64,000 nucleotides of DNA from Escherichia phage UGJNEcP3, in sequence record OV876907; one strand, 5' to 3'. Shown here one piece after another: positions 1 to 64,000 of the stretch. Both the position numbers and the translations under genes were made by a program. Under the pieces are notes generated by a model. It was not told where the DNA came from, did no database searches, and saw only the letters and a program-made list of their open reading frames with translations. Every line of letters begins with the position of its first letter. Positions within the stretch are counted from its first letter, which is position 1.

Positions 1-102
1 TTTCAATTTCCATTCAGCTTTATCATCGGAAGAGAAAGAAGAACCACCTTTCATTGCAGACAGTTGAGCAGCCAGTTGGGAAGGGTCTTTACGTTTGAAC
101 AT
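1..102 (-). CDS. 32: ssDNA-binding protein gp32, N-terminal 34 codons (gene runs off window start)
   Basis: ATG at 100-102 with AAGGT SD; translation MFKRKDPSQLAAQLSAMKGGSSFSSDDKAEWKLK resembles T4 gp32 N-terminus (memory); synteny with 59/33. Confidence 0.85.
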   Translation of the reverse strand, partial: MFKRKDPSQLAAQLSAMKGGSSFSSDDKAEWKLK

Positions 103-192
103 ATTATTTACCTTAGCAGATTTTAGCAGTTGTATTTTATTAACAGTTTTTAACAGATTGAGTTAGTATATTAACACATTTGATATGAAGCA

Positions 193-846
193 TTAAAACT
201 TACAAGATTTGATAATTTCAATGAACAATTTACGAGCTTCTAAATTATCGATTATAAGAATTTTCTTATAAGCATTTAATTTAGTCGAATACTTAGACCA
301 AACAAGGTCGTTGGTCTGTTCATCATGTTTATTTATTATATCCATAAATGAATCAAGCAAAATAAACGTTTCGAACGAAATAACATTCGATTGAAGGAGC
401 TTAAAAATATAGCTCGAGTTAACTTTTTTATTATAATCAAAAATTTCAGAAAGCGCTTGAACTTCCACTTTCTTACTGAAATAATAGATGTTTTTGATAT
501 CATCCTCAAAAACTTGTTTTATTCTTTTAAGTCTACCAATGTATTCTCGGTAAAAGACTAAGGCGTCAGCATCACTGATGTCGCCAATCCATGCGTCTTG
601 GTTAGCTACCAAGTTACTCATGAAGATAAGAGCAAGCTCTTTCAAAGTGTATTTATCACTCAATTTCTCAAAGAAATATTTGTCGCGACGTTTTTGATAA
701 GCCGTATCAGAGATTCGCATGACCCAGTTATATTTTATAACGTCGTATTTGGCGTTGAAGTGATGCTTTAACATCAAATATAGGGAATATACACTTTTGC
801 CATTCACCATACGGTTATTGTTTGGTGGCATGCGAATCTTAATCAT
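193..846 (-). CDS. 59: gp59 helicase-loading protein
   Basis: 217 aa; near-collinear with T4 gp59 as recalled (MIKxRMP...YDVIKYNW...DAWIGDISDADALVFYREYIGRLK); ATGA overlap with gene 33. Confidence 0.9.
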   Translation of the reverse strand: MIKIRMPPNNNRMVNGKSVYSLYLMLKHHFNAKYDVIKYNWVMRISDTAYQKRRDKYFFEKLSDKYTLKELALIFMSNLVANQDAWIGDISDADALVFYREYIGRLKRIKQVFEDDIKNIYYFSKKVEVQALSEIFDYNKKVNSSYIFKLLQSNVISFETFILLDSFMDIINKHDEQTNDLVWSKYSTKLNAYKKILIIDNLEARKLFIEIIKSCKF

Positions 847-1145
847 AACAAGAAATCCAGAGTATTAGTTTTTTGCGTTCGAGCCATTGAAGGTCGAAGC
901 AAGTTATCATCAATGGCTTCGTTCATAATTTTATCAATAATTCCTGCAGGCAAATAACGAGCAAAGTTACCTTCAGGGATGCTGTTCTCTTCCAACCATG
1001 CTGTAGCCGCTTCGAGGTAACTACAACCTTCAGCTTCAACAAAGGCCTCAATATCAAGGCCATTCTGTTGTTTGTTTACCAATACATGGACAGGTTCAGA
1101 AGCGGTATTAACCGCTCCATCAAAATCATTCAAAGATTGTGTCAT
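843..1145 (-). CDS. 33: gp33 late-transcription co-activator
   Basis: 100 aa acidic protein between 59 and dsbA as in T4; C-terminus ...TNTLDFLL. Confidence 0.75.
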   Translation of the reverse strand: MTQSLNDFDGAVNTASEPVHVLVNKQQNGLDIEAFVEAEGCSYLEAATAWLEENSIPEGNFARYLPAGIIDKIMNEAIDDNLLRPSMARTQKTNTLDFLL

Positions 1146-1389
1146 ACAGTTCTACCACTTCAGTTTTTTCGTCTTCGAAACGTTCACGAGTGCCTTTATG
1201 GTACAGGGAGAACAGCTGGTTAAACATTTTACCGTCTACACCAAGTTCAGTCTTAGCACGGTCTTTGATATCTTTAATTTCGTCACCGTAGGCTTCCATT
1301 TTTAATTTAGTATCAGAAGCAGACTTAATCAACTGAGCAAGGGTATTACCATGTTCTTCTTGATTGAATTCAATTTTCTCTTTAGCCAT
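1126..1389 (-). CDS. dsbA: DsbA dsDNA-binding protein
   Basis: ~87 aa from ATG 1387-1389 (AGGTGA SD; track start 1398 is GTG); position between 33 and rnh. Confidence 0.7.
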   Translation of the reverse strand: MAKEKIEFNQEEHGNTLAQLIKSASDTKLKMEAYGDEIKDIKDRAKTELGVDGKMFNQLFSLYHKGTRERFEDEKTEVVELYDTIFE

Positions 1390-1399
1390 TATATTCACC

Positions 1400-2347
1400 T
1401 TAATAAAAATCAGCTACTGTAGCAGTTAGTTTAGACAAACCAGATTTAACGAAATAAGGATAGACTTTGGATTTCGAAGGTTTGTTATACGTATTATATC
1501 TTTCAGTAATTAAAGCAACAATATCATCTGGAATAAAGTCCATATCAATTAAGATTTGGTTTTCACAGAAACGTTCATATTGTTCTTCAGTAAGAAGTGT
1601 TTTAATTATATCATGGTCGTAATAATTCAGAGCAATCGCTTCAAGTTCCTTGGCACGAGTGCTAGGAGTACGTTCGCCTTCAACCATTGTCAACCAGTAA
1701 TCACCACGAACTTTAATACTCGCAACGTTATCCTTGCGGTCGCCTTTAATAACCTTAGTTACACAATCAAGCAACGCATCACCAGATTTTGTTTTGACGA
1801 ATTTTTTCTGCATTGGAGACCATTGTTTCACCCCAGGGAATTTATGAAGTTGGGTAAAGTCACCATCAGAAGAACCAATCATAACGGGGTGACCTAAAGC
1901 CGTAAGGATACGAGTCAATACAGCAATATGGTCATCGGCCTCGATTGTGTCGATATTCATAACAATATAAGGCATGTTTTGTTCAAGCTCATCCACAATA
2001 ATATGCATTGCAGTGAATAAGCCTTCCCAATCAAATGGTGATTCGTCACGTGCCTTAGCACGGTTTTTCTTATAATAAGAAGAATAACGACGACGCCAAT
2101 AACCTGATTTAGAGTTATCAACACAAATGATTAGTTGGTTGTAACCTTGTTTTTTAAAGTCTTTAATGTTTTTCTTGATTGAATTCAAGACGAGATGTCG
2201 AAGCATTGCTGTTGTTACTTTAGGAAATCCGGCGTTCTCGCCAAACTCTTGGAAAGCCGCAGCCATAATGATTTGGCTGAAATCTAGGAGTAAAAACCCA
2301 TCTTTTTGTTGGTCTTCTTCAGGAAGTAAAAAATCTAAATCGTTCAT
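1400..2347 (-). CDS. rnh: RNase H / FEN-type 5'-3' exonuclease
   Basis: Matches T4 RNase H as recalled (LLDFSQ..., GYWRR, YYKKNR, IEADDHIAV, SSDGDFTQLHK); start moved to ATG 2347 (GAGG SD) because track ATG 2380 lies inside a -10 element. Confidence 0.9.
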   Translation of the reverse strand: MNDLDFLLPEEDQQKDGFLLLDFSQIIMAAAFQEFGENAGFPKVTTAMLRHLVLNSIKKNIKDFKKQGYNQLIICVDNSKSGYWRRRYSSYYKKNRAKARDESPFDWEGLFTAMHIIVDELEQNMPYIVMNIDTIEADDHIAVLTRILTALGHPVMIGSSDGDFTQLHKFPGVKQWSPMQKKFVKTKSGDALLDCVTKVIKGDRKDNVASIKVRGDYWLTMVEGERTPSTRAKELEAIALNYYDHDIIKTLLTEEQYERFCENQILIDMDFIPDDIVALITERYNTYNKPSKSKVYPYFVKSGLSKLTATVADFY

Positions 2348-2375
2348 ATGAACCTCTGTCCAATTAGTGTAGAGG

Positions 2376-2410
2376 TTCATTATATCATGACCCTAGAAGA
2401 AGTAAACACT
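2376..2410 (-). promoter_or_regulatory. early-type promoter for rnh (GTTTAC -35, 17 bp, TGaTATAAT)
   Basis: minus-sense GTTTAC (2403-2408), 17-bp spacer, extended -10 over 2379-2387. Confidence 0.5.
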
Positions 2411-2414
2411 TTGC

Positions 2415-2422
2415 TATAAATA
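2415..2422 (+). promoter_or_regulatory. T4-type late promoter TATAAATA upstream of gene 34
   Basis: exact TATAAATA 33 bp upstream of gene 34 ATG. Confidence 0.7.
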
Positions 2423-2454
2423 GTTCTATACCCTGAAAACGAAAAGGAAATAAA

Positions 2455-5400
2455 ATGGCCGATATTTTAAAACCTGCCTTCCGTGCTACATCCGGACTCG
2501 ATGCTGCAGGCGAGAAAGTTATCAATGTTGCCAAAGCCGATTACAATGTATTAGACGACGGCGTCAACGTTGAATTCTTTATAGATGAGAACACCATCCA
2601 GGCGTACGACAAGACGCGCGGATATAAGAAAGGGTTTGCCGTAATCCATGACCAACGTATCTGGGTTGCTCAACGTGATATCGATGCTCCATCAGGAGCC
2701 TTTGTACCAGGTTATTGGACTGCTACCCGTACTGACCCTAAATGGATTACTGTAGCGTCTCCTACACGCCAACTGGCTTCCGGTGAATATATTGCAGTGG
2801 ATTCTGCTGCTAGCTTTACTACATTTACCCTGCCTCCTAACCCTACAGATGGCGATACCGTTGTAATTAAAGATATCGGTGGTCGTGTTGGTTATAACGA
2901 AATAAAGGTTCAGTCCAGTTCTGCTCCTGGCGGCGGTAACCAGAAAATTGTTCGTTTTGGTAATCAGTTTACTGAGACCTTAATTACGAAGCCTTTTTCT
3001 TATAACATGCTTATCTTTGCTAACCGTCTTTGGCATTTCTGGGAATCAGGTAACGAAGAACGTGGTATCCGTGTAGAACCTAACACCGCTCAGTTCCAAG
3101 CCCAAGCTGGTGATAACATCCTCCGTCGTTATACTTCAGGTGCAGTAATTAAGTTTACTCTTCCTAAGTATGCGAACCAAGGCGATATTATTAAAACCGC
3201 TGATATCGATGGTTTAGGAAGTAAATTCCATTTAATCGTTGAAACGTTTGATGCTTCGTCTGCATTAGGTAAACCCGGACAGCATAGCATGGAATTCCGT
3301 ACCTCCGGTGATGGATTCTTTGTTTATAACTCTACCGAAAAATTATGGTATGTTTGGGACGGTGACCTTAAAACCCGTTTACGTGTAATTCGCGATGATG
3401 TTGAACTCTTGGCTAACGAAAGTGTTATTGTTTTTGGCCCTAATAATACAACACCGCAGACGATTAATATCACATTACCTACAGGCGTAGCCCAGGGTGA
3501 TGTCGTTAAGATTGCTCTGAACTATCTCCGTAAAGCTCAGACGGTAAATATTAAGGCCGCTGTAGGAGATAAAATAGCTTCTTCGGTTCAATTGCTCCAG
3601 TTCCCTAAACGTTCTGAATATCCACCGGAAACCGAATGGGTATTGAATGACGTATTGACCTTTAATGGCAATATAAGTTATACTCCGGTTATTGAACTGA
3701 GTTATATCGAAGACACCACTACAGGTGGTAAATATTGGGTTGTTGCCCAGAACGTTCCTACTATAGAACGTGTAGATTCTAAAGATGATTTAACTCGTGC
3801 TCGTTTAGGTGTTATTGCGTTGGCTACGCAGACCCAAGCAAACGTCGACCATGAAAATAATCCTGAAAAAGAACTTGCAATTACTCCTCAGACTTTAGCT
3901 AATCGTGTAGCGACTGAATCTCGTCGTGGTATTGCTCGTATTGCTACTACTGCTCAGGTGAACCAGGATACAACCTTCGCATTCCAGGACGATTTGATTA
4001 TTTCTCCTAAGAAATTAAACGAACGTACTGCAACCGAAACTCGTCGTGGTGTCGCTGAAATTGCTACGCAAGTTGAAACTGATGCTGGTATAGATGATAC
4101 TACAATCATCACTCCTAAGAAGCTACAAGCGCGGCAGGGTTCGGAAAGTCTTTCAGGTATTGTAACATATACCTCTACCGTAGGAACCACTCCTGCGACT
4201 GCTAGGGACACCGTAGGTACTAACGTTTATAATAAGAACGTAGGCAATTTGGTTATTTCTCCTAAAGCACTTGACCAGTATAAAGCTACTCAAGTTCAAC
4301 AGGGTACAGTATATCTTTCCAACCAGTCTGAAGTTAACGCAGGTCAAACTGCAAGTGGATTCGCCAATAGTGCTGTTTCTCCTGAAACATTACATGCTCG
4401 TGTGGCTCTTGATACTCGTACAGGGTTAATTGAAATTGCTACGCAAACAGAGACTGATACTGGAACAGATTATACTCGTGCGGTAACGCCTAAGACGTTA
4501 AATGATAGGAAAGCTACGGAAGGATTGACTGGTATTGCTAGAATTGCAACACAGGTAGAATTTGATGCAGGTGTATTAGATAATGTTATTTCAACTCCGT
4601 TGAAAATTAAAACAAGATTTAATGATACTGCTAGAACTTCTGTCTCAGCAGCCAGTGGTTTGGTTGAATCAGGAACCTTATGGAACCATTATACACTAGA
4701 TATTAGAGAAGCAAATGAGACACAACGTGGCACTGCTCGCCTGGCAACCCAGACCGAAGTCAACGTTGGTACCGATGATAAAACTATCGTCACTCCTTTG
4801 AAATTGCATTCTAAAAAATCTACTGAAAGTTCTGAAGGTATTATTCGTGTTGCAACCAATACCGAAACAACCGCAGGAACTTCTAAAGTTTTGGCTGTAA
4901 GCCCTTCTGGTTTAAAATATGTAGTACAGACCGAAACTACTTGGGAAGCTACTGCACTTCGTCGTGGATTTGTTAAATTAACCGAAGGTGCTTTAACCTA
5001 TTCAGGAAATAAAGTTACTGGTTCTGGTGTTAAATTCAACTCAGGTACAGGCCTTTATGAGAACGATGATACTGTTCTGAACGCAGCGAACTATCCTAAA
5101 ACGGGTTATGCGGTTTCATCTTACGAGATGAATAAAACTTTACAGAACTTTTTACCCATAAATGCTACGGCTGTGAACTCCGAGAAATTGGATGGCCTGG
5201 ATTCACTTCAGTTCATTCGTAGAGACGTCGACCAAACGGTTAATGGTTCTTTAACCCTGACCAAACAATTGAACCTGGCGGCTCCTCTGGTGTCTTCTAG
5301 TACTGCTAATATTACTGGCAATACTATTTTAGGTTCTCTGGAAGTAACTGGAAATTCTACTTTTAAAAATGATGTATCTGTTAGCTCAGGTAAATCTATT

Positions 5401-6504
5401 AAATTTGTAGGACCGCAGTCAGGTGCCGGTACTTGGAACTCTCAAGGAGATACTTTAGCTCCGATTTTTGCCGAGATAAATTCGACCCCAGATGCCAAGT
5501 TCCATCCTATTGTTAAACAACGTTTAGGGCAAGGTACATTCTCTTTAGGCACTGTAAACGACGGAACTCGTGATTTTAAAATACATTATCTTCCATCGCC
5601 GGGTTCTTTAGAATCTTCCTACTGGACCTTTAATACGACTGGTGACTTTGCTGTTAATAGTGGTTCCATTAGTATTTCTAAGAATGCTAATATCACAGGT
5701 ATAACCACTTCTAACGGTGTTTCTACAACCACACTAAATGCTTCTGCTCTGTCTTCATTGCAAAACGTAACTACTTCAGGTACTATCGTTTCCACCGGAC
5801 AGGTATCGGCAAATAATGGTTTGGTTGCTCAAAAATACGTTCGTTCTGTTGGTGTTAAACCTACATTAGCATCCCAGGCCCCTACTGCAGAAACAGTTGG
5901 CTTCTGGTCTGTTGATATCAATGATTCGGCTACATTTAACCTGTTCCCGGGTTATTGGACGATGAAAACTAAACGTCAGGTTAATATCGATACGGTCCAA
6001 ACTAAACCTGCCGGTGTTTCTGATGAGATATGGAATGCTTCTGGTTGGTTGACAGAAACGGGTGCATTTAGTTCTCCGGCTATTCGTTATCGTAACGAAG
6101 ACGGTAGTTTTGGTGACGAAGTTCTCAGTACGTCAGGTCAGAAATTACGTGGTACTTGGTTTGATTATTCTGTTCGTGATAAGGAAGTTAAATATCCTGG
6201 TACGTTAACCCAGTTTGGTAATACGTTAGATTCATGCTATCAAGATTGGGTGTGTTATCCTACAGGGCTGAATGGCGGTACTATCCGTTATACCCGTACC
6301 TGGCAGAAAAATAAAAACGCATGGACTACATTCTCAATGGTCTATACGGCAGATAACCCTCCTTCTGCAGAAGATGTGGGTGCATTGCCTGCTGATAACG
6401 CTACAATGGGTAACATTACAATCCTCGATTGGTTGCGTATTGGTAACGTTCGCATTATTCCTGACCCAGTCACTAAATCTGTCAAGTTTGAGTGGATTGA
6501 ATAA
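2455..6504 (+). CDS. 34: long tail fibre proximal subunit gp34
   Basis: 1349 aa, first of four co-directional fibre genes after rnh; AAGGAAA SD; size and position as T4 gp34. Confidence 0.88.
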   Translation: MADILKPAFRATSGLDAAGEKVINVAKADYNVLDDGVNVEFFIDENTIQAYDKTRGYKKGFAVIHDQRIWVAQRDIDAPSGAFVPGYWTATRTDPKWITVASPTRQLASGEYIAVDSAASFTTFTLPPNPTDGDTVVIKDIGGRVGYNEIKVQSSSAPGGGNQKIVRFGNQFTETLITKPFSYNMLIFANRLWHFWESGNEERGIRVEPNTAQFQAQAGDNILRRYTSGAVIKFTLPKYANQGDIIKTADIDGLGSKFHLIVETFDASSALGKPGQHSMEFRTSGDGFFVYNSTEKLWYVWDGDLKTRLRVIRDDVELLANESVIVFGPNNTTPQTINITLPTGVAQGDVVKIALNYLRKAQTVNIKAAVGDKIASSVQLLQFPKRSEYPPETEWVLNDVLTFNGNISYTPVIELSYIEDTTTGGKYWVVAQNVPTIERVDSKDDLTRARLGVIALATQTQANVDHENNPEKELAITPQTLANRVATESRRGIARIATTAQVNQDTTFAFQDDLIISPKKLNERTATETRRGVAEIATQVETDAGIDDTTIITPKKLQARQGSESLSGIVTYTSTVGTTPATARDTVGTNVYNKNVGNLVISPKALDQYKATQVQQGTVYLSNQSEVNAGQTASGFANSAVSPETLHARVALDTRTGLIEIATQTETDTGTDYTRAVTPKTLNDRKATEGLTGIARIATQVEFDAGVLDNVISTPLKIKTRFNDTARTSVSAASGLVESGTLWNHYTLDIREANETQRGTARLATQTEVNVGTDDKTIVTPLKLHSKKSTESSEGIIRVATNTETTAGTSKVLAVSPSGLKYVVQTETTWEATALRRGFVKLTEGALTYSGNKVTGSGVKFNSGTGLYENDDTVLNAANYPKTGYAVSSYEMNKTLQNFLPINATAVNSEKLDGLDSLQFIRRDVDQTVNGSLTLTKQLNLAAPLVSSSTANITGNTILGSLEVTGNSTFKNDVSVSSGKSIKFVGPQSGAGTWNSQGDTLAPIFAEINSTPDAKFHPIVKQRLGQGTFSLGTVNDGTRDFKIHYLPSPGSLESSYWTFNTTGDFAVNSGSISISKNANITGITTSNGVSTTTLNASALSSLQNVTTSGTIVSTGQVSANNGLVAQKYVRSVGVKPTLASQAPTAETVGFWSVDINDSATFNLFPGYWTMKTKRQVNIDTVQTKPAGVSDEIWNASGWLTETGAFSSPAIRYRNEDGSFGDEVLSTSGQKLRGTWFDYSVRDKEVKYPGTLTQFGNTLDSCYQDWVCYPTGLNGGTIRYTRTWQKNKNAWTTFSMVYTADNPPSAEDVGALPADNATMGNITILDWLRIGNVRIIPDPVTKSVKFEWIE

Positions 6505-6512
6505 GAGGTATT

Positions 6513-7637
6513 ATGGAAAGATTTATGGCAGAATTTGGACAAGGATATGTCCAGGTTCCTACATTATCTGAAAACAATGCTGTAAGGTACAAACTTAGTA
6601 TAGCTGGTAGTTGTACTAAGTCTACCACAAAAGCATATGTTAAATTTCAAGATGGGGACTTCGGTCCCCAGAATTTTCAAAATGGATTAAATCTTATAGA
6701 AATAGACGTTAGTGCCGAACCTAAAGTGGTGGCTAACAAAACTTATAGTTTTACAAAAGATTTTGATGTTATCTCTGAAGCTTTTATTACTTACATAAAT
6801 TCAATACCTGCAAACAGAATAGTTTGTTTAGTATCTTCTGGTAGATTAAACGCTTCACAGAAACTTATTGATTGGTTCCGTGCAGCAGGAAGTACAGCAT
6901 TCCCGTCTAAATGGATGATAGAGCGATTTGAGCCGTCTTATTCGGCCTTTTACGTTTCTGGTAGAAATACCATAGTGATGGAACACGTCCTTTATAATGA
7001 TGGGGTGTTTGTTGAAGATGTTTCTACACCATTAGAAGTCGTTTTTGACGATATCAGTGATGTCGGCGGTACCGGATATCCTATAAGAATAGTAGAAGAT
7101 GAAAATACTTATCTAAGTAATGGTGGGGAGGAAATAAAACGTTTCCCTACGGATTCTCCTACCACTCCTTGTGCTGATTATAATATGAAGCCTGGGGAGT
7201 TCTTTTATCTTAAATTCCAAATGATGTGCGACCAGGAATTAAAAGATTCAGAAGGGACTTCTCAAATGTCTGTTAGATTTTTTGATTCTAATAGTGCTTT
7301 GACCGGTACTGTAAATATGGAAATCCCGACTAATTTCCCTGCCGGGTCTTGGATGACTTTTGAGCGAGTAATTGAAGTTCCTGCTAATACAGAAACATTT
7401 ACATTGTATGCAAGAAAAACAGTGGCCAGTGGAGGTGGTGGTGTACGCAATGTGATGTTTGGGGAAGTATCAGAGCCGGAATCACAACCTAAATCAGCTG
7501 AATTTGGTGTAAATGGTATTCGTATGAATTTCGGTACCGAAACTAAGAATATGGGTATTACTATAGCCCAGTTATACGATAAAACAGGTACTAAACCGGG
7601 GCAGGTTTGGGTATCTGAATTTAGAGAAAAATATTAA
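6513..7637 (+). CDS. 35: long tail fibre hinge/connector gp35
   Basis: 374 aa immediately after gene 34; size and position as T4 gp35. Confidence 0.8.
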   Translation: MERFMAEFGQGYVQVPTLSENNAVRYKLSIAGSCTKSTTKAYVKFQDGDFGPQNFQNGLNLIEIDVSAEPKVVANKTYSFTKDFDVISEAFITYINSIPANRIVCLVSSGRLNASQKLIDWFRAAGSTAFPSKWMIERFEPSYSAFYVSGRNTIVMEHVLYNDGVFVEDVSTPLEVVFDDISDVGGTGYPIRIVEDENTYLSNGGEEIKRFPTDSPTTPCADYNMKPGEFFYLKFQMMCDQELKDSEGTSQMSVRFFDSNSALTGTVNMEIPTNFPAGSWMTFERVIEVPANTETFTLYARKTVASGGGGVRNVMFGEVSEPESQPKSAEFGVNGIRMNFGTETKNMGITIAQLYDKTGTKPGQVWVSEFREKY

Positions 7638-7638
7638 G

Positions 7639-7660
7639 GAACCTTCGGGTTCCTTTTTCG
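7639..7660 (+). terminator. intrinsic terminator hairpin (GGAACC-UUCG-GGUUCC + T-run) after gene 35
   Basis: perfect 6-bp stem with UUCG loop followed by TTTTT. Confidence 0.65.
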
Positions 7661-7712
7661 TTTTCTACGGCCATAAATATATAAAAGGCTATAACTCCCA
7701 AAGGAAACTCAA

Positions 7713-8360
7713 ATGGCAGATTTAAAATTAGGTTCTACAGCAGGAGGTTCGGTATTATGGCACCAAGGTAATTTCCCCTTAACGCCTGTATCAAATGACC
7801 TTCTTTATAAAACATATAAAGTTTACACCGAGTATAATAAACCACAAGCAGTTGATAATGATTTCGTTTCAAAAGCCAACGGCGGTAATTATAAGAACAA
7901 CGTGTATTTTGAAAAAGGTTTGACCTTTAATGATACTAATGGATATGGTATTAAATTAGGAGCAAGAACAGCCGGAGCCCCGTTTACAGCTTCTTTCCGT
8001 ATTAAAGGTGCTTTTGGATACGAAACGGAAGACGGTACCCCGTTTATGATATTTGACCCAAATACAACAGTTGGTGCTAAACGTCTTACCGTAATGGGTG
8101 ATTCATTATTCCGACAAGTATATGATGAATCAGGTCGTGTATTCAGCCCAGGCAACACCCCTACTAAAGCACAAATTGGATTGCCGTTAGTAGATAACGC
8201 AAAACAGGTCCAAATAAATAATACTAATATGCAAACAATGACTGGAGTACTTGCGGCTCCTAACTTCATTTCATTAAATCCGGCCTCTGACGCAGGACAT
8301 GTTCCCCGTTTCGACCAGATTGTTATTAAAGATTCTATCCAAGATTTTGGTTATTATTAA
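7713..8360 (+). CDS. 36: long tail fibre distal connector gp36
   Basis: 215 aa between 35 and 37; size and position as T4 gp36. Confidence 0.8.
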   Translation: MADLKLGSTAGGSVLWHQGNFPLTPVSNDLLYKTYKVYTEYNKPQAVDNDFVSKANGGNYKNNVYFEKGLTFNDTNGYGIKLGARTAGAPFTASFRIKGAFGYETEDGTPFMIFDPNTTVGAKRLTVMGDSLFRQVYDESGRVFSPGNTPTKAQIGLPLVDNAKQVQINNTNMQTMTGVLAAPNFISLNPASDAGHVPRFDQIVIKDSIQDFGYY

Positions 8361-8368
8361 GAGGCATT

Positions 8369-11300
8369 ATGGCTACTTTAAAACAGATACAATTTAAAAG
8401 AAGTAAAGTAGCTGGTGTACGTCCTACGCCAGCGCAGTTGGCTGAAGGCGAGCTGGCTATTAACTTAAAAGACCGTTTGTTATTTACTAAAGATGATACC
8501 GGCGCCATCATCGACCTTGGCTTTGCTAAAGGCGGTAATATTGACGGTAACGTAGTTCATAAAGGAAATTATAATCAAACCGGTGATTATACCTTGAATG
8601 GTACTTTTACCCAAACAGGTGATTTTAATTTAACTGGTATTGCCAGAGTAACCCGTGACATAATTGCGGCAGGTCAAATTATGTCTGAAGGTGGCGAGCT
8701 TATTTCTAAGAGTTCTTCAACTTCTCATTTGAGATTCTTTGATGGTGCATCACGTGAACGTGGTATTATCTTTTCTCCTAATAATGCAGGTTTGACAACT
8801 CAGGTAGTTAATATCCGCGTTCAAGATTATGCTGCAGGAAGTGAAAGCACTTACGCGTTTTCAGGCAACGGCCTATTTACTTCACCTGAAGTATCAGCAT
8901 GGAAATCTATTTCGTCTCCACAAATTCTGACCGATAAAGTTATTACAAATGGTAAGAAAGAAGGTGATTATGATATCTATTCAATGGCCGATAATACTCC
9001 TTTGGCCGAAAGTGAAACAGCAATTAACCACCTACGTGTTATGCGAAATGCGGTAGGAGCTGGTGTATTCCATGAAGTAAAAGATAATGACGGTATCTCA
9101 TGGTATGCAGGCGATGGACTCGATGCATATCTTTGGTCGTTCACCTGGTCCGGTGGATTGAAAGCGGGTCATTCTATTGCTGTCGGTCTTCCGCACGGTT
9201 CTAAAAATTATTCAGAAATGGGGCCTGGCTCGATAGCTTTAGGTGATAACGACACCGGATTAAAATGGCACCAAGATGGTTATTTCCATACAGTAAACAA
9301 TGGGACAAGAACTTTCATCTACGGACCAGAAGAAACGCAAAGCCTTAGAAAAATGGTTATGGGTTATTCTCCGGATGGGATTAATATGACAGTCCCTCCA
9401 ACAGAAAACTATGCCCTGGCAACTGTAGTTACTTACCATGATAATAACGCCTTTGGTGATGGCCAAACTCTTTTAGGATATTATCAAGGTGGTAAGTACC
9501 ATCACTATTTCCGTGGTAAAGGCGCGACGAACATTAACACCGCTGGCGGTTTGTTAGTTACTCCAGGCAATATCGACGTGATTGGCGGTTTAATTAATAT
9601 CGACGGTCGCAGTAATGCTTCAACCTTACTGTTTAGTAGCTATACGTCTGGACAAAGCTCTGTCGATAATATGAATATACGCGTTTGGGGCGATACTTTT
9701 ACTACTGTAGGTGGTACTCGCAAAAACGTAATGGAAATATCTGATGCCACTAGCTGGATGCAATATATTCAACGAACAACTGCAGGTAAAGTCGAATCGG
9801 TTCTAAACGGCACCCAGATTGTTAATGAAAACTTGACCGTAGTAAAAAATGCTACATTTGATGGTACAATCAGCGCAGCAGGTGAAATCGCAACAAATGC
9901 AGTAAATGGCCTTCGTATTTGGAACGATGATTACGGTGCTATTTTCCGTCGTTCAGAAGGAAGTCTTCACATTATTCCTACTGCTTTTGGTGAAGGTAAA
10001 ACCGGAGATATTGGTCCACTTCGTCCATTTAGTATTGCTTTAGATACCGGTAAAGTTGTTATTCCTGACTTGGATTTATCCCATACCACTTTTGCAGAAA
10101 ACGGTTATATTAAATTTGGCGGACACGGCGCTGGTGCAGGCGGATATGATATTCAATACGTCCAAGCAGCTCCTATTTTCCAGGAAATCGATGATGATGC
10201 CGTAAGTAAATATTACCCAATTGTTAAGCAGAAATTCTTACAAGGAAAGGCTGTTTGGTCTTTAGGTACCGAAATTAATTCAGGGACATTTGTTATCCAT
10301 CATTTAAAAGAAGATGGGACCCAGGGCCATACCTCAAGATTTAATGCCGATGGTACAGTTAATTTCCCTGATAACGTGCAGGTTGGCGCTGGTGAAGCTA
10401 CTATTGCTCGTAATGGTAACATCTTCTCTGATATTTGGAAAGTATTTACCTCTGCCGGTGATATAACTAACATTCACGATGCTATTGCCTCTCGTGTTGC
10501 TAAAGAAGGCGACACGATGACTGGAAAATTGACTATTGCCGCTGCGGATGATGCTTTATTGATTAAAGCCCCAAATGCCAATAATAGTTCTCATATCCGT
10601 TCAGAAGTCGCTGGTGCTAATAGCTGGTTTGTTGGTAAAGGCGGTGAAAGTGATACGGTATCTTTTTATAACTACAAAACATCAACCGGTCTAGATTTGA
10701 GTGATAATGGAGTAATTTCATTTAATCCTAAATCATTTAATTTAGCTCAAATGAGTGAAAACCGTCTGTGGATTAATGGAACAAGATGGGTTGCTACAAA
10801 TCCAGGCGCTATTAGCGGACAATTCGCACTTGAGGCTCCTTTATTTGTAGAACACGGTGACCTGAATGGTAACGTTTATTATCCGATTGTTAAAGGCCGA
10901 AGTTCTTCTGCTGGGTTTGGGTACACGTCCTCCGTAGAGCTAGGTACTTTACGTTCAGGTACCGCAGCCTGGGCCACCGGTTGTATAATTGTTCGTTCAG
11001 CTGAAAATACACCAGAACAAGGACATCCTGCCGCGGTTTATCAATTTTTGTCCAACGGGCAGTTTAGTGCTCCCGGAAGAATTGTTTCTGGTTGGGCTGG
11101 TATTGGTGTTGGTGTTGAACCAGCTTGGACCACGCCATGTATTTCTATTGGTGACGCTGATACTGGTATCGTATGGGAATCCGATGGTATCTACAACCTT
11201 TATGCGAATGGACAAGGTGTATTCAGTATTCGTGCTGGACTTGCTCAAACATTCGGTAACGTAGCATTACACGTTAACGCAGGTATGTATGTTCGTGATA

Positions 11301-11647
11301 ACATTGATGTTAACGATGTTTATATCCGTTCTGATATTCGTTGTAAGTCAGAAATTAAGCTTATTAAGAACGCTCAAGAGAAATCTAAACTCTTAGGCGG
11401 CTATACTTATCTGCTTAAAAACTCTGTTACAGACGAAGTTAAACCATCTGCAGGTTTAATTGCTCAGGAAGTTCAAGAAGTATTACCTGAACTTGTTTCT
11501 GAAGATAAAGAGACCGGACTGCTTCGTTTGAACTATAACGGTATTATTGGTTTAAATACAGCTACTATCAACGAGCATACTGACGAAATCAAGGAATTGA
11601 AATCCGAAATTGCTGAGTTGAAAGCATTAATTAAATCATTATTATAA
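8369..11647 (+). CDS. 37: long tail fibre distal subunit gp37 with C-terminal intramolecular-chaperone-like domain
   Basis: 1092 aa; C-terminal ~120 aa ([10 protein letters not shown]...[15 protein letters not shown]...) resembles S74/endosialidase-type autocleaving chaperone domains (memory). Confidence 0.88.
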
Positions 11648-11651
11648 GAAA

Positions 11652-11665
11652 GGGCCTTCGGGCCC
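11652..11665 (+). promoter_or_regulatory. RNA hairpin GGGCC-UUCG-GGCCC between genes 37 and 38
   Basis: perfect stem with UUCG loop directly before the GGAGG SD of gene 38; no T-run. Confidence 0.4.
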
Positions 11666-11676
11666 TGGAGGTTTTT

Positions 11677-12456
11677 ATGGCAGTAGTAGGAATTCCTGGT
11701 TGGATTGGGACTTCGGCCGTCGCTGAAACCGGGCAAAGATGGATGTCGGCCGCTTCGAGGGAACTTCGTTTAGGAAACCCTTCATGGATGTCCCAATTCG
11801 CCGGCCGCTCAAGAGAAATTATTCACACACTTGGAGCAGACCATAACTTTAACGGTCAATGGTTTCGTGACCGTTGTTTTGAAGCCGGTGGTGCTCCTAT
11901 AGTGTTTAATATCACAGGCAACTTAGTATCATATACTAAAGATGTTCCGTTGTTCTTTATGTACGGTGATACCCCTAACGAATATGTTACTTTGAATATT
12001 CATGGTGGCGTTCATATGTGGGGCCGAGGTGGTAATGGTAGCGTAAATGGAAGCCCAGGCACTAATGGTGGCGACGTAATCCAAAATGATATTGGCGGAA
12101 GACTTCGCATTTGGAATTATGGTGTAATAGCCTCCGGTGGTGGTGGAGGTGGTGCAGTATCATTACAGAATAGTTGGCCTGCAAATTCTACCGCAGGTGG
12201 TGGAGGCGGTCGACCATTTGGTCTCGGCGGTGGTGGCGTTAATTGGCCTGGCGGCAATGCTAGTTATGACGGCCCAGGTGGTGGTGGTAATACAAGTCAA
12301 TTTGGCGGTGGTAATGGAGGTGATGCAGGTGGCGCTGGTGGCGACGGATGGGGCAATCACTTATCTAGATCTGGGGGTGGTGCTCCTGGTAGAGCAGTAT
12401 TCGGTTCCTCCCCATCATGGGGTTCTACAGGCACTATCTACGGCTCTTGGTTATAA
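11677..12456 (+). CDS. 38: T2-type glycine-rich receptor-binding adhesin gp38
   Basis: 259 aa; N-terminus [24 protein letters not shown] and polyglycine blocks as in T2/T6-type gp38 (memory). Confidence 0.85.
12127..12360 (+). repeat. GGT-rich polyglycine-coding low-complexity region inside gene 38
   Basis: runs of GGTGGTGG encoding GGGG(G) blocks separating short variable segments. Confidence 0.8.
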
Positions 12457-12472
12457 TACGAAAGTATTAAAT

Positions 12473-12480
12473 TATAAATA
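12473..12480 (+). promoter_or_regulatory. T4-type late promoter TATAAATA upstream of holin gene t
   Basis: exact TATAAATA ~20 bp upstream of t ATG. Confidence 0.7.
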
Positions 12481-12498
12481 TCTTTAAAGGAGAAAAGT

Positions 12499-13152
12499 AT
12501 GGAACCAAAAGTAGGATTTTCATTATCAGACCTACTTTTTGGACTTCTTGATAGAATTTTTAAAGATACTTCTTCCGGGAAAGTAGTTTTTTCCCGGGTC
12601 CTAGTCGTAATATTATTGTTCTTTATGGCATTAATTTGGTATAAAGGCGAGCATATTCTAAACTTTTACAAAGAGACAACTTATGCCTCTTATACTGAAA
12701 TGATTAGACAAGACCAGGACAATAGATTTAAAATTGCGGCTATCGAGCAGCTCCGAATAGTGCATTCTTCTTCAGGCGCAGACTTCACAGCAATATATTC
12801 TTTTAGACCAACCAACATGAATTATTTTGTGGACATGGTGGCTTATGAGGGTAAATTACCGGAAACGGTAGACGCAAAAAATACGGGAGGATTTCCGATT
12901 GACAAAACGTCAGTAGAGTATATGGCGGGAGTTAACGGGAACTATTTTGAATCAAGTACAGAAACTGTGTTCCTTCCTACAAAGAAGAAAACCCAATTCA
13001 CGTATATGTTCTCATGCCCGTTTTTTAATTTGGATAACATCTATGCCGGCTCGATATCATTATATTGGTATGATATCAAACCGGATTTAGGATTTCCTAG
13101 ACTTTCGTCTATGTGTGGTCAGGCCGGGAGGACATTAGGTCGAACTCGTTAA
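12499..13152 (+). CDS. t: holin T
   Basis: 217 aa; SxSDLLFGLLDRxFKD, one TM segment, C-terminal YAGxIxxYWY as in T4 holin (memory). Confidence 0.9.
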   Translation: MEPKVGFSLSDLLFGLLDRIFKDTSSGKVVFSRVLVVILLFFMALIWYKGEHILNFYKETTYASYTEMIRQDQDNRFKIAAIEQLRIVHSSSGADFTAIYSFRPTNMNYFVDMVAYEGKLPETVDAKNTGGFPIDKTSVEYMAGVNGNYFESSTETVFLPTKKKTQFTYMFSCPFFNLDNIYAGSISLYWYDIKPDLGFPRLSSMCGQAGRTLGRTR

Positions 13153-13424
13153 AAATTGGAGGTATACATCATTAGATAACGGTGTATATCTTCATACCCT
13201 TCATTAAATTGCTCAATAAGAGTATCACGTTCGTCTTCAGTTAAAGACTTAAAGAGTTTATTAAAAGATAAGCCGTTAAGTTCCTTTCCATGTTCATTAC
13301 GAATACCTAACTCATTCAAAAAGGCAATAAACTCATCACGACGTTGCATGATGTCTTCACAATCTGTTTTAATCAAAATAGAAACAATAGTAGCAATTTC
13401 GGAAACGATTTCAATTTTAGTCAT
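13149..13424 (-). CDS. asiA: anti-sigma70 factor AsiA
   Basis: 91 aa; ...IVSILIK...FIAFLNE...DEFNEGxExxxRYLxMYT matches T4 AsiA (memory); convergent with t. Confidence 0.9.
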   Translation of the reverse strand: MTKIEIVSEIATIVSILIKTDCEDIMQRRDEFIAFLNELGIRNEHGKELNGLSFNKLFKSLTEDERDTLIEQFNEGYEDIHRYLMMYTSNF

Positions 13425-13465
13425 AATATTCTCTTCAATTCAGTACGTCATTATCTGATAGGGCT

Positions 13466-13494
13466 ATATTAACATATCCTTAGGGATTGTAAAC
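13466..13494 (-). promoter_or_regulatory. early promoter for asiA
   Basis: GTTTAC(13489-13494), 17 bp, TAATAT, then AGCCCTATCAGA transcribed box. Confidence 0.55.
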
Positions 13495-13638
13495 ATGTTC
13501 TTCATTCATTTTAACATATTCCTGATACATTTCTTCGATAGGTTCCTGGAACTTAAAATCAGCTCCTAGGAATTCCTCAAAGCACTCCTGCTCACGTGTA
13601 CGCATACCTGTTACGGTGTTCTCTAAGTTATGACTCAT
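13480..13638 (-). CDS. hypothetical small protein (52 aa)
   Basis: ATG 13636-13638 with AAGGGA-like SD; not in ORF track (<60 aa); ends in asiA promoter. Confidence 0.3.
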   Translation of the reverse strand: MSHNLENTVTGMRTREQECFEEFLGADFKFQEPIEEMYQEYVKMNEEHVYNP

Positions 13639-13727
13639 AGCCTTTTCCCTTATGTTTCTGCTTACGCTTGGACTCTTTAAAATTTTTCTTCTTGTCCTTA
13701 TGAACAGAAGCCTTATTGAAATCGTGC

Positions 13728-14009
13728 TTAGCTACCAGATTGTTCACGTAATTTCCTTAATTGATATTCAAGAGAGCTTATAATTTCTTTATTAGTCGCA
13801 ATATACATATCACGTAGGAATGGCTTCAACCCTTCCATATTTCCATGGATTGTCTTAGAACTAATATTCTTTATATATTCATGGTCTAATGCATCCCAAG
13901 CCGGCTGGTTGACATATGTTCCCCAGTTATCTTCTACCATAGCATTCAGACGTTTAATATGGTTGATATGGGCTTCGATTGCATCAATCTGGAGTTGTTT
14001 AAGATTCAT
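13728..14009 (-). CDS. hypothetical protein at the arn (anti-restriction) position
   Basis: 93 aa between asiA and motA where T4 has arn; not sequence-verified. Confidence 0.5.
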   Translation of the reverse strand: MNLKQLQIDAIEAHINHIKRLNAMVEDNWGTYVNQPAWDALDHEYIKNISSKTIHGNMEGLKPFLRDMYIATNKEIISSLEYQLRKLREQSGS

Positions 14010-14506
14010 TAGTAAAGGTCCTCAGAGTAAAGTTCTTTTTCACTACCACCGCGTTCAATACGAACTTGATTAGCATACGTTGCAATAATCATTGCTTCTT
14101 CACGAGTCCAATAATTTGAATATTGGTCAATAAAACCTTGGTCGTCACCACAAACATGGTCGGACACAAGTTTATCACTTACTTGGTCAAGCACTTCTGC
14201 CATATCTTTGGAATAATGACGTGCACCCGGAATAATAAGTGTTCCACCGTCTTTTAACTTAAAGCGATTGGCTGCACATACAATTCGACGTTGGTATTTT
14301 TCATTGTTATTCCAATGTGCAATCTGCCAACAGATTTCAGGAACCTCTTCTAAAACATCCTCTTCCGAATATTCAGTGTAATCACCGTAGGCTCGTAATT
14401 TAGCTGCAAGACTTTCAGGTGTCTCACGAGAAAGGGCTTTATCCAACAAGGCCATACGGTCTTTAAAGGATAATTCTTTACCTTTTAATGGATTCATTTG
14501 AACCAT
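14009..14506 (-). CDS. hypothetical protein (165 aa)
   Basis: compact early-strand ORF in arn-motA interval; no motif recognised. Confidence 0.6.
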
Positions 14507-14823
14507 CCTTTAACACGTTGCCATAAAGTTTTCTGTTGGGCTTTGTTAACACCTATTGAACGAATAACTGGTTGTGATTCCTGGTATTCTTTGTAGTCTG
14601 CTTTATAGACTTCATAAGCGGCAGGAACAAAAGTGCTGATTGCGGCCATGAAATTCTTGCGAATTCCCATAGAAGCTTCAGAACCACCACGGATGATTAG
14701 GTATTTACCCGCTTTAATCTTAACAATAGTGCCGAGATAAGCGCCGTGGTACCAAATATCCCAACCTTCTTGAGTAGGTTCTACACAACGACGAAGTTCA
14801 TTAACAATATTCAGCTTGTTCAT
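14494..14823 (-). CDS. hypothetical protein (109 aa)
   Basis: compact early-strand ORF overlapping its neighbour by 13 nt. Confidence 0.6.
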
Positions 14824-14837
14824 AATAATTTCCTCAG

Positions 14838-15473
14838 TCAGATAATTGCGTTGGTTACGGTTTTGATAACTTCAGATGATACGTTTTGGAAGTCGATATA
14901 AGTATTCTTACCACCAGTCTTAATCTTAACATCAAGATTCAAGGAAGTAAACACTTGTTTTTCTTTATCAGTCATATTATAACCGAAAATACGCATCATT
15001 CCATCACGACGGACTTCGATTTGACGAATACCATTGGTACGTTTAGCGAATCGAACTTCAAGGTTGCTACGGTTTTCAGCAATTTCACGAATCTCGATAC
15101 GGTCTTCTAATAAAGCTTTAACTTCATCAGCCAGTGTTACCATTTCAGGAGTAACACCACGTGAACTGCGCGTTTTACGTTTTTCCAACATCTCTGGAGC
15201 ATTTTCAGAAGCGAACAGGTCTGCAGCTTTTTGAACGAGGTCCATTGCTTCACCTGTAGCCACTAAACCATCACCGGATTTTTCGATGAATCCTTTCTTA
15301 ATCAATACACCGATGTTAGAGTTAACTACCGCAGCACTAAATTGCTCATTCAGGGCTTCACGGACTTCGCCTGAAGTGATGAAGTTATGCTTGATGATAT
15401 GTACTAAGATTGAAGCAGTTTTTTCATTCAGGGCGTCTTCAGAAGCTTTGATGATATAAGTAATTTTAGACAT
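14838..15473 (-). CDS. motA: middle-transcription activator MotA
   Basis: 211 aa; MSKxTYIIKAS..LNEKTA...SNIGVLIKKG...KSGDGL matches T4 MotA (memory). Confidence 0.9.
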   Translation of the reverse strand: MSKITYIIKASEDALNEKTASILVHIIKHNFITSGEVREALNEQFSAAVVNSNIGVLIKKGFIEKSGDGLVATGEAMDLVQKAADLFASENAPEMLEKRKTRSSRGVTPEMVTLADEVKALLEDRIEIREIAENRSNLEVRFAKRTNGIRQIEVRRDGMMRIFGYNMTDKEKQVFTSLNLDVKIKTGGKNTYIDFQNVSSEVIKTVTNAII

Positions 15474-15504
15474 TTTGTATCTCCGATAACCATTTATTTG
15501 ATAG

Positions 15505-15540
15505 GTCTATAGTATCATGTTTAAAGCAGATGTAAACACT
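15505..15540 (-). promoter_or_regulatory. early promoter for motA
   Basis: GTTTAC(15532-15537), 17 bp, caTGaTACTAT, then AGACCTATCAA box. Confidence 0.6.
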
Positions 15541-15554
15541 TTTTCACTAAACCC

Positions 15555-15576
15555 AAAAAAGGAACCCGAAGGTTCC
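15555..15576 (-). terminator. intrinsic terminator hairpin (UUCG loop + T-run)
   Basis: GGAACC-UUCG-GGUUCC then TTTTTT on minus strand, right after the micro-ORF stop. Confidence 0.6.
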
Positions 15577-15681
15577 TTACTTTTTAAAGTGAGCTGCTAT
15601 TAAACCTATAGCTAGGCCTGTGGCCAGGCCTAGGATAATAGCAAAGATACAGAGTAACAAGAACTCGACTCCAAGGCTCAT
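15577..15681 (-). CDS. 34-aa hydrophobic micro-protein coupled to gene 52
   Basis: ATG overlaps gene 52 stop (ATGA); MSLGVEFLLLCIFAIILGLATGLAIGLIAAHFKK is one TM helix. Confidence 0.45.
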   Translation of the reverse strand: MSLGVEFLLLCIFAIILGLATGLAIGLIAAHFKK

Positions 15682-17057
15682 AGAGACTCCAAATCTTTAA
15701 CATACTCAGTTACAACATCAGTGGTTTTCCAATATTGATGCTCTTCTTTCTTAGCCTTGGCTTCGAGGGCCAGTTTCTTGGCTTCGTCAGAAGTGATATG
15801 GAAAATGTTCATGGCCACTAGTTTATCGGCATATTCGCCATAGACTTTATTACCGGTCAATTCTTCGGTTAAAACCTTACGGGTCTTACCTTGGATAACC
15901 ACTACACCATCAATAACATCTTTGATAAATGTGGCTTTAGCCAATGCTAGTTTGAAAGCTTCTTCGGTTTCGATGATTTTACCATCAATACGTTTTTGTA
16001 CAAAGGTCTTACGGACCTCAACGAAATCACGAATCAGTTCAACTACATCTTCGTAAACCTTAAGTTTACCTTTTTCATTAATGACGGTCAGGTTTTGTGA
16101 ACGACGTTCGATTAACCCGAAGTCCTTCATGAGTTTTTCGTGTTTCTTATCTTCATCGGTAGGCAATTCATATTCTTTACGAATCTTAACCTTGAAGCCA
16201 AAACCGTTCTCGTCACAGTCATCATCATATGTGATGTACCCTTTGTCTTCCAGAGGGTCTAATACCTTAGCCACATATGTTTCACGGTCATATTTGTATG
16301 GGATTTCCGTGATATGCATTTGGGTTCGAGATGTGAACTTATACGTTCCACGAATCTCATAACTACCTGGTTCAATTTCAACAACTTCACCTCGGAATTC
16401 AGGATAAGCCACTTTAGGCTTGGTTACTCGTTTTTCCTGAAGAACTTGCAATACAGCTTTCTTAACAGAATCAAAACTATGAGGAAGAATATTAGTTGCA
16501 TAACCAGTTGCAATACCGGAAATACCATTAAGAAGAACAGTAGGAATAATAGGCAGATAAAAAGCCGGTGGCTTATGTTCGACATCCGCATGAACCGGAG
16601 CATATTCTGTGTCCTTATAAACTTTTGCAAAGTTACTTCCGATACGAGCAAAAATATAACGAGAGGCTGCAGCCTTTTGAACCAATCGAGAACCGAAGTT
16701 ACCTTGACCGTCTAACAATGGATAGTTGTTGTTCCATGTGTTAGCCATCAAAGCCCCTGCTTCCTGAGCAGAACCTTCACCATGGTGATATCCAAGGTCG
16801 GCTACGCCACCAGCAATAGAAGCTAGTTTGTGGAATTTTTCTTTATTACCACGAGCCATATCAAGACAACGAGCAACTACAAAACGTTGTACAGGTTTAA
16901 AGCCGTCAATCATATTTGGAATGGCTCGGTTTTCGACAGTATACATTGCATAAGCCAATGCTTCGTTGTCGATAATACTTTTTAAGTCACGACGAGTGAA
17001 AGAATCATCGTAAACATCTAAAGCCTGTTTAAAAAGGGTATCAATTACATCAGCCAT
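15678..17057 (-). CDS. 52: DNA topoisomerase II medium subunit gp52
   Basis: 459 aa; GyrA-type N-terminus (AMYTVENRAIPNMIDGFKPVQR), T4 gp52 size and position. Confidence 0.9.
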   Translation of the reverse strand: MADVIDTLFKQALDVYDDSFTRRDLKSIIDNEALAYAMYTVENRAIPNMIDGFKPVQRFVVARCLDMARGNKEKFHKLASIAGGVADLGYHHGEGSAQEAGALMANTWNNNYPLLDGQGNFGSRLVQKAAASRYIFARIGSNFAKVYKDTEYAPVHADVEHKPPAFYLPIIPTVLLNGISGIATGYATNILPHSFDSVKKAVLQVLQEKRVTKPKVAYPEFRGEVVEIEPGSYEIRGTYKFTSRTQMHITEIPYKYDRETYVAKVLDPLEDKGYITYDDDCDENGFGFKVKIRKEYELPTDEDKKHEKLMKDFGLIERRSQNLTVINEKGKLKVYEDVVELIRDFVEVRKTFVQKRIDGKIIETEEAFKLALAKATFIKDVIDGVVVIQGKTRKVLTEELTGNKVYGEYADKLVAMNIFHITSDEAKKLALEAKAKKEEHQYWKTTDVVTEYVKDLESL

Positions 17058-17061
17058 AATT

Positions 17062-17202
17062 TTACCATACTAGTGAATGAATAGCCATAATAACATCGGA
17101 AATAAAAAGCACAACTTGGATAAGTCCGAACATTACTCCATAATACAGTGCTACTAATAAAGCAGCAAGGGCTACTGAGTAGCCCAAGATTTTCTTAATC
17201 AT
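17062..17202 (-). CDS. 46-aa membrane micro-protein (52.1 position)
   Basis: ATG 17200-17202 overlapping ac-like stop; hydrophobic. Confidence 0.45.
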   Translation of the reverse strand: MIKKILGYSVALAALLVALYYGVMFGLIQVVLFISDVIMAIHSLVW

Positions 17203-17356
17203 TTTTAATCATCTTAAGTAAACCGACAGAAGTAGAAAGAACCCAGCCAATAAACAGAAAACTTAAGAATACCGGACCAGGGGCCCACACACCTAAAAAG
17301 AAGCAAACTGAACAGACTATAGCCATAATAAGTTCAATAAAAACTAGGATAACCAT
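17195..17356 (-). CDS. ac: Ac-like 53-aa membrane protein
   Basis: ATG 17354-17356 with GAGGA SD; two hydrophobic segments; position between stp and 52 as T4 ac. Confidence 0.5.
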   Translation of the reverse strand: MVILVFIELIMAIVCSVCFFLGVWAPGPVFLSFLFIGWVLSTSVGLLKMIKND

Positions 17357-17366
17357 ATTTTCCTCA

Positions 17367-17444
17367 TTAGCGTCCGAAGACGCCTTTAGTTTTAAGATTG
17401 TTACGATAGAACTGCATCACATGCTCGTTATGGAAATTACTCAT
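17367..17444 (-). CDS. stp: Stp peptide (25 aa)
   Basis: ATG overlaps ndd stop (TAATG); [25 protein letters not shown] matches T4 Stp as recalled. Confidence 0.75.
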
Positions 17445-17893
17445 TAGTATGCCTGCAGAATGAATTTAAAGTTATCAGCCAACATGCGGTTCATTTCTTC
17501 CAGTGTCTGGAGGTCGGAACTATGATTGCGGGTGAAAGCCATTGCAATTTGACCCTTACCAAAACCGGTGGTCAGAGGTTTCATCTTAGAAGCTGGTACA
17601 TAAAGAACTTCATACACAACACCGTTCACTGCCATGGTGCGAGCTGATTGAGAACGTTTCTTACGAATGTTAGCCACGATGCCATCAAGACCTTGGGCCG
17701 AACGTTGATTACCGACATAAAAACGAGCAGCTACGACACGAGAATCAGCTCCACCTTTAACAAAGAAGTAGAAGCCTGGCTGAGCAGAGATTTCTTTAGA
17801 AGGTTTACCATTTTGGTATTCACCGTTCTTAACATAAGCAACAGTAGTAGCACCAGCAGACAGAACGTTACGGCGAGTCATATAAGTATTCAT
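17444..17893 (-). CDS. ndd: nucleoid disruption protein Ndd
   Basis: 149 aa; ...[10 protein letters not shown]...[25 protein letters not shown]...[20 protein letters not shown] matches T4 Ndd (memory). Confidence 0.9.
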
Positions 17894-17942
17894 ATCAATT
17901 TCCTCAGTAGATTAATGTTTTGTTATCCGGTCAACGAGAACC

Positions 17943-17971
17943 ATTATAACATGATTCTCGAGGTTGTAAAC
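17943..17971 (-). promoter_or_regulatory. early promoter for ndd
   Basis: GTTTAC(17966-17971), 17 bp, caTGtTATAAT; inverted repeat CGAGAA/TTCTCG flanks -10. Confidence 0.55.
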
Positions 17972-18315
17972 TATTTTTGTAGCTGTTCTAAAATAAATCC
18001 GCTCGTATAAAAAGAAGCATTATAAACCTTGTTCAGCGGGTTCAAAGCCTGTCCGTAAGTATCACGTAGTTCTTTGATAACATTTTCATAGCTTACATAA
18101 TAACCACTATGATAATACGGGTCCATACTCATACGAAATTTAATAAACCGATAAAATCCTGTTTCTGGGTCTTGAACGAAAACGAAATCGGCACCCATCA
18201 TAATTTTTGAATCTACGCCAGGAATCATACTTTGATTGAATGCCACCGATGCATCCTGAAGGCTGAGTTGTTTAAAGAACATTACCTTAGCATTACCAAA
18301 AAAGATTTTAGACAT
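17971..18315 (-). CDS. hypothetical protein (114 aa from internal ATG)
   Basis: ATG 18313-18315 with AAGGAAA SD after upstream stop; track ORF extends to 18339. Confidence 0.6.
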   Translation of the reverse strand: MSKIFFGNAKVMFFKQLSLQDASVAFNQSMIPGVDSKIMMGADFVFVQDPETGFYRFIKFRMSMDPYYHSGYYVSYENVIKELRDTYGQALNPLNKVYNASFYTSGFILEQLQK

Positions 18316-18325
18316 GATAATTTCC

Positions 18326-18538
18326 TTATTCAGCGTCAACAGAAATAGCCATCAGTTCATCAACAGTAAGACACTGTACACTAGGTCCTACACAAAAGCG
18401 CTTAGTTGAATCATAAAGGTCCGTGGCATTAACAGGTTGTAATTCGGTCCCAACTTGCAAAGGAGAAATGCGAATCAGTTGTTGACCGTTATGTAATACA
18501 AAGCTCTCGCCGACTACCACATCTTTAAAAAGTTTCAT
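18326..18538 (-). CDS. hypothetical protein (70 aa)
   Basis: start moved to MKLFKD ATG with GAGG SD overlapping the micro-ORF stop. Confidence 0.55.
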   Translation of the reverse strand: MKLFKDVVVGESFVLHNGQQLIRISPLQVGTELQPVNATDLYDSTKRFCVGPSVQCLTVDELMAISVDAE

Positions 18539-18548
18539 AATATTTTCC

Positions 18549-18659
18549 TCAGAAGTTAAAGAATACACGTACATGGTCAATCATAAAAACGATTGGGAAA
18601 ATGCTCAATACCATTAACAACACAAACATGTTCCAAATTGCTTTAAGTAAGTTTTTCAT
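18549..18659 (-). CDS. 36-aa hydrophobic micro-protein
   Basis: ATG 18657-18659 with GGAG SD just after an early promoter; MKNLLKAIWNMFVLLMVLSIFPIVFMIDHVRVFFNF. Confidence 0.45.
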   Translation of the reverse strand: MKNLLKAIWNMFVLLMVLSIFPIVFMIDHVRVFFNF

Positions 18660-18679
18660 AATCATCTCCATTAGTTGAT

Positions 18680-18716
18680 AGGTCTATAGTATCATGATTA
18701 ATGGAGATGTATACCG
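18680..18716 (-). promoter_or_regulatory. early promoter (GTATAC -35 variant)
   Basis: GTATAC, 17 bp, caTGaTACTAT, AGACCTATCAACTAA box. Confidence 0.55.
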
Positions 18717-18804
18717 ATTTATGCCAATTTCCACAACAATAAACTAAAACATACGCAAATCACTGGGATACAGGCCATCCAAATAAGGCACCACGTTTTG
18801 CTAC

Positions 18805-19071
18805 TCAAAACACCACCTCTTTTATCTCAATCAATCCCCTGTACAATGCAGTGCGGAGGTCATAAAGAATATCTATGCCGTCAACATTATCCAGTTTTCC
18901 ATCAATAAGCTTTTCTAAATCTTCCTTTGATGCGATTAAAGGACGGAGAAATTTACATTCAGAAAGAGATAACTCTGTAGTAACATCATCACCTTCACCT
19001 GACGCGTCATACATAGCGGCAACAACCATGCCTGTAACTTTGTGTTTAGCGTAATATAATTTGATATCCAT
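18805..19071 (-). CDS. hypothetical protein (88 aa)
   Basis: start at MDIKLYY ATG with GAGGAG SD; track N-extension is translated promoter. Confidence 0.6.
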   Translation of the reverse strand: MDIKLYYAKHKVTGMVVAAMYDASGEGDDVTTELSLSECKFLRPLIASKEDLEKLIDGKLDNVDGIDILYDLRTALYRGLIEIKEVVF

Positions 19072-19127
19072 TTTGTTCTCCTCATTAGTTGATAGGAAGA
19101 TAGTAACACCATCCATGGCATTATAAC

Positions 19128-19355
19128 TTAAGCAATGGAATGTTTTGGATGCTGTTTAGCCCAACCTACTAAAAATTCCCAATACTTTTCGATAGAACCG
19201 TAAAGATTAATTACCGTAGGAGTGGTAACTTCAGTCCAATCTTTTTGAACATTACCTGTTTTAATATTGGTAAGCTTGTGAAACACTTTACCGTTCTCAA
19301 ATTTATATTCTTCGATTTTACGATTGATTGCTTTAACAGAAGTAATAGAAGTCAT
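19128..19355 (-). CDS. hypothetical protein (75 aa)
   Basis: start at MTSITSV ATG with GAGAGGAAA SD; track N-extension is translated promoter. Confidence 0.6.
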   Translation of the reverse strand: MTSITSVKAINRKIEEYKFENGKVFHKLTNIKTGNVQKDWTEVTTPTVINLYGSIEKYWEFLVGWAKQHPKHSIA

Positions 19356-19369
19356 AATATTTTCCTCTC

Positions 19370-19408
19370 GTGTAGTTGATAGGAAGATAGTAACACCATC
19401 CATGGCGT
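19370..19408 (-). promoter_or_regulatory. early promoter
   Basis: GTTTAC(19400-19405), 18 bp, gTGtTACTAT, CTTCCTATCAACTAC box. Confidence 0.55.
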
Positions 19409-19431
19409 ATGTAAACACTTATTTTAAAAAA

Positions 19432-20013
19432 TTATAAGGCGAGATACCAGCCGTTGTAATTGCTCTTACGGACTAGCTTTGTGATGGCTTCTCTGTCGCC
19501 AGAGAACTTAGGAGTGAACAGGACGTCGCCTGCCTCATTTACTGAAGTGTCGAATATAATTATACAGTCTGCAACTTTATGATTCAAGAGCGGTCCCAGG
19601 TTAATCCCTGTTCCATAAGGGAAGTCACCGGAGTATCCTGTAGTACAGGAAATCCACTTAGAATCTGATTGATGGGTCTTGACCTCTACACGTAGTCCAC
19701 AATACATAGGATGAGCTAAAACATCCCATGCATAGGTATAAGGGTCGTCATGGTCTTCCAGACCACTGTTAACATATCCTTTCAACCAATCAGCCACCAT
19801 ATACTCGGCATACGTTGCAATGACACACCGAGTCAATACTTCTTTCTTATCTTGGGACGGGTCTTGGCTTAAGGAATACAGTACGGTATCCTTAATCTTA
19901 ACCTTCATTTCGCCTGTTAAATCAGATGTCTTCAGGGTAAATGTCGGCATCGCTGCCAATCGGAGTAGTCCCGGGTTCGTCTTCACCATAAATGCCTCGA
20001 ATATGAAGTTCAC
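19432..20013 (-). CDS. hypothetical protein at the denB position (start uncertain)
   Basis: 193-aa ORF; upstream part overlaps next ORF so true start is probably an internal ATG (19950 or 19908); DenB identity unverified. Confidence 0.45.
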   Translation of the reverse strand: MNFIFEAFMVKTNPGLLRLAAMPTFTLKTSDLTGEMKVKIKDTVLYSLSQDPSQDKKEVLTRCVIATYAEYMVADWLKGYVNSGLEDHDDPYTYAWDVLAHPMYCGLRVEVKTHQSDSKWISCTTGYSGDFPYGTGINLGPLLNHKVADCIIIFDTSVNEAGDVLFTPKFSGDREAITKLVRKSNYNGWYLAL

Positions 20014-20230
20014 CGTAATAAATTCGGTCGTCGGGTTCTAAAGTATCAGAATCCGCTAAAGGAAACTCGCCTTCGACCACCTCATCGCATTCTAAAAAAG
20101 CGTAATGAACATCGCCAGGGTGTTTAACGAGCTTAGCACAATAAACAGTACCTGCTTTATGGAACCCGCGCAAATTAGAAATCTTGATATCACGTTCACC
20201 GACATTCAGGTAATTAATCATTTTACTCAC
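19922..20230 (-). CDS. hypothetical protein (102 aa)
   Basis: early-strand ORF, acidic C-terminus. Confidence 0.5.
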   Translation of the reverse strand: MSKMINYLNVGERDIKISNLRGFHKAGTVYCAKLVKHPGDVHYAFLECDEVVEGEFPLADSDTLEPDDRIYYGELHIRGIYGEDEPGTTPIGSDADIYPEDI

Positions 20231-20420
20231 CGAAATAAGAAATACGAACCTCTAAACAATGAGCATAAGCACCCATCGCGTCCAGTTGTGCAATCAGTAA
20301 CCCTTGTTGACGGATATCAAGAGTTTCAAAAACACTACCTTCAATAAAGGTTTCTAGTGCATTAATTTTAAGAACTAACTGGTCGTATTCTTCAACTACA
20401 CGCGCTTGAAAACCTAACAT
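20223..20420 (-). CDS. hypothetical protein (65 aa)
   Basis: GAGGAAA SD before ATG 20418-20420; UUCG hairpin at 20437-20452 upstream. Confidence 0.55.
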   Translation of the reverse strand: MLGFQARVVEEYDQLVLKINALETFIEGSVFETLDIRQQGLLIAQLDAMGAYAHCLEVRISYFGE

Positions 20421-20458
20421 AATTTCCTCTTAGGAGGCCGAAGCCTCCGTTTATTGAT

Positions 20459-21490
20459 TTAGTATTTGTATTCGTTTGCGAACTGTTCAGTGACGTCTTC
20501 CAGAACTTCATAATAACATACACGCATTTTAGCATCACCGTAATCGACCGGGATACTAACAACATCACGTGGGTTAACTTTACATGAAACTACTTTACAG
20601 CTTGAGTTACCAAAATGACCGATATAGCTACGAGAGCAAACGTGCAGACCACTTGAACAAGTTACTTCATCATCGTCATTTACACGAGAACGTGGCATTT
20701 TAACCGGTTTGCCTGGTGAGTTATCAAACGTACCGGTACGACAGTCGGTGTAATCAGAGTTAACTACCTTCCACGTAATAAAGTGGCCATCTTCAGTAAT
20801 TTTGATGTCGTTTGCCACCAGGAAGTCGAACAGACGCTGTACAGCTTTTTCGCTTGGGTTTTCTAACAGGTTTTCAAGGAACGGCAGGTAGAATTCGAAG
20901 TCTTCACCATTTTCCATTGAAGTGATAATACGGTCAATCAGCCCTGAACGCAATTCAATGCCTTGGTAAACCAGCCGTCCACCTTCAATACGAACGTTAC
21001 CTTTAACAAATGCTTTAACAGCTTCTTTAATAGAAATCAGTTTAATTGCATCATCGAAACGGGATTCTTTAAGAGCCTGTACGATGGCATCGAAATGTTT
21101 ATTCTTATTAGTAGTGTTCCATACTGTACGACCTTCAGTGATGGATACGAATTTAGAACTGGCATTCCAAATAATTTCAGGACGAGAACCACCAATAGTG
21201 GCTTCAACAGGAACAACCAGCAGGTTAGGAACTGTTACCGTAACATTTCCGGTAATAACCACTTCTGTTGGGGCGTTAAGAGGTACAGTAGGTGCTTTTT
21301 TAAGAGATTCGGCCATAGAATTAGCCACTTGAGAACGTTTAGCTTCTTCAGCATTTTTCAGGACTTTACGAATGGTATCAACCGAAACACTGTACCAATC
21401 GGCTAGTTCTTGCTGGGTATAATTACCAGATTTATAGAGGGAAACTACTTGCTCTTGTTCAGATTTAGCCAGACACTTAATATTGTACAT
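20459..21490 (-). CDS. rIIB: rIIB protein
   Basis: 343 aa; MYNIKCL..SGNYTQQELADW..VSVDTIR.VLKNAEEAKR and C-terminal CYYEVLEDVTEQF match T4 rIIB (memory). Confidence 0.9.
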   Translation of the reverse strand: MYNIKCLAKSEQEQVVSLYKSGNYTQQELADWYSVSVDTIRKVLKNAEEAKRSQVANSMAESLKKAPTVPLNAPTEVVITGNVTVTVPNLLVVPVEATIGGSRPEIIWNASSKFVSITEGRTVWNTTNKNKHFDAIVQALKESRFDDAIKLISIKEAVKAFVKGNVRIEGGRLVYQGIELRSGLIDRIITSMENGEDFEFYLPFLENLLENPSEKAVQRLFDFLVANDIKITEDGHFITWKVVNSDYTDCRTGTFDNSPGKPVKMPRSRVNDDDEVTCSSGLHVCSRSYIGHFGNSSCKVVSCKVNPRDVVSIPVDYGDAKMRVCYYEVLEDVTEQFANEYKY

Positions 21491-21504
21491 AATATTTCCT
21501 TAGA

Positions 21505-23715
21505 TTAAGCCGCTTCCACGGCTTTCATGAATTTAACGATTTGAGCTACAGAAGCCTCGGTAATGGATGTTCCACGACGATACATGTAGTCCGAAACTAA
21601 ATGGTAATCAGATTCAAACTGTACAGTCATTTTATCATTGTTGCTTGAAGCATTATTGGTTAACGTATTAAACGTATTGTTACAAATTCTCTTGGTGATA
21701 TTCAATTTATCATCAGTGATATAACCATGGAAATTCGTATAACGGAATATATCATAGAAATTACTCAGACGAGTATATGCTTCAGACACAGGCTTATCAC
21801 TGAAATACTTGGTCATGAAACCGAGCTCAGGGAACTTAGCAATGATTTCAAGATAATACCTTGCACGGGTATTACTGCCAATATAATCATCAATATCTAC
21901 AGCATCTAATGCTTCAGCATAAGCTTCTAACGTGGTTTCCATCAAGCATTCGCACTGGCCTAACTTTTTAATCTTTTTAGCAATCTGAGGGCGAATGATA
22001 TGGAATTCGGTAACACCAATCAAATTAGCCATACGACACATGGTAGTGGTATTGATGTCAAAGATACCATAAGCTTCGTCCATTCCCATAATATCAGAAC
22101 GACTGCCAAACAGGACATAACCGGTAATTTCTTCTGCTTCAGCGGTGGTCAAATACATGGTCTCTGTTTGCCAGCGCCCGTCTTTAATGAACCAACGATA
22201 AGCACTTGGTGTTTTAGGACGAGGTTCTGATGAACGAACAGTAACCGGAATCCATGGCTTAACAATTTTATTCAGTTCAGAGACTTTATAAAAATGAATT
22301 GTGTCACCTTTAAAAAGTTCTTTAACCTTTTCAAGTTGTTGCATTTGCAACATTGAATTCGGGTCGACAAAAATAAGGTCAGTTCCGTATTTAGGAATAT
22401 TATGCTCTTTAACAACTTTCTTGGCTGAAGCACTGTTGTCCATTGCCAGAGCCCAAAGTCCTCGAACTAATGGCACACGACCCTTTTCGTCGTCATAAAC
22501 AACATGGATTTCTTTCTTATTAATGCCTAATAAACTACTAAGTCCTGCTACCGAAGAAGTATTACCACTTGACTTAATTCGTTTCAAACGTGGGTCTGAA
22601 ACGACTTCGTAAACAACGCCTAAATTAAGAAGGTCGTTTTGAAGTGTATATTTTTGATACAGTTTTTCAAAGGTCAATTTTTCTGTAGTAAACAGGCTAG
22701 TTCCACCTTTTTTGGTAAGATAGTCACGAGCACTGTAACCAAGGTTAGAAAGGTCACGATAAACATGACGTGGGTTATCAGATTCAACCCATTCACGGGT
22801 ATCATTTTTAAAGACTACCGCATCCAGTGCTTCGATACGAGTTGCAATATTTTCCATCGTACGTTTATCAAGAGACAACACTTCACGAGACGGAGCAATA
22901 TCCAGTGAACCCATAGGGAACTTAATATAAACTACATCATGGCGAGTACGCATCCATGTGCCTTTAATATAAGCTGAATCCAATGGATAAACAATACCAC
23001 CATAAACGGCATAAAGTCCTGAACGTTCGAAATCTCTGTAACCGCTATCTGTTACAGCATAGTAGTCATCAAACTCAGGGAAATAATCAATTTCAGCCCC
23101 ATCGACATCACCAAGACCAATGAATGGACGCATGATATAACGAACTTCAGTTTCAAACTTACGGAAATCTTCTTCATCCACAGGAACTGTGATTTCGATA
23201 CCTGTTTTATCACCTGGCTGCATAGGTTCTACGAAAGTAGGTTTAATCTGTGGTCCGTCACCATCCATATAAGCTACATAACCACGAACTTCGCCATTAT
23301 GCCATGAGGTAATATTAAACGTTTCGGTATAACTGAACGGAGATTTTGAACCAAGGCCAAAGCCGCCGATGAAATCATTAGAAGCCGTTTTGGACGACGC
23401 GAAATAAGAGTTATACAAACCTGTTTCGTTTTCATCACCACGAATTTGGAAATCGCTCATACCCGGCCCGAAGTCACGGCATACGAAACGAGGGTCCAGT
23501 TTACCAGGGACCTGTACTTTCCAACGTTCTTTATTACCATTCAGAATATGGGCGTCAATCATGTTGGTAATTAGTTCACGGACTACAGCGCGCACCTTAT
23601 TACTATAAAGGTCTGATGACAGAATTTTAAAGACCTTAGGCGATGCCTGGATAGTAAAGCCTGTGGACTTAGCACCATTACCAATGATTTGTTCTTTTTC
23701 GGTTTCGATAATCAT
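21505..23715 (-). CDS. rIIA: rIIA protein
   Basis: 736 aa; N-terminus ...FKILSSDLYSNKVRAVVRELITNMIDAH... matches T4 rIIA (memory). Confidence 0.9.
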   Translation of the reverse strand: MIIETEKEQIIGNGAKSTGFTIQASPKVFKILSSDLYSNKVRAVVRELITNMIDAHILNGNKERWKVQVPGKLDPRFVCRDFGPGMSDFQIRGDENETGLYNSYFASSKTASNDFIGGFGLGSKSPFSYTETFNITSWHNGEVRGYVAYMDGDGPQIKPTFVEPMQPGDKTGIEITVPVDEEDFRKFETEVRYIMRPFIGLGDVDGAEIDYFPEFDDYYAVTDSGYRDFERSGLYAVYGGIVYPLDSAYIKGTWMRTRHDVVYIKFPMGSLDIAPSREVLSLDKRTMENIATRIEALDAVVFKNDTREWVESDNPRHVYRDLSNLGYSARDYLTKKGGTSLFTTEKLTFEKLYQKYTLQNDLLNLGVVYEVVSDPRLKRIKSSGNTSSVAGLSSLLGINKKEIHVVYDDEKGRVPLVRGLWALAMDNSASAKKVVKEHNIPKYGTDLIFVDPNSMLQMQQLEKVKELFKGDTIHFYKVSELNKIVKPWIPVTVRSSEPRPKTPSAYRWFIKDGRWQTETMYLTTAEAEEITGYVLFGSRSDIMGMDEAYGIFDINTTTMCRMANLIGVTEFHIIRPQIAKKIKKLGQCECLMETTLEAYAEALDAVDIDDYIGSNTRARYYLEIIAKFPELGFMTKYFSDKPVSEAYTRLSNFYDIFRYTNFHGYITDDKLNITKRICNNTFNTLTNNASSNNDKMTVQFESDYHLVSDYMYRRGTSITEASVAQIVKFMKAVEAA

Positions 23716-23722
23716 ATTTTTC

Positions 23723-23926
23723 TCAATTCAGGTTACGTTTAAAAAGATCTGCCACTTCAAGGAGCTCGTCCTTAGTAGCGATGTCGTTGAGTATTTTATA
23801 TCTGATTTCTTTAAAGCGTTCTTTAAAATCCTCAGCCGCATTGATATCAAAAAATCTCTGGATTAACCTGAATTCTTTATGGACGGCTTTATCAAACAAA
23901 TCAATATTCACTTTAAAGTTTGTCAT
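23723..23926 (-). CDS. hypothetical protein (rIIA.1 position)
   Basis: 67 aa directly upstream of rIIA. Confidence 0.55.
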   Translation of the reverse strand: MTNFKVNIDLFDKAVHKEFRLIQRFFDINAAEDFKERFKEIRYKILNDIATKDELLEVADLFKRNLN

Positions 23927-24236
23927 TTTTAACTACCTCATGTTGAACATATTCTCTGGTAGAACCTAGTTCAGCCAGAATTCTTCTCATAGAACCCATT
24001 GTACTTTTGTGCTCTCTGTGGCGATACATTATCTCTAAAACCTTTTCCTGGACAACAGGAGAGAGCGCCTGGTTATCTTTAATCTTTAAGGCAATAGATT
24101 TTACAGCCTTAAGGTATTCAAGTCCCTTACCGCTTGTAGTCACTATTCCTTCATCTTTACAGTTACGAATAGCCGTTTCCATAAAGGATAAAGCCAGGTT
24201 GCCCGTATTCACTATACTGTTATCTTGCATAATCAT
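23913..24236 (-). CDS. hypothetical protein (107 aa)
   Basis: early-strand ORF in the interval that holds gene 60 in T4; unrelated to gene 60. Confidence 0.55.
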   Translation of the reverse strand: MIMQDNSIVNTGNLALSFMETAIRNCKDEGIVTTSGKGLEYLKAVKSIALKIKDNQALSPVVQEKVLEIMYRHREHKSTMGSMRRILAELGSTREYVQHEVVKNDKL

Positions 24237-24309
24237 ATTCTCACCTCTTAGAGAATCGTATCATACTTTTAATCAGTTGTAAACCCCGAAAAGGGCCTTG
24301 CGGCCCTTA

Positions 24310-24510
24310 TTAGTTACTTGAATCGACCTTATAGACTTGCCCGCGGGTTTGGTAAACTTCGCCGTCCCATGTTTCAACTGTGATAGTAACGTACTCTGCA
24401 AAAAGAGGACGTGTATCTGTCCAGAGATAACCATATTCACCTGTGACGAGCGTAACCCAGTACTTTCTCATAAAGTCTCCTTTTGTATGGCACCAATTAG
24501 TACCATACAT
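24310..24510 (-). CDS. hypothetical protein (66 aa)
   Basis: ORF between gene 39 stop and a GNRA hairpin (24295-24308). Confidence 0.5.
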   Translation of the reverse strand: MYGTNWCHTKGDFMRKYWVTLVTGEYGYLWTDTRPLFAEYVTITVETWDGEVYQTRGQVYKVDSSN

Positions 24511-24515
24511 ATTTA

Positions 24516-26333
24516 TTACGACATCCAGGCCTTACGGAGTTGGGGGTCATTACCAAGGAGCATTTCGAACTGTTCTTTCCAATCTTCAGGTAATTGAACA
24601 ACATCAAATTTAGGGTCTTGAATCATTCGGCGGTATTCAGCTTTCTCAAGAGAACCTAGTCCTTTGATATACCGAATAGAATGTTTTGGTAGAGAGTCCT
24701 TAGCTTTGGTATAACTAGGAACATCATAGAACCATTCCTGTTCTTTACCGACCTGGGCAATAATTACCGGAGTTTTACAGAAACGTACTCGGCCTTGTTC
24801 GAACAATTCAGGCCATTGGCTAAAGAAGGCTAGCAATGATGGATAAATCGAACCAGTACCATCCACATCGGCATCAGTCATAATAGCAATATTACGATAG
24901 TTAGTTTTCTCTGCAGGTTCACCAATAATCAATCCAGTGATTGCACAGATATCAAATAGTTCCTTGTTCTTCATGATATCTGTTGCTGTCATTCCCCAGG
25001 TATTCATAACCTTACCACGTAATGGATAGCCACCTTGAAGGTCTTTATTACGGACTTCAATGAAAGGACCCATAGCGGAATCACCTTCGGTTAGGAACAG
25101 GGTTGTATCAGCATCTTTGCCGTATAGGTTAGCTTTAATATGCTTATGGACCTTGGCTTTAGAAGCTTTCTTAGCGGCTTTAGTTTCGGCAGCCTTTTCG
25201 GCTGCTAATTTACGTGCTAAAGCAGCTTCAACGATAGGCATAATCAACCCATCAACTTTAAGAATGGCTTGGGCAATTTTCTTGGCATCAATTTGGATAT
25301 GATTACGAATCTCACCAAACGGAGATGTTAAGCGCTCTTTAGTCTGGGAATCAAAACGCATGTTGCTCATATCACGAATGAACATCACCATCGTAAGGCA
25401 TTCTTTAACACGAGCTTTAGTTACTTCAATTCCACGGTATTTCTTTTTAATACCAGGCAGAAGATGTTCACAGATATCATCGAACACACATTCAACGTGG
25501 TGACCACCATTCTTGGTATGGATATTGTTTACATACGTCAGTTGACGGAACCCGTCCGGAGAAGGAGTAAATGCCATCGAAACATTATCAGTTTCCTGGA
25601 TTACAAAGTCTTCACCAAATTGCTTAGCATACTTTTTAAAGTTGCCATCTACTTTTTTACCATTAAAAGTAAATTGGATATCTGGATAAATTACAGCTAG
25701 TGTTTGAAGTCGGTCTAATGTAATATCCAGATAAATTTGGGACAGGCTATTTTCTTCGAAATGGTTAAAGTCCGGAGTGAATATAACCGAAGTACCCTTA
25801 CCTTTAGATTTCTTAGTAGACCAACCTTTGTTTTCCATTCCGTTTGAACAGTTAACAGTAATCTCATTCTCACCATCAGAGGTGATGCCTGTGAACAAAA
25901 CAGAGAAGATATTAGTTAAACTACTACCGACACCATTCATGCCGCCTGTCTTACGCTCAGCGTCATCTCCAAAGTTACCACCTGCCTTTGGAATAGTCCA
26001 TGCAGCTACAGGACCTGGAATTTGTTCACCATTTTGGTCGGTGACCATTGCTTGTGGAATACCACGACCATTATCAGAAACTGAAACCTGGTTATTCTTA
26101 ATTTGAACATCAATTTTATTTGCGAATTTAAAATTGGTACGAATAGCTTCATCGACAGAGTTATCAATGATTTCGTCAATTAATTTAACCAGTCCAGGAA
26201 CATAGTTTACCTGTGTAAAATTACCAAACAGGAATCGACCGTGAGCTTCATTAGCACTGGAGCCAATATACATCCCACTACGTTTTTTGATATGTTCAAT
26301 GTCGGACAGTACTTTAATTTCATTCTTAATCAT
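24516..26333 (-). CDS. 39: DNA topoisomerase II large subunit gp39, uninterrupted GyrB-like form
   Basis: 605 aa single ORF; GyrB-type ATPase motifs (IDNSVDE, DNGRGIP, GGxNGxGSS) and TOPRIM region; not split into 39+60. Confidence 0.9.
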   Translation of the reverse strand: MIKNEIKVLSDIEHIKKRSGMYIGSSANEAHGRFLFGNFTQVNYVPGLVKLIDEIIDNSVDEAIRTNFKFANKIDVQIKNNQVSVSDNGRGIPQAMVTDQNGEQIPGPVAAWTIPKAGGNFGDDAERKTGGMNGVGSSLTNIFSVLFTGITSDGENEITVNCSNGMENKGWSTKKSKGKGTSVIFTPDFNHFEENSLSQIYLDITLDRLQTLAVIYPDIQFTFNGKKVDGNFKKYAKQFGEDFVIQETDNVSMAFTPSPDGFRQLTYVNNIHTKNGGHHVECVFDDICEHLLPGIKKKYRGIEVTKARVKECLTMVMFIRDMSNMRFDSQTKERLTSPFGEIRNHIQIDAKKIAQAILKVDGLIMPIVEAALARKLAAEKAAETKAAKKASKAKVHKHIKANLYGKDADTTLFLTEGDSAMGPFIEVRNKDLQGGYPLRGKVMNTWGMTATDIMKNKELFDICAITGLIIGEPAEKTNYRNIAIMTDADVDGTGSIYPSLLAFFSQWPELFEQGRVRFCKTPVIIAQVGKEQEWFYDVPSYTKAKDSLPKHSIRYIKGLGSLEKAEYRRMIQDPKFDVVQLPEDWKEQFEMLLGNDPQLRKAWMS

Positions 26334-26354
26334 GTTATTTCCTCATGTAGTAGG

Positions 26355-26385
26355 AGAATATTATCCCATTTCACTTAAAGCATAA
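26355..26385 (-). promoter_or_regulatory. possible MotA-dependent middle promoter for gene 39
   Basis: minus-sense TGCTTTA MotA-box-like motif ~12 bp upstream of TAATAT. Confidence 0.35.
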
Positions 26386-26399
26386 AAGGGCCGAAGCCC

Positions 26400-26660
26400 T
26401 TAATCAAATCGAATGGTCGACTTTTTAAAGAATAGCCCAGAACAAACTGTTCCTTCAACCCTTTTACCTGTCGGACCTACAGCAATAAAGCCTGTACGTT
26501 GGAAATCATCTTCAGAGCAGCCAAATAGGTTGTATCCCGTGATTTGGATTTGTTCATAGCCATTTGCATCCAATACACGGGTAGCATTATCAGCATCAGT
26601 ACATCCAACCAGTGAAACTGCTAATACGAGAGCTGCAATAGAACGATTAATATATTTCAT
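26400..26660 (-). CDS. small lipoprotein (86 aa)
   Basis: signal peptide with lipobox LVGC (MKYINRSIAALVLAVSLVGC). Confidence 0.6.
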   Translation of the reverse strand: MKYINRSIAALVLAVSLVGCTDADNATRVLDANGYEQIQITGYNLFGCSEDDFQRTGFIAVGPTGKRVEGTVCSGLFFKKSTIRFD

Positions 26661-26850
26661 AATTTCTCACTTAGTCAGTAGGTCGTAAAACCCGCCATTA
26701 ACATGTTTAGGAGCCGAGACTAACCGAACAGCCAGCCGTTGGCAATCAGGACAAACATCATTATCTCTTTCAGATATTTTCTTGATTTTTTTCGTATTCT
26801 TTTGCACAGTCTTCTGATTGGCATTTATAATCATAAAGTGGCATCTTCTA

Positions 26851-27222
26851 TTATTCCTTAAAGTGGGCTTTCAACATCTGGTAAACTGTCCAGGCTTCAG
26901 AATTATTAGAGATAGTGATTTTAGTCAAAGGGAATTCGCTTGGCTCAGATGGAGCCGCGTCTTCGCATTCATCTTCGGTATCGTCATCTTTTTCTTCTTC
27001 AAAGAAACGACGCTCATCTTTCTTTATGAATAGGCTCGTAAATTCACCAGTTGATAATTCCATTTTATACACATCACCATCTTCAATTCTGACTGGTCTA
27101 AATCCCTCGCCATTGATTATAGTATCGGCTATATTATCATTATCTGTACATAACAAACGGAATTTGCTTTCGGCATCATTATCTTTAAAATAATACCACT
27201 TATCGGTTTCAAATTTGGTCAT
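26851..27222 (-). CDS. hypothetical acidic protein (123 aa)
   Basis: start at MTKFETD ATG with AGGAG SD inside the upstream ORF end; acidic D/E-rich C-terminal half. Confidence 0.6.
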   Translation of the reverse strand: MTKFETDKWYYFKDNDAESKFRLLCTDNDNIADTIINGEGFRPVRIEDGDVYKMELSTGEFTSLFIKKDERRFFEEEKDDDTEDECEDAAPSEPSEFPLTKITISNNSEAWTVYQMLKAHFKE

Positions 27223-27433
27223 TATAATTCTCCTTCCAGAATTCAGTGCCTTCAGCAGTGATTTCACGGAACACTGCATAGATAGGGGTTTTATCACCCT
27301 GATTTTCGTATACATAAACCGACGATAAATGAGAAAACGTATCAGAATATTCCTTTTGAACCACGATTAAATCAGGGTTGAACAGAACATCTTCAAATTC
27401 TTCACGAGTCGAGTTCACAGTAACTTTAGCCAT
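27209..27433 (-). CDS. hypothetical protein (74 aa)
   Basis: early promoter at 27458-27496 then GAGAGGAAA SD. Confidence 0.55.
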   Translation of the reverse strand: MAKVTVNSTREEFEDVLFNPDLIVVQKEYSDTFSHLSSVYVYENQGDKTPIYAVFREITAEGTEFWKENYNDQI

Positions 27434-27457
27434 TTTATTTTCCTCTCATTTGTTGAT

Positions 27458-27496
27458 AGGGTAATAGTATCACACTACTACCCTGTTGTATACCAC
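27458..27496 (-). promoter_or_regulatory. early promoter (GGTATAC -35 variant)
   Basis: GTATAC, 18 bp, gTGaTACTAT, TACCCTATCAACAAA box. Confidence 0.5.
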
Positions 27497-27506
27497 TTTT
27501 TAAACT

Positions 27507-28058
27507 TTATGCAAAATGAATATCAGCATACTCAACAATAAAACTTTCAGGAACTACTTTAAAGGTGCCAAGGAACACGATGTTATACAGCTTAACACCT
27601 TCTTCAACCCATTGGTCTGTGATATAACCGGACATGCTGGTAGTTTCGTAAGTGGGGCCATACTTGCAATTGTATTCAAACGGTTTAGGTGAAACGAAAA
27701 AGACACCTTTACCTAATTTCCATTTAAAATCAACACCAACATGAGATCGGTCAATAGTTTCAACGTCTTGAGCTACTACGCCACGGATATCATTGCTTTC
27801 ACATACATACCCATCATGGGATTCAACTTCTTCAACTACAGGAGCGATGTATCCGGTAAATTCAGTAGATTCCAAGAATTTAGCACGCACATATCCGAAT
27901 TGAGTTTCGGTCTGGCCATTTTTAGGAATAATACGCACTTTAACTTCTTTAATTCCACCTACTAAATTGGTACGAATACCTGCAACTTCAACTAAACTGC
28001 CCGCAGCTTTTGAACGAGACTTTTTGGATACACGAACAATTTCACCGATAGTAATCAT
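27507..28058 (-). CDS. hypothetical protein, paralog A of a tandem pair
   Basis: 183 aa; C-terminal block ITDQWVEEGVKLYNIVFLGTFKVVPESF shared with next ORF. Confidence 0.65.
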   Translation of the reverse strand: MITIGEIVRVSKKSRSKAAGSLVEVAGIRTNLVGGIKEVKVRIIPKNGQTETQFGYVRAKFLESTEFTGYIAPVVEEVESHDGYVCESNDIRGVVAQDVETIDRSHVGVDFKWKLGKGVFFVSPKPFEYNCKYGPTYETTSMSGYITDQWVEEGVKLYNIVFLGTFKVVPESFIVEYADIHFA

Positions 28059-28100
28059 AATTTTTCTCTCTTGGTTAAAGGATTATAATCCATAAGAGCC

Positions 28101-28129
28101 ATTATAACATGGCTCTCGATAAAGTAAAC
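28101..28129 (-). promoter_or_regulatory. early promoter
   Basis: GTTTAC(28124-28129), 17 bp, caTGtTATAAT. Confidence 0.5.
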
Positions 28130-28131
28130 TA

Positions 28132-28680
28132 TTAATTCAATACATTAACCACTGCACTACGAGGTACTACGCTAAAATCACCAGCATGTACAACGTTCAG
28201 GAGTTCAACACCATCTTCAATCCACTGGTCTGTTACCCAACCACAGATAGGATTATCAAAAGGACGACGGATAGCCACAGCAGCACACAACAGGTCGGTA
28301 GGGCCTTGTTCTTCAACTTCTTGGAACAGGATGAACTCATCTTCATAAACCAGGTTTTTCTCTATTTTGTTATTATCTAACCGGCGGCCGTGGATGACGT
28401 AAGATTTGTCAAACCACTCACTTTTGGCGAATTCTTCAACAATAAATTCGCCTTCGCCAAAAACATCAGTCAGAGTTTTATAACCAGAAATCAAGGCCTT
28501 AATTTTAATTTCAGGTTCAACCAGTTTGTAGGTTTTGCCGATTTCGATAGTCTGAGTAGTCATAGTGGTTTCCTTAATTTCCAGTGGTTTAACAGGGCAT
28601 ACATAAGTGCTTAAAACATCAAAATCAATCAGTTTAGCTGCCGGATTCGGGGTGTATTTAGGGTTGTAATTAAATTTCAT
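28132..28680 (-). CDS. hypothetical protein, paralog B of a tandem pair
   Basis: 182 aa; C-terminal block VTDQWIEDGVELLNVVHAGDFSVVPRSAV. Confidence 0.65.
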   Translation of the reverse strand: MKFNYNPKYTPNPAAKLIDFDVLSTYVCPVKPLEIKETTMTTQTIEIGKTYKLVEPEIKIKALISGYKTLTDVFGEGEFIVEEFAKSEWFDKSYVIHGRRLDNNKIEKNLVYEDEFILFQEVEEQGPTDLLCAAVAIRRPFDNPICGWVTDQWIEDGVELLNVVHAGDFSVVPRSAVVNVLN

Positions 28681-29186
28681 ATTGTTCTCAATTCAATAAA
28701 ATCTACGAGTTCGGCATAAGATTTGCGGAACATTACTTGGCGGCCACCGATGACAACCTCATCTTCTGGTATTTCGTAAACAGCAAGATAGAATCCTTTA
28801 GAAGATAATTCTTTACGCTCTTCACGAGTGAACCAGCGCATCATATCATACTCACTGGCAAAAGCAAAATGGTAGAGGTTAACAAACCAGCCTGGAATAT
28901 AATCGTCGCAGCCTTCATAATCAGGTCGTTTCCACTTAGTTCTAATGGTTTTATTAGAATTTTCTACCAGCAACTTATCTTGACTTGGTAGTGGGATATT
29001 TTTATTAATGCTATGATGATGTCTAAAAATAGGTCTGTCTAAACCTACTTCTAATAACCAGCCTTCACTCCATGAGTCTGTTGTACTTCTATACGGGGTC
29101 ATTTGAGTACAGAGGTCTCGTCGTATTGTGATAGTGTTTCCATCATCTAAGATACTGAACGATGACTCAACTCGATAAATTTTCAT
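28677..29186 (-). CDS. hypothetical protein (169 aa)
   Basis: early promoter at 29208-29245 then GAGGAGAA SD. Confidence 0.6.
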   Translation of the reverse strand: MKIYRVESSFSILDDGNTITIRRDLCTQMTPYRSTTDSWSEGWLLEVGLDRPIFRHHHSINKNIPLPSQDKLLVENSNKTIRTKWKRPDYEGCDDYIPGWFVNLYHFAFASEYDMMRWFTREERKELSSKGFYLAVYEIPEDEVVIGGRQVMFRKSYAELVDFIELRTI

Positions 29187-29207
29187 TTTGTTCTCCTCAT
29201 GTTGATA

Positions 29208-29245
29208 GGGTAGATAATATCATGTCATGAGGAGAAGTAAACACT
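29208..29245 (-). promoter_or_regulatory. early promoter
   Basis: GTTTAC(29237-29242), 17 bp, caTGaTATTAT, CTACCCTATCAAC box. Confidence 0.55.
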
Positions 29246-29246
29246 T

Positions 29247-29921
29247 TTATCGATTTTTTACACTTAATGGGTCTGGATTCTCAGGAACATCTTCTAGGCT
29301 CAAGGCATACCGTTGAGCGTATTTCAGCATCAAGATATCCTTGGCGCAGTCATGGATGGAGTCATGGGCTACAAAGCCATTCAATGTTCCGTTAGGCAGA
29401 GGGCACATGCTTAATCCACGCGTCAGTGAATAGGCTTCAATGGCCGTACGGATATCGCGTTGGTTCCAGAATTTAACCGGTTCCAACTTAGTGGTATCGA
29501 CTTCGTTCTCAGGAACACCTTCAGAACGATAAGCATCACGAATAAGGTCCACTAAGATCGGAAAGTCAAAGGACATTCCGCGGCACCACATCTGGGATTT
29601 CCATTGGTCCACTTCGTTTTTACGACAGTATTCCAGGAAATTACCAATGCCGATAGAAGTACTCACATCAATTTCGGACGGAGCCAGGTTTTTACGTGCT
29701 TCAGGTCCTTGTTCTTTCCACCACTGCAATGTGCTTTTAGAGAACAGACGTTTATCGCGTTGAGAAGCCAAATCGAATTTAATACGAAGGCCGCGTTGAG
29801 TAAGCTCTTCAAACGATTCTACTACCTCTGGATTGGGGTCATAAGCAATTACGGCGAGGTCTATAACTGCTGCATTTTGGGTAGTGGCAAAGGTTTCGAA
29901 GTCAATAATTATATCTTTCAT
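29247..29921 (-). CDS. dexA: exonuclease A (DnaQ/DEDDh-like 3'-5' exonuclease)
   Basis: 224 aa; N-terminal IIDFETFA (Exo I motif) and C-terminal HDSIHDCAKD; position before dda as T4 dexA. Confidence 0.8.
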   Translation of the reverse strand: MKDIIIDFETFATTQNAAVIDLAVIAYDPNPEVVESFEELTQRGLRIKFDLASQRDKRLFSKSTLQWWKEQGPEARKNLAPSEIDVSTSIGIGNFLEYCRKNEVDQWKSQMWCRGMSFDFPILVDLIRDAYRSEGVPENEVDTTKLEPVKFWNQRDIRTAIEAYSLTRGLSMCPLPNGTLNGFVAHDSIHDCAKDILMLKYAQRYALSLEDVPENPDPLSVKNR

Positions 29922-30157
29922 TTAACGTACCTCATAAGGTCTCGGATTTGGCCAACGGTATAGTCTTCAATATAAACCGAAGAGATATTGTCGTCCATCA
30001 GTTTTTGCACTGCAATAAAATCACTTTCAATCTCTTTAAGTGAATGCAAGACCTTATGAGCCTTGCCACGGATATTTGTATCGTCTGGGTTGACCTTAAT
30101 AATATATTCCGTCTCGAATTTCAACTTATAAAATTGGTCTTTAGTTACTTTAATCAT
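29918..30157 (-). CDS. hypothetical protein (79 aa)
   Basis: start at MIKVTKD ATG just after dda stop. Confidence 0.5.
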   Translation of the reverse strand: MIKVTKDQFYKLKFETEYIIKVNPDDTNIRGKAHKVLHSLKEIESDFIAVQKLMDDNISSVYIEDYTVGQIRDLMRYVK

Positions 30158-30164
30158 ATTTTCC

Positions 30165-31496
30165 TCAAACATAATAGGCATCAGTACGAGCACGGGTAAT
30201 ACTAACATAAGCCAGCTGTGAAGCTAAATTGGCATCTGCCATGTGCATGCACGGAGTATAGATGAAACTGTTTTGGACAGTAAGACCCTGTGATTTATGA
30301 ACAGTGCTCACCGGAAGAGCTCGAACCTTAGTGAACATTCGCTTAGCTTTCCAGAAATCAGCCCACTTAGGTTTCTTACCAGTTCCACGCATAGCCTTGT
30401 ACTCAGTAGCCACCTTAGCCAAGAAATAATGGAACTTCTCAACTGAAGCCTCATCAATAACTTTCAAGTGTTCTACATAGTACTCGTCATCCTCATCAAC
30501 AGATTCAACCTGGAGGTCCCAGTAATTAATCATCTGGCGAGTGCCTACATCCTTGGCAGACAAAAACAATGAGGTGTGGTTCACATCTAAAATACGAACC
30601 ATCTGGCCGTTATTAAAAATGGTTTCAGAGAATTTCTTACCGTCGTATTCAAGTTCCTTAATAAAAGGCTCTTGCATCACGAGGATTTCACCCTTAATAT
30701 AAGGCGCATCGGTTTCATAAAGCTTTTTACGAATAATACTATTCAGCTTTTCAACTGATTTATTTGTATAAGCAAACATCCTATTCTCAAACAAGGCATC
30801 TGCGTCTTTTACGATGGAAAAATAATTCATCATAAAATCTTTTAAAGCAGTCTGAGATTTAAAACCATGGACACCGTGTCCTTCGAATACACAATCTCTA
30901 AACCATCCACCATTACGGATTTCAGTAGCCACCTCAATGATAGGAGCATTACTACGCATCACTTCAGTCAAATGCAATTGCTTTATTTTTGGATGCGTAA
31001 AGAATGGAGACAACTGAGGACTACCATCACTTCCAGGTTCCACAGGCTGTAGCTGAGCTCGGTCACCAATCCCTAATACAGTACACCATGGTGGCACGGA
31101 AGACTCAATAATCTTAAACAACTTACCGTCAATCATTGAGCCTTCATCAACAACTAACACATTACACTTGCTCAAGTCAGGAGCTTCTCGTTGTTCAAAG
31201 ATATCCTGGTCTTCGTATGTAGTAGGGTTAATCTTTAAGATTCGATGAATTGTCGATGCTTCTTGGCCTGCGAGTTTAGACAATACCTTTTTGGCTGCAT
31301 GTGTAGGTGCAGTCAAAATAACTCCGAGTTCACCATTCTTGACCAAGTGGTCAAGGATAAATTTAGTAAGGGTTGTTTTACCTGTACCGGCAGGACCGTT
31401 CAATGTAATCCATTCGCCCTTACGTCGTTTAATAGCTTCAATGATTTCTTTAAAGGCCGTCCTCTGGCCGATGTTCAAGTCTTCAAATGTAATCAT
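30165..31496 (-). CDS. dda: Dda SF1 DNA helicase
   Basis: 443 aa; Walker A GPAGTGKTTL, ILTAPTHAAKK, ASTIHRILKINP match T4 Dda (memory). Confidence 0.9.
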   Translation of the reverse strand: MITFEDLNIGQRTAFKEIIEAIKRRKGEWITLNGPAGTGKTTLTKFILDHLVKNGELGVILTAPTHAAKKVLSKLAGQEASTIHRILKINPTTYEDQDIFEQREAPDLSKCNVLVVDEGSMIDGKLFKIIESSVPPWCTVLGIGDRAQLQPVEPGSDGSPQLSPFFTHPKIKQLHLTEVMRSNAPIIEVATEIRNGGWFRDCVFEGHGVHGFKSQTALKDFMMNYFSIVKDADALFENRMFAYTNKSVEKLNSIIRKKLYETDAPYIKGEILVMQEPFIKELEYDGKKFSETIFNNGQMVRILDVNHTSLFLSAKDVGTRQMINYWDLQVESVDEDDEYYVEHLKVIDEASVEKFHYFLAKVATEYKAMRGTGKKPKWADFWKAKRMFTKVRALPVSTVHKSQGLTVQNSFIYTPCMHMADANLASQLAYVSITRARTDAYYV

Positions 31497-31792
31497 GCCA
31501 ATTTTACTCGCTTAACATATAAAGTGTCTAAAACTAATTTAAGTTCTCGGGCTCGTTCTTCGGTAGGATATACTGTTTTAGTTTCCCACTTATCAAACCA
31601 CCATTTTCTTGGCGTGCACACTGTTTCAAGGCGTCCAAGCTGAAGATATCTTTTTGTTGAGATTTCATAAGCCTCTAAAGCAGTGTCGGCTCCAATCTTT
31701 GTCGAATACAAAGTCACTTCACCGGCATCTTCTAATGGAATTTCGTACCCGTCTTTGTCCTTGTGAACTAATACGTATGCATAGTACATCAC
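31493..31792 (-). CDS. hypothetical protein (dda.1 position)
   Basis: 99 aa overlapping dda start. Confidence 0.6.
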   Translation of the reverse strand: MMYYAYVLVHKDKDGYEIPLEDAGEVTLYSTKIGADTALEAYEISTKRYLQLGRLETVCTPRKWWFDKWETKTVYPTEERARELKLVLDTLYVKRVKLA

Positions 31793-31793
31793 G

Positions 31794-32528
31794 TTAACCT
31801 CTAATCAGTGAAAAAATTGAAGCATTCAGCGGAAGACCTTTTTTCAACTTCAATTTGTCAATAAAAGAAAGGTGTTCTAAACGCTCCAGACCTTGAATAA
31901 TTTTATCATACATATCGTAACGCGTTTCTGCTTCAGACAATTTAAACTTGACACGCCAGTCAGGTCCACCAATTAAAGATTTAAGACCTTTTTCCATAGT
32001 ACCAATTGAAGCATTAGAACCATGAATACGAGCCTTAACCGCGATGACAGAAGGGGTCTTATCAGTAGCTCCTGATTTAATAAGGTCCTTAAGTCGTTTT
32101 TCACGCTTTTTAAGGCCTCTTTGGGTGTCTTTAATATTTTTAACGATTTTACGAATTTTATAATAGTTATCGGGGGTGACTTTAAAACTATTAGGCATTT
32201 TAGAACTACCTGAAATACGGACCGCTAAACGGGTTTGTGCACGTTTCAATTCGTCTAGAGACAAATCGGCCCGTAAGCTGTTATACTTGATTTTAACTGG
32301 GATTACATTACCCTCAATATAGCCGATATCATTATTAAAACGTTCAAATGAAATCTTATCACTAACTGAATTCTCATCAAAGCTCTCGCCTGAATAAGCA
32401 CACACTTTTTGTTCGAGAAGTCTACGAACATACTTACTAGACAGATTGAAGTCCTTACCACGTTTATAAGCAGAAGCTTTGGTGTGTTTGCGGCGGTTGT
32501 AAACCTTTAACTCAAATTCAGGGGTCAT
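31794..32528 (-). CDS. hypothetical basic protein at the srd position
   Basis: 244 aa K/R-rich; syntenic with T4 srd; not sequence-verified. Confidence 0.5.
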   Translation of the reverse strand: MTPEFELKVYNRRKHTKASAYKRGKDFNLSSKYVRRLLEQKVCAYSGESFDENSVSDKISFERFNNDIGYIEGNVIPVKIKYNSLRADLSLDELKRAQTRLAVRISGSSKMPNSFKVTPDNYYKIRKIVKNIKDTQRGLKKREKRLKDLIKSGATDKTPSVIAVKARIHGSNASIGTMEKGLKSLIGGPDWRVKFKLSEAETRYDMYDKIIQGLERLEHLSFIDKLKLKKGLPLNASIFSLIRG

Positions 32529-32563
32529 GGTATTTTTCTCATCTTACGGACGATTAGTTGATA

Positions 32564-32601
32564 GGTTCTATAGTATCATGTTGCTTGGTAAAGTAAACAC
32601 T
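32564..32601 (-). promoter_or_regulatory. early promoter
   Basis: GTTTAC(32593-32598), 17 bp, caTGaTACTAT, AGAACCTATCAACTAA box. Confidence 0.55.
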
Positions 32602-32667
32602 TTTTTGCTTTAAATTTTCGACGGTATAATGAATCAAGGACTTTGCCTTTCAATTAAACCGGGTGGT

Positions 32668-33282
32668 TCAGTAAGAAAGAACGGAAAGATTCCAAATGGT
32701 GTAATTATTCCATTTAGGATTTCTCTCAATAGAGTCTACGCGCAGCGTAGTTCCCGCAGGGAACATCATCTCATCTTCATCATTAATTAATTGTAAGTTT
32801 GCTACACGTGTAGATTCAGGAAATGCGCCTGGGAACTCTTCAGGGGGCGCAGCACATAACATTTTAAAGATTTCTTCCTGATAATTGTACACAAATGGTG
32901 CATCATTAATACAAAAGATATTAAATGTGCCGTAGAAGTTATAAGATGCGAAATTCCTTGCCACGTTGAAGTCTTTAGAGAAGCTCATCACGCGGTCGAA
33001 TTCAATTACCGCACCTACACACATTGTGGACTCTAGATACCTCATAGTCTTTTTAGATATGCCGCGATAGAGCTTATCAGGCACTACAGAAGTCAGGTTC
33101 TTACGAATAATTTTGTTCAGAGTTTCCTGGATAGAATCAGGTTTATTTTCCATACACTGCCAGAGCGTGCTCTGTTCTAAATCAGAATACACCTCATCAA
33201 TTTCTATCTGAGTATTCTCACGGAAATCATCGCATTTGACATTGTTGATAAATTCTGCTAATTTATAGCTTGGATATAACAT
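32668..33282 (-). CDS. Mod-type mono-ADP-ribosyltransferase (ModA/ModB family)
   Basis: 204 aa; R-S-E-type motifs: YRG, SFS, E-x-E-like EDEMMFPAG; tandem with a paralog. Confidence 0.75.
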   Translation of the reverse strand: MLYPSYKLAEFINNVKCDDFRENTQIEIDEVYSDLEQSTLWQCMENKPDSIQETLNKIIRKNLTSVVPDKLYRGISKKTMRYLESTMCVGAVIEFDRVMSFSKDFNVARNFASYNFYGTFNIFCINDAPFVYNYQEEIFKMLCAAPPEEFPGAFPESTRVANLQLINDEDEMMFPAGTTLRVDSIERNPKWNNYTIWNLSVLSY

Positions 33283-33299
33283 ATTATTCTCCTCAGTTG

Positions 33300-33340
33300 A
33301 TAGAAAGATAGTACCACAAGCCTCCTTGCCTGTAAACTAA
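33300..33340 (-). promoter_or_regulatory. early promoter
   Basis: GTTTAC(33332-33337), 18 bp, gTGgTACTAT, CTTTCTATCAACTGAGGAG. Confidence 0.5.
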
Positions 33341-33906
33341 AAATCCAACATTTTTAAATGAATTATTTTGTACTCGATTTCGTATGGATCCCTTTTGACG
33401 GTTTCGATTGCAACAATCTCAAATCGCGATAGACTAGAGACCATGAACTCGCATTCAGTTTCAACCATATCATAGAGGTCGATACGAGATTCATCTATTT
33501 CAAGCTCATCCACATTCCCTGCAAGAACAAGGTCGATAGCATGATTGTAGTAGTCGAAAATGAACGGTGCATTCCTGAGACTTAAAATGGTTTTGGTTCC
33601 ATACTCCCATGCCCCTGCGAACTGACGAGCCTGAGAGTATTGTGTACTAAAAGAAGTAACTCGACCAGGAGACCATTGACACCCTACTGAAAGGAGCTCT
33701 AATTGCTCAAGTTCTCTGGGGGTAATCCCGCGATACAACTCTACTGGAACCGCTGAAGTAACATGCTTGCGAACCAGTTTGTCGAGGTCGTAATGGAAGT
33801 TAGGGTCCTTTTTAGCGTCCAGACATTTTTCTAAAAGATTCTGTTCGTGTTTTGAGAATTTGGAATTGATTCGGTCTTGATAAAGACATTTTTGTTCGAT
33901 GTTCAT
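33337..33906 (-). CDS. Mod-type mono-ADP-ribosyltransferase (ModA/ModB family), paralog
   Basis: 189 aa; YRG, TSFS, ECEFMV motifs. Confidence 0.75.
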   Translation of the reverse strand: MNIEQKCLYQDRINSKFSKHEQNLLEKCLDAKKDPNFHYDLDKLVRKHVTSAVPVELYRGITPRELEQLELLSVGCQWSPGRVTSFSTQYSQARQFAGAWEYGTKTILSLRNAPFIFDYYNHAIDLVLAGNVDELEIDESRIDLYDMVETECEFMVSSLSRFEIVAIETVKRDPYEIEYKIIHLKMLDF

Positions 33907-33930
33907 ATGACCTCCAGTGATTTAGAGGTC

Positions 33931-33959
33931 ATTATAACATGAAGGGAGGAGGTGTAAAC
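33931..33959 (-). promoter_or_regulatory. early promoter
   Basis: GTTTAC(33954-33959), 17 bp, caTGtTATAAT, GACCTCTAAATCA. Confidence 0.55.
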
Positions 33960-34213
33960 TACTTAAACACACCAAGTGGGGCGCCAAACACTGCAATGTC
34001 AGCAGCCATGCCTAATGAGGATTGGGTATATGAAGTATAGGAGCTTTTTGATTCATAAGAGCTTTTTGTTTCTGGCTTCTCGGCTTCAATCTTAGGAGCT
34101 TTCGCCTGAATATTTTTTTGCTCGATTTCCTTACGAGCCTGTTTACGGTCGATATCCAACGCCGATGTAGGTATATTAGTCAGCCAATTCATTATTTTAC
34201 CCAAGGAGCCCAA
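33959..34213 (-). CDS. hypothetical protein (84 aa)
   Basis: early-strand ORF; hydrophobic C-terminus. Confidence 0.5.
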   Translation of the reverse strand: MGSLGKIMNWLTNIPTSALDIDRKQARKEIEQKNIQAKAPKIEAEKPETKSSYESKSSYTSYTQSSLGMAADIAVFGAPLGVFK

Positions 34214-34380
34214 GGTGGAGGGTCTAAGTAATAAGAAGCAAGGTCACTAAGGACCTCTTTAGGCAACTTAAAACCGTGCTTCTGTATAATCATATCAAGT
34301 TCGTTGACAAGGTCAACAGGCGGCTCCTGAGTTGTTTCAGGCTCAGGGTCTGGGATGACAAACATATCAAATAAGTCCAT
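34192..34380 (-). CDS. hypothetical protein (62 aa)
   Basis: early-strand ORF overlapping neighbours. Confidence 0.5.
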   Translation of the reverse strand: MDLFDMFVIPDPEPETTQEPPVDLVNELDMIIQKHGFKLPKEVLSDLASYYLDPPPWAPWVK

Positions 34381-34871
34381 TAGTAACCACCGATAGGGCC
34401 GTAACCGTACATACGAGCTCGTAGCTTAGCATCATGAATAGCTTCTTCGGTCGGGGTAAAGCGCAAACCTATATCAAAGTGTTTCCAAATCTGACATTCT
34501 ACTTCCGCCAGGTCTTCGACGGTAGAAATCAGATAAGTACGACCTTTAAGACGTTCGCCTGTCATTGTATCATGACCTTTATAGAAAATATCCGTTGTTC
34601 CTTCGGCATACGGGTCCGCCGGATAACGATAGCCTTTGATATGCAAGGCTTGAGCCACACTAAAAGGGCATCCCTCAGCAACATCAACGTTTTGATTATG
34701 GCGTACTTTCATCATAACATTTTCAGGAAGATTGATATCTTTTAAGCGCGATTCTAACTGGGTGATAGAATTCATACCGTTGTCAACAAGGATAAGACTT
34801 GCTGTAGCATCATAAGGACGCGTTTGGCCGGCAGAATCACGTACATGGAATTCGAGTTCATAGACTTTCAT
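34380..34871 (-). CDS. hypothetical protein (163 aa; mrh position)
   Basis: size and position resemble T4 mrh; unverified. Confidence 0.55.
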
Positions 34872-35025
34872 TATGTTTTCCTCTTCTTAGTTTACCTACT
34901 AAAGGACCATCCGGAATTTTATTTTCTTGGATGTATTTCTCGTTTTCTTCCATCATTTTACTACCAATTTTAAGAAGCAAATCCAGTGCCTCTTTAGCAT
35001 GTTTTTCAGCCTCTTCAGTAGTCAT
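34858..35025 (-). CDS. hypothetical small protein (55 aa)
   Basis: ATG overlaps upstream stop (ATGA); its stop overlaps next ATG; not in ORF track. Confidence 0.4.
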
Positions 35026-35222
35026 GATTTATCCCCATAGATGTCACGCATAATTCTAAGAGCTTCACGTTCTAATTTCTTTTCGCGTTCGTCACGGATG
35101 CCTTTAAGAATCCATTCCTCGGATTCACGTTTCATTTCTGCATTAGCTTGGTCTAACCAACCGTCATCAAGATAATCACCGGGACGGTCTAGCCAATCTT
35201 TAAGCCATGATAAAGGTTTCAT
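35022..35222 (-). CDS. hypothetical protein (66 aa)
   Basis: early-strand ORF, charged. Confidence 0.5.
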
Positions 35223-35557
35223 TAATCACACGAGCTAGACGACGAGTCACAGCTTCCTGAGTCATAAGACGAATAAGAAGAATCACCAGTCCAAGAACTA
35301 ACAGCCGCCGCAACCATAATAGGAGTACTATCAATATGGCTTGTGCGACGAGCTTCTAAATGTTCTTTTAACTTTTCAGAATTCAAAGGAAGGGCACCTG
35401 GGCCTACATTACCTGCTTTTTCAGGTTGCCGGATAACTTCTTCCATCATACCATCGCCCACATAAACATATTCCCTTAACTTAACGTCTGATGGACTAAT
35501 AGGAACCGGACCTTCGCCTGGGGTAATTTTGAATAAATTCTTAAGCCACTGAATCAT
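35222..35557 (-). CDS. hypothetical protein with Ser/Cys-rich C-terminal tail
   Basis: 111 aa ending ...DSSYSSYDSGSCDSSSSSCD. Confidence 0.55.
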   Translation of the reverse strand: MIQWLKNLFKITPGEGPVPISPSDVKLREYVYVGDGMMEEVIRQPEKAGNVGPGALPLNSEKLKEHLEARRTSHIDSTPIMVAAAVSSWTGDSSYSSYDSGSCDSSSSSCD

Positions 35558-35799
35558 AGGAAACCTCGTTTAAATTCAACTTTATCGATATCATCAGTCT
35601 CGTGACGGATTTCAGCATTAAATTCGATAGAACCGTCTTCATGCATCATAAATGAATGGACAATAACTTCGGTATACCAAGGAGTATAAAAGTACTTTTT
35701 CAATACGTGGTTAGCGATAATTTCATCCAAAGTTTTATTAGGTTTAATCCAACGATTTAACATAGTGTTCTCCTCTATAAGGTAAGACCATCTTAACAC
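35554..35799 (-). CDS. hypothetical protein (81 aa)
   Basis: early-strand ORF. Confidence 0.5.
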   Translation of the reverse strand: MLRWSYLIEENTMLNRWIKPNKTLDEIIANHVLKKYFYTPWYTEVIVHSFMMHEDGSIEFNAEIRHETDDIDKVEFKRGFL

Positions 35800-35829
35800 A
35801 ACCTTTCTAGAAAGTAAACCCTTAAAACG

Positions 35830-35854
35830 AAAAAAGGAATCCCGAAGGATTCCT
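35830..35854 (-). terminator. intrinsic terminator hairpin after soc
   Basis: minus-sense AGGAAUCC-UUCG-GGAUUCCU stem-loop followed by T-run. Confidence 0.6.
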
Positions 35855-35859
35855 CATAA

Positions 35860-36102
35860 TTAAACTCCAGGTGATACAGGAGTCGGCGTGAACATTGCTG
35901 CGTTCTTGGTCTTCCAGTCAGCAGCATCAGTCACTACGGTTGAGTAGGCTGCAACGGCCGAAGGAAAAGTCTGATAATGAGCATTGGCAATACGGTGCTC
36001 GTTCGAATAGATTTCAAACGGAACTGATACTTCAACACCTTTAACTTCTTTACCTTCACCAGCTGGATGCGTAAAGGTTTTTATATTAACGAAACCACCC
36101 AT
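35860..36102 (-). CDS. soc: small outer capsid protein Soc
   Basis: 80 aa; ...VNIKTF......HYQTFPS..AAYSTV... matches T4 Soc (memory). Confidence 0.85.
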   Translation of the reverse strand: MGGFVNIKTFTHPAGEGKEVKGVEVSVPFEIYSNEHRIANAHYQTFPSAVAAYSTVVTDAADWKTKNAAMFTPTPVSPGV

Positions 36103-36133
36103 AATTAACTCCTTTGTTGTTTAATTACAGGTG

Positions 36134-36141
36134 TATTTATA
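36134..36141 (-). promoter_or_regulatory. T4-type late promoter TATAAATA for soc
   Basis: minus-sense TATAAATA ~30 bp upstream of soc ATG. Confidence 0.65.
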
Positions 36142-36144
36142 TCA

Positions 36145-36666
36145 TTAATAACCACGGTCCTGACGAGCAAAGTTCTCGGCATTTTTCAGATAATACAGTT
36201 TAAAGATTTCTTCTGCAGTAAGTCCAAGACCCTGGAACATATTCAGAACAAAGTGCAGAATATCAATCATTTCGAATTTAATTTCGAGTTGGTCTTCAGG
36301 AGACAACTCGTCGATACGACGATTACGGAATTCAGCATGCTGAGCTTTCCAAGGCTTCCACACACTAGAGGCTGCTTTTTCACCGTTGGACATACCGCCA
36401 AGAGAAGTCAGCAGTTCACGGAATTCATCGTCAATATAATCTTTCTGGTTGCGAAGCCAATCGACGACTTGACCTGCGGTAGCCAGTTCATCAGGATTAG
36501 AGTTGAATTCTGATTTTTCGGTAGCCAGGCGAACCTGTAAAGATTTCTGCATATCAAGCATAACTTGCAGAGGGTCTTTATCTTCATGAATCAGAGCATT
36601 AAAATAAGCTTCCTCAGCTTTATCAACACCAGAAATCAAACCACTACATTCGTTAAAAAATGCCAT
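36145..36666 (-). CDS. 56: dCTPase/dUTPase (MazG-like) gp56
   Basis: 173 aa; size, position (between soc and 61) and helical NTP-pyrophosphatase character. Confidence 0.8.
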   Translation of the reverse strand: MAFFNECSGLISGVDKAEEAYFNALIHEDKDPLQVMLDMQKSLQVRLATEKSEFNSNPDELATAGQVVDWLRNQKDYIDDEFRELLTSLGGMSNGEKAASSVWKPWKAQHAEFRNRRIDELSPEDQLEIKFEMIDILHFVLNMFQGLGLTAEEIFKLYYLKNAENFARQDRGY

Positions 36667-36670
36667 TATA

Positions 36671-37327
36671 TTATTTCCTATTAAAGTTTTCTATCATTCG
36701 TCGATAACAAATATCAGGATATCCATTATCAACAGCTATTTTATTAAATTTGGTGCGTTTAGGTTTATTATTGTAAACCCATAATTCATAAAGCATATCG
36801 TAACTATTCCATATTTCTCCACGCCTAGGATTTGGCAAACCATATCGAGGGGAATCTTTACCACTAAATCTTCCTTTTCTAGCTTTACTCATATTGGCCT
36901 TGGCTTCATCAGATATAATTTTATCTTTATGAGCCAGGCGCATTTTGGCTTTAGTTTCTTCAGGAGTTTTCATCCCTCTAATCCAGGAAGGTTTACCAAA
37001 CATCGGGTTATTTTTTCCCGAAAATGCTTTAGCGTTATTTTCTCTTAACGTGGCTATAGTTCTACTAGTTAATTTAACTCCTTTATTATATCTCATTAAA
37101 TTAACAGCATAATGTAGACCTTTTACTTCGGGATATATTTTTGTTAAAAGCCTATGAGCTACAAAGTGTTCTCTTGGCAATAAAGCAACTAAATTGTTTT
37201 TATCATCAGAACCATTCATACATCTAGGTATAACATGGTGTTCTTCCGTATAATACGATAAAGACCGCTTAGAACCTCTTAATTTTCCTTTAGATATTAA
37301 TTCCTGGTATATTTTTTCGTAATTCAT
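36671..37327 (-). CDS. HNH homing endonuclease with NUMOD3-like repeats
   Basis: 218 aa; HNH core EEHHVIPRCMNGSDDKNNLVALLPREHFVAH; repeated GKNNPMFGK / GKDSPRYG modules; between 56 and 61. Confidence 0.8.
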   Translation of the reverse strand: MNYEKIYQELISKGKLRGSKRSLSYYTEEHHVIPRCMNGSDDKNNLVALLPREHFVAHRLLTKIYPEVKGLHYAVNLMRYNKGVKLTSRTIATLRENNAKAFSGKNNPMFGKPSWIRGMKTPEETKAKMRLAHKDKIISDEAKANMSKARKGRFSGKDSPRYGLPNPRRGEIWNSYDMLYELWVYNNKPKRTKFNKIAVDNGYPDICYRRMIENFNRK

Positions 37328-37329
37328 GG

Positions 37330-37360
37330 GATAATTGTATCATTAATTTGTAAAGCAAGT
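37330..37360 (-). promoter_or_regulatory. possible MotA-dependent middle promoter for the HNH gene
   Basis: minus-sense TTGCTTTA MotA-box-like motif ~12 bp upstream of TACAAT. Confidence 0.4.
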
Positions 37361-37368
37361 TATAAATA
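37361..37368 (+). promoter_or_regulatory. late promoter TATAAATA for plus-strand small ORF
   Basis: exact TATAAATA 22 bp upstream of ATG 37390. Confidence 0.5.
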
Positions 37369-37389
37369 TTAATTTAACAGGAGGATAAC

Positions 37390-37590
37390 ATGGGCAGTAT
37401 TTTTTACCAAATCTGGAAATTGGCCGAAAAGAAAGACAAGAAAATGATGTTAGGTTTTCTTGCGCTAGACGTATTCCTTTGGAATCTTTTAGTAGTTCCT
37501 GTAGCCGCTAGCCAAGGGGTAATTTTACCAGCGGTTACAATGGAACACGTATTAAGCATAATTGGATTCTTTAGCGGAGTTCCTGTCTAA
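37390..37590 (+). CDS. small membrane protein (66 aa), opposite strand to neighbours
   Basis: AGGAGG SD 6 nt before ATG; hydrophobic segments; own late-promoter motif. Confidence 0.5.
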   Translation: MGSIFYQIWKLAEKKDKKMMLGFLALDVFLWNLLVVPVAASQGVILPAVTMEHVLSIIGFFSGVPV

Positions 37591-38615
37591 ATTTTAGAAT
37601 ATTTTGAAAGCCTCATTTTTGCCATTAACCCTTGGGCTATATTAGCTTTCATATACGCCAATATATCATTTATATCAGCTTTATCTTTCATAACCATATC
37701 ATTTATATCTTTAGAAGGCCATGGAGCCTTGTCCCAGAATAGGACCCTTTCGCCGGCATCAACTAATCGTTGCATACGCTTAATTGTGTCAGGATGACGG
37801 GGTTCATTGTCCATTACCCAAGCACGAGTTTCTTTACATGGAACCATAGCCAAGTCCAACGACCCACCAGTAATTGCTATTGCATTAGGTACGAATAATG
37901 AATCAATAGGACCTTCCATTACCCACACCAATTGACGTTCGTCAACTGTATCCATTCCATATATTTTTGTAGCTTGGTCATGAGCTTTTATTGTAATATA
38001 TTTTTGTGGAGCATCTTTACGCAAGGCTCGGCCCTGAAAACTTTCAATTTGTTTATTCTTATTGAAAATTGGAATAACCAAACGTGGTTCAGGCATTTCT
38101 TTGGAATAGGTCCCTGGATTCACAGAGTTAACTAATGCTGGCCATTCTTTAGTAAACCATAACCGATTCCATTTATTTTCAGGAATGCACCGCAGAGTTA
38201 CATACTTAATAATAGGATGGTCTTTCGGCATTCTATCTAATCGTTCACAGAAATTAAGCTTTTCAATGACAGGCATCTTAGCTTTAATTTTTTCAGATAT
38301 CTCCACCTTAGGTGCAGCTTGTCTCCCAAACGATTGCTCTTTATGTTTCTCAAGAATATATTCGCGATATAAATCAGGCTCATATTCGTATAGGTACTTC
38401 TTAATTCCTGCCGAATAATCACAGTTAAAACAGTGCAGCATTACGGAGCCATCATTAGCTGGATAGGCCCAAAAACGAGCTTTGTTCTCATCTTTTAGGG
38501 AGTCGCCACATACACGACAACGACAGTTTAATTTAAAATCACTACCGGTTACTTGTCTGAATTTAGGTTGGTAATTCAAGGCACGTACAGCAAATTCTCT
38601 ATCGACATATGACAT
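37587..38615 (-). CDS. 61: DNA primase gp61
   Basis: 342 aa; N-terminal zinc ribbon CRCRVCGDS...HCFNC; size identical to T4 gp61. Confidence 0.9.
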   Translation of the reverse strand: MSYVDREFAVRALNYQPKFRQVTGSDFKLNCRCRVCGDSLKDENKARFWAYPANDGSVMLHCFNCDYSAGIKKYLYEYEPDLYREYILEKHKEQSFGRQAAPKVEISEKIKAKMPVIEKLNFCERLDRMPKDHPIIKYVTLRCIPENKWNRLWFTKEWPALVNSVNPGTYSKEMPEPRLVIPIFNKNKQIESFQGRALRKDAPQKYITIKAHDQATKIYGMDTVDERQLVWVMEGPIDSLFVPNAIAITGGSLDLAMVPCKETRAWVMDNEPRHPDTIKRMQRLVDAGERVLFWDKAPWPSKDINDMVMKDKADINDILAYMKANIAQGLMAKMRLSKYSKI

Positions 38616-38831
38616 TGTTTTTCCTTGGGCTCTAAATTAATAGAGCCATTATATCATTCGTTTTCGGATTTTTCTTTACGCTTTTTGGATGGGATTTGTT
38701 CAGGCCCTTTGTTGACGACTGCACCTGAGGTAGTTCCGGAGGCAATATTAGATGGGTTTCCACCTGCATCACCTGCGACCATATCTTCGTTCATAACTTC
38801 TTTAAAAGATTTCATAGGCTCCTGGCCTTAT

Positions 38832-39023
38832 TTATATTACGAAAATAGCTTTATCGCCATTTGCATCAGTGACTTCGTACGTATCTTCGTGGTAAAGTGG
38901 GATAATCCAGGTCACACCATCATCAGCAATAACATGGATAGCTTCTTGGTCTTTTGATACGATTTCATATTCTTCGAACAACTCGAATACAGAAATCTTA
39001 GAGCCCGTACACATTGCACTCAT
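38832..39023 (-). CDS. hypothetical protein (63 aa)
   Basis: early-strand ORF, acidic. Confidence 0.5.
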   Translation of the reverse strand: MSAMCTGSKISVFELFEEYEIVSKDQEAIHVIADDGVTWIIPLYHEDTYEVTDANGDKAIFVI

Positions 39024-39219
39024 ATTGTTCCCTTCTTTTAATCAGGTGGCGATGAGCCTTTTTAAGTTTACGAAGCTGGCGTTTAGTTGGCCGTGCAACA
39101 TAAGCTTGAGTAGTTACTCGTCCAAAAACACCATACTTAGGTGAAGGAGAATCAATAAAGACTTCCCACTGGCAGGAGTAACCATATACCGCTTTAGAGA
39201 ATTGAGTTAAAACAAACAT
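38998..39219 (-). CDS. hypothetical basic protein with RPTKRQ motif
   Basis: 73 aa; VARPTKRQLRKLKKAHR shared with ORF 40363-40659. Confidence 0.55.
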   Translation of the reverse strand: MFVLTQFSKAVYGYSCQWEVFIDSPSPKYGVFGRVTTQAYVARPTKRQLRKLKKAHRHLIKRREQYECNVYGL

Positions 39220-39220
39220 A

Positions 39221-39571
39221 TCAACCTCGATTCATAAAGGCATTAAAAATCTGGTCGTCGACAGACTGTTCTTGAGCTTTGTCTACCCCGTTCAAAATGT
39301 CGTTCGCTTCATCAGATAGCATGACTCCAATTTTGGGATTTCCTGTTATCCAGGCGGCGCAATCACGTACATTCTTTTTATCAAATGGATAGCCACGAGT
39401 ATCTTCATAAGGTCCATTCATTACCAGGAATGAGCGAGCCTTTATGATAATATCATCTTTAACGATAATATAACCAATCGCTTGATTAAACCGAGGGTCG
39501 CGGAATTCATAATGAGCATTACCATCATTATTGCTCGCCAGTTCAAAATTCAGAAAATTGTAATCATTCAT
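39221..39571 (-). CDS. hypothetical protein, member of paralog pair
   Basis: 116 aa; C-terminus SVDDQIFNAFMNRG shared with next ORF. Confidence 0.6.
   Translation of the reverse strand: MNDYNFLNFELASNNDGNAHYEFRDPRFNQAIGYIIVKDDIIIKARSFLVMNGPYEDTRGYPFDKKNVRDCAAWITGNPKIGVMLSDEANDILNGVDKAQEQSVDDQIFNAFMNRG
39223..39252. repeat. ~30-bp direct repeat, copy 1 (copy 2 at 39585-39614)
   Basis: near-identical ...AAGGCATTAAAAATCTGGTCGTC... at both sites, encoding the shared C-termini. Confidence 0.8.
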
Positions 39572-39572
39572 A

Positions 39573-40007
39573 TCAATCTCGCTTCATGAAGGCATTAAAA
39601 ATCTGGTCGTCAACTGAATATACAGGGGTTTCCAGAATTTTCAACAGGCTGTTTTTGATGTACTTGCTAGGGATATCCATATTAACGCAGTCGTTCAATT
39701 CGTTGTTAGGGATGATGTCTTTAAATTCAAACCCTTCAAACTCAACCTTGTCAGGAATACCATCAGCGAAAAAATAAACCAATTGGTGCATTGTATTGCA
39801 TGAAAATAATTTAGACTTCACTGCAATAAGTTCTTGCCAATGGTTTAATTCTCTATTAAGAAGTTTATGGGCAAATACAATCCTATCATCACTATCAACA
39901 ATAAAATAGCCCAGGTATTGATGGTCATCGTTCCAATACATCCTGTATGCCTGGGCATTTGGATTTTTACAACGAAGTTTTTTGATAACCAAATTTCTGT
40001 TAATCAT
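39573..40007 (-). CDS. hypothetical protein, member of paralog pair
   Basis: 144 aa from ATG 40005-40007 (AGGTGA SD, right after sp stop); C-terminus YSVDDQIFNAFMKRD. Confidence 0.6.
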   Translation of the reverse strand: MINRNLVIKKLRCKNPNAQAYRMYWNDDHQYLGYFIVDSDDRIVFAHKLLNRELNHWQELIAVKSKLFSCNTMHQLVYFFADGIPDKVEFEGFEFKDIIPNNELNDCVNMDIPSKYIKNSLLKILETPVYSVDDQIFNAFMKRD

Positions 40008-40008
40008 T

Positions 40009-40302
40009 TTATTCACCTGTAACTTCTTTAACGATATTTTTGTTATCGAAATTAGCATCGCAGTACAGAACATAGTTATACTGCATAACACCACCTGAAG
40101 CTAATTGGTCTGACACTTCTTTAGCCATATCAGGGCGGTCACGTTTAGTGATGTTCATGATATCAGCATAAATCTGATGTTCGACTGATTCTTGGTCTGC
40201 AGTCATAGACCATTCACAAAGGTCTTTATCCAATCCGGCTGTAACTGGAGCTGTACCACATGATGCTACTGTAAGGATTGCTGCGATTAATAACTTTTTC
40301 AT
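40009..40302 (-). CDS. sp: Spackle-like secreted protein with lipobox-like signal peptide
   Basis: 97 aa from ATG 40300-40302 (GAGGAG SD); MKKLLIAAILTVASCG signal; size and position as T4 sp. Confidence 0.65.
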   Translation of the reverse strand: MKKLLIAAILTVASCGTAPVTAGLDKDLCEWSMTADQESVEHQIYADIMNITKRDRPDMAKEVSDQLASGGVMQYNYVLYCDANFDNKNIVKEVTGE

Positions 40303-40323
40303 TTGAATCTCCTCGTTAGTTGA

Positions 40324-40363
40324 TAGGTCTATAGTATCACTACCATAGACCGTTGTAAACACT
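40324..40363 (-). promoter_or_regulatory. early promoter for sp
   Basis: GTTTAC(40355-40360), 18 bp, gTGaTACTAT, AGACCTATCAACTAACGAGGAG. Confidence 0.55.
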
Positions 40364-40659
40364 TATTTTACTTTAGAGTAATCCAAAGTTACTAACTGTG
40401 GTTCCATTGCCAGCCGACGCTGACGACGGAGAACCTCACCACCAACATAAGCTCGAAAAGCTTTTTTGCACTGGCGAATCTGACGCTTAGTAGGGCGAAC
40501 AGTAAATTCGTAGAACTCTACAAAATCCATTTCGCCTTTAGTTTCCTGAGAAAGGACAAGTTCCCAACGACTATTAATACGGTCTACATAAAACTTGTGC
40601 TTACCAAAAGACCGGTCCCAAAAGCCACTTTTAACAGGTTTCATAATTTGAATATTCAT
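40363..40659 (-). CDS. hypothetical basic protein with RPTKRQ motif
   Basis: 98 aa; VRPTKRQIRQCKKAFR. Confidence 0.6.
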   Translation of the reverse strand: MNIQIMKPVKSGFWDRSFGKHKFYVDRINSRWELVLSQETKGEMDFVEFYEFTVRPTKRQIRQCKKAFRAYVGGEVLRRQRRLAMEPQLVTLDYSKVK

Positions 40660-40800
40660 TTATTCCTCACCTTCATGTTTGTGAGCAAATTCTTCGTATT
40701 CGCTGTCGCAGTCTAAACAGGTAGCGTTGTCCCAAGCATCAAATACTGCCTGGTCTTCACATACTGAACAACCACATACTACACATTCAACTTCTTCCAT
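40660..40800 (-). CDS. Cys-rich 46-aa micro-protein (zinc-ribbon-like)
   Basis: MEEVECVVCGCSVCEDQ...CLDCDSEYEE; stop adjacent to next ATG (TAAATG); not in ORF track. Confidence 0.45.
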   Translation of the reverse strand: MEEVECVVCGCSVCEDQAVFDAWDNATCLDCDSEYEEFAHKHEGEE

Positions 40801-41007
40801 TTAGATTTCCTCAATGCGGGCATCATATTCAAAAACTTTATTGTCATTAACAAAGGCTTTCACCAGTGCATTATTCACTTCTGCATACTGCACTGTAACC
40901 CATTCAATCATTTTTTGGTCACTAACATCCAGCGCAGTTTCTTTGGTAAACATATTACCATTTTCAAACCAACCAATAAACACTACGATCTCTTTTAATT
41001 TCCACAT
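40801..41007 (-). CDS. dmd: Dmd-like antitoxin
   Basis: 68 aa; GWFENGNMFTKE...VQYAEVNNALVKAF resembles T4 Dmd (memory); position near gene 41. Confidence 0.65.
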   Translation of the reverse strand: MWKLKEIVVFIGWFENGNMFTKETALDVSDQKMIEWVTVQYAEVNNALVKAFVNDNKVFEYDARIEEI

Positions 41008-41337
41008 TTAGATTTCCTCACAGAAGGCCCATTCAGCATGATAAACCGTAGCGCCTTTAGTATCATTTAAACAAACCACATCTACCGGAGCAATTACACG
41101 ATAAAGACGGGGTTCTCCTCCCACTGAACGAGCTGCTCGTCCAGCATAAATCTTAGCCAAACCGATATCTTCAGTAAAGAACACACGATTTAGGTTTTTC
41201 TTACGACCGGTTTCAGACAGAACTCCTGTTTCCTCGGGAGGACAAAGCATATTACCGATATTAGCAACACTGCAACTTCCGTGATAATACACTTTATATT
41301 CTGTTTTACAGTCGATGGTTTTCATTTTGTTCTCCAA
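41008..41337 (-). CDS. hypothetical protein (109 aa), extra relative to T4 order
   Basis: lies between dmd and 41; motifs YYHGS, NRVFFTED, VYHAEW. Confidence 0.6.
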   Translation of the reverse strand: MENKMKTIDCKTEYKVYYHGSCSVANIGNMLCPPEETGVLSETGRKKNLNRVFFTEDIGLAKIYAGRAARSVGGEPRLYRVIAPVDVVCLNDTKGATVYHAEWAFCEEI

Positions 41338-41342
41338 GTTGA

Positions 41343-41381
41343 TAGGTCTATAGTATCATGCCTATAGGAGATGTAAACCCT
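41343..41381 (-). promoter_or_regulatory. early promoter
   Basis: GTTTAC(41373-41378), 17 bp, caTGaTACTAT, AGACCTATCAACTTGGAG. Confidence 0.55.
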
Positions 41382-41387
41382 TAAAAC

Positions 41388-41408
41388 AAAAAAAGGAGCC
41401 GAAGCTCC
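41388..41408 (-). terminator. intrinsic terminator after gene 41
   Basis: minus-sense GGAGC-UUCG-GCUCC hairpin followed by TTTTTTT. Confidence 0.65.
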
Positions 41409-42848
41409 TTAAAATTTGATAGATGCTGCTAAATCGTCCAAATCACTTCTATTAACACGCGTCTGTCGATTGACCTCGGCTTGTCGATTCATCTCACCTG
41501 TAGCCTCACGAACGGTGTTCACTGGACCCGGGTTGGAATCGTCTTCAACTTCATACCAACGTTGATTTCCTTTCTTAACACCAATCTTAAATTTGTTGTA
41601 GTAGCTCTTATCGCCATAACGAGATTTAAGCTGCTTAACCATCTGCATACCCATCTGGGCAAACTCTTCTGTCTCGACCACACCTAACATGAAGTCTGCA
41701 GTATGTGCAATACCAAAGGATTCAGCAATATCGGCCATATCGATTTCGGCTGCAACGTTCGCACCACGAGTAGTCTGGGCTGCAGTCCACAACAATAATT
41801 TCTTCTCTACTGCAAGTCCACGTAGTTCTTCGGCAACCATCTTAATCAATCCGTAACTGTTTTCAGAGAAAACTTTCGTACGAGACGATGCACAGATGGC
41901 CAAGTAGTCGACGATAACGACCTGTGGGACAAAGTTTTGTTTGAGCTTATATTCGTTTAATAATGCACGGAATGTATCGGCATTCGCACCACCAGTAGGA
42001 TACTGTTTAATCTTTAAACGACCTAAGGTAGCAGTTGAACGCCATTTATCCATCTTAGCTTTATATTCAGGCCATGAGACGTGACCATCATCGATATCGT
42101 CCAGTGACACGTCCAGAAGGTTGGCATCGATACGCTTAGCACATACTTCCTCTGCCATCTCCATGGAGATATAAAGAACATCGTATCCGGATTGAAGGTA
42201 ATCAGCAGCCAATGAACAAAGACCAAGAGACTTACCTACGTTTGTTCCTGCCAACAATACGTTTTCAGTACCAAACTCGGCACCACCCTTGGTAATCTTA
42301 TTCAGAATATTAAGACGGAATGGAACCTTACGTGCTTTATCGGAATAACTTTTGAATCGTTCTTCATAGTCATCCATCCAGTCATGACCTAATTCAGAAT
42401 CGAAACAAATCGATAATGCATCACGCATGATATCCGGAATAGCACCAATACCTGGAAGTTTTCTATTTTGTTGCTCAACCGGAAGGTCGGCATTAGTTTG
42501 GATTTCAATGATTTTTGAAGTTGCATTATACATCGCTGCTTTCTGAACGTATTTCTCCGTCTCTTTAACCAACCATTCTTGGTCTTCAGGTCCGGCATTC
42601 AGCGAACTTAAAAGCTCTTTAGCGCCTTGGTGTTCAACTTCTGAAAGCGTACTGTTATCTAACGCAATACTCAATGCATTCTTAGAAGGCACTGCATTAT
42701 ATTCATTGACATGTTTTTTAATTTCTTTGAAAAGGGTCTTTGCAGGACCCTGGTCAAAATATGAATCATTCATATAAGGCCAAACCTTAGTGAAATAATC
42801 ACTATTGCCTAGCAGTTGAGCCAAAATAGTTTCTACCACTTCCACCAC
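41409..42848 (-). CDS. 41: replicative DnaB-like helicase gp41
   Basis: 479 aa; Walker A GTNVGKS, RecA-like core; T4 gp41 size and position. Confidence 0.9.
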   Translation of the reverse strand: MVEVVETILAQLLGNSDYFTKVWPYMNDSYFDQGPAKTLFKEIKKHVNEYNAVPSKNALSIALDNSTLSEVEHQGAKELLSSLNAGPEDQEWLVKETEKYVQKAAMYNATSKIIEIQTNADLPVEQQNRKLPGIGAIPDIMRDALSICFDSELGHDWMDDYEERFKSYSDKARKVPFRLNILNKITKGGAEFGTENVLLAGTNVGKSLGLCSLAADYLQSGYDVLYISMEMAEEVCAKRIDANLLDVSLDDIDDGHVSWPEYKAKMDKWRSTATLGRLKIKQYPTGGANADTFRALLNEYKLKQNFVPQVVIVDYLAICASSRTKVFSENSYGLIKMVAEELRGLAVEKKLLLWTAAQTTRGANVAAEIDMADIAESFGIAHTADFMLGVVETEEFAQMGMQMVKQLKSRYGDKSYYNKFKIGVKKGNQRWYEVEDDSNPGPVNTVREATGEMNRQAEVNRQTRVNRSDLDDLAASIKF

Positions 42849-43162
42849 CTCTTAGATTTAATTTTATCCAGTTCTTCTTGTATTTGCATTGTAACACATT
42901 TTTCTACATGAAGCGCTAGCTCTTCTTTTCGGTCTTCGGAAGGTGTTCCGAAATCAACCGACACTTTTCCATCTTTCTCAATAACAATATTCATCACATA
43001 AACGATGTGAGCAGTGCCATCGGGTAAAGTAAGCATAATTTCCTGCTTAACAGAACCCATTGACTTACGGATTATATCTAATGATTTCTCATAATAACGA
43101 GGGTCACTAGGACCCTCTTCGGTATCTTTAACAAAATTATCTAAATCAGATAAATCAGTCAT
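42833..43162 (-). CDS. 40: gp40-position protein (head vertex assembly chaperone in T4)
   Basis: 109 aa between 41 and uvsX as T4 gene 40; not sequence-verified. Confidence 0.55.
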   Translation of the reverse strand: MTDLSDLDNFVKDTEEGPSDPRYYEKSLDIIRKSMGSVKQEIMLTLPDGTAHIVYVMNIVIEKDGKVSVDFGTPSEDRKEELALHVEKCVTMQIQEELDKIKSKRWWKW

Positions 43163-44327
43163 CTAAATCCATCTCTTCTAAATCGTTTTCGATATCAGCA
43201 GCGCTTTGGGTATTTCCACCTAATTTAACAGCAACGTTCTTAGAGACGCGAGAGTTAATAAGGTCGTTAACCGCATCGTCAACTTCTTTAATAGAATTAA
43301 TTGCACCGAGCTTATACTTATTCTCGATTGCTTCACGGAACGGAGCATGTTTAAACAGCGGTCCCCAGAACTCAACGCAATCGGTAGCTTTAGCACGCCA
43401 TGCTTTTTCTTCTTGAACCATTTCACCTGTGGTTTCGTCAAGGAATGCACGATTATACCAGCCAGCTTTAGGTTTCACGACAAAGCCGATATCAGTAGCC
43501 ATTTCAAGCAATCCACTGAATGGGTCGATACCACCTTCGAAGTTAACGGTGATAGGGAACGTTGATTTCTCTTTAACCGTACGAGATTTCTCGGCCTTCA
43601 GTGTGAAGTCATAACCTGTGAGCTCGGTACCATCTTTAACCTGACGTTTAGAGATAAAGAATACGGTAGAAGCAGAGTACAGAATACCAGTACCACCACC
43701 CATAATCTCTTTAGGATACATTCCACCAATTTCCATAGCCGTGTGGTTAATTGCTACACAAGGAATATCCTTGATGGTCAGATAAGGCGTTACGATACGG
43801 AACAGAGATTTCAGTGACTTAGCACGAGTCATATCACCTACAACTTTCTCGTTCAAAGCATCTTCGGTTTCTTTCTTAGAAGCAGTGTTACCAATAGAGT
43901 CGATAAAGATAATAACCTTTTCGCCACGAGTAATTTCTTCTAACTGGTTGGTCATATCAACTTTAAGCTGTTCGACTGACTGGATTGGGGTATGAACCAC
44001 ACGTTCCAAATCAACACCCATCGAACGGAAATAAGATTCTGAAGCACCAAACTCAGAGTCATAGAACAAACAAATTGCGTCTGGATATTTCTTCATATAT
44101 GCCGCAACCATGGTAAGTCCAAACAACGTTTTAAAGTGCTTAGATGGAGCAGCAAAGATTGTCAAACCTGATTGTAAGCCTGCATTCAACGCACCACCCA
44201 ATGCAATATTCAGCATAGGGATACGAGTAGGAACTTCGTCACGACCATTAAACAATTTAGATTTGGTCAGGTCGGCAGTCATTTTAGAAGTAGAAGCTTT
44301 AATCAAACGGGATTTTAAATCAGACAT
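43155..44327 (-). CDS. uvsX: UvsX recombinase (RecA/Rad51 family)
   Basis: 390 aa; near-collinear with T4 UvsX as recalled (MSDLKSRLIKASTSK..., YDSEFG, EKSRTVKEKS, WGPLFKH). Confidence 0.92.
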   Translation of the reverse strand: MSDLKSRLIKASTSKMTADLTKSKLFNGRDEVPTRIPMLNIALGGALNAGLQSGLTIFAAPSKHFKTLFGLTMVAAYMKKYPDAICLFYDSEFGASESYFRSMGVDLERVVHTPIQSVEQLKVDMTNQLEEITRGEKVIIFIDSIGNTASKKETEDALNEKVVGDMTRAKSLKSLFRIVTPYLTIKDIPCVAINHTAMEIGGMYPKEIMGGGTGILYSASTVFFISKRQVKDGTELTGYDFTLKAEKSRTVKEKSTFPITVNFEGGIDPFSGLLEMATDIGFVVKPKAGWYNRAFLDETTGEMVQEEKAWRAKATDCVEFWGPLFKHAPFREAIENKYKLGAINSIKEVDDAVNDLINSRVSKNVAVKLGGNTQSAADIENDLEEMDLDD

Positions 44328-44365
44328 TATATTTTTCCATAGGCATCATTATATTTTACTCACGT

Positions 44366-44400
44366 TTTAAGATAGGGTAATTATATCACTTCACATTTAC
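44366..44400 (-). promoter_or_regulatory. promoter-like element upstream of uvsX
   Basis: minus-sense gTGaTATAAT then TACCCTATCTTAAAAC box; no canonical GTTTAC -35. Confidence 0.4.
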
Positions 44401-44404
44401 AGCG

Positions 44405-45298
44405 TTAAAGGACCACGTCCTCATAACTTGGCATTTCGTGCTCAGAATGGATATGGGCACCGAAATAAATGAATTCAGCTAGACCAGGATGGAATACTAA
44501 ACCAGGATTCTCGTGATAAATGATATGAGGTCTTGATTTCAGAATCTGATAATATTCAACCTTACTAGGTTTGAATTTAATAATCTCTACATCAGGACGA
44601 TAGTCTTCACGTTTAAATGAATCATTCGGGTCGGTGATATAAAGGCGAGAACCTTCAGCTGCAGCTTGGTCTACAACTCTTTCGAATTGATAACATTTAT
44701 CAGAGATACGGAATGGATGGAAAATACCATCAATTTTAATAGGCGCTAGACCTTCAGAGTAACGCTCAATTACTGCGGGATTAATTACCTTTTGGTCTAC
44801 AAAAATCTTATCAGAGGACGCACCTCGTGACACCAGGACGTCTTTCTGGCATTGATTCAGGACTGTAGTATAAATCGAACGTTCAACTGAGGACACGTCG
44901 GTATCAATAAACTCGTCGATATAATAACGAGGAACTTCAGGGTCCATTGTAATGTTAAAGTTGAATTGTACAGTCTGAGTGCCATCATAACCTGTGATAT
45001 CGGTTACTAATCCTGAGCAGTCATAGTATTCGATTAACGAATCAACAACGAACTCGTTTTCAGACCAAAAATGTTTACGAGTTTCATAAGCATTTTCTTT
45101 ATACCAAAGCGGTACAAAATTCAGTTCAGGAAATAATTCAATGCATTCTTTGATATCGCTCGAATTTCTAGGATAAGCCAGATAATCACCTGGGCAAGCA
45201 CGGTTTAAATGGAGTTGAAAATTACCGTCCTTAAGGACGGCATATTCACCTGTTTCGTAACTACGCATACTGAAAATAGGAACGATAAACAGACTCAT
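44405..45298 (-). CDS. hypothetical 297-aa protein in the beta-glucosyltransferase locus (candidate DNA sugar transferase)
   Basis: occupies T4 beta-gt position between uvsX and 42-like gene; sequence does not resemble T4 beta-gt; no motif recognised. Confidence 0.6.
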   Translation of the reverse strand: MSLFIVPIFSMRSYETGEYAVLKDGNFQLHLNRACPGDYLAYPRNSSDIKECIELFPELNFVPLWYKENAYETRKHFWSENEFVVDSLIEYYDCSGLVTDITGYDGTQTVQFNFNITMDPEVPRYYIDEFIDTDVSSVERSIYTTVLNQCQKDVLVSRGASSDKIFVDQKVINPAVIERYSEGLAPIKIDGIFHPFRISDKCYQFERVVDQAAAEGSRLYITDPNDSFKREDYRPDVEIIKFKPSKVEYYQILKSRPHIIYHENPGLVFHPGLAEFIYFGAHIHSEHEMPSYEDVVL

Positions 45299-45993
45299 TT
45301 CAGGAATCCTCGAACATAGTCAAAATCACGTTCAAATACATGTGCACTAACCATAGTATGGGAATACGTACCCAGACCAACACCACACTGTTCAGCAATA
45401 AAGGCCATCAGTTTACCCTGCAGATAGAAATCCAGCTGCATAACGATAGCACAGTTCTGTGAACGCATATGAGTGTGTGCATACAGACGTCCATCACGAA
45501 TATAATATGTCACCGAATCGGTACAAGGATATTCTAAGGATTCGTCAGAATCAAGGAGGGCTTGGTCTTGTTCTTGGAGAATCTGGAACACAACTCTTCT
45601 TGAGTTAGGCTTCTCTTTAAGCTCTTTAAGTAAGGCTGGGAGTTGGGCCACAATTCGAGGTCCATAGAAAGTGTTGAAGTTTGCAGGCAATACGTCACTT
45701 TTCGGCTTATCAATGAACTTAGCAACATTAGGGTATTCCTTAAATGCTTCGGCGGCGTCAGTACCACCGGAAATCATAAACTTCCAGAAAGATTCGGCAT
45801 AATCATAGTTGATACGATTAATACGAGGGTCGGTGAATTTATAGGTGCTTGCATCCAGAACTTCAACTGAAGCCGAACCAATTTCATAACAACGACCGAT
45901 ACGAGAATCAACTGCAAACTGTGGAGCTTCCAGGATTTCTTCGTTCATTTGTTTAAATGCATTTTCAAAACTAACAGCGGTAATGTGTTTCAT
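45295..45993 (-). CDS. 42: thymidylate-synthase-family pyrimidine hydroxymethylase (gene 42-like)
   Basis: 232 aa; SRR arginine motif, catalytic-Cys block YPCTDSVTYYIRD, MRSQN...LD with Asp at the gp42 cytosine-specificity position, C-terminal SAHVF. Confidence 0.65.
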   Translation of the reverse strand: MKHITAVSFENAFKQMNEEILEAPQFAVDSRIGRCYEIGSASVEVLDASTYKFTDPRINRINYDYAESFWKFMISGGTDAAEAFKEYPNVAKFIDKPKSDVLPANFNTFYGPRIVAQLPALLKELKEKPNSRRVVFQILQEQDQALLDSDESLEYPCTDSVTYYIRDGRLYAHTHMRSQNCAIVMQLDFYLQGKLMAFIAEQCGVGLGTYSHTMVSAHVFERDFDYVRGFLK

Positions 45994-46526
45994 TTATTCA
46001 CCTCATAATTAATGTATTCATTAAGACGTTTTAATTCTACCATATCGACGTTAAGCAAGTTATTATGGCCGTCGTGATTTAAGATTTTAAACACGTTTTC
46101 AAAACATGTTTCATATTGGCGGATAGTTAGGTTGAACTCATCTTTAGTCAGTTTAATGAGGTCATCTTCAAAGTCTTTATCCAACGGATTACGGGTTAAA
46201 ATAACCTCAATGATATTGAATTCTTTTTTGAAATCAATCCAATCTGCTAGTTCTACATAAGGGTCCATTTCACCACGAAGGAATCCCGAGTAAACAATAT
46301 TACTAGGATAACCACGGTCTAGGATGTAAACGAAATTAGGGTCTAAAAACTTATACAACGTCTCGACTAAAGCCTTGTCATTATCAGTTCCTAACGAAAT
46401 ACATTTACCATTAATCTTTTTAGGAAAATCAATAAGACGATATTTCTTATCAGATAAAAGGGTTTCGATTAAAGTAGACTTCCCGGAATTATCCGGGCCG
46501 TCTATAACAATGATTTTTGGATTCAT
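45990..46526 (-). CDS. P-loop nucleotide/nucleoside kinase
   Basis: 178 aa; Walker A IVIDGPDNSGKSTL at N-terminus (dNK/TMK-like); unlike T4 gp1. Confidence 0.65.
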   Translation of the reverse strand: MNPKIIVIDGPDNSGKSTLIETLLSDKKYRLIDFPKKINGKCISLGTDNDKALVETLYKFLDPNFVYILDRGYPSNIVYSGFLRGEMDPYVELADWIDFKKEFNIIEVILTRNPLDKDFEDDLIKLTKDEFNLTIRQYETCFENVFKILNHDGHNNLLNVDMVELKRLNEYINYEVNK

Positions 46527-46897
46527 GGATGATAGGCCTTATAACTATCAAGAGTTCCTTCGCGAACCATTTCTTTAAAGTGGTCAGGACGAATTGCTCG
46601 GTCATCGATGATAAAAGTATAACTCGGCTTGTGTGTAAGCAAATTGTGATATTTCAATCCAATTTTTTCAAGGTTCTTAACCAATGCAGGAACTACTTCA
46701 ACCAAGATTCGGCCTGGGCCGCATGAAGTCATACCACGGGCAGTGAACAATGTAATCTCATGACCTTCATCGTACAGCTTATTAATCATGGACACCATTT
46801 CGGTGTCCGGTTTAAAGTTTTCATAATCACGGTCATCTTGCCAGTGAGTAATGGTATTATCGATGTCAAAGCACAAATGCATTAAATTTTCTTCCAT
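46523..46897 (-). CDS. HAD-superfamily phosphatase
   Basis: 124 aa; motif I FDIDNTIT (DxDxT), motif II TARG. Confidence 0.65.
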   Translation of the reverse strand: MEENLMHLCFDIDNTITHWQDDRDYENFKPDTEMVSMINKLYDEGHEITLFTARGMTSCGPGRILVEVVPALVKNLEKIGLKYHNLLTHKPSYTFIIDDRAIRPDHFKEMVREGTLDSYKAYHP

Positions 46898-48555
46898 TGT
46901 TTGTGGAGTTCAGTAGAACCTGTAGGTTTATATTTTACACCAGTTTCCTGGTCAAGCAAAACCCACTTATCAGGGCATCGAGTGATAATTTGGGCCGTAA
47001 TAGGGTCACGAACTTCATCGACAAATTCACCTGTAATAAGCTTACGCTTACGAGGATGCCGCTTCAGCAGCACACTCAGTTGATATAGACCGTTGTAATA
47101 AGCGCCCAGAGCTTTCAGAGGGTTATTTTTAAAGTAACCTGCCAACGCCATCCAGATAACAGCAATCCAGAGCTTGTGCTTAAATGTACACATTGGAATA
47201 TCATCTAAAGGCATAACCTTTTCAATATCAACGAATACTCGAGTTCCATTACGAGTTAAGCCACCCCATAGAGGGTCAGAGTTAAATTTGTCATAACCAT
47301 CGATAGAATAAAGCACCTTAGCTTCATCATAAATCGCAGGGCCTTTAGAACTATTACCAAAATAACCGCGTGGGTCGATGATTTTAATATCACCTTCGTC
47401 CGACAGCATAATATTACTGTAGTGCGGGTCGCCGTGAATAAGTTGGTACGGTTCTTTATGTTCAGACAGAATTTCTAGTGCATGACGAAGAAGTTTTTCT
47501 GGGTCGCCTACCTTAAAGTCATTGACATGGGTAATGCCCTGTGGAGCAAAGCCTTCAATCAATCCAGCAATAGAAGCATTACGAATAAGGACCTTGTCCA
47601 ATACTTCTTTCTTAACATCGGAATACCATTGCTCATCGGATGGATTATCGATAGTTCCACCAAATGAACGTAATGCACTAATGACCTTATAAACCATGAG
47701 GACTTTAGTTTCTTTAGACATAAACCGATAGGCATCTGCCATGGTGCGACCAAAGATACGTTCCATTTTAATGAATTCACCTGGAGCAAAGTCTACAATG
47801 CTCGGAACAAATTCAGAATCAATAGAATTATACCAATTGATTTCTTTAGATTGGATTTCTTTACCTAATTCGTTGGTAGGTACTTTAATAGCCAGATTCT
47901 CAGTGAACTCTAATTTATTAAATTCACGGTTAATTTCAGAATCTTCATGGGCCTTAGCCAGTTTCAATTTGTCACCGACATCAACTACAAAGTCCAGCTT
48001 ACGTTCGGTCAAATGGACCATCGAATCTAGGTTATCAGCAAGGTCTTCGCCATAATTAGAACGGTTGAAGCCTGTCCAATTAGCCACCTGATACAAACCA
48101 ACCACACCACCGCCAGTACCAATTTCACGCAAGTACGGTTCTTCAAATGTAAAACGACAGTCAGTCCCGTAGGTATAGCAATAGTCGTTATCCCACTCAA
48201 CTTTATGACCCTCAGGAATGATGTCACACCAGTTAAACAAGACGTTATGGCCAATGATATCTTCAGCAATGCAATCGATAGCATGAGCTGAACCATTAGC
48301 CACATCTACGTTACGAATAGTGAATTTAGGCTTATCACTATTAATCATGTTAATGGATTTAATATAGCCTTTAACGAGGTCGTTAAATTTGCTGTGAATA
48401 ACCAGAATAATTTCATCTGATTGGTTACTATACAAATCATACAAATGTTTTAATACAGTATGTTGTTTGTAGTTAACCAATACCTTCGGGATTTCGTTAG
48501 TAATTGGATACAACCGTGAGCCAAGACCCGCGCCTAAAATAACAACCTTTTTCAT
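46882..48555 (-). CDS. bifunctional sugar-1-phosphate nucleotidyltransferase / APH-fold kinase
   Basis: 557 aa from ATG 48553-48555 (GAGGAA SD); N-terminal ILGAGLGSRLYPIT..PKVLV (RmlA/GlmU-type); C-terminal LIHGDPHYSNIML + IIDPRGYFG (APH/ChoK-type). Confidence 0.75.
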   Translation of the reverse strand: MKKVVILGAGLGSRLYPITNEIPKVLVNYKQHTVLKHLYDLYSNQSDEIILVIHSKFNDLVKGYIKSINMINSDKPKFTIRNVDVANGSAHAIDCIAEDIIGHNVLFNWCDIIPEGHKVEWDNDYCYTYGTDCRFTFEEPYLREIGTGGGVVGLYQVANWTGFNRSNYGEDLADNLDSMVHLTERKLDFVVDVGDKLKLAKAHEDSEINREFNKLEFTENLAIKVPTNELGKEIQSKEINWYNSIDSEFVPSIVDFAPGEFIKMERIFGRTMADAYRFMSKETKVLMVYKVISALRSFGGTIDNPSDEQWYSDVKKEVLDKVLIRNASIAGLIEGFAPQGITHVNDFKVGDPEKLLRHALEILSEHKEPYQLIHGDPHYSNIMLSDEGDIKIIDPRGYFGNSSKGPAIYDEAKVLYSIDGYDKFNSDPLWGGLTRNGTRVFVDIEKVMPLDDIPMCTFKHKLWIAVIWMALAGYFKNNPLKALGAYYNGLYQLSVLLKRHPRKRKLITGEFVDEVRDPITAQIITRCPDKWVLLDQETGVKYKPTGSTELHKQWKKI

Positions 48556-48615
48556 TATCTGTTCCTCAAGTGAATGTAGGTACATTATACACTATTTTTA
48601 ATAAATTGGTATTGC

Positions 48616-49116
48616 TTAAATCTTATCTTTACCGATTTCAATACACTGTTCTATTGCCGCCGGTACTTTGGTCTTGAGCTTATCGATTTGTTTCTTATAA
48701 TCACGAGCTTTACCGAAGCTCTCGGTTTCGAGCATTTCGTAATAACGAGCCTCGTGGATGGAAATCTGTAGATTGATATGGTTTACGCACATCGCATACA
48801 GTTTCTGCTTTTTGTACAAATCATCTTGGCGCTTCATTTCTGCCTGGTGTTTGGCTAGTACCGCTTCACGCTTAGACTCTTGTTCACGTTGGAATTCGAT
48901 TTCCCTTTGAGCATATTTTGCACAGTTATTACCACATTGATTATTAGCTCGGGTATACACAAGTCCAGAACCGGCACGGAATTTCATTTCGCCATCGAAT
49001 TGTTTCTGTTCAGCTGCGATACGAGCTTTACCAACTTCATCGGCTGAAACTGCATCACCATATTGGACCGCACAACCTGATAGGAGCATACTCATTGCGA
49101 TAATTAACTTTTTCAT
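48616..49116 (-). CDS. lipoprotein with coiled-coil-like body (166 aa)
   Basis: MKKLIIAMSMLLSGCAV signal + lipobox; charged helical remainder; GAGGA SD. Confidence 0.6.
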   Translation of the reverse strand: MKKLIIAMSMLLSGCAVQYGDAVSADEVGKARIAAEQKQFDGEMKFRAGSGLVYTRANNQCGNNCAKYAQREIEFQREQESKREAVLAKHQAEMKRQDDLYKKQKLYAMCVNHINLQISIHEARYYEMLETESFGKARDYKKQIDKLKTKVPAAIEQCIEIGKDKI

Positions 49117-49123
49117 AATATCC

Positions 49124-49261
49124 TCAATTAAAACAGTTATACTTAATTTGTGCTATAAGAATAATCCATCCTATGATTAATGTCGGAATCATTGGCGGAA
49201 TTGCCACTGCCCAATAAACGGTAAAGGCAGCCATTATAAGAAATAAAATAATTATCTTCAT
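49124..49261 (-). CDS. 45-aa membrane micro-protein (imm.1-like)
   Basis: ATG overlaps imm-like stop (ATGA); hydrophobic MKIIILFLIMAAFTVYWAVAIPPMIPTLIIGWIILIAQ. Confidence 0.4.
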   Translation of the reverse strand: MKIIILFLIMAAFTVYWAVAIPPMIPTLIIGWIILIAQIKYNCFN

Positions 49262-49494
49262 TGTTTAACGATAATGATTTGTGCGGTTGATTTACGTTCA
49301 GCGACGATAGCCCAGATTAAAGCCACTACCCAACCAATCATCGTCCATCCTAACAGGAGATTAAGGAAGAAGATTCCGACATTGTTACGAGTGCCTCGCA
49401 GAAGAGCTAGAATCCATGGTAAGAAGTAAGCGATGAACATCATAACCAGAGAACCGAATCCTAAAACACCAGCACTAACGATTAAAGCTTCCAT
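49258..49494 (-). CDS. imm: Imm-like superinfection-immunity membrane protein
   Basis: 78 aa with two TM helices; directly downstream of gene 43 as T4 imm; early promoter upstream. Confidence 0.6.
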   Translation of the reverse strand: MEALIVSAGVLGFGSLVMMFIAYFLPWILALLRGTRNNVGIFFLNLLLGWTMIGWVVALIWAIVAERKSTAQIIIVKQ

Positions 49495-49519
49495 TGTAAT
49501 TTCCTCTTAAGTAGTTGTT

Positions 49520-49559
49520 AGGAAGGATAATACCACGTTCCATGTGGTATGTAAACACT
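49520..49559 (-). promoter_or_regulatory. early promoter for imm-like gene
   Basis: GTTTAC(49551-49556), 18 bp, gTGgTATTAT, CCTTCCTAACAACTAC box. Confidence 0.5.
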
Positions 49560-52270
49560 TAAAAGTCAAACATGTCAAATAATGTTGCTTTTTTCTCGTA
49601 GTCGATTTTAGCAGACTCGGTGAAACCGGTAAGAGGTTTGATAAAGGTCTTTTGGAACAATACGTTGTAGTCCATCCAACGGAGGACTTGGTCACGAATC
49701 TGAACTGGAAGTTCAATACCTGATGGCCATGCCATACAAGCTTCACCGAACGGGTTGCCTTCTTTAAGTGGAAGTACATATACCTTTTCACCGTCGACGA
49801 TACGTGGCATAGTCAAATCACCAGCAGAAGCACGCATGTAAGCTAAGCAACCTTTGATGTGATACGGGCATTTAGAACCAGGGAATCCACCTTCATTATA
49901 TTTCTCGATGTTGTTAGCACTGGATACTGCTGCAATGCTTACATAGTTTAGTTCGTTAAATTCCTTATTAAACTGTTTGAAATATTCTTGCAAAGAGGCC
50001 TCGCCTTCCTGAAGCATACGACGGATACATTCTTTCAGAGCTTTCTGAACTGCTTTAGGTGTACTTGATTTCTGAGTTTCGAGACCCATGATTTTCAAGT
50101 GTGGTTCAGCATAACGAGTACCTTCCATGTCCCAAACGTTCAGTGCATAACGTTTCTTGCCTGTCCAGAATCCACCAAGACCTTTAGAACCAAGTGGAGG
50201 TCCTGCGATAGCTTCTCGGTCCATGAACATCAAGTGCTGTTTGTTGTTCATGTATTCACACATCTCACGGAAGCCTGCATCAATAGCAGGTTCCATACGT
50301 TCACGTGCAAATTTATCTAAGAAGTCGACCCAGTGGTTAGTATCACGGAATTTTTCTTCGCCAACTTTATTGATGATGGCATCTGCCTTAACATAAATGG
50401 AGTCAGTATCACCATAGAGCACGAACTTCTGGTTTTCAGTCTTGCACACTCTATTCAGATATTCGTTAACCTTACGTTCAATCCATTGGAGGGCCATTTG
50501 ACCAAACAGTGTGATTGCAGTTGCGTTCCTGAGGTCATAATAACGGAACCATACGTTACCAAGTGCACCATAAAGGGAGTTGATAAGCAACTTACGGTTA
50601 ATCTGAGCAGTGTTACCTGCAACTTCAGTGAGCTCGGCTTTCTTCAACATTTCTCTTAAAGAAGGCCCTGACAGTGCTTTAATCTGGGCTTTGATTTCGT
50701 CAGAGAAGTCAAAACGATAATCGATATCTAGTGGACTATCAACTGAGAGATTAGGATTTTCCAATGCTTCTTTAATTAACTCACCATTACGTTGAGCTGC
50801 AAGCATGTAACCTTTATGTTCTTTACGCTGCAAGAATACCTTGGTGATTTCTGTCGGAATCACACCTTCACGGTCTTTATAATACATCATGCCGTTAGGA
50901 GAGCAACTGTAGGTGTCGCTAGGACGCTGAGCAGTTCCGGCAATATATTCATGTATCGGTGCGTTGGCGAATGTCCCTGCGATGGTCTCTGGGCTTATAT
51001 TCACTTGCCGAATGATACTCGGGTACAGAGATGTAAGGTCAAAACTCATTACATATTTGTAAGCGTTAGGAATAGGTTCCTTAACGAAAGCACCAGGATA
51101 AGGTTGGACCACGTGTGAACGACCCTGTGGAATTACCTTGCCTTGTTCTTTAAGACTATTAAAGATAATAGCGTCCCAAGTCTTAATTGGACTGAACACC
51201 GACTGAATCTGCATCTTGGCATAATAACCCATGTCCAAACTCAGAAGAATGAACTGACGTTTCATATCAATCTGCACTACACGATATACGTCGATAATGT
51301 TATAGGAAATATATCGTTGGTGGTTCGTCTCACGTAACTTAGAGATTGGACCATCATATTTCAACTTACCTACTTTCAATTCATATTCAGAAACATAATC
51401 CAGAGAATAAGAAGGCTGGTTGGTAAAGCTGAATTTTTTATACAGGTCGATATAATCCAGAACAGAGATACCGAACAGTGTAATAATTTCACGAGCACCG
51501 TACATGTTCTCAATAACTTTAACACGAGTTTTACGATGCGGGCTTAATCGCTTAGCAGTGTTCTCACCGAACAGATTTTTCAGACGGTTATAAACGTACG
51601 GCACGTCAAATGACTCAACGTTCCACCCAGTCAAAATCACAGGAGTTTTCTGTTGCCAGAAATTCAGGTACTCAAGCATCATTTCTTCTTCAGAATTAAA
51701 CGAAAGATAAACGATTTTGTCAATGATTTCCTGTGGAACTTCGTCACCACCTTCGTCTTGGAGTTTCTCAGCGATTTTAATCGACCACTCTTCAACAGTA
51801 CCATAAGGCGAAACTAAAAGGTCGAATACATAGAATTTATCGTCAATCGAGTCGTAGTGGGTAATGGCATCGATAGGATGTTTAGCCTGAGCTGGTTCAG
51901 GGAATCCATCAGGAGATGTTACCTCGATGTCGAAGTTAGCAATACGAATCTTAGAAGAATCATATTTGATTTCTTTACGATAGGTATCAGACAAATAGGC
52001 TAATTTATAGTCGTCCATACCCAGGGCTTCGAGACCCATATCGTCCATACGTTTCATCCATTGGGATGCATCACGCATAGAGTCGAATTCTTTCTTAACA
52101 CAACCCTTACCATAGATATCAATGTATTTTACGGCTTGCTCTGGATTGGCATGCATAAACATTGTAGGCTTGTATGGAACTTCACGACTACGTTCGTTAC
52201 CATTTTTATCGATGTAACGTTCGAGAATATTATCACCGATTTGTTCGACTGTCAAATAGAATTCTTGCAT
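49559..52270 (-). CDS. 43: DNA polymerase gp43 (family B, with 3'-5' exonuclease)
   Basis: 903 aa from ATG 52268-52270 (AAGGAAA SD; track start 52330 is TTG); Exo I FDIEV, motif A DLTSLYPSI, motif C YGDTDS; N-terminus closely resembles RB69 gp43 (memory). Confidence 0.93.
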   Translation of the reverse strand: MQEFYLTVEQIGDNILERYIDKNGNERSREVPYKPTMFMHANPEQAVKYIDIYGKGCVKKEFDSMRDASQWMKRMDDMGLEALGMDDYKLAYLSDTYRKEIKYDSSKIRIANFDIEVTSPDGFPEPAQAKHPIDAITHYDSIDDKFYVFDLLVSPYGTVEEWSIKIAEKLQDEGGDEVPQEIIDKIVYLSFNSEEEMMLEYLNFWQQKTPVILTGWNVESFDVPYVYNRLKNLFGENTAKRLSPHRKTRVKVIENMYGAREIITLFGISVLDYIDLYKKFSFTNQPSYSLDYVSEYELKVGKLKYDGPISKLRETNHQRYISYNIIDVYRVVQIDMKRQFILLSLDMGYYAKMQIQSVFSPIKTWDAIIFNSLKEQGKVIPQGRSHVVQPYPGAFVKEPIPNAYKYVMSFDLTSLYPSIIRQVNISPETIAGTFANAPIHEYIAGTAQRPSDTYSCSPNGMMYYKDREGVIPTEITKVFLQRKEHKGYMLAAQRNGELIKEALENPNLSVDSPLDIDYRFDFSDEIKAQIKALSGPSLREMLKKAELTEVAGNTAQINRKLLINSLYGALGNVWFRYYDLRNATAITLFGQMALQWIERKVNEYLNRVCKTENQKFVLYGDTDSIYVKADAIINKVGEEKFRDTNHWVDFLDKFARERMEPAIDAGFREMCEYMNNKQHLMFMDREAIAGPPLGSKGLGGFWTGKKRYALNVWDMEGTRYAEPHLKIMGLETQKSSTPKAVQKALKECIRRMLQEGEASLQEYFKQFNKEFNELNYVSIAAVSSANNIEKYNEGGFPGSKCPYHIKGCLAYMRASAGDLTMPRIVDGEKVYVLPLKEGNPFGEACMAWPSGIELPVQIRDQVLRWMDYNVLFQKTFIKPLTGFTESAKIDYEKKATLFDMFDF

Positions 52271-52330
52271 TTCATTTCCTTTATAGACGAGTGATTGTCT
52301 TTTGTTTGTTGATGAATCATTATACTCCAA

Positions 52331-52349
52331 AAGGGACCGAAGTCCCTTT
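52331..52349 (-). promoter_or_regulatory. RNA hairpin upstream of gene 43 (possible translational operator)
   Basis: minus-sense AAGGGAC-UUCG-GUCCCUU ~60 nt upstream of gene 43 ATG. Confidence 0.4.
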
Positions 52350-52351
52350 GC

Positions 52352-52567
52352 TTAAATTTCTATTGTTTGACGTTTAATGGTTGAATTACCATCTTCGTCT
52401 TTAGTTTTAATCATAGCCTGGAAGACTTGCTGACCGGGGTGTAGTAACTTTTGGAGGTCCTTTTGAAATTCTATTTGGAGCTCTTCGGAAAGGTCAAAAA
52501 TCGTTTGAGTTGGAGAAAGTCCGTATACCTCTTTAAGACGTTCACACGTTTCAATTTCAAGAATCAT
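52352..52567 (-). CDS. hypothetical protein (71 aa)
   Basis: ATG 52565-52567 right after regA stop; track ORF extends into regA. Confidence 0.5.
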   Translation of the reverse strand: MILEIETCERLKEVYGLSPTQTIFDLSEELQIEFQKDLQKLLHPGQQVFQAMIKTKDEDGNSTIKRQTIEI

Positions 52568-52568
52568 A

Positions 52569-52931
52569 TTAATTACCAATGGTATACTTAGACAGTAGTT
52601 CCCAGTCATTTTTCTGCTTAAAGGAAATGACACGGAAGTTATTGGTGATTTCGAACAGCTCAGAGTCGTCTACGATATCAATCAGTCCCCACTCCTTAAG
52701 AAGCTGAGCAATTGAATCTCGACGTTGATAGTCTTCACCATCGATATCAACCTGGCGGCCATCCATACGTAACATCTCTTTAAAGTGGACGATATAATAT
52801 AGCCCTTGCTTTTGCAAAATGTGACAAGATTGATATAGTTTCTTTTCTTTATTATTAGCGATACCCATACGAGTTAGGGTCTCTTTCACTTTCAAGAAGT
52901 CTTCAGGTTGTTTCAGAGTAATTTCAATCAT
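52569..52931 (-). CDS. regA: translational repressor RegA
   Basis: 120 aa; near-collinear with T4 RegA as recalled (MIEITLK.PEDFLKVKETLTRMGIANNK...NNFRVISFKQK). Confidence 0.9.
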   Translation of the reverse strand: MIEITLKQPEDFLKVKETLTRMGIANNKEKKLYQSCHILQKQGLYYIVHFKEMLRMDGRQVDIDGEDYQRRDSIAQLLKEWGLIDIVDDSELFEITNNFRVISFKQKNDWELLSKYTIGN

Positions 52932-52937
52932 TTTAAT

Positions 52938-53510
52938 TTACCATTCCAATGCTTTCTTTTTCAAGTCTTTTTGTTCTTTAACATTTTTAGTTACGGATTT
53001 CAGGAATTCGTCCGTAACCAACCCTTTCATCTTCTTAAGCACCGCCGGAAGATGGCCTTTAATTTTATAAGTCTCGAGATAACGATAAGCGTCATCATTA
53101 TTAATTGAATGGTATTTCATCAATAAACGAGTAATAAAAACTACACTAACTTCATCATCATGGGCCTTAGCCCATTTACCAAATCTCTTACCCTTAGGAA
53201 CCGCGTGTAAAAGATAGTTAAAATGACTTTGGTCATCAAGTTTCAAACAGTTAACCATTGCAGCTTGCATAATGCAATCCACATGTTGGCTCAAACTATT
53301 ATCGAGCCAAAATTGATTGTAGTTTTCCGACTGAGCCAAGTTACGTTGGTTCTTACCATATGTGATATCGTTCATAATGGCGAACAATTCGTTTTCAGCC
53401 TTTTCTTTAAATGAATCGGCCAAGGCTTGAATAGCCGCATCGTTACGTTGTTTCCAAGCAACTTCATGTTCGTTCAGTTCAACGTCATCATCAAAAAGAC
53501 TTATAGCCAT
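52938..53510 (-). CDS. 62: clamp loader small subunit gp62
   Basis: 190 aa between regA and 44; T4 gp62 size and position. Confidence 0.8.
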   Translation of the reverse strand: MAISLFDDDVELNEHEVAWKQRNDAAIQALADSFKEKAENELFAIMNDITYGKNQRNLAQSENYNQFWLDNSLSQHVDCIMQAAMVNCLKLDDQSHFNYLLHAVPKGKRFGKWAKAHDDEVSVVFITRLLMKYHSINNDDAYRYLETYKIKGHLPAVLKKMKGLVTDEFLKSVTKNVKEQKDLKKKALEW

Positions 53511-54460
53511 TGGAGCTCCAGAGCAAGTTGGATGAACAGATAAGTCATGTGAATTTCTGGGTTAGCAGCAATACCATGGTATTGGTTATTTTCACCGACA
53601 ATTTCATACATTCTAACAATGCTTGGCCCAGGCAATTTACCATAGAGTTCGTTAGCCAATGTCATAATAAAGTTGGCATAATCATTGACATGGCGTGGGG
53701 CTAATGCACGGAGTTCTTTAAAGTTTTTATCTTTAAGTGCAGCCACTACTTCATCGATAGGCGAATTGGTATTCATTACAATACTCAAAATGCCTGAATC
53801 GATTTTACCACCGGACGAGTAACGGTCTAGTTGGTTAACTGTTTTACGGAAGTCAGGAAAGTTTTGTTTAACTAAAGCAGCAATAACTTTAAGGTCTTCG
53901 ACTTCGATATTTTCGTTTTTACAGATTGCTACAGCACGATGAATCATTTCTTTCATCATGTTTGTTTGGTCGGCCGGAGTGGCTTCACCAAATTTAATAA
54001 CACGACAACGGGACTGAAGTGGACCGATAATACCATCAATATTGTTCGCTGTAATAATTACAGAACAGTTTGAGGAATAGGCTTCTAAGAACGAACGAAG
54101 GTGACGTTGAGCTTCAGCAACACCGGCCCGGTCGAATTCGTCGATAACAATTACCTTACGCTTACCTTCGATAGATTTAGAAGATGCAAAACGAGTAAGT
54201 TCATTACGAACGAAATCAATACGGCAGTCAGAACCGTTAACAAAAAGCATATCTGAATTTGTATCAGCACACAATGCTTTAGCTACGGTAGTTTTGCCAG
54301 TGCCTGGTGAAGCAGAGACTAGGATAATGTTAGGGATTAGGCCCTTATTAACAATGGCTTGGAGAGTTTCTTTATCATGAGCAGGCAGAATACATTCAGA
54401 TAAAGTACCCGGACGATATTTCTGCTCGAACATGAATTCATTATTATTTACTGTAAGCAT
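53501..54460 (-). CDS. 44: clamp loader large subunit gp44 (AAA+)
   Basis: 319 aa; Walker A SPGTGKTT, Walker B VIVIDEFD; T4 gp44 size. Confidence 0.9.
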   Translation of the reverse strand: MLTVNNNEFMFEQKYRPGTLSECILPAHDKETLQAIVNKGLIPNIILVSASPGTGKTTVAKALCADTNSDMLFVNGSDCRIDFVRNELTRFASSKSIEGKRKVIVIDEFDRAGVAEAQRHLRSFLEAYSSNCSVIITANNIDGIIGPLQSRCRVIKFGEATPADQTNMMKEMIHRAVAICKNENIEVEDLKVIAALVKQNFPDFRKTVNQLDRYSSGGKIDSGILSIVMNTNSPIDEVVAALKDKNFKELRALAPRHVNDYANFIMTLANELYGKLPGPSIVRMYEIVGENNQYHGIAANPEIHMTYLFIQLALELQWL

Positions 54461-54521
54461 ATTAATTTCCTCAGGTTTGTTTTTACATTATACTCCAAGG
54501 GAGGATATTCCTCCCTATGCT

Positions 54522-55220
54522 TTAGAACGAGTGGCTTGAGCCTGCTTCCATAGCCAATACATAAGAAGCTTGTGAACCTTCAAACTTGGCTGCGAAACGA
54601 GCATCCTGACCTTCACCACGAGCCCATAGCAATACATGGTAATCAGCCGGCATCATTTTCATATTGGTTTTGTTAATGATGAACTTAAAGTCAGGGCCAT
54701 CATGGTCTGCAACCACTAAGGAATACAATGGACGTGCCAGGTCCTTATCATCAACTTGTTTGTAGCCATTGATTACAATTTTACCATTGTCTACAGTAAT
54801 AGCAAATGTATCAATACCCAGACCGGAGGACACACGCATCAACTGTTGGTAATCTTCGGCTTTAAGGTCAAAAATAACTTCAGCCACTGGGAACGGAATA
54901 GCTTTGCTTGGGAATGCTATTGTGCTTGGGTCGGCAATAGGCCACTTAATAGTTGAACGTTGGTCTTTAATAATTAAGGTGGTTTGGTCTTCACTTACCG
55001 AAACTTCAGCACTTTCAGATACTAAAGACAGAATACTTAAGAAGCCGTTCAAATCATAAATTGCAGCTTCGATATCAAAGGTATCACTTACAGTAGCTTC
55101 ACCATAACTTGCACCTGTTACTGAACGGGTTAGAATAGTGTTACCAGGTTTAAGCATGATACCTGGGTTAATACCGGAGAAGTTTTTCAGAATGTTCAGA
55201 GTTTCTTTAGAGAATTTCAT
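54522..55220 (-). CDS. 45: sliding clamp gp45
   Basis: 232 aa; ...NFSGINPGIMLK...FINKTNMKM.PADY.LLLWA.G...AKFEG matches T4 gp45 (memory). Confidence 0.9.
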   Translation of the reverse strand: MKFSKETLNILKNFSGINPGIMLKPGNTILTRSVTGASYGEATVSDTFDIEAAIYDLNGFLSILSLVSESAEVSVSEDQTTLIIKDQRSTIKWPIADPSTIAFPSKAIPFPVAEVIFDLKAEDYQQLMRVSSGLGIDTFAITVDNGKIVINGYKQVDDKDLARPLYSLVVADHDGPDFKFIINKTNMKMMPADYHVLLWARGEGQDARFAAKFEGSQASYVLAMEAGSSHSF

Positions 55221-55244
55221 AATGTTTCCTTATCAAGACAAAAA

Positions 55245-55658
55245 TTAAGCAATAACGATCATTTGTTTACGAATGGATTCAGGCAGAGATTCAATATACT
55301 CTGGAATCTGGGAAGCAACAATAGCACCGGCTTCAAGCAGTTGTTCGTCAAAATCTACGCAATAATCATCTTCGAGACGTTCAGAACCATCACGGTCGAT
55401 AACCAGTTTAGCACCTGCGGCCAGCGAATCGTTATAATGACGACGCATGATTTCTACCCACTTATCGGATACGTCGTTATCAATGATACCGTAGAGCATG
55501 AACTTGGTTTCTTGTGGAAGAGACTGCAGACGACGTGCAGAGTCGGTATCAATATTCAGTACCCATGATTTACGAATACGGTTTTGATTGTGTGGGTTGG
55601 AATCGGTACGAATGGTTTTAACTTGGATATCTTTAACAGTAATAGCGTTAGCAAACAT
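55245..55658 (-). CDS. rpbA: RpbA-position protein (RNA polymerase-binding protein in T4)
   Basis: 137 aa from ATG 55656-55658; directly downstream of 45 as T4 rpbA. Confidence 0.55.
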   Translation of the reverse strand: MFANAITVKDIQVKTIRTDSNPHNQNRIRKSWVLNIDTDSARRLQSLPQETKFMLYGIIDNDVSDKWVEIMRRHYNDSLAAGAKLVIDRDGSERLEDDYCVDFDEQLLEAGAIVASQIPEYIESLPESIRKQMIVIA

Positions 55659-55714
55659 AATATTTTCTCTCATTTGGTTGGTAAATGTATTATAAATCTA
55701 TATTTTAAAGCAAT

Positions 55715-55906
55715 TTAATCAAAGTACTCGTAGACAAACCATGCCGGATTTCTATTTGACATGATTTTATCATATTCTGACTTAAAAGCATTTCGGAGAT
55801 ATTCTTCAGTAACAAGATGCTCATCTCCAGAGAAGTTGTTAACTAAAACGTATCTCTTTATTTCTGGAAAGGCCAACAAATGCTGGCCTGTTATAAAATC
55901 ACTCAT
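55715..55906 (-). CDS. hypothetical protein (63 aa)
   Basis: early-strand ORF abutting the GIY-YIG gene. Confidence 0.5.
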   Translation of the reverse strand: MSDFITGQHLLAFPEIKRYVLVNNFSGDEHLVTEEYLRNAFKSEYDKIMSNRNPAWFVYEYFD

Positions 55907-56589
55907 TATGAAGCATCCTTTAATTTACAATTATCAAAGTGCCATCGTTTCATAATGTTGTTAGAGCCAATTTTATCACAATATGGGCACTTTACAGTTG
56001 GTCTGCTTTTAGCTTTTGCAGATTGTTTGCTTTTCATAGCCTGTTTTGCTTCGTCAGACCTAGAATTAAGGGCTATAGAAATTTTATCCCTTGTTTCTTG
56101 GCTATGAGTTTTTCCGAACATAGGGTTGTTCTCAGGCAAATATGTACCATTTCTTATATTACTCTGACGAATTTTTTCTATATGTTCTTTAGATTTATTT
56201 CTTAGCTCTAGGCATTTAGATTTCTTTCTAGTTTTAAAAAGGTTTTCATAAAATGAATACGGTCTATTTTTAGCAGCTATACTCTGTTTAAGTCTGGTTT
56301 CCTCTTTTATAAAAGGTGCGGCATTACCTCCTAAAGAAATATTATATGTAAGAGGGTTCTTTATAAATTCCTCATTGACTATAATTCTTTCCATTTGGAT
56401 AGCCTCTTCTCTGGTATCAAAATTATAAAGTATTTCCTTTCTATGATTTTCCAAACCATATTTTTTAATAGAAGCTTTAATATATAAACCAGAGCCCATA
56501 TACGAATCTTTAATATTTTCAGTACTATGTATCCCTACATAGTACTTATTATTAACTAAATTTATTATTTTGTAAACAAGATGTCTCAT
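55906..56589 (-). CDS. GIY-YIG homing endonuclease (Seg-like) with NUMOD3-like module
   Basis: 227 aa; VYKIINLVNNKYYVGIHS...YMGSG (GIY...YIG core); ENNPMFGKTHSQETRDKIS; C-terminal CPYC; between 45/rpbA and 46. Confidence 0.8.
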   Translation of the reverse strand: MRHLVYKIINLVNNKYYVGIHSTENIKDSYMGSGLYIKASIKKYGLENHRKEILYNFDTREEAIQMERIIVNEEFIKNPLTYNISLGGNAAPFIKEETRLKQSIAAKNRPYSFYENLFKTRKKSKCLELRNKSKEHIEKIRQSNIRNGTYLPENNPMFGKTHSQETRDKISIALNSRSDEAKQAMKSKQSAKAKSRPTVKCPYCDKIGSNNIMKRWHFDNCKLKDAS

Positions 56590-58271
56590 TATTCTAATAC
56601 TGTAAAGCGGCCAACCTTCTTCATTTGTAAATGTTGTCCATACGATTGTGGGTCATGGTCTTTGTGTGAAATTATAAAGACATTAGAATCTTCCAAAGAA
56701 TTTATAATATTTGATACACCTTTAATACCTTCTGCATCAAAACTTCCATCAAAGACCTCATCAAGAATAAGAGTAGATATATTAATGCCTGAAACCTTTG
56801 AAGCAATATCTCGCCAGGTAAATAACAGAGCCACATCTATTCTAGACTTTTCACCTTCACTAAATGAAGCATAACTAAAGTCTTCGCGTCCACGCGACTT
56901 AATCGTCTCATTGAACTCTTCGTCAAGAGAAAAACTATAATCCGCCTCTAACATCTTCAAATAAGAATTTATTTGCTTATTAAAGATAGGAATGTATTTC
57001 TTAATAATGGAACCTTTAATACCAGTGTCCTTCAACATTTCTGTCAGAATTCCACGGTGATATTTTTCCATTACCAATGACGATTTGGTAGAGACGATTT
57101 TATCAAGCTCTGCTTGAAGCGTGGCAATCTCTTCGGCATTACTTACGAACTCTGCAGCCGCTTGGTCAATTAATACTTTAACCTTTTTAGCTTTCTCGAC
57201 AGCAGTAATGGCTTGCTGCTTATGAGTAGCTATCTGAGATTTAATAGCCAGCGCTTTATTACGTTGCTCGGTTACTTGGTCTTTAATAAGTTTGAGCTCT
57301 TGGTACTGCTCATTAATCTTATCCAAAGATTTTTGAAGCTCAAAGTTCTTATCCTTAATTTTAGTAAGGATGTTCCCATGTTCTTCCAATCCTTGCATAC
57401 ATGTAGGGCAGTGACCACCTGTTTCGTATAACTTAACCACCTTTGTAAAGGTTGCCATATCATTTTTGATTGCAAACCCTTTATTACTCAGGTCACTCAT
57501 GGAGTCGCTAGGGTCATCATCTACGATAACATTGAGTAATTCATCAGTCAGGAATTCTATGCTCGCTTTCGCAGTCCTGGCTTCTTTAACGAGCTCATCA
57601 TACATTAATTGTAGTCGTGCCGCATTCTCGCCGGATAATTTACGCTGACGCTCTTCGTTGTCATTATAAATTTTAATTTGCTGGGTAATAGAATCCTGTT
57701 TAACGTCTATCACCTGGATTTGGCTATTAGTCTCACGAATCAAAGATTTGTTCAACTTATCCATATCCGCTAATACAGAAACCTCTAAAAGGTCTTCCAC
57801 CAGCTTTCGACGCGCTGGGGTTGACAAACCCATGAAGGGGGTATACCCTGCCGTGCCAAGAACGACAATCTGTTTGAAGCTTGCATAGGACATTCCGATA
57901 AGCTGTTCAAATTCTGCTTGGAAGTCTTTACTGCTGGCAGATTCATCAAGACGTTCACCGCCACAAGAGATTTCAAAAACGTTCGGTTTTTGTCCGCGTT
58001 TGATATAGTATTCTTTGCCATCGTATTCCATCCACAGTTCGACCAAAAGGTCTTTCTTGTTACTTGAGTTAATCAACTGCCCTTTCTTAACATCACGAAA
58101 AGGCTTACCGAACAGAGCAAATGTTACAGCTTCAAGGAATGTTGATTTCCCTGCACCATTTTTACCAGTGACTAAGGTCTTTTGGACCTTATCAAGTTGG
58201 ATTGTAATGGGCTGCTGCCCGACCGACATAATATTTTTATACGTTACTTTCTTTAACTTAAAAGTCTTCAT
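56589..58271 (-). CDS. 46: recombination endonuclease subunit gp46 (Rad50/SbcC-like ATPase)
   Basis: 560 aa from MKTFKL ATG; Walker A GKNGAGKST, central coiled coil with CPTC hook, C-terminal LILDEVFDG. Confidence 0.9.
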   Translation of the reverse strand: MKTFKLKKVTYKNIMSVGQQPITIQLDKVQKTLVTGKNGAGKSTFLEAVTFALFGKPFRDVKKGQLINSSNKKDLLVELWMEYDGKEYYIKRGQKPNVFEISCGGERLDESASSKDFQAEFEQLIGMSYASFKQIVVLGTAGYTPFMGLSTPARRKLVEDLLEVSVLADMDKLNKSLIRETNSQIQVIDVKQDSITQQIKIYNDNEERQRKLSGENAARLQLMYDELVKEARTAKASIEFLTDELLNVIVDDDPSDSMSDLSNKGFAIKNDMATFTKVVKLYETGGHCPTCMQGLEEHGNILTKIKDKNFELQKSLDKINEQYQELKLIKDQVTEQRNKALAIKSQIATHKQQAITAVEKAKKVKVLIDQAAAEFVSNAEEIATLQAELDKIVSTKSSLVMEKYHRGILTEMLKDTGIKGSIIKKYIPIFNKQINSYLKMLEADYSFSLDEEFNETIKSRGREDFSYASFSEGEKSRIDVALLFTWRDIASKVSGINISTLILDEVFDGSFDAEGIKGVSNIINSLEDSNVFIISHKDHDPQSYGQHLQMKKVGRFTVLE

Positions 58272-58521
58272 CGTTATAAGCATCCTTGATGCATGATTCA
58301 GCCATATGAATTAATGTTTCTGGAGTATCATCTACCATTACATTAAAGCTAAATTCTACAGCCCAATCGGTAGCAACATAAACTTTAATAAGCTCGCCGG
58401 TATCACGAGTGCTCACGGCTTCAAACCAGAACTTAATTGTACTAGGTTGACCATCATCATCAATAACTATACAGTCGTGTTCCAGTTCAAGTCCCGATTT
58501 TTTGAATTCATCTAAAGTCAT
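58258..58521 (-). CDS. hypothetical protein (46.1 position)
   Basis: 87 aa between 47 and 46. Confidence 0.55.
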   Translation of the reverse strand: MTLDEFKKSGLELEHDCIVIDDDGQPSTIKFWFEAVSTRDTGELIKVYVATDWAVEFSFNVMVDDTPETLIHMAESCIKDAYNDEDF

Positions 58522-59540
58522 CGTGTAACCTCATTATAAAGTTGTGCAGCCATAGTCTTAAGGGCTTTAACATCGGCTTCAGTGTGGCCATCAGGAAGGG
58601 CATCGATATAATCATACATCATATCCAAGAGGGATTTAACTTCGTCTTCCTCTTCAGAATCATCAATATCAACACTATTATCTACCTTAGACACAATACG
58701 TAAAGAGTGAACAACCTTTTCAAGCTCTGATTCGAACTTAGTAAGACCGTCATCGATTTTATCGACTATAACACGAACTGCGATATTTGTAAAATCTTTG
58801 TAATCGATAGTCTCGTTAGGATAATGAATCTTACGATGCCAACAGGTTTCATTAATGATGAAATCCATTTTATGAGTTTCGGTATCGAAAATCCAGAAAC
58901 CACGAGGGTCGTTCTCATCGCCTGCAGTAAGGGTCCATGGCGTACCAATGTACTTGACGTTTGCTGCATCAGAAATGGTGTGGAAGTGGCCAGACCATAC
59001 TTGCTTATACTTCTTAAGGAAATCAGGTTCTAAACCATGTGATTTCATTCCTTTATAGAAATAGAAACCATTTAATTCCCAGTGGCCAATACAGAAATCT
59101 GCCGTGGTATTTTTGATATGGTCCATGATATCAGTGGTGTTTTCTTCACACATCCATGGAATCAAATCAATTTCGGTGCCATCAAAGTTAACCGTAGTAG
59201 GTTTCTCAATAACCTTGATATGGTCATATTTACCCAGAACTTCAGAAGCTGCGTTCGGCGTCAGGGTATTTTTGTAGTGGGCATCATGGTTACCAACGAC
59301 CGTATACATGGTAATGCCACTTTCTTTAAGCAAATCAGAGATTTCGCGAGCGAATTCCATACACTTATGGGTAATTGCTTTACGAACGTCAAAGATATCA
59401 CCGTATTGAATCCACACGGTAATACCATTTGCTTTAGAATAATTGATAGCGTCTTGGATACCTTGACGTTGGATATTTTGTACCCACACATCATCGGCCT
59501 TCACTCCAAGGTGCCAGTCACCTGTGTTTAATATTTTCAT
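58518..59540 (-). CDS. 47: recombination nuclease subunit gp47 (Mre11/SbcD-like)
   Basis: 340 aa from MKILNTGDWH ATG; phosphoesterase motifs GDWHLG, GDIFD, GNHD, GHWE, GHFH. Confidence 0.9.
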   Translation of the reverse strand: MKILNTGDWHLGVKADDVWVQNIQRQGIQDAINYSKANGITVWIQYGDIFDVRKAITHKCMEFAREISDLLKESGITMYTVVGNHDAHYKNTLTPNAASEVLGKYDHIKVIEKPTTVNFDGTEIDLIPWMCEENTTDIMDHIKNTTADFCIGHWELNGFYFYKGMKSHGLEPDFLKKYKQVWSGHFHTISDAANVKYIGTPWTLTAGDENDPRGFWIFDTETHKMDFIINETCWHRKIHYPNETIDYKDFTNIAVRVIVDKIDDGLTKFESELEKVVHSLRIVSKVDNSVDIDDSEEEDEVKSLLDMMYDYIDALPDGHTEADVKALKTMAAQLYNEVTR

Positions 59541-59680
59541 AAGCCGAGCACCGTTATCGCAATGCAAAATAAAATTATTGAGATGAACCCATCAGGAGTA
59601 GAAAAGAATCCTATCCAACAGGCTCGTGTGAATGTGTAGAATGCCATGAATAACACGACATATCCTAAAAGTAATTCCAT
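59537..59680 (-). CDS. 47-aa membrane micro-protein coupled to gene 47
   Basis: GAGGAG SD; MELLLGYVVLFMAFYTFTRACWIGFFSTPDGFISIILFCIAITVLGL; stop overlaps gene 47 ATG (ATGA). Confidence 0.45.
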   Translation of the reverse strand: MELLLGYVVLFMAFYTFTRACWIGFFSTPDGFISIILFCIAITVLGL

Positions 59681-59722
59681 ATGTTCTCCTCAGTTGGTTC
59701 ATTTTATCATCCGAATATAAAG

Positions 59723-59745
59723 CAAAAAAGGAGCCTAAGCTCCTT
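59723..59745 (-). terminator. hairpin + T-run terminator
   Basis: minus-sense AGGAGC-UUAG-GCUCCU followed by TTTTTT. Confidence 0.5.
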
Positions 59746-59996
59746 TACCAATTAATACGCCATACAGAGGTTCATGAGAAGACCTGAACTTGATAGGCTT
59801 ATAGGTAATAGTACCTTCATTTTCCGCTTTAATACGAGCAGCTTCAAATTTAAGTATCATCTCATTTTTGTCAGATTTAATCTTATCAAAATCCATCGAA
59901 TTCGTCATTCATAAAACCTCTTAAACTTTTTCGTATTCGTCATTCATAGCTTAAAAATCTGGATGTTCGTCTTTCATTAGCCACCTGTCCATGTTA

Positions 59997-60197
59997 TCAT
60001 CGTTGCCACCACTTCTTAAGTTGATGTGAATCCACCCAAACCTTGGCTACAGGCTCAATCCGAAAAATTTCATCGGAATACTGCCCAACCATTTTATATT
60101 CGGTTTCAGTCTGCTTAATACAAATATTACCGTATGAGCGAAGTCTGAAGGCGGCTCCAATAAGAAGCCGTTTAAAGGGTTTATTTACTAGCGCCAT
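59997..60197 (-). CDS. hypothetical protein (66 aa from internal ATG)
   Basis: start placed after upstream ORF stop; basic. Confidence 0.45.
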   Translation of the reverse strand: MALVNKPFKRLLIGAAFRLRSYGNICIKQTETEYKMVGQYSDEIFRIEPVAKVWVDSHQLKKWWQR

Positions 60198-60492
60198 TGA
60201 TAATTTCCCAAATCTGTTTACGCGTAGTTTCCCACATAACTCTAACGATTTCGTCAGTAGTTGGTTGACGGTAAATACCACGTAATTTAATTATAGCATA
60301 TTTGTAAGCTTCGAAATTGTTTTCGAGAACAGCGCCCTGAGCATGTGTATTAAGACGCTTAATTTCACGGGCATTCTTTTTAAGAATTTTGGCAGCTTGG
60401 GAAGCGGCTTCTTTAGCATTATTCTCTTCTAAACGCTTCTGGGCTTCTTCAATTTGCTCTTCGGTCAATTGAGAAATGTCGGTGCTTTGCAT
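60181..60492 (-). CDS. hypothetical protein (103 aa)
   Basis: early-strand ORF in the 47-55 interval where T4 carries alpha-gt. Confidence 0.55.
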   Translation of the reverse strand: MQSTDISQLTEEQIEEAQKRLEENNAKEAASQAAKILKKNAREIKRLNTHAQGAVLENNFEAYKYAIIKLRGIYRQPTTDEIVRVMWETTRKQIWEIINGASK

Positions 60493-60493
60493 A

Positions 60494-60742
60494 TTAATCC
60501 TTGTAATTCAGTTTTATATAAAAATCTTCGTCGGTAACGTGATAGTTATAAGTTAATGTTCCTTTTTCAGCTTTAATTTCTACCGAATCAGGGTGTTTTG
60601 GGTCTATTACAATAGGAAGCTTGGCAATATCCTTAAGATACATTTTAAGAACATAAGGAATTGCCGAATACTCTCCATCTACTTCTTCTAAAAGGCCTAC
60701 CAGGTTAATCTTGAGTTCCATATAAAAAATCCAGCTCACCAA
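60494..60742 (-). CDS. hypothetical protein (82 aa)
   Basis: ORF directly downstream of gene 55. Confidence 0.55.
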
Positions 60743-61262
60743 CTTTAGATTCGGCGCTCTTATCAGACCCTGGCGCTTTAACTAAAGAGGTTTCATACTG
60801 AGTCATTTTGTCGTAAATATCCTGGATAAAAGTTTCATCTGCGATACCTACCATGTCGTCGTCATTGGCGTCATAAACGTTATGGACGAAGTAGCTGTAT
60901 TTCTTTGCCATTTCTTTACGTTCTTTCTTGATACGCTGAACAAAGGCATTAAAACAAGCCATAGTGATATATGCATGTGGGTTGTCGTATTTTGTTTCGT
61001 CGAAGTTATGAAGACCTTTAATAGAGGCTTCGATTCCATCAGCAATCATTTCTTGCTTCCAAGATTGGGTATATCCGGAGAAGTTGAAACGCTTAGAAAG
61101 GCCTTCAGCAATGAGCATAATAGCCAAGCCGATAACGTCGTTCTGACGAACTATTTTATTAGGGTCGGTATTTTCTCGGAGTTCTGTTTTCCACTGGGTA
61201 ATGGCTTTCAGAAGCTCCTTATTATTTACATAGTTATTTTTAGTCAGTTTAATTTCGGTCAT
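60705..61262 (-). CDS. 55: late-promoter sigma factor gp55
   Basis: 185 aa; [15 protein letters not shown]....[65 protein letters not shown] matches T4 gp55 (memory). Confidence 0.92.
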
Positions 61263-61328
61263 TGTTACCTCAGATAACTCAAATCATAGGTCTATTATAT
61301 CATAGTATTTGGAGACCCGTTTAAAGCA

Positions 61329-61592
61329 TCAACGGAGTAAGCAATAAGCCTGAAATACTGTTTCAAGGATTTGTATGAACTCGGGATAAGAAATTGTATC
61401 AGTACATCCATGTTCGGACATATATCCGCAAAATTCTTTAAAAAGTTCCGGATAATCCCGATGGTTGTATTTGGAAATACGAGACTTCCATACTAAAGAA
61501 GTCTCACCACAAACAAACTCAACATCCATACAGTTATCTATTAAGAAAAATCCGAGACCTTCATAAGCGAGGGTGGTGGATATGGGTTTCAT
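61329..61592 (-). CDS. hypothetical protein (87 aa)
   Basis: 55.x-type early ORF. Confidence 0.5.
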   Translation of the reverse strand: MKPISTTLAYEGLGFFLIDNCMDVEFVCGETSLVWKSRISKYNHRDYPELFKEFCGYMSEHGCTDTISYPEFIQILETVFQAYCLLR

Positions 61593-61855
61593 TGTAGGAA
61601 TCGAGCTCCTTCTAATGCATCATCAAGATTATCAAACTCATCGACGTAATCAATACCGCCAACTTCATCTTTAGCGTATAGCCAGTACCGTTTAAATTCA
61701 TATTCGATAATAAAGTGGTCACCTTCAATCTGGAGAGCCCCATCACCATTAAATTGGACTGCATAACCTGTAAAGCGGACATCATTCAGGAGTTCTTCTT
61801 TCATAGCAATCATTTCCAAGTTTTTATCGTAATTAGAGAGTTTTATTTTAATCAT
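61589..61855 (-). CDS. hypothetical protein (88 aa)
   Basis: 55.x-type early ORF, start/stop overlap with neighbours. Confidence 0.5.
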   Translation of the reverse strand: MIKIKLSNYDKNLEMIAMKEELLNDVRFTGYAVQFNGDGALQIEGDHFIIEYEFKRYWLYAKDEVGGIDYVDEFDNLDDALEGARFLQ

Positions 61856-62096
61856 TTAAATAATCCTCAAATTCATTTAATGTCATGCCTTCATCCCAAG
61901 CTATTTTAGGATCCGGCATTTTCATATAAGTGGTCTTAGAGCTTATAGGAAATATCCTAAAATCGCGATGACTTCCACTTAGCATATTAGCCGCTTTTAT
62001 AATGGTTTCACTATTATTCATCATAGGGGTACGTTGGAAACCGGCTAAAGCTTTAAGGACTATTATAACCGATACATCTTCAGGCAAATTACTCAT
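61848..62096 (-). CDS. hypothetical protein (82 aa)
   Basis: 55.x-type early ORF. Confidence 0.5.
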   Translation of the reverse strand: MSNLPEDVSVIIVLKALAGFQRTPMMNNSETIIKAANMLSGSHRDFRIFPISSKTTYMKMPDPKIAWDEGMTLNEFEDYLND

Positions 62097-62422
62097 TTAG
62101 CTGCCTTAACAATTTTCAGGTCAACGAATTTTTTCTTACGTTGATTCTTCATACGACGGATGGTTTTGTCTGTGATTTCACCTGGCTGCCAAGCTTTAGA
62201 TTCGACACCAAAGGCGGCCACATCAAACTCGTCGAGAATATATTGAACCAGGATTTCACGAATACCGTTCTTACCAATTTTTTGGTCTTTAGAGTGCATG
62301 ATTGGTAACAGTTCAGCAACCCATTGGTCAAGAACCTGAGGAGTTACAAAGCCAGTTTTCATCAGTTCATTAACTTTATCGAAAGCGAAAGAGTTCAGTA
62401 CGTTTTTAATAGCTTGTGACAT
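62093..62422 (-). CDS. hypothetical protein (109 aa)
   Basis: 55.x-type early ORF; basic C-terminus. Confidence 0.55.
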   Translation of the reverse strand: MSQAIKNVLNSFAFDKVNELMKTGFVTPQVLDQWVAELLPIMHSKDQKIGKNGIREILVQYILDEFDVAAFGVESKAWQPGEITDKTIRRMKNQRKKKFVDLKIVKAAK

Positions 62423-62491
62423 AATAATTTCCTCAGTTTAAAAATTTATAATCCGTAGGACCATTATACTCTGGTCCCAAGAGTTTGTAAA

Positions 62492-62692
62492 CTATTTTTG
62501 TGCTAATGCACCTTTCCAACCTTCATACATCATTGCGGCTGATATTAATATTGCTCCTGCGCATTTTGAATATTTGTTATTCCAAAACCAGTTTAGAAAA
62601 ACTTCGTCATCAATACCTTGAGCTATCATATTTTCAAAGAACTGACGACGGGCTTCAGCAATTCGTTGTGATAATTTAGATTCAGGATTCAT
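62492..62692 (-). CDS. hypothetical protein (66 aa)
   Basis: early ORF; hydrophobic C-terminal segment. Confidence 0.5.
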   Translation of the reverse strand: MNPESKLSQRIAEARRQFFENMIAQGIDDEVFLNWFWNNKYSKCAGAILISAAMMYEGWKGALAQK

Positions 62693-62824
62693 TTAAATTT
62701 TCCAGTTGCCGTTTTCATCAATAAATTTAATCCAGTCATTTACTGACCACTTAGTCGTATCGCCTTTTGGAGTAACATTTAAAGTGTATAATCCTTGTTT
62801 AAAAAGCATACGTTTGATATTCAT
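62693..62824 (-). CDS. hypothetical small protein (43 aa from internal ATG)
   Basis: GAGGAAAAT SD before MNIKRM ATG; track ORF to 62917 overlaps upstream gene. Confidence 0.4.
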   Translation of the reverse strand: MNIKRMLFKQGLYTLNVTPKGDTTKWSVNDWIKFIDENGNWKI

Positions 62825-62831
62825 ATTTTCC

Positions 62832-63125
62832 TCAGCTGTAACGATAGCATTCGTTTGATTTACGTTTTGCAACTCGATGAGAAGTATTGTAATCGGGTTC
62901 ATCGTCGCTGTAAACATCTTTTTTCAGTTTTCTCACTTCTTTACGAAGTTGGCGGTTCATTTCATTCTTAACTTCAGAATCAACGCCGCTAAAGCGTTTC
63001 CATTTATCTGACCGGAAGATATTTTCATTCAAAGTTTCTTCCGATACGCCATCAGGTGCTTTACGTCTAGCAATGCAATTAAAATCTCTAGATGGCAATT
63101 CTTTACGACGGATAGTTTTACCCAT
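62832..63125 (-). CDS. hypothetical basic protein (97 aa)
   Basis: K/R-rich early ORF. Confidence 0.5.
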   Translation of the reverse strand: MGKTIRRKELPSRDFNCIARRKAPDGVSEETLNENIFRSDKWKRFSGVDSEVKNEMNRQLRKEVRKLKKDVYSDDEPDYNTSHRVAKRKSNECYRYS

Positions 63126-63127
63126 AG

Positions 63128-63382
63128 TTACCTCAACAGTTTGTATCCAATAAGGTTTTTAATGTACTGGATGTCTTTGATATCCAAATCCAACTTAAGG
63201 TCTTTCAGACGGTCGGCCAGGGTCAAAAAGGTTACATGCTTCCAATTCTTAACAGGACAGCAATAAGTCTTAGGACCATTTGCAATTTCAATATTCTTAT
63301 CAGTGACGGTGAGAAAAATTAGGCGCTCATCATCCAGATTAAGGGTGATGACATTTTTCATTGAATGCAATTTCAGGCTCAT
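63128..63382 (-). CDS. hypothetical protein (84 aa)
   Basis: early ORF coupled to upstream micro-ORF. Confidence 0.5.
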   Translation of the reverse strand: MSLKLHSMKNVITLNLDDERLIFLTVTDKNIEIANGPKTYCCPVKNWKHVTFLTLADRLKDLKLDLDIKDIQYIKNLIGYKLLR

Positions 63383-63557
63383 AATTTAATTTCCTTAGCT
63401 ATCGAACAAAATACACCACGGTCACAAATCATTTTAATATTAAGGTCAATTATGGTATACCACACGTCTAGGCTAGATATTTCAGTTACTAGAACAGCTT
63501 TGCCGTTGATTGAATAATACTGGTTGACTTTAATTTCTTTATCTTGGATAGTCATAA
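63381..63557 (-). CDS. hypothetical small protein (58 aa)
   Basis: GAGGAGAA SD after early promoter at 63578-63616; not in ORF track. Confidence 0.4.
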
Positions 63558-63577
63558 TGTTCTCCTCATGTGTTGAT

Positions 63578-63616
63578 AGGATAGACTATAACACGTGAGG
63601 AGAGGAAGTAAACACT
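63578..63616 (-). promoter_or_regulatory. early promoter
   Basis: GTTTAC(63608-63613), 17 bp, gTGtTATAGT, CTATCCTATCAACAC box. Confidence 0.5.
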
Positions 63617-63980
63617 AATCTTCAATTAAATCTCGGTCATAGCCAAGCTCAATCAAAAGGGATTTGAAGGCAGGAATATTTTCTATTTTCTTATTATCAA
63701 CAAAGATTACAGGATAGCGTATAGCTAAGCTCTTGAAGCCGGCACGTTTGGCCAATGATACTATAAGAGGCTTGTCATATACTGCGCCTGACGGCGTCTG
63801 GTTAATCACAGGATAGAAAGTATGTGGGATAGAAAGGGAATTTAGGAGCGATAGAACTGCAATGCACCCTGGACAGCGCATGACTGCCTCAGGGATACCG
63901 TAAATCTCAATTTTAGTTAACTTTTGGTCCACAGGAAATAACTCCTTGGTAGTCCCAAGTTTTGATAACTTCGTCTTCAT
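63615..63980 (-). CDS. thioredoxin-fold CxxC protein (NrdH/NrdC-like redoxin)
   Basis: 121 aa; beta-strand KIEIYGIP followed by CPGC; region matches T4 nrd accessory genes downstream of 55. Confidence 0.55.
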   Translation of the reverse strand: MKTKLSKLGTTKELFPVDQKLTKIEIYGIPEAVMRCPGCIAVLSLLNSLSIPHTFYPVINQTPSGAVYDKPLIVSLAKRAGFKSLAIRYPVIFVDNKKIENIPAFKSLLIELGYDRDLIED

Positions 63981-64000
63981 TAGTTCCGTATGGGACGTAA

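Follow-up and report, generated by a model that had tools for sequence, protein, structure and literature searches.

Genes 47 and 55 of this phage lie on the minus strand of the window (the whole 64,000-nucleotide stretch that was analysed). Between the start of gene 47 at 59540 and the stop of gene 55 at 60705 we find five minus-strand genes, coding for 47, 57, 66, 103 and 75 aa, and one short gap. The features are as follows:

58518..59540, minus strand: gene 47 (SbcD/Mre11-like recombination nuclease subunit), the lower flank; same annotation in JS98 and UGJNEcP4
59537..59680, minus strand: 47.1, 47 aa (T4 gp47.1, 80% identity, E 4e-21; phrog_6693, E 1e-30)
59681..59734, no strand: empty slot, a 54-bp gap between a-gt.2 and 47.1, as judged from the gene orders of T4, Mineola, RB69 and JS98
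59701..59724, minus strand: MotA-type middle-promoter pattern (TGCTTTA, 11 nt, TAAAAT) upstream of 47.1 and 47
59727..59746, minus strand: hairpin AAAGGAGC-TTAG-GCTCCTTT followed by a T-run, from a terminator scan
59735..59908, minus strand: a-gt.2 ortholog, 57 aa, DUF5486 (T4 a-gt.2, E 2e-18; RB69 a-gt.2, 58% identity; PF17588, E 2e-20)
59997..60197, minus strand: a-gt.3 ortholog, 66 aa (T4 a-gt.3, E 1e-14; phrog_1648, E 6e-29)
60181..60492, minus strand: a-gt.4 ortholog, 103 aa, DUF2654 (T4 a-gt.4, E 6e-22; PF10849, E 1e-24)
60494..60721, minus strand: a-gt.5 ortholog, 75 aa, DUF5491 (T4 a-gt.5, E 5e-18; PF17595, E 1e-18)
60705..61262, minus strand: gene 55 (late sigma factor), the upper flank (T4 gp55, 78% identity, E 2e-96)

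Residues 1-339 of T4 gp47 align with the window from 59540 down to 58521 (tblastn, 71% identity, E 6e-163), and T4 gp55 aligns from 61262 down to 60708, with the stop codon of gene 55 ending at 60705. A sequence-only reading of this DNA had stated that the interval 59540-60705 lacks the alpha-glucosyltransferase gene (a-gt) that T4 has here, and that it holds only ORFs of about 100 aa or less. Its coordinates are exact and both statements hold. Since no reading frame of the interval, on either strand, stays open for more than 108 codons, a gene of 400 aa cannot fit.

The same reading had described the 47-aa product as a membrane micro-protein, and we come to the same view: residues 3-17 and 31-47 each form a hydrophobic segment (mean Kyte-Doolittle hydropathy 2.1 and 2.8-2.9), and T4 gp47.1 is annotated as a predicted membrane protein. 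The stop codon of 47.1 overlaps the start of gene 47 (ATGA); the gene is annotated in JS98 and has no annotation in the UGJNEcP4 record. At the other end of the interval, the a-gt.5 ortholog shares its first 17 nt with the 3' end of gene 55. Two of the products become longer if an upstream start is taken, namely that of the a-gt.3 ortholog (94 aa, from a GTG) and that of the a-gt.5 ortholog (82 aa, from a TTG).

All five small ORFs are full-length matches to T4 47.1 and a-gt.2-a-gt.5 (tblastn, E 1e-14 to 6e-22). Three of the five match Pfam DUF families of their own, there are PHROG matches as well, and the order of the ORFs between 47 and 55 is common to T4, RB69, JS98 and Mineola. Furthermore, all five genes are under purifying selection (dN/dS 0-0.22): we obtained values of 0.04-0.16 for 47.1 (against VR5 and MN01), 0.10-0.22 for a-gt.2, 0-0.14 for a-gt.3, 0.06-0.09 for a-gt.4 and 0.06 for a-gt.5 (against VR5). 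We found no mention of a-gt.2 to a-gt.5 or of DUF2654 in the literature that we searched. Annotators should note that the names a-gt.2 to a-gt.5 and 47.1 imply nothing about glucosylation.

Escherichia phage UGJNEcP4, a Dhakavirus from the JS98 group, matches the window at 100% identity, which made it possible to assemble the complete genome (170,590 bp) and to search it. In this genome, tblastn gave no significant match to T4 a-gt, T4 beta-glucosyltransferase (b-gt), the T2-type ba-gt or RB69 gp3; the best alignment of T4 a-gt, in the window as in the complete genome, reached E 0.02-0.06 over 36 residues. When the same four proteins were compared by phmmer with the 456 six-frame ORFs of at least 80 aa from the whole genome, nothing was found at E <= 10. 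A very permissive tblastn of the interval alone did not pick up any remnant of a-gt, b-gt, ba-gt, mobB or RB69 gp3 (lowest E 0.056, in a 1.2-kb database), and PF11440 (AGT) had no match among the interval ORFs. In the positive controls the Pfam models recognised the T4 and RB27 enzymes, T4 a-gt scoring 862 bits with PF11440. Neither a homolog of the T4 alpha-glucosyltransferase (PF11440) nor a gene in its position between a-gt.2 and 47/47.1 is present, and by tblastn and phmmer the genome has no homolog of T4 b-gt (PF09198) or of the T2/T6 beta-alpha-glucosyltransferase TAGT (PF20691). Every T-even glucosyltransferase is absent from the whole genome. This extends the earlier statement that neither T4 enzyme is found at its syntenic position in the window.

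Could an alpha- or beta-glucosyltransferase simply have been overlooked, whether encoded at another place in the genome or divided over several ORFs of the interval? Phage glycosyltransferases can diverge beyond the reach of BLAST, and RB69 gp3 also lacks a Pfam match. However, the whole-genome tblastn and phmmer searches rule out a transferase at another place, and a split or decayed one in the interval is ruled out by the permissive tblastn together with the finding that each ORF is orthologous to a small ORF of T4, where these ORFs coexist with a-gt. The large hypothetical ORFs just outside the window, as far as they were examined, are homologs of T4 nrdC.4,.5,.6,.10 and.11, and a family HMM of the arabinosyltransferase described below (AraGT1) matches a single ORF of the genome. 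We consider it barely credible that such an enzyme has escaped us.

The 54-bp gap is the position of a-gt in Tequatrovirus and Jiaodavirus (and in T4 of mobB, too). In T4 the order is 47, 47.1, a-gt, mobB, a-gt.2, and while the flanking genes and all five small ORFs are orthologous to those found here, T4 has about 2.1 kb more between 47.1 and a-gt.2, consisting of a-gt (400 aa, PF11440), the HNH homing endonuclease gene mobB and a second regulatory module. Klebsiella phage Mineola (Jiaodavirus) has 55, a-gt.5 to a-gt.2 and 47 in the same order as here, with an a-gt in the slot (66% identical to T4 a-gt) and two regulatory modules, and is without mobB and 47.1. RB69 (Mosigvirus), on the other hand, has a-gt.2 directly after 47, without a-gt and, as here, with one module between the two; 47.1 is not annotated in RB69, whereas it is present in this phage. 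For JS98 (and JS10; NC_010105) we see no difference of substance: the DNA identity over the 47-55 interval is 99.5%, and the order 47, 47.1, a-gt.2, a-gt.3, a-gt.4, a-gt.5, 55, without a-gt, is the same. The empty interval is thus already known, as it has been annotated since JS98. Even among close relatives of T4 the combination of a-gt and b-gt is rare, with 6 of 753 phages that carry a T-even-type transferase (PMC13216743).

The gap carries regulatory motifs only, one hairpin and then a match to a MotA-type middle promoter. The stop codon of a-gt.2 sits in the loop of the hairpin, which may act as a terminator-like or RNA-stabilising element; RB69, T4 and Mineola have equivalent hairpins in this position, with TTCG loops. 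For the promoter we looked for a TAnnnT -10 element that precedes a gene on its coding strand and has a MotA box (TGCTTtA) some 12 bp ahead of it. A match to this sequence pattern of the T4 MotA-dependent middle promoter occurs at 59724-59701 on the minus strand. There are 13 such patterns in the window, as compared to 2.3 in shuffled sequences, and the coding (minus) strand carries 10 of the 13; we regard the one in the gap as a putative promoter. A scan of the region for sigma-70 promoters yielded 4 sites, with 6.7 expected. The same MotA-type module is found in RB69, T4 and Mineola. The hairpin and MotA box together form a single copy here and in RB69; in T4 and Mineola they are duplicated around the cassette. 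We read the 47-55 interval of this Dhakavirus as a variable cassette slot in its unoccupied state, in which a-gt would be gained or lost by recombination between the repeated regulatory modules.

How the slot came to be empty is a matter of history only, and the present identity of the 47-55 locus is not affected by the choice between deletion and insertion. An ancestor bearing a-gt may have switched to 5-hydroxycytosine and then lost a-gt by recombination between two hairpin/promoter modules; alternatively, the glucosylating lineages acquired a-gt by a later insertion. We put the chance of a secondary deletion somewhat below even. In T4 and Mineola two similar modules flank the cassette; if they recombined, precisely the one module that RB69 and this phage have would remain. 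The slot is also dynamic: T4 has mobB in it, and two other phages, whose flanks are nearly identical, have a homing endonuclease there. However, the interval contains no sequence remnant of a-gt, and flanking repeats would permit an insertion equally well.

The genes that this phage carries instead of the T-even glucosyltransferases are related to those of RB69:

36145..36666, minus strand: gene 56 dCTPase (94% identical to RB69 gp56; Pfam dUTPase_2)
44405..45298, minus strand: 297-aa GT-B glycosyltransferase at the b-gt locus, ortholog of RB69 gp46:47 (arabinosyltransferase 1; 64-69% identical)
45295..45993, minus strand: gene-42 homolog, predicted 5-hydroxy-dCMP synthase (79% identical to RB69 gp48, compared to 25% to T4 gp42)
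45990..46526, minus strand: P-loop nucleotide kinase, RB69 gp45-like (37% identity, E 1.5e-30; phrog_761, thymidylate kinase)
46523..46897, minus strand: HAD-type phosphatase, like RB69 gp51 (61% identity) and HY126 AfhF (PDB 9iqw, E 4e-53)
46882..48555, minus strand: bifunctional sugar-1-phosphate nucleotidyltransferase and kinase, like RB69 gp52:53 and AfhE (41-44% identical to RB69 gp52 and gp53)

The protein at the b-gt locus had been described as something other than b-gt. This is correct, and the protein can now be named more exactly: it is a GT-B glycosyltransferase, and its ortholog in RB69 is arabinosyltransferase 1. It has no Pfam match, and a profile search of its family against the PDB sequences gave no match either, so that the relationship to GT-B enzymes is seen by fold comparison only. 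Its gene is syntenic with that of the synthase. For RB69 gp46:47 itself, the activity of a first-step arabinosyltransferase has been proposed, not demonstrated (PMC13326640).

A protein of the thymidylate synthase family, the gene-42 homolog has, like RB69 gp48, the motif RSQN, in which Asn takes the place of E. coli ThyA Asp169; at this motif T4 gp42 has RSND and the Td protein of this phage has RSVD. RB69 gp48 was shown experimentally to make 5-hydroxy-dCMP (5hodCMP), and the Asn is the described signature of 5hodCMP synthases (PMC13326640). Among PDB sequences, the homolog matches 9iqu/9iqc with E 1.5e-125 and the T4 entry 1b49 with E 5e-6. From these similarities we predict that it is a 5-hydroxy-dCMP synthase and not a dCMP hydroxymethylase. 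A different reading is that hydroxymethylcytosine is made here just as in T4 and either stays without a sugar or receives some other one, a-gt and b-gt having simply been lost. Like T4 gp42, the gene-42 homolog is a member of the thymidylate synthase superfamily (Pfam PF00303), and in older annotations such genes are called dCMP hydroxymethylase. However, the far closer relationship is to the verified RB69 synthase, hydroxymethylases and thymidylate synthases have Asp where the homolog has Asn, and its gene is adjoined by those for a full set of UDP-arabinose enzymes and for the GT-B transferase. This makes T4-like hydroxymethylcytosine very unlikely.

Enzymes for the supply of UDP-arabinose are present in the form of the AfhE-like kinase/nucleotidyltransferase (a 557/567-aa ORF with Pfam NTP_transferase and APH) and the AfhF-like HAD phosphatase. 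On the other hand, the complete genome has no homolog of RB69 gp55 (arabinose-5-phosphate isomerase), gp3 (second arabinosyltransferase) or gp50 (U32-like), and RB69 gp49 is also absent here. That is, we found neither a phage arabinose-5-phosphate isomerase nor the further arabinosyltransferases for di- and tri-arabinosylation. The presence of gp55, gp3 and gp50 homologs varies between carriers of the arabinosyl-5-hydroxycytosine pathway, the type known from RB69, DLP3 and HY126; phage Thanatos, with a single transferase, is mono-arabinosylated (PMC13326640). There are also differences in arrangement, as the nucleotide kinase gene lies between uvsX and the transferase in RB69 and downstream of the synthase here. 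Unlike RB69, this phage has a gene for a 166-aa lipoprotein in the cluster region (48616-49116). Its product was considered as a substitute for the missing isomerase and ruled out, since it has a lipoprotein signal peptide and an invariant lipobox cysteine.

The absence of a-gt between 47 and 55 is explained by this RB69-type gene set, which is directed at 5-hydroxycytosine and arabinose and not at glucose. As the phage is predicted to make no hydroxymethylcytosine at all, a-gt would not be needed. The dCTPase of gene 56 would supply dCMP, which the gene-42 homolog, as a flavin-dependent 5-hydroxy-dCMP synthase, would hydroxylate; the hydroxylated nucleotide would then be phosphorylated and incorporated in replication, and the single GT-B arabinosyltransferase from the b-gt locus would add arabinose. 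The donor, UDP-arabinofuranose, would come from the adjoining kinase/nucleotidyltransferase and HAD phosphatase. We consider it very probable that this reading, an empty 47-55 slot and an RB69-type pathway, is correct.

Judging from its genes, the DNA base of this phage is predicted to be 5-hydroxycytosine and not hydroxymethylcytosine, and therefore the divergence from T4 would begin one step ahead of the sugar transfer. The sequence-only reading had argued that the T4 glucosylation scheme is not used, which is supported by the absent transferases and by the RB69-type gene set. This argument needs a correction, as glycosylation of the DNA is still predicted, only that both the base and the sugar would differ from those of T4. 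The literature that we searched gives no measured nucleoside composition for any Dhakavirus. We see about an even chance for a more specific proposal, namely that the minimal kit of Dhakavirus (one transferase, without phage arabinose-5-phosphate isomerase or U32-like protein) gives mono-arabinosyl-5-hydroxycytosine only, with arabinose 5-phosphate provided by host KdsD/GutQ, and that the a-gt slot is a recombination hotspot bounded by hairpin/middle-promoter modules, whose occupancy (a-gt, a-gt and mobB, a homing endonuclease, or empty) tracks the base chemistry of the lineage.

The assignment of the cluster is also already known, since Dhakaviruses are named among the carriers of the syntenic cluster (Lee et al. 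2026), and there is no new biology in it. For the annotation of JS98-like phages it means that genes labelled "thymidylate synthase" or "dCMP hydroxymethylase" most likely code for a 5-hydroxy-dCMP synthase. Phages of this group are predicted to be resistant to enzymes and glycosylases that target glucosyl-hmC (Brig1, PMC13216743) and to be still a substrate of broad type IV enzymes such as BrxU; both predictions bear on phage therapy and on work with defence systems. BrxU cleaved the arabinosylated DNA of a Mosigvirus (PMC13390438).

A megablast search with window 59400-60800 matched 100 phage records, of which the top match was Escherichia phage UGJNEcP4 (OV877765.1, genus Dhakavirus; 100% identity); JS98 and JS10 came next (about 99%). 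The UGJNEcP4 record is 100% identical to the window without gaps (window 19363-64000 corresponds to record positions 1-44638, window 1-19489 to 151102-170590), and therefore the complete 170,590-bp genome of the phage was open to a glucosyltransferase search. Note that window 19363-19489 (127 bp) aligns to both the first and the last 127 bases of this record; the deposited linear record therefore has a short terminal duplication, and its junction is spanned by the window.

The sequence-only reading had placed an interval without alpha-glucosyltransferase (a-gt), holding only ORFs of about 100 aa or less, at window 59540-60705. Its coordinates are exact: T4 gp47 aligns to 59540-58521 (71% identity, E 6e-163) and T4 gp55 to 61262-60708 (78%, E 2e-96), so that the interval runs from the gene 47 start codon to the gene 55 stop codon. 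We found five ORFs, each of which is, as judged by alignment, a full-length ortholog of a T4 ORF:

59537-59680, minus strand: 47.1 ortholog, 47 aa (T4 47.1, 80% identity, E 4e-21)
59735-59908, minus strand: a-gt.2 ortholog, 57 aa (T4 a-gt.2, E 2e-18)
59997-60197, minus strand: a-gt.3 ortholog, 66 aa (T4 a-gt.3, E 1e-14)
60181-60492, minus strand: a-gt.4 ortholog, 103 aa (T4 a-gt.4, E 6e-22)
60494-60721, minus strand: a-gt.5 ortholog, 75 aa (T4 a-gt.5, E 5e-18)

Each of the five has a match to a PHROG family of unknown function, and three match Pfam families of their own (DUF5486, DUF2654, DUF5491); we found no literature on their function. Their dN/dS values against VR5 (Dhakavirus) and MN01 (Gaprivervirus) are 0.04-0.22, and by this measure they are real genes under purifying selection, 47.1 included. 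The 47-aa product, previously read as a membrane micro-protein, does have two hydrophobic segments. Although its gene is intact, with 98% conservation and purifying selection acting on it, UGJNEcP4 and VR5 leave it unannotated, and several Dhakavirus records thus have an annotation gap here.

The gene order is 47, 47.1, a-gt, mobB, a-gt.2-5, 55 in T4 (Tequatrovirus) and 47, a-gt, a-gt.2-5, 55 in Mineola (Jiaodavirus). In RB69 (Mosigvirus) it is 47, a-gt.2-5, 55, and in JS98 and the window (Dhakavirus) 47, 47.1, a-gt.2-5, 55. The place of a-gt in the window is a 54-bp gap. Here we see a hairpin, AAAGGAGC-TTAG-GCTCCTTT (59746-59727), whose loop contains the a-gt.2 stop codon, followed by TTTGCTTTA, 11 nt and TAAAAT, an arrangement that matches the T4 middle-promoter pattern of MotA box and -10 element. 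The window has 13 occurrences of this pattern, mostly on the coding strand, against 2.3 in shuffled sequence. RB69, too, has one such module of hairpin and MotA box, whereas T4 and Mineola have two, flanking the a-gt cassette on both sides. The cassette could have been either gained or lost by recombination between such modules.

In the Dhakavirus Esco_phi_B-01 and the unclassified phage Ec2-ASingh, where the genes flanking this slot are nearly identical to those of the window, a homing endonuclease of 204-205 aa replaces 47.1:

L008 428-1045 and L009 428-1042 (comparison loci from related phages, each in its own coordinates; equivalent to window ~59540-59735), minus strand: slot homing endonuclease (phrog_10820, E 2e-92; weak GIY-YIG match)

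Within this phage group the a-gt slot is therefore a hotspot for insertions. Two further homing endonucleases lie elsewhere: a segA-like ORF that lies immediately upstream of gene 46 and has a NUMOD3 motif (55906-56589, minus strand; 40% identical to T4 SegA), and an HNH/NUMOD3 ORF next to gene 56 (36671-37327, minus strand; 42% identical to the N-terminal half of T4 MobB). A mobB relative is thus present in the genome, though not in the a-gt slot.

No frame of the interval stays free of stops for more than 108 codons, which leaves no room for a 400-aa gene, and a very permissive tblastn against the interval alone gave no trace of a-gt, beta-glucosyltransferase (b-gt), beta-alpha-glucosyltransferase (ba-gt), mobB or RB69 gp3, the second arabinosyltransferase. 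A glucosyltransferase split among the small ORFs is ruled out, since their orthologs coexist with a-gt in T4. Neither in the window nor in the complete genome did T4 a-gt, T4 b-gt, T2-type ba-gt (RB27 sequence) or RB69 gp3 give a significant tblastn match, and phmmer found no glucosyltransferase at E <= 10 among all 456 six-frame ORFs of at least 80 aa; the T4 and RB27 enzymes, used as positive controls, are picked up by the corresponding Pfam models. Just outside the window, the large hypothetical ORFs proved homologous to T4 nrdC.4,.5,.6,.10 and.11. Homologs of T4 a-gt (657 records in the phage collection) apparently belong to Tequatrovirus, Jiaodavirus-like phages and a few cyanophages, with no Dhakavirus among the matches listed (40 of 657 records). 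Having both a-gt and b-gt, as T4 does, is rare (6 of 753 phages; PMC13216743).

The conclusion that this phage does not use the T4 glucosylation scheme is thus supported, with a correction: the DNA is predicted to be glycosylated still, the base being 5-hydroxycytosine and the sugar arabinose, both unlike T4. The cytosine-arabinosylation cluster of RB69, which comparative genomics extends to Dhakaviruses (Lee et al.), has an orthologous counterpart here between uvsX (43155-44327) and gene 43. In this counterpart the gene-42 homolog (45295-45993) is 79% identical to RB69 gp48, experimentally shown to convert dCMP to 5-hydroxy-dCMP (PMC13326640), and only 25% to T4 gp42. At the residue equivalent to E. 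coli ThyA Asp169, such synthases carry Asn (PMC13326640); here the homolog reads RSQN like RB69 gp48, T4 gp42 RSND and the phage's own Td RSVD. In the PDB it matches 9iqu/9iqc (E 1.5e-125) and T4 dCMP hydroxymethylase 1b49 (E 5e-6).

The protein at the b-gt locus, rightly taken not to be b-gt, is an ortholog of RB69 gp46 and gp47, themselves a single gene split by a sequencing error:

44405-45298: 297-aa ORF, 64-69% identical to RB69 gp46 and gp47

Neither Pfam nor the PDB sequences yield a match for it; in an AlphaFold2 model (60 homologs, pLDDT 95.4) it has a GT-B fold. Homologs are present in 350 phage records (Mosigvirus, Marfavirus, Acinetobacter and Serratia phages), which overlap with the groups that the literature calls arabinosylating, and the protein would be the transferase that glycosylates the DNA.

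Further genes follow downstream of the synthase: those for a P-loop nucleotide kinase, a HAD phosphatase (RB69 gp51, 61% identity; PDB 9iqw, E 4e-53) and a nucleotidyltransferase-kinase fusion (RB69 gp52:53, 41-44% identity). The gene 56 dCTPase and its RB69 counterpart share 94% identity. Unlike in RB69, gp3, gp49, gp50 (U32-like) and gp55 (arabinose-5-phosphate isomerase) are absent from the complete genome. Since Thanatos, with a single transferase, is mono-arabinosylated (PMC13326640), we predict by analogy that this phage is mono-arabinosylated and uses host arabinose 5-phosphate as precursor.

Between imm and the arabinose-activation genes we see a 166-aa ORF (48616-49116, minus strand) that starts with a lipoprotein signal peptide, MKKLIIAMSMLLSGC, and has no counterpart in RB69 or T4. 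Its Cys15 is conserved without exception in 12 homologs. The ORF is present in 113 phage records, some of which have it adjoining an arabinose-5-phosphate isomerase gene, and its product may serve in superinfection exclusion or as an envelope protein instead of being a pathway enzyme.

All this has been described before: the JS98 record has had the same interval annotation since deposition, the lack of a-gt and b-gt in RB69 was published in 2018 (PMC6024577), and the arabinosylation cluster of Dhakaviruses was noted in 2026 (Lee et al.).

While a-gt.3 and a-gt.2 overlap in T4, in the window they are separated by an 88-nt spacer (59909-59996, minus strand) with a 13-nt direct repeat, ATGAATGACGAAT, at 59947-59935 and 59912-59900, and a mini-ORF, MKDEHPDF* (59977-59951), resembling the T4 a-gt.2 N-terminus (VKDEHPTSE). 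A local duplication seems to have shortened a-gt.2 at its N-terminus. Compared with Gaprivervirus MN01, the a-gt.3 protein is 100% identical, a-gt.4 78% and a-gt.5 only 36% (window 60494-60721 versus 1299-1532 of the comparison locus L014), which points to mosaicism within the interval, with recombination breakpoints between the small genes.
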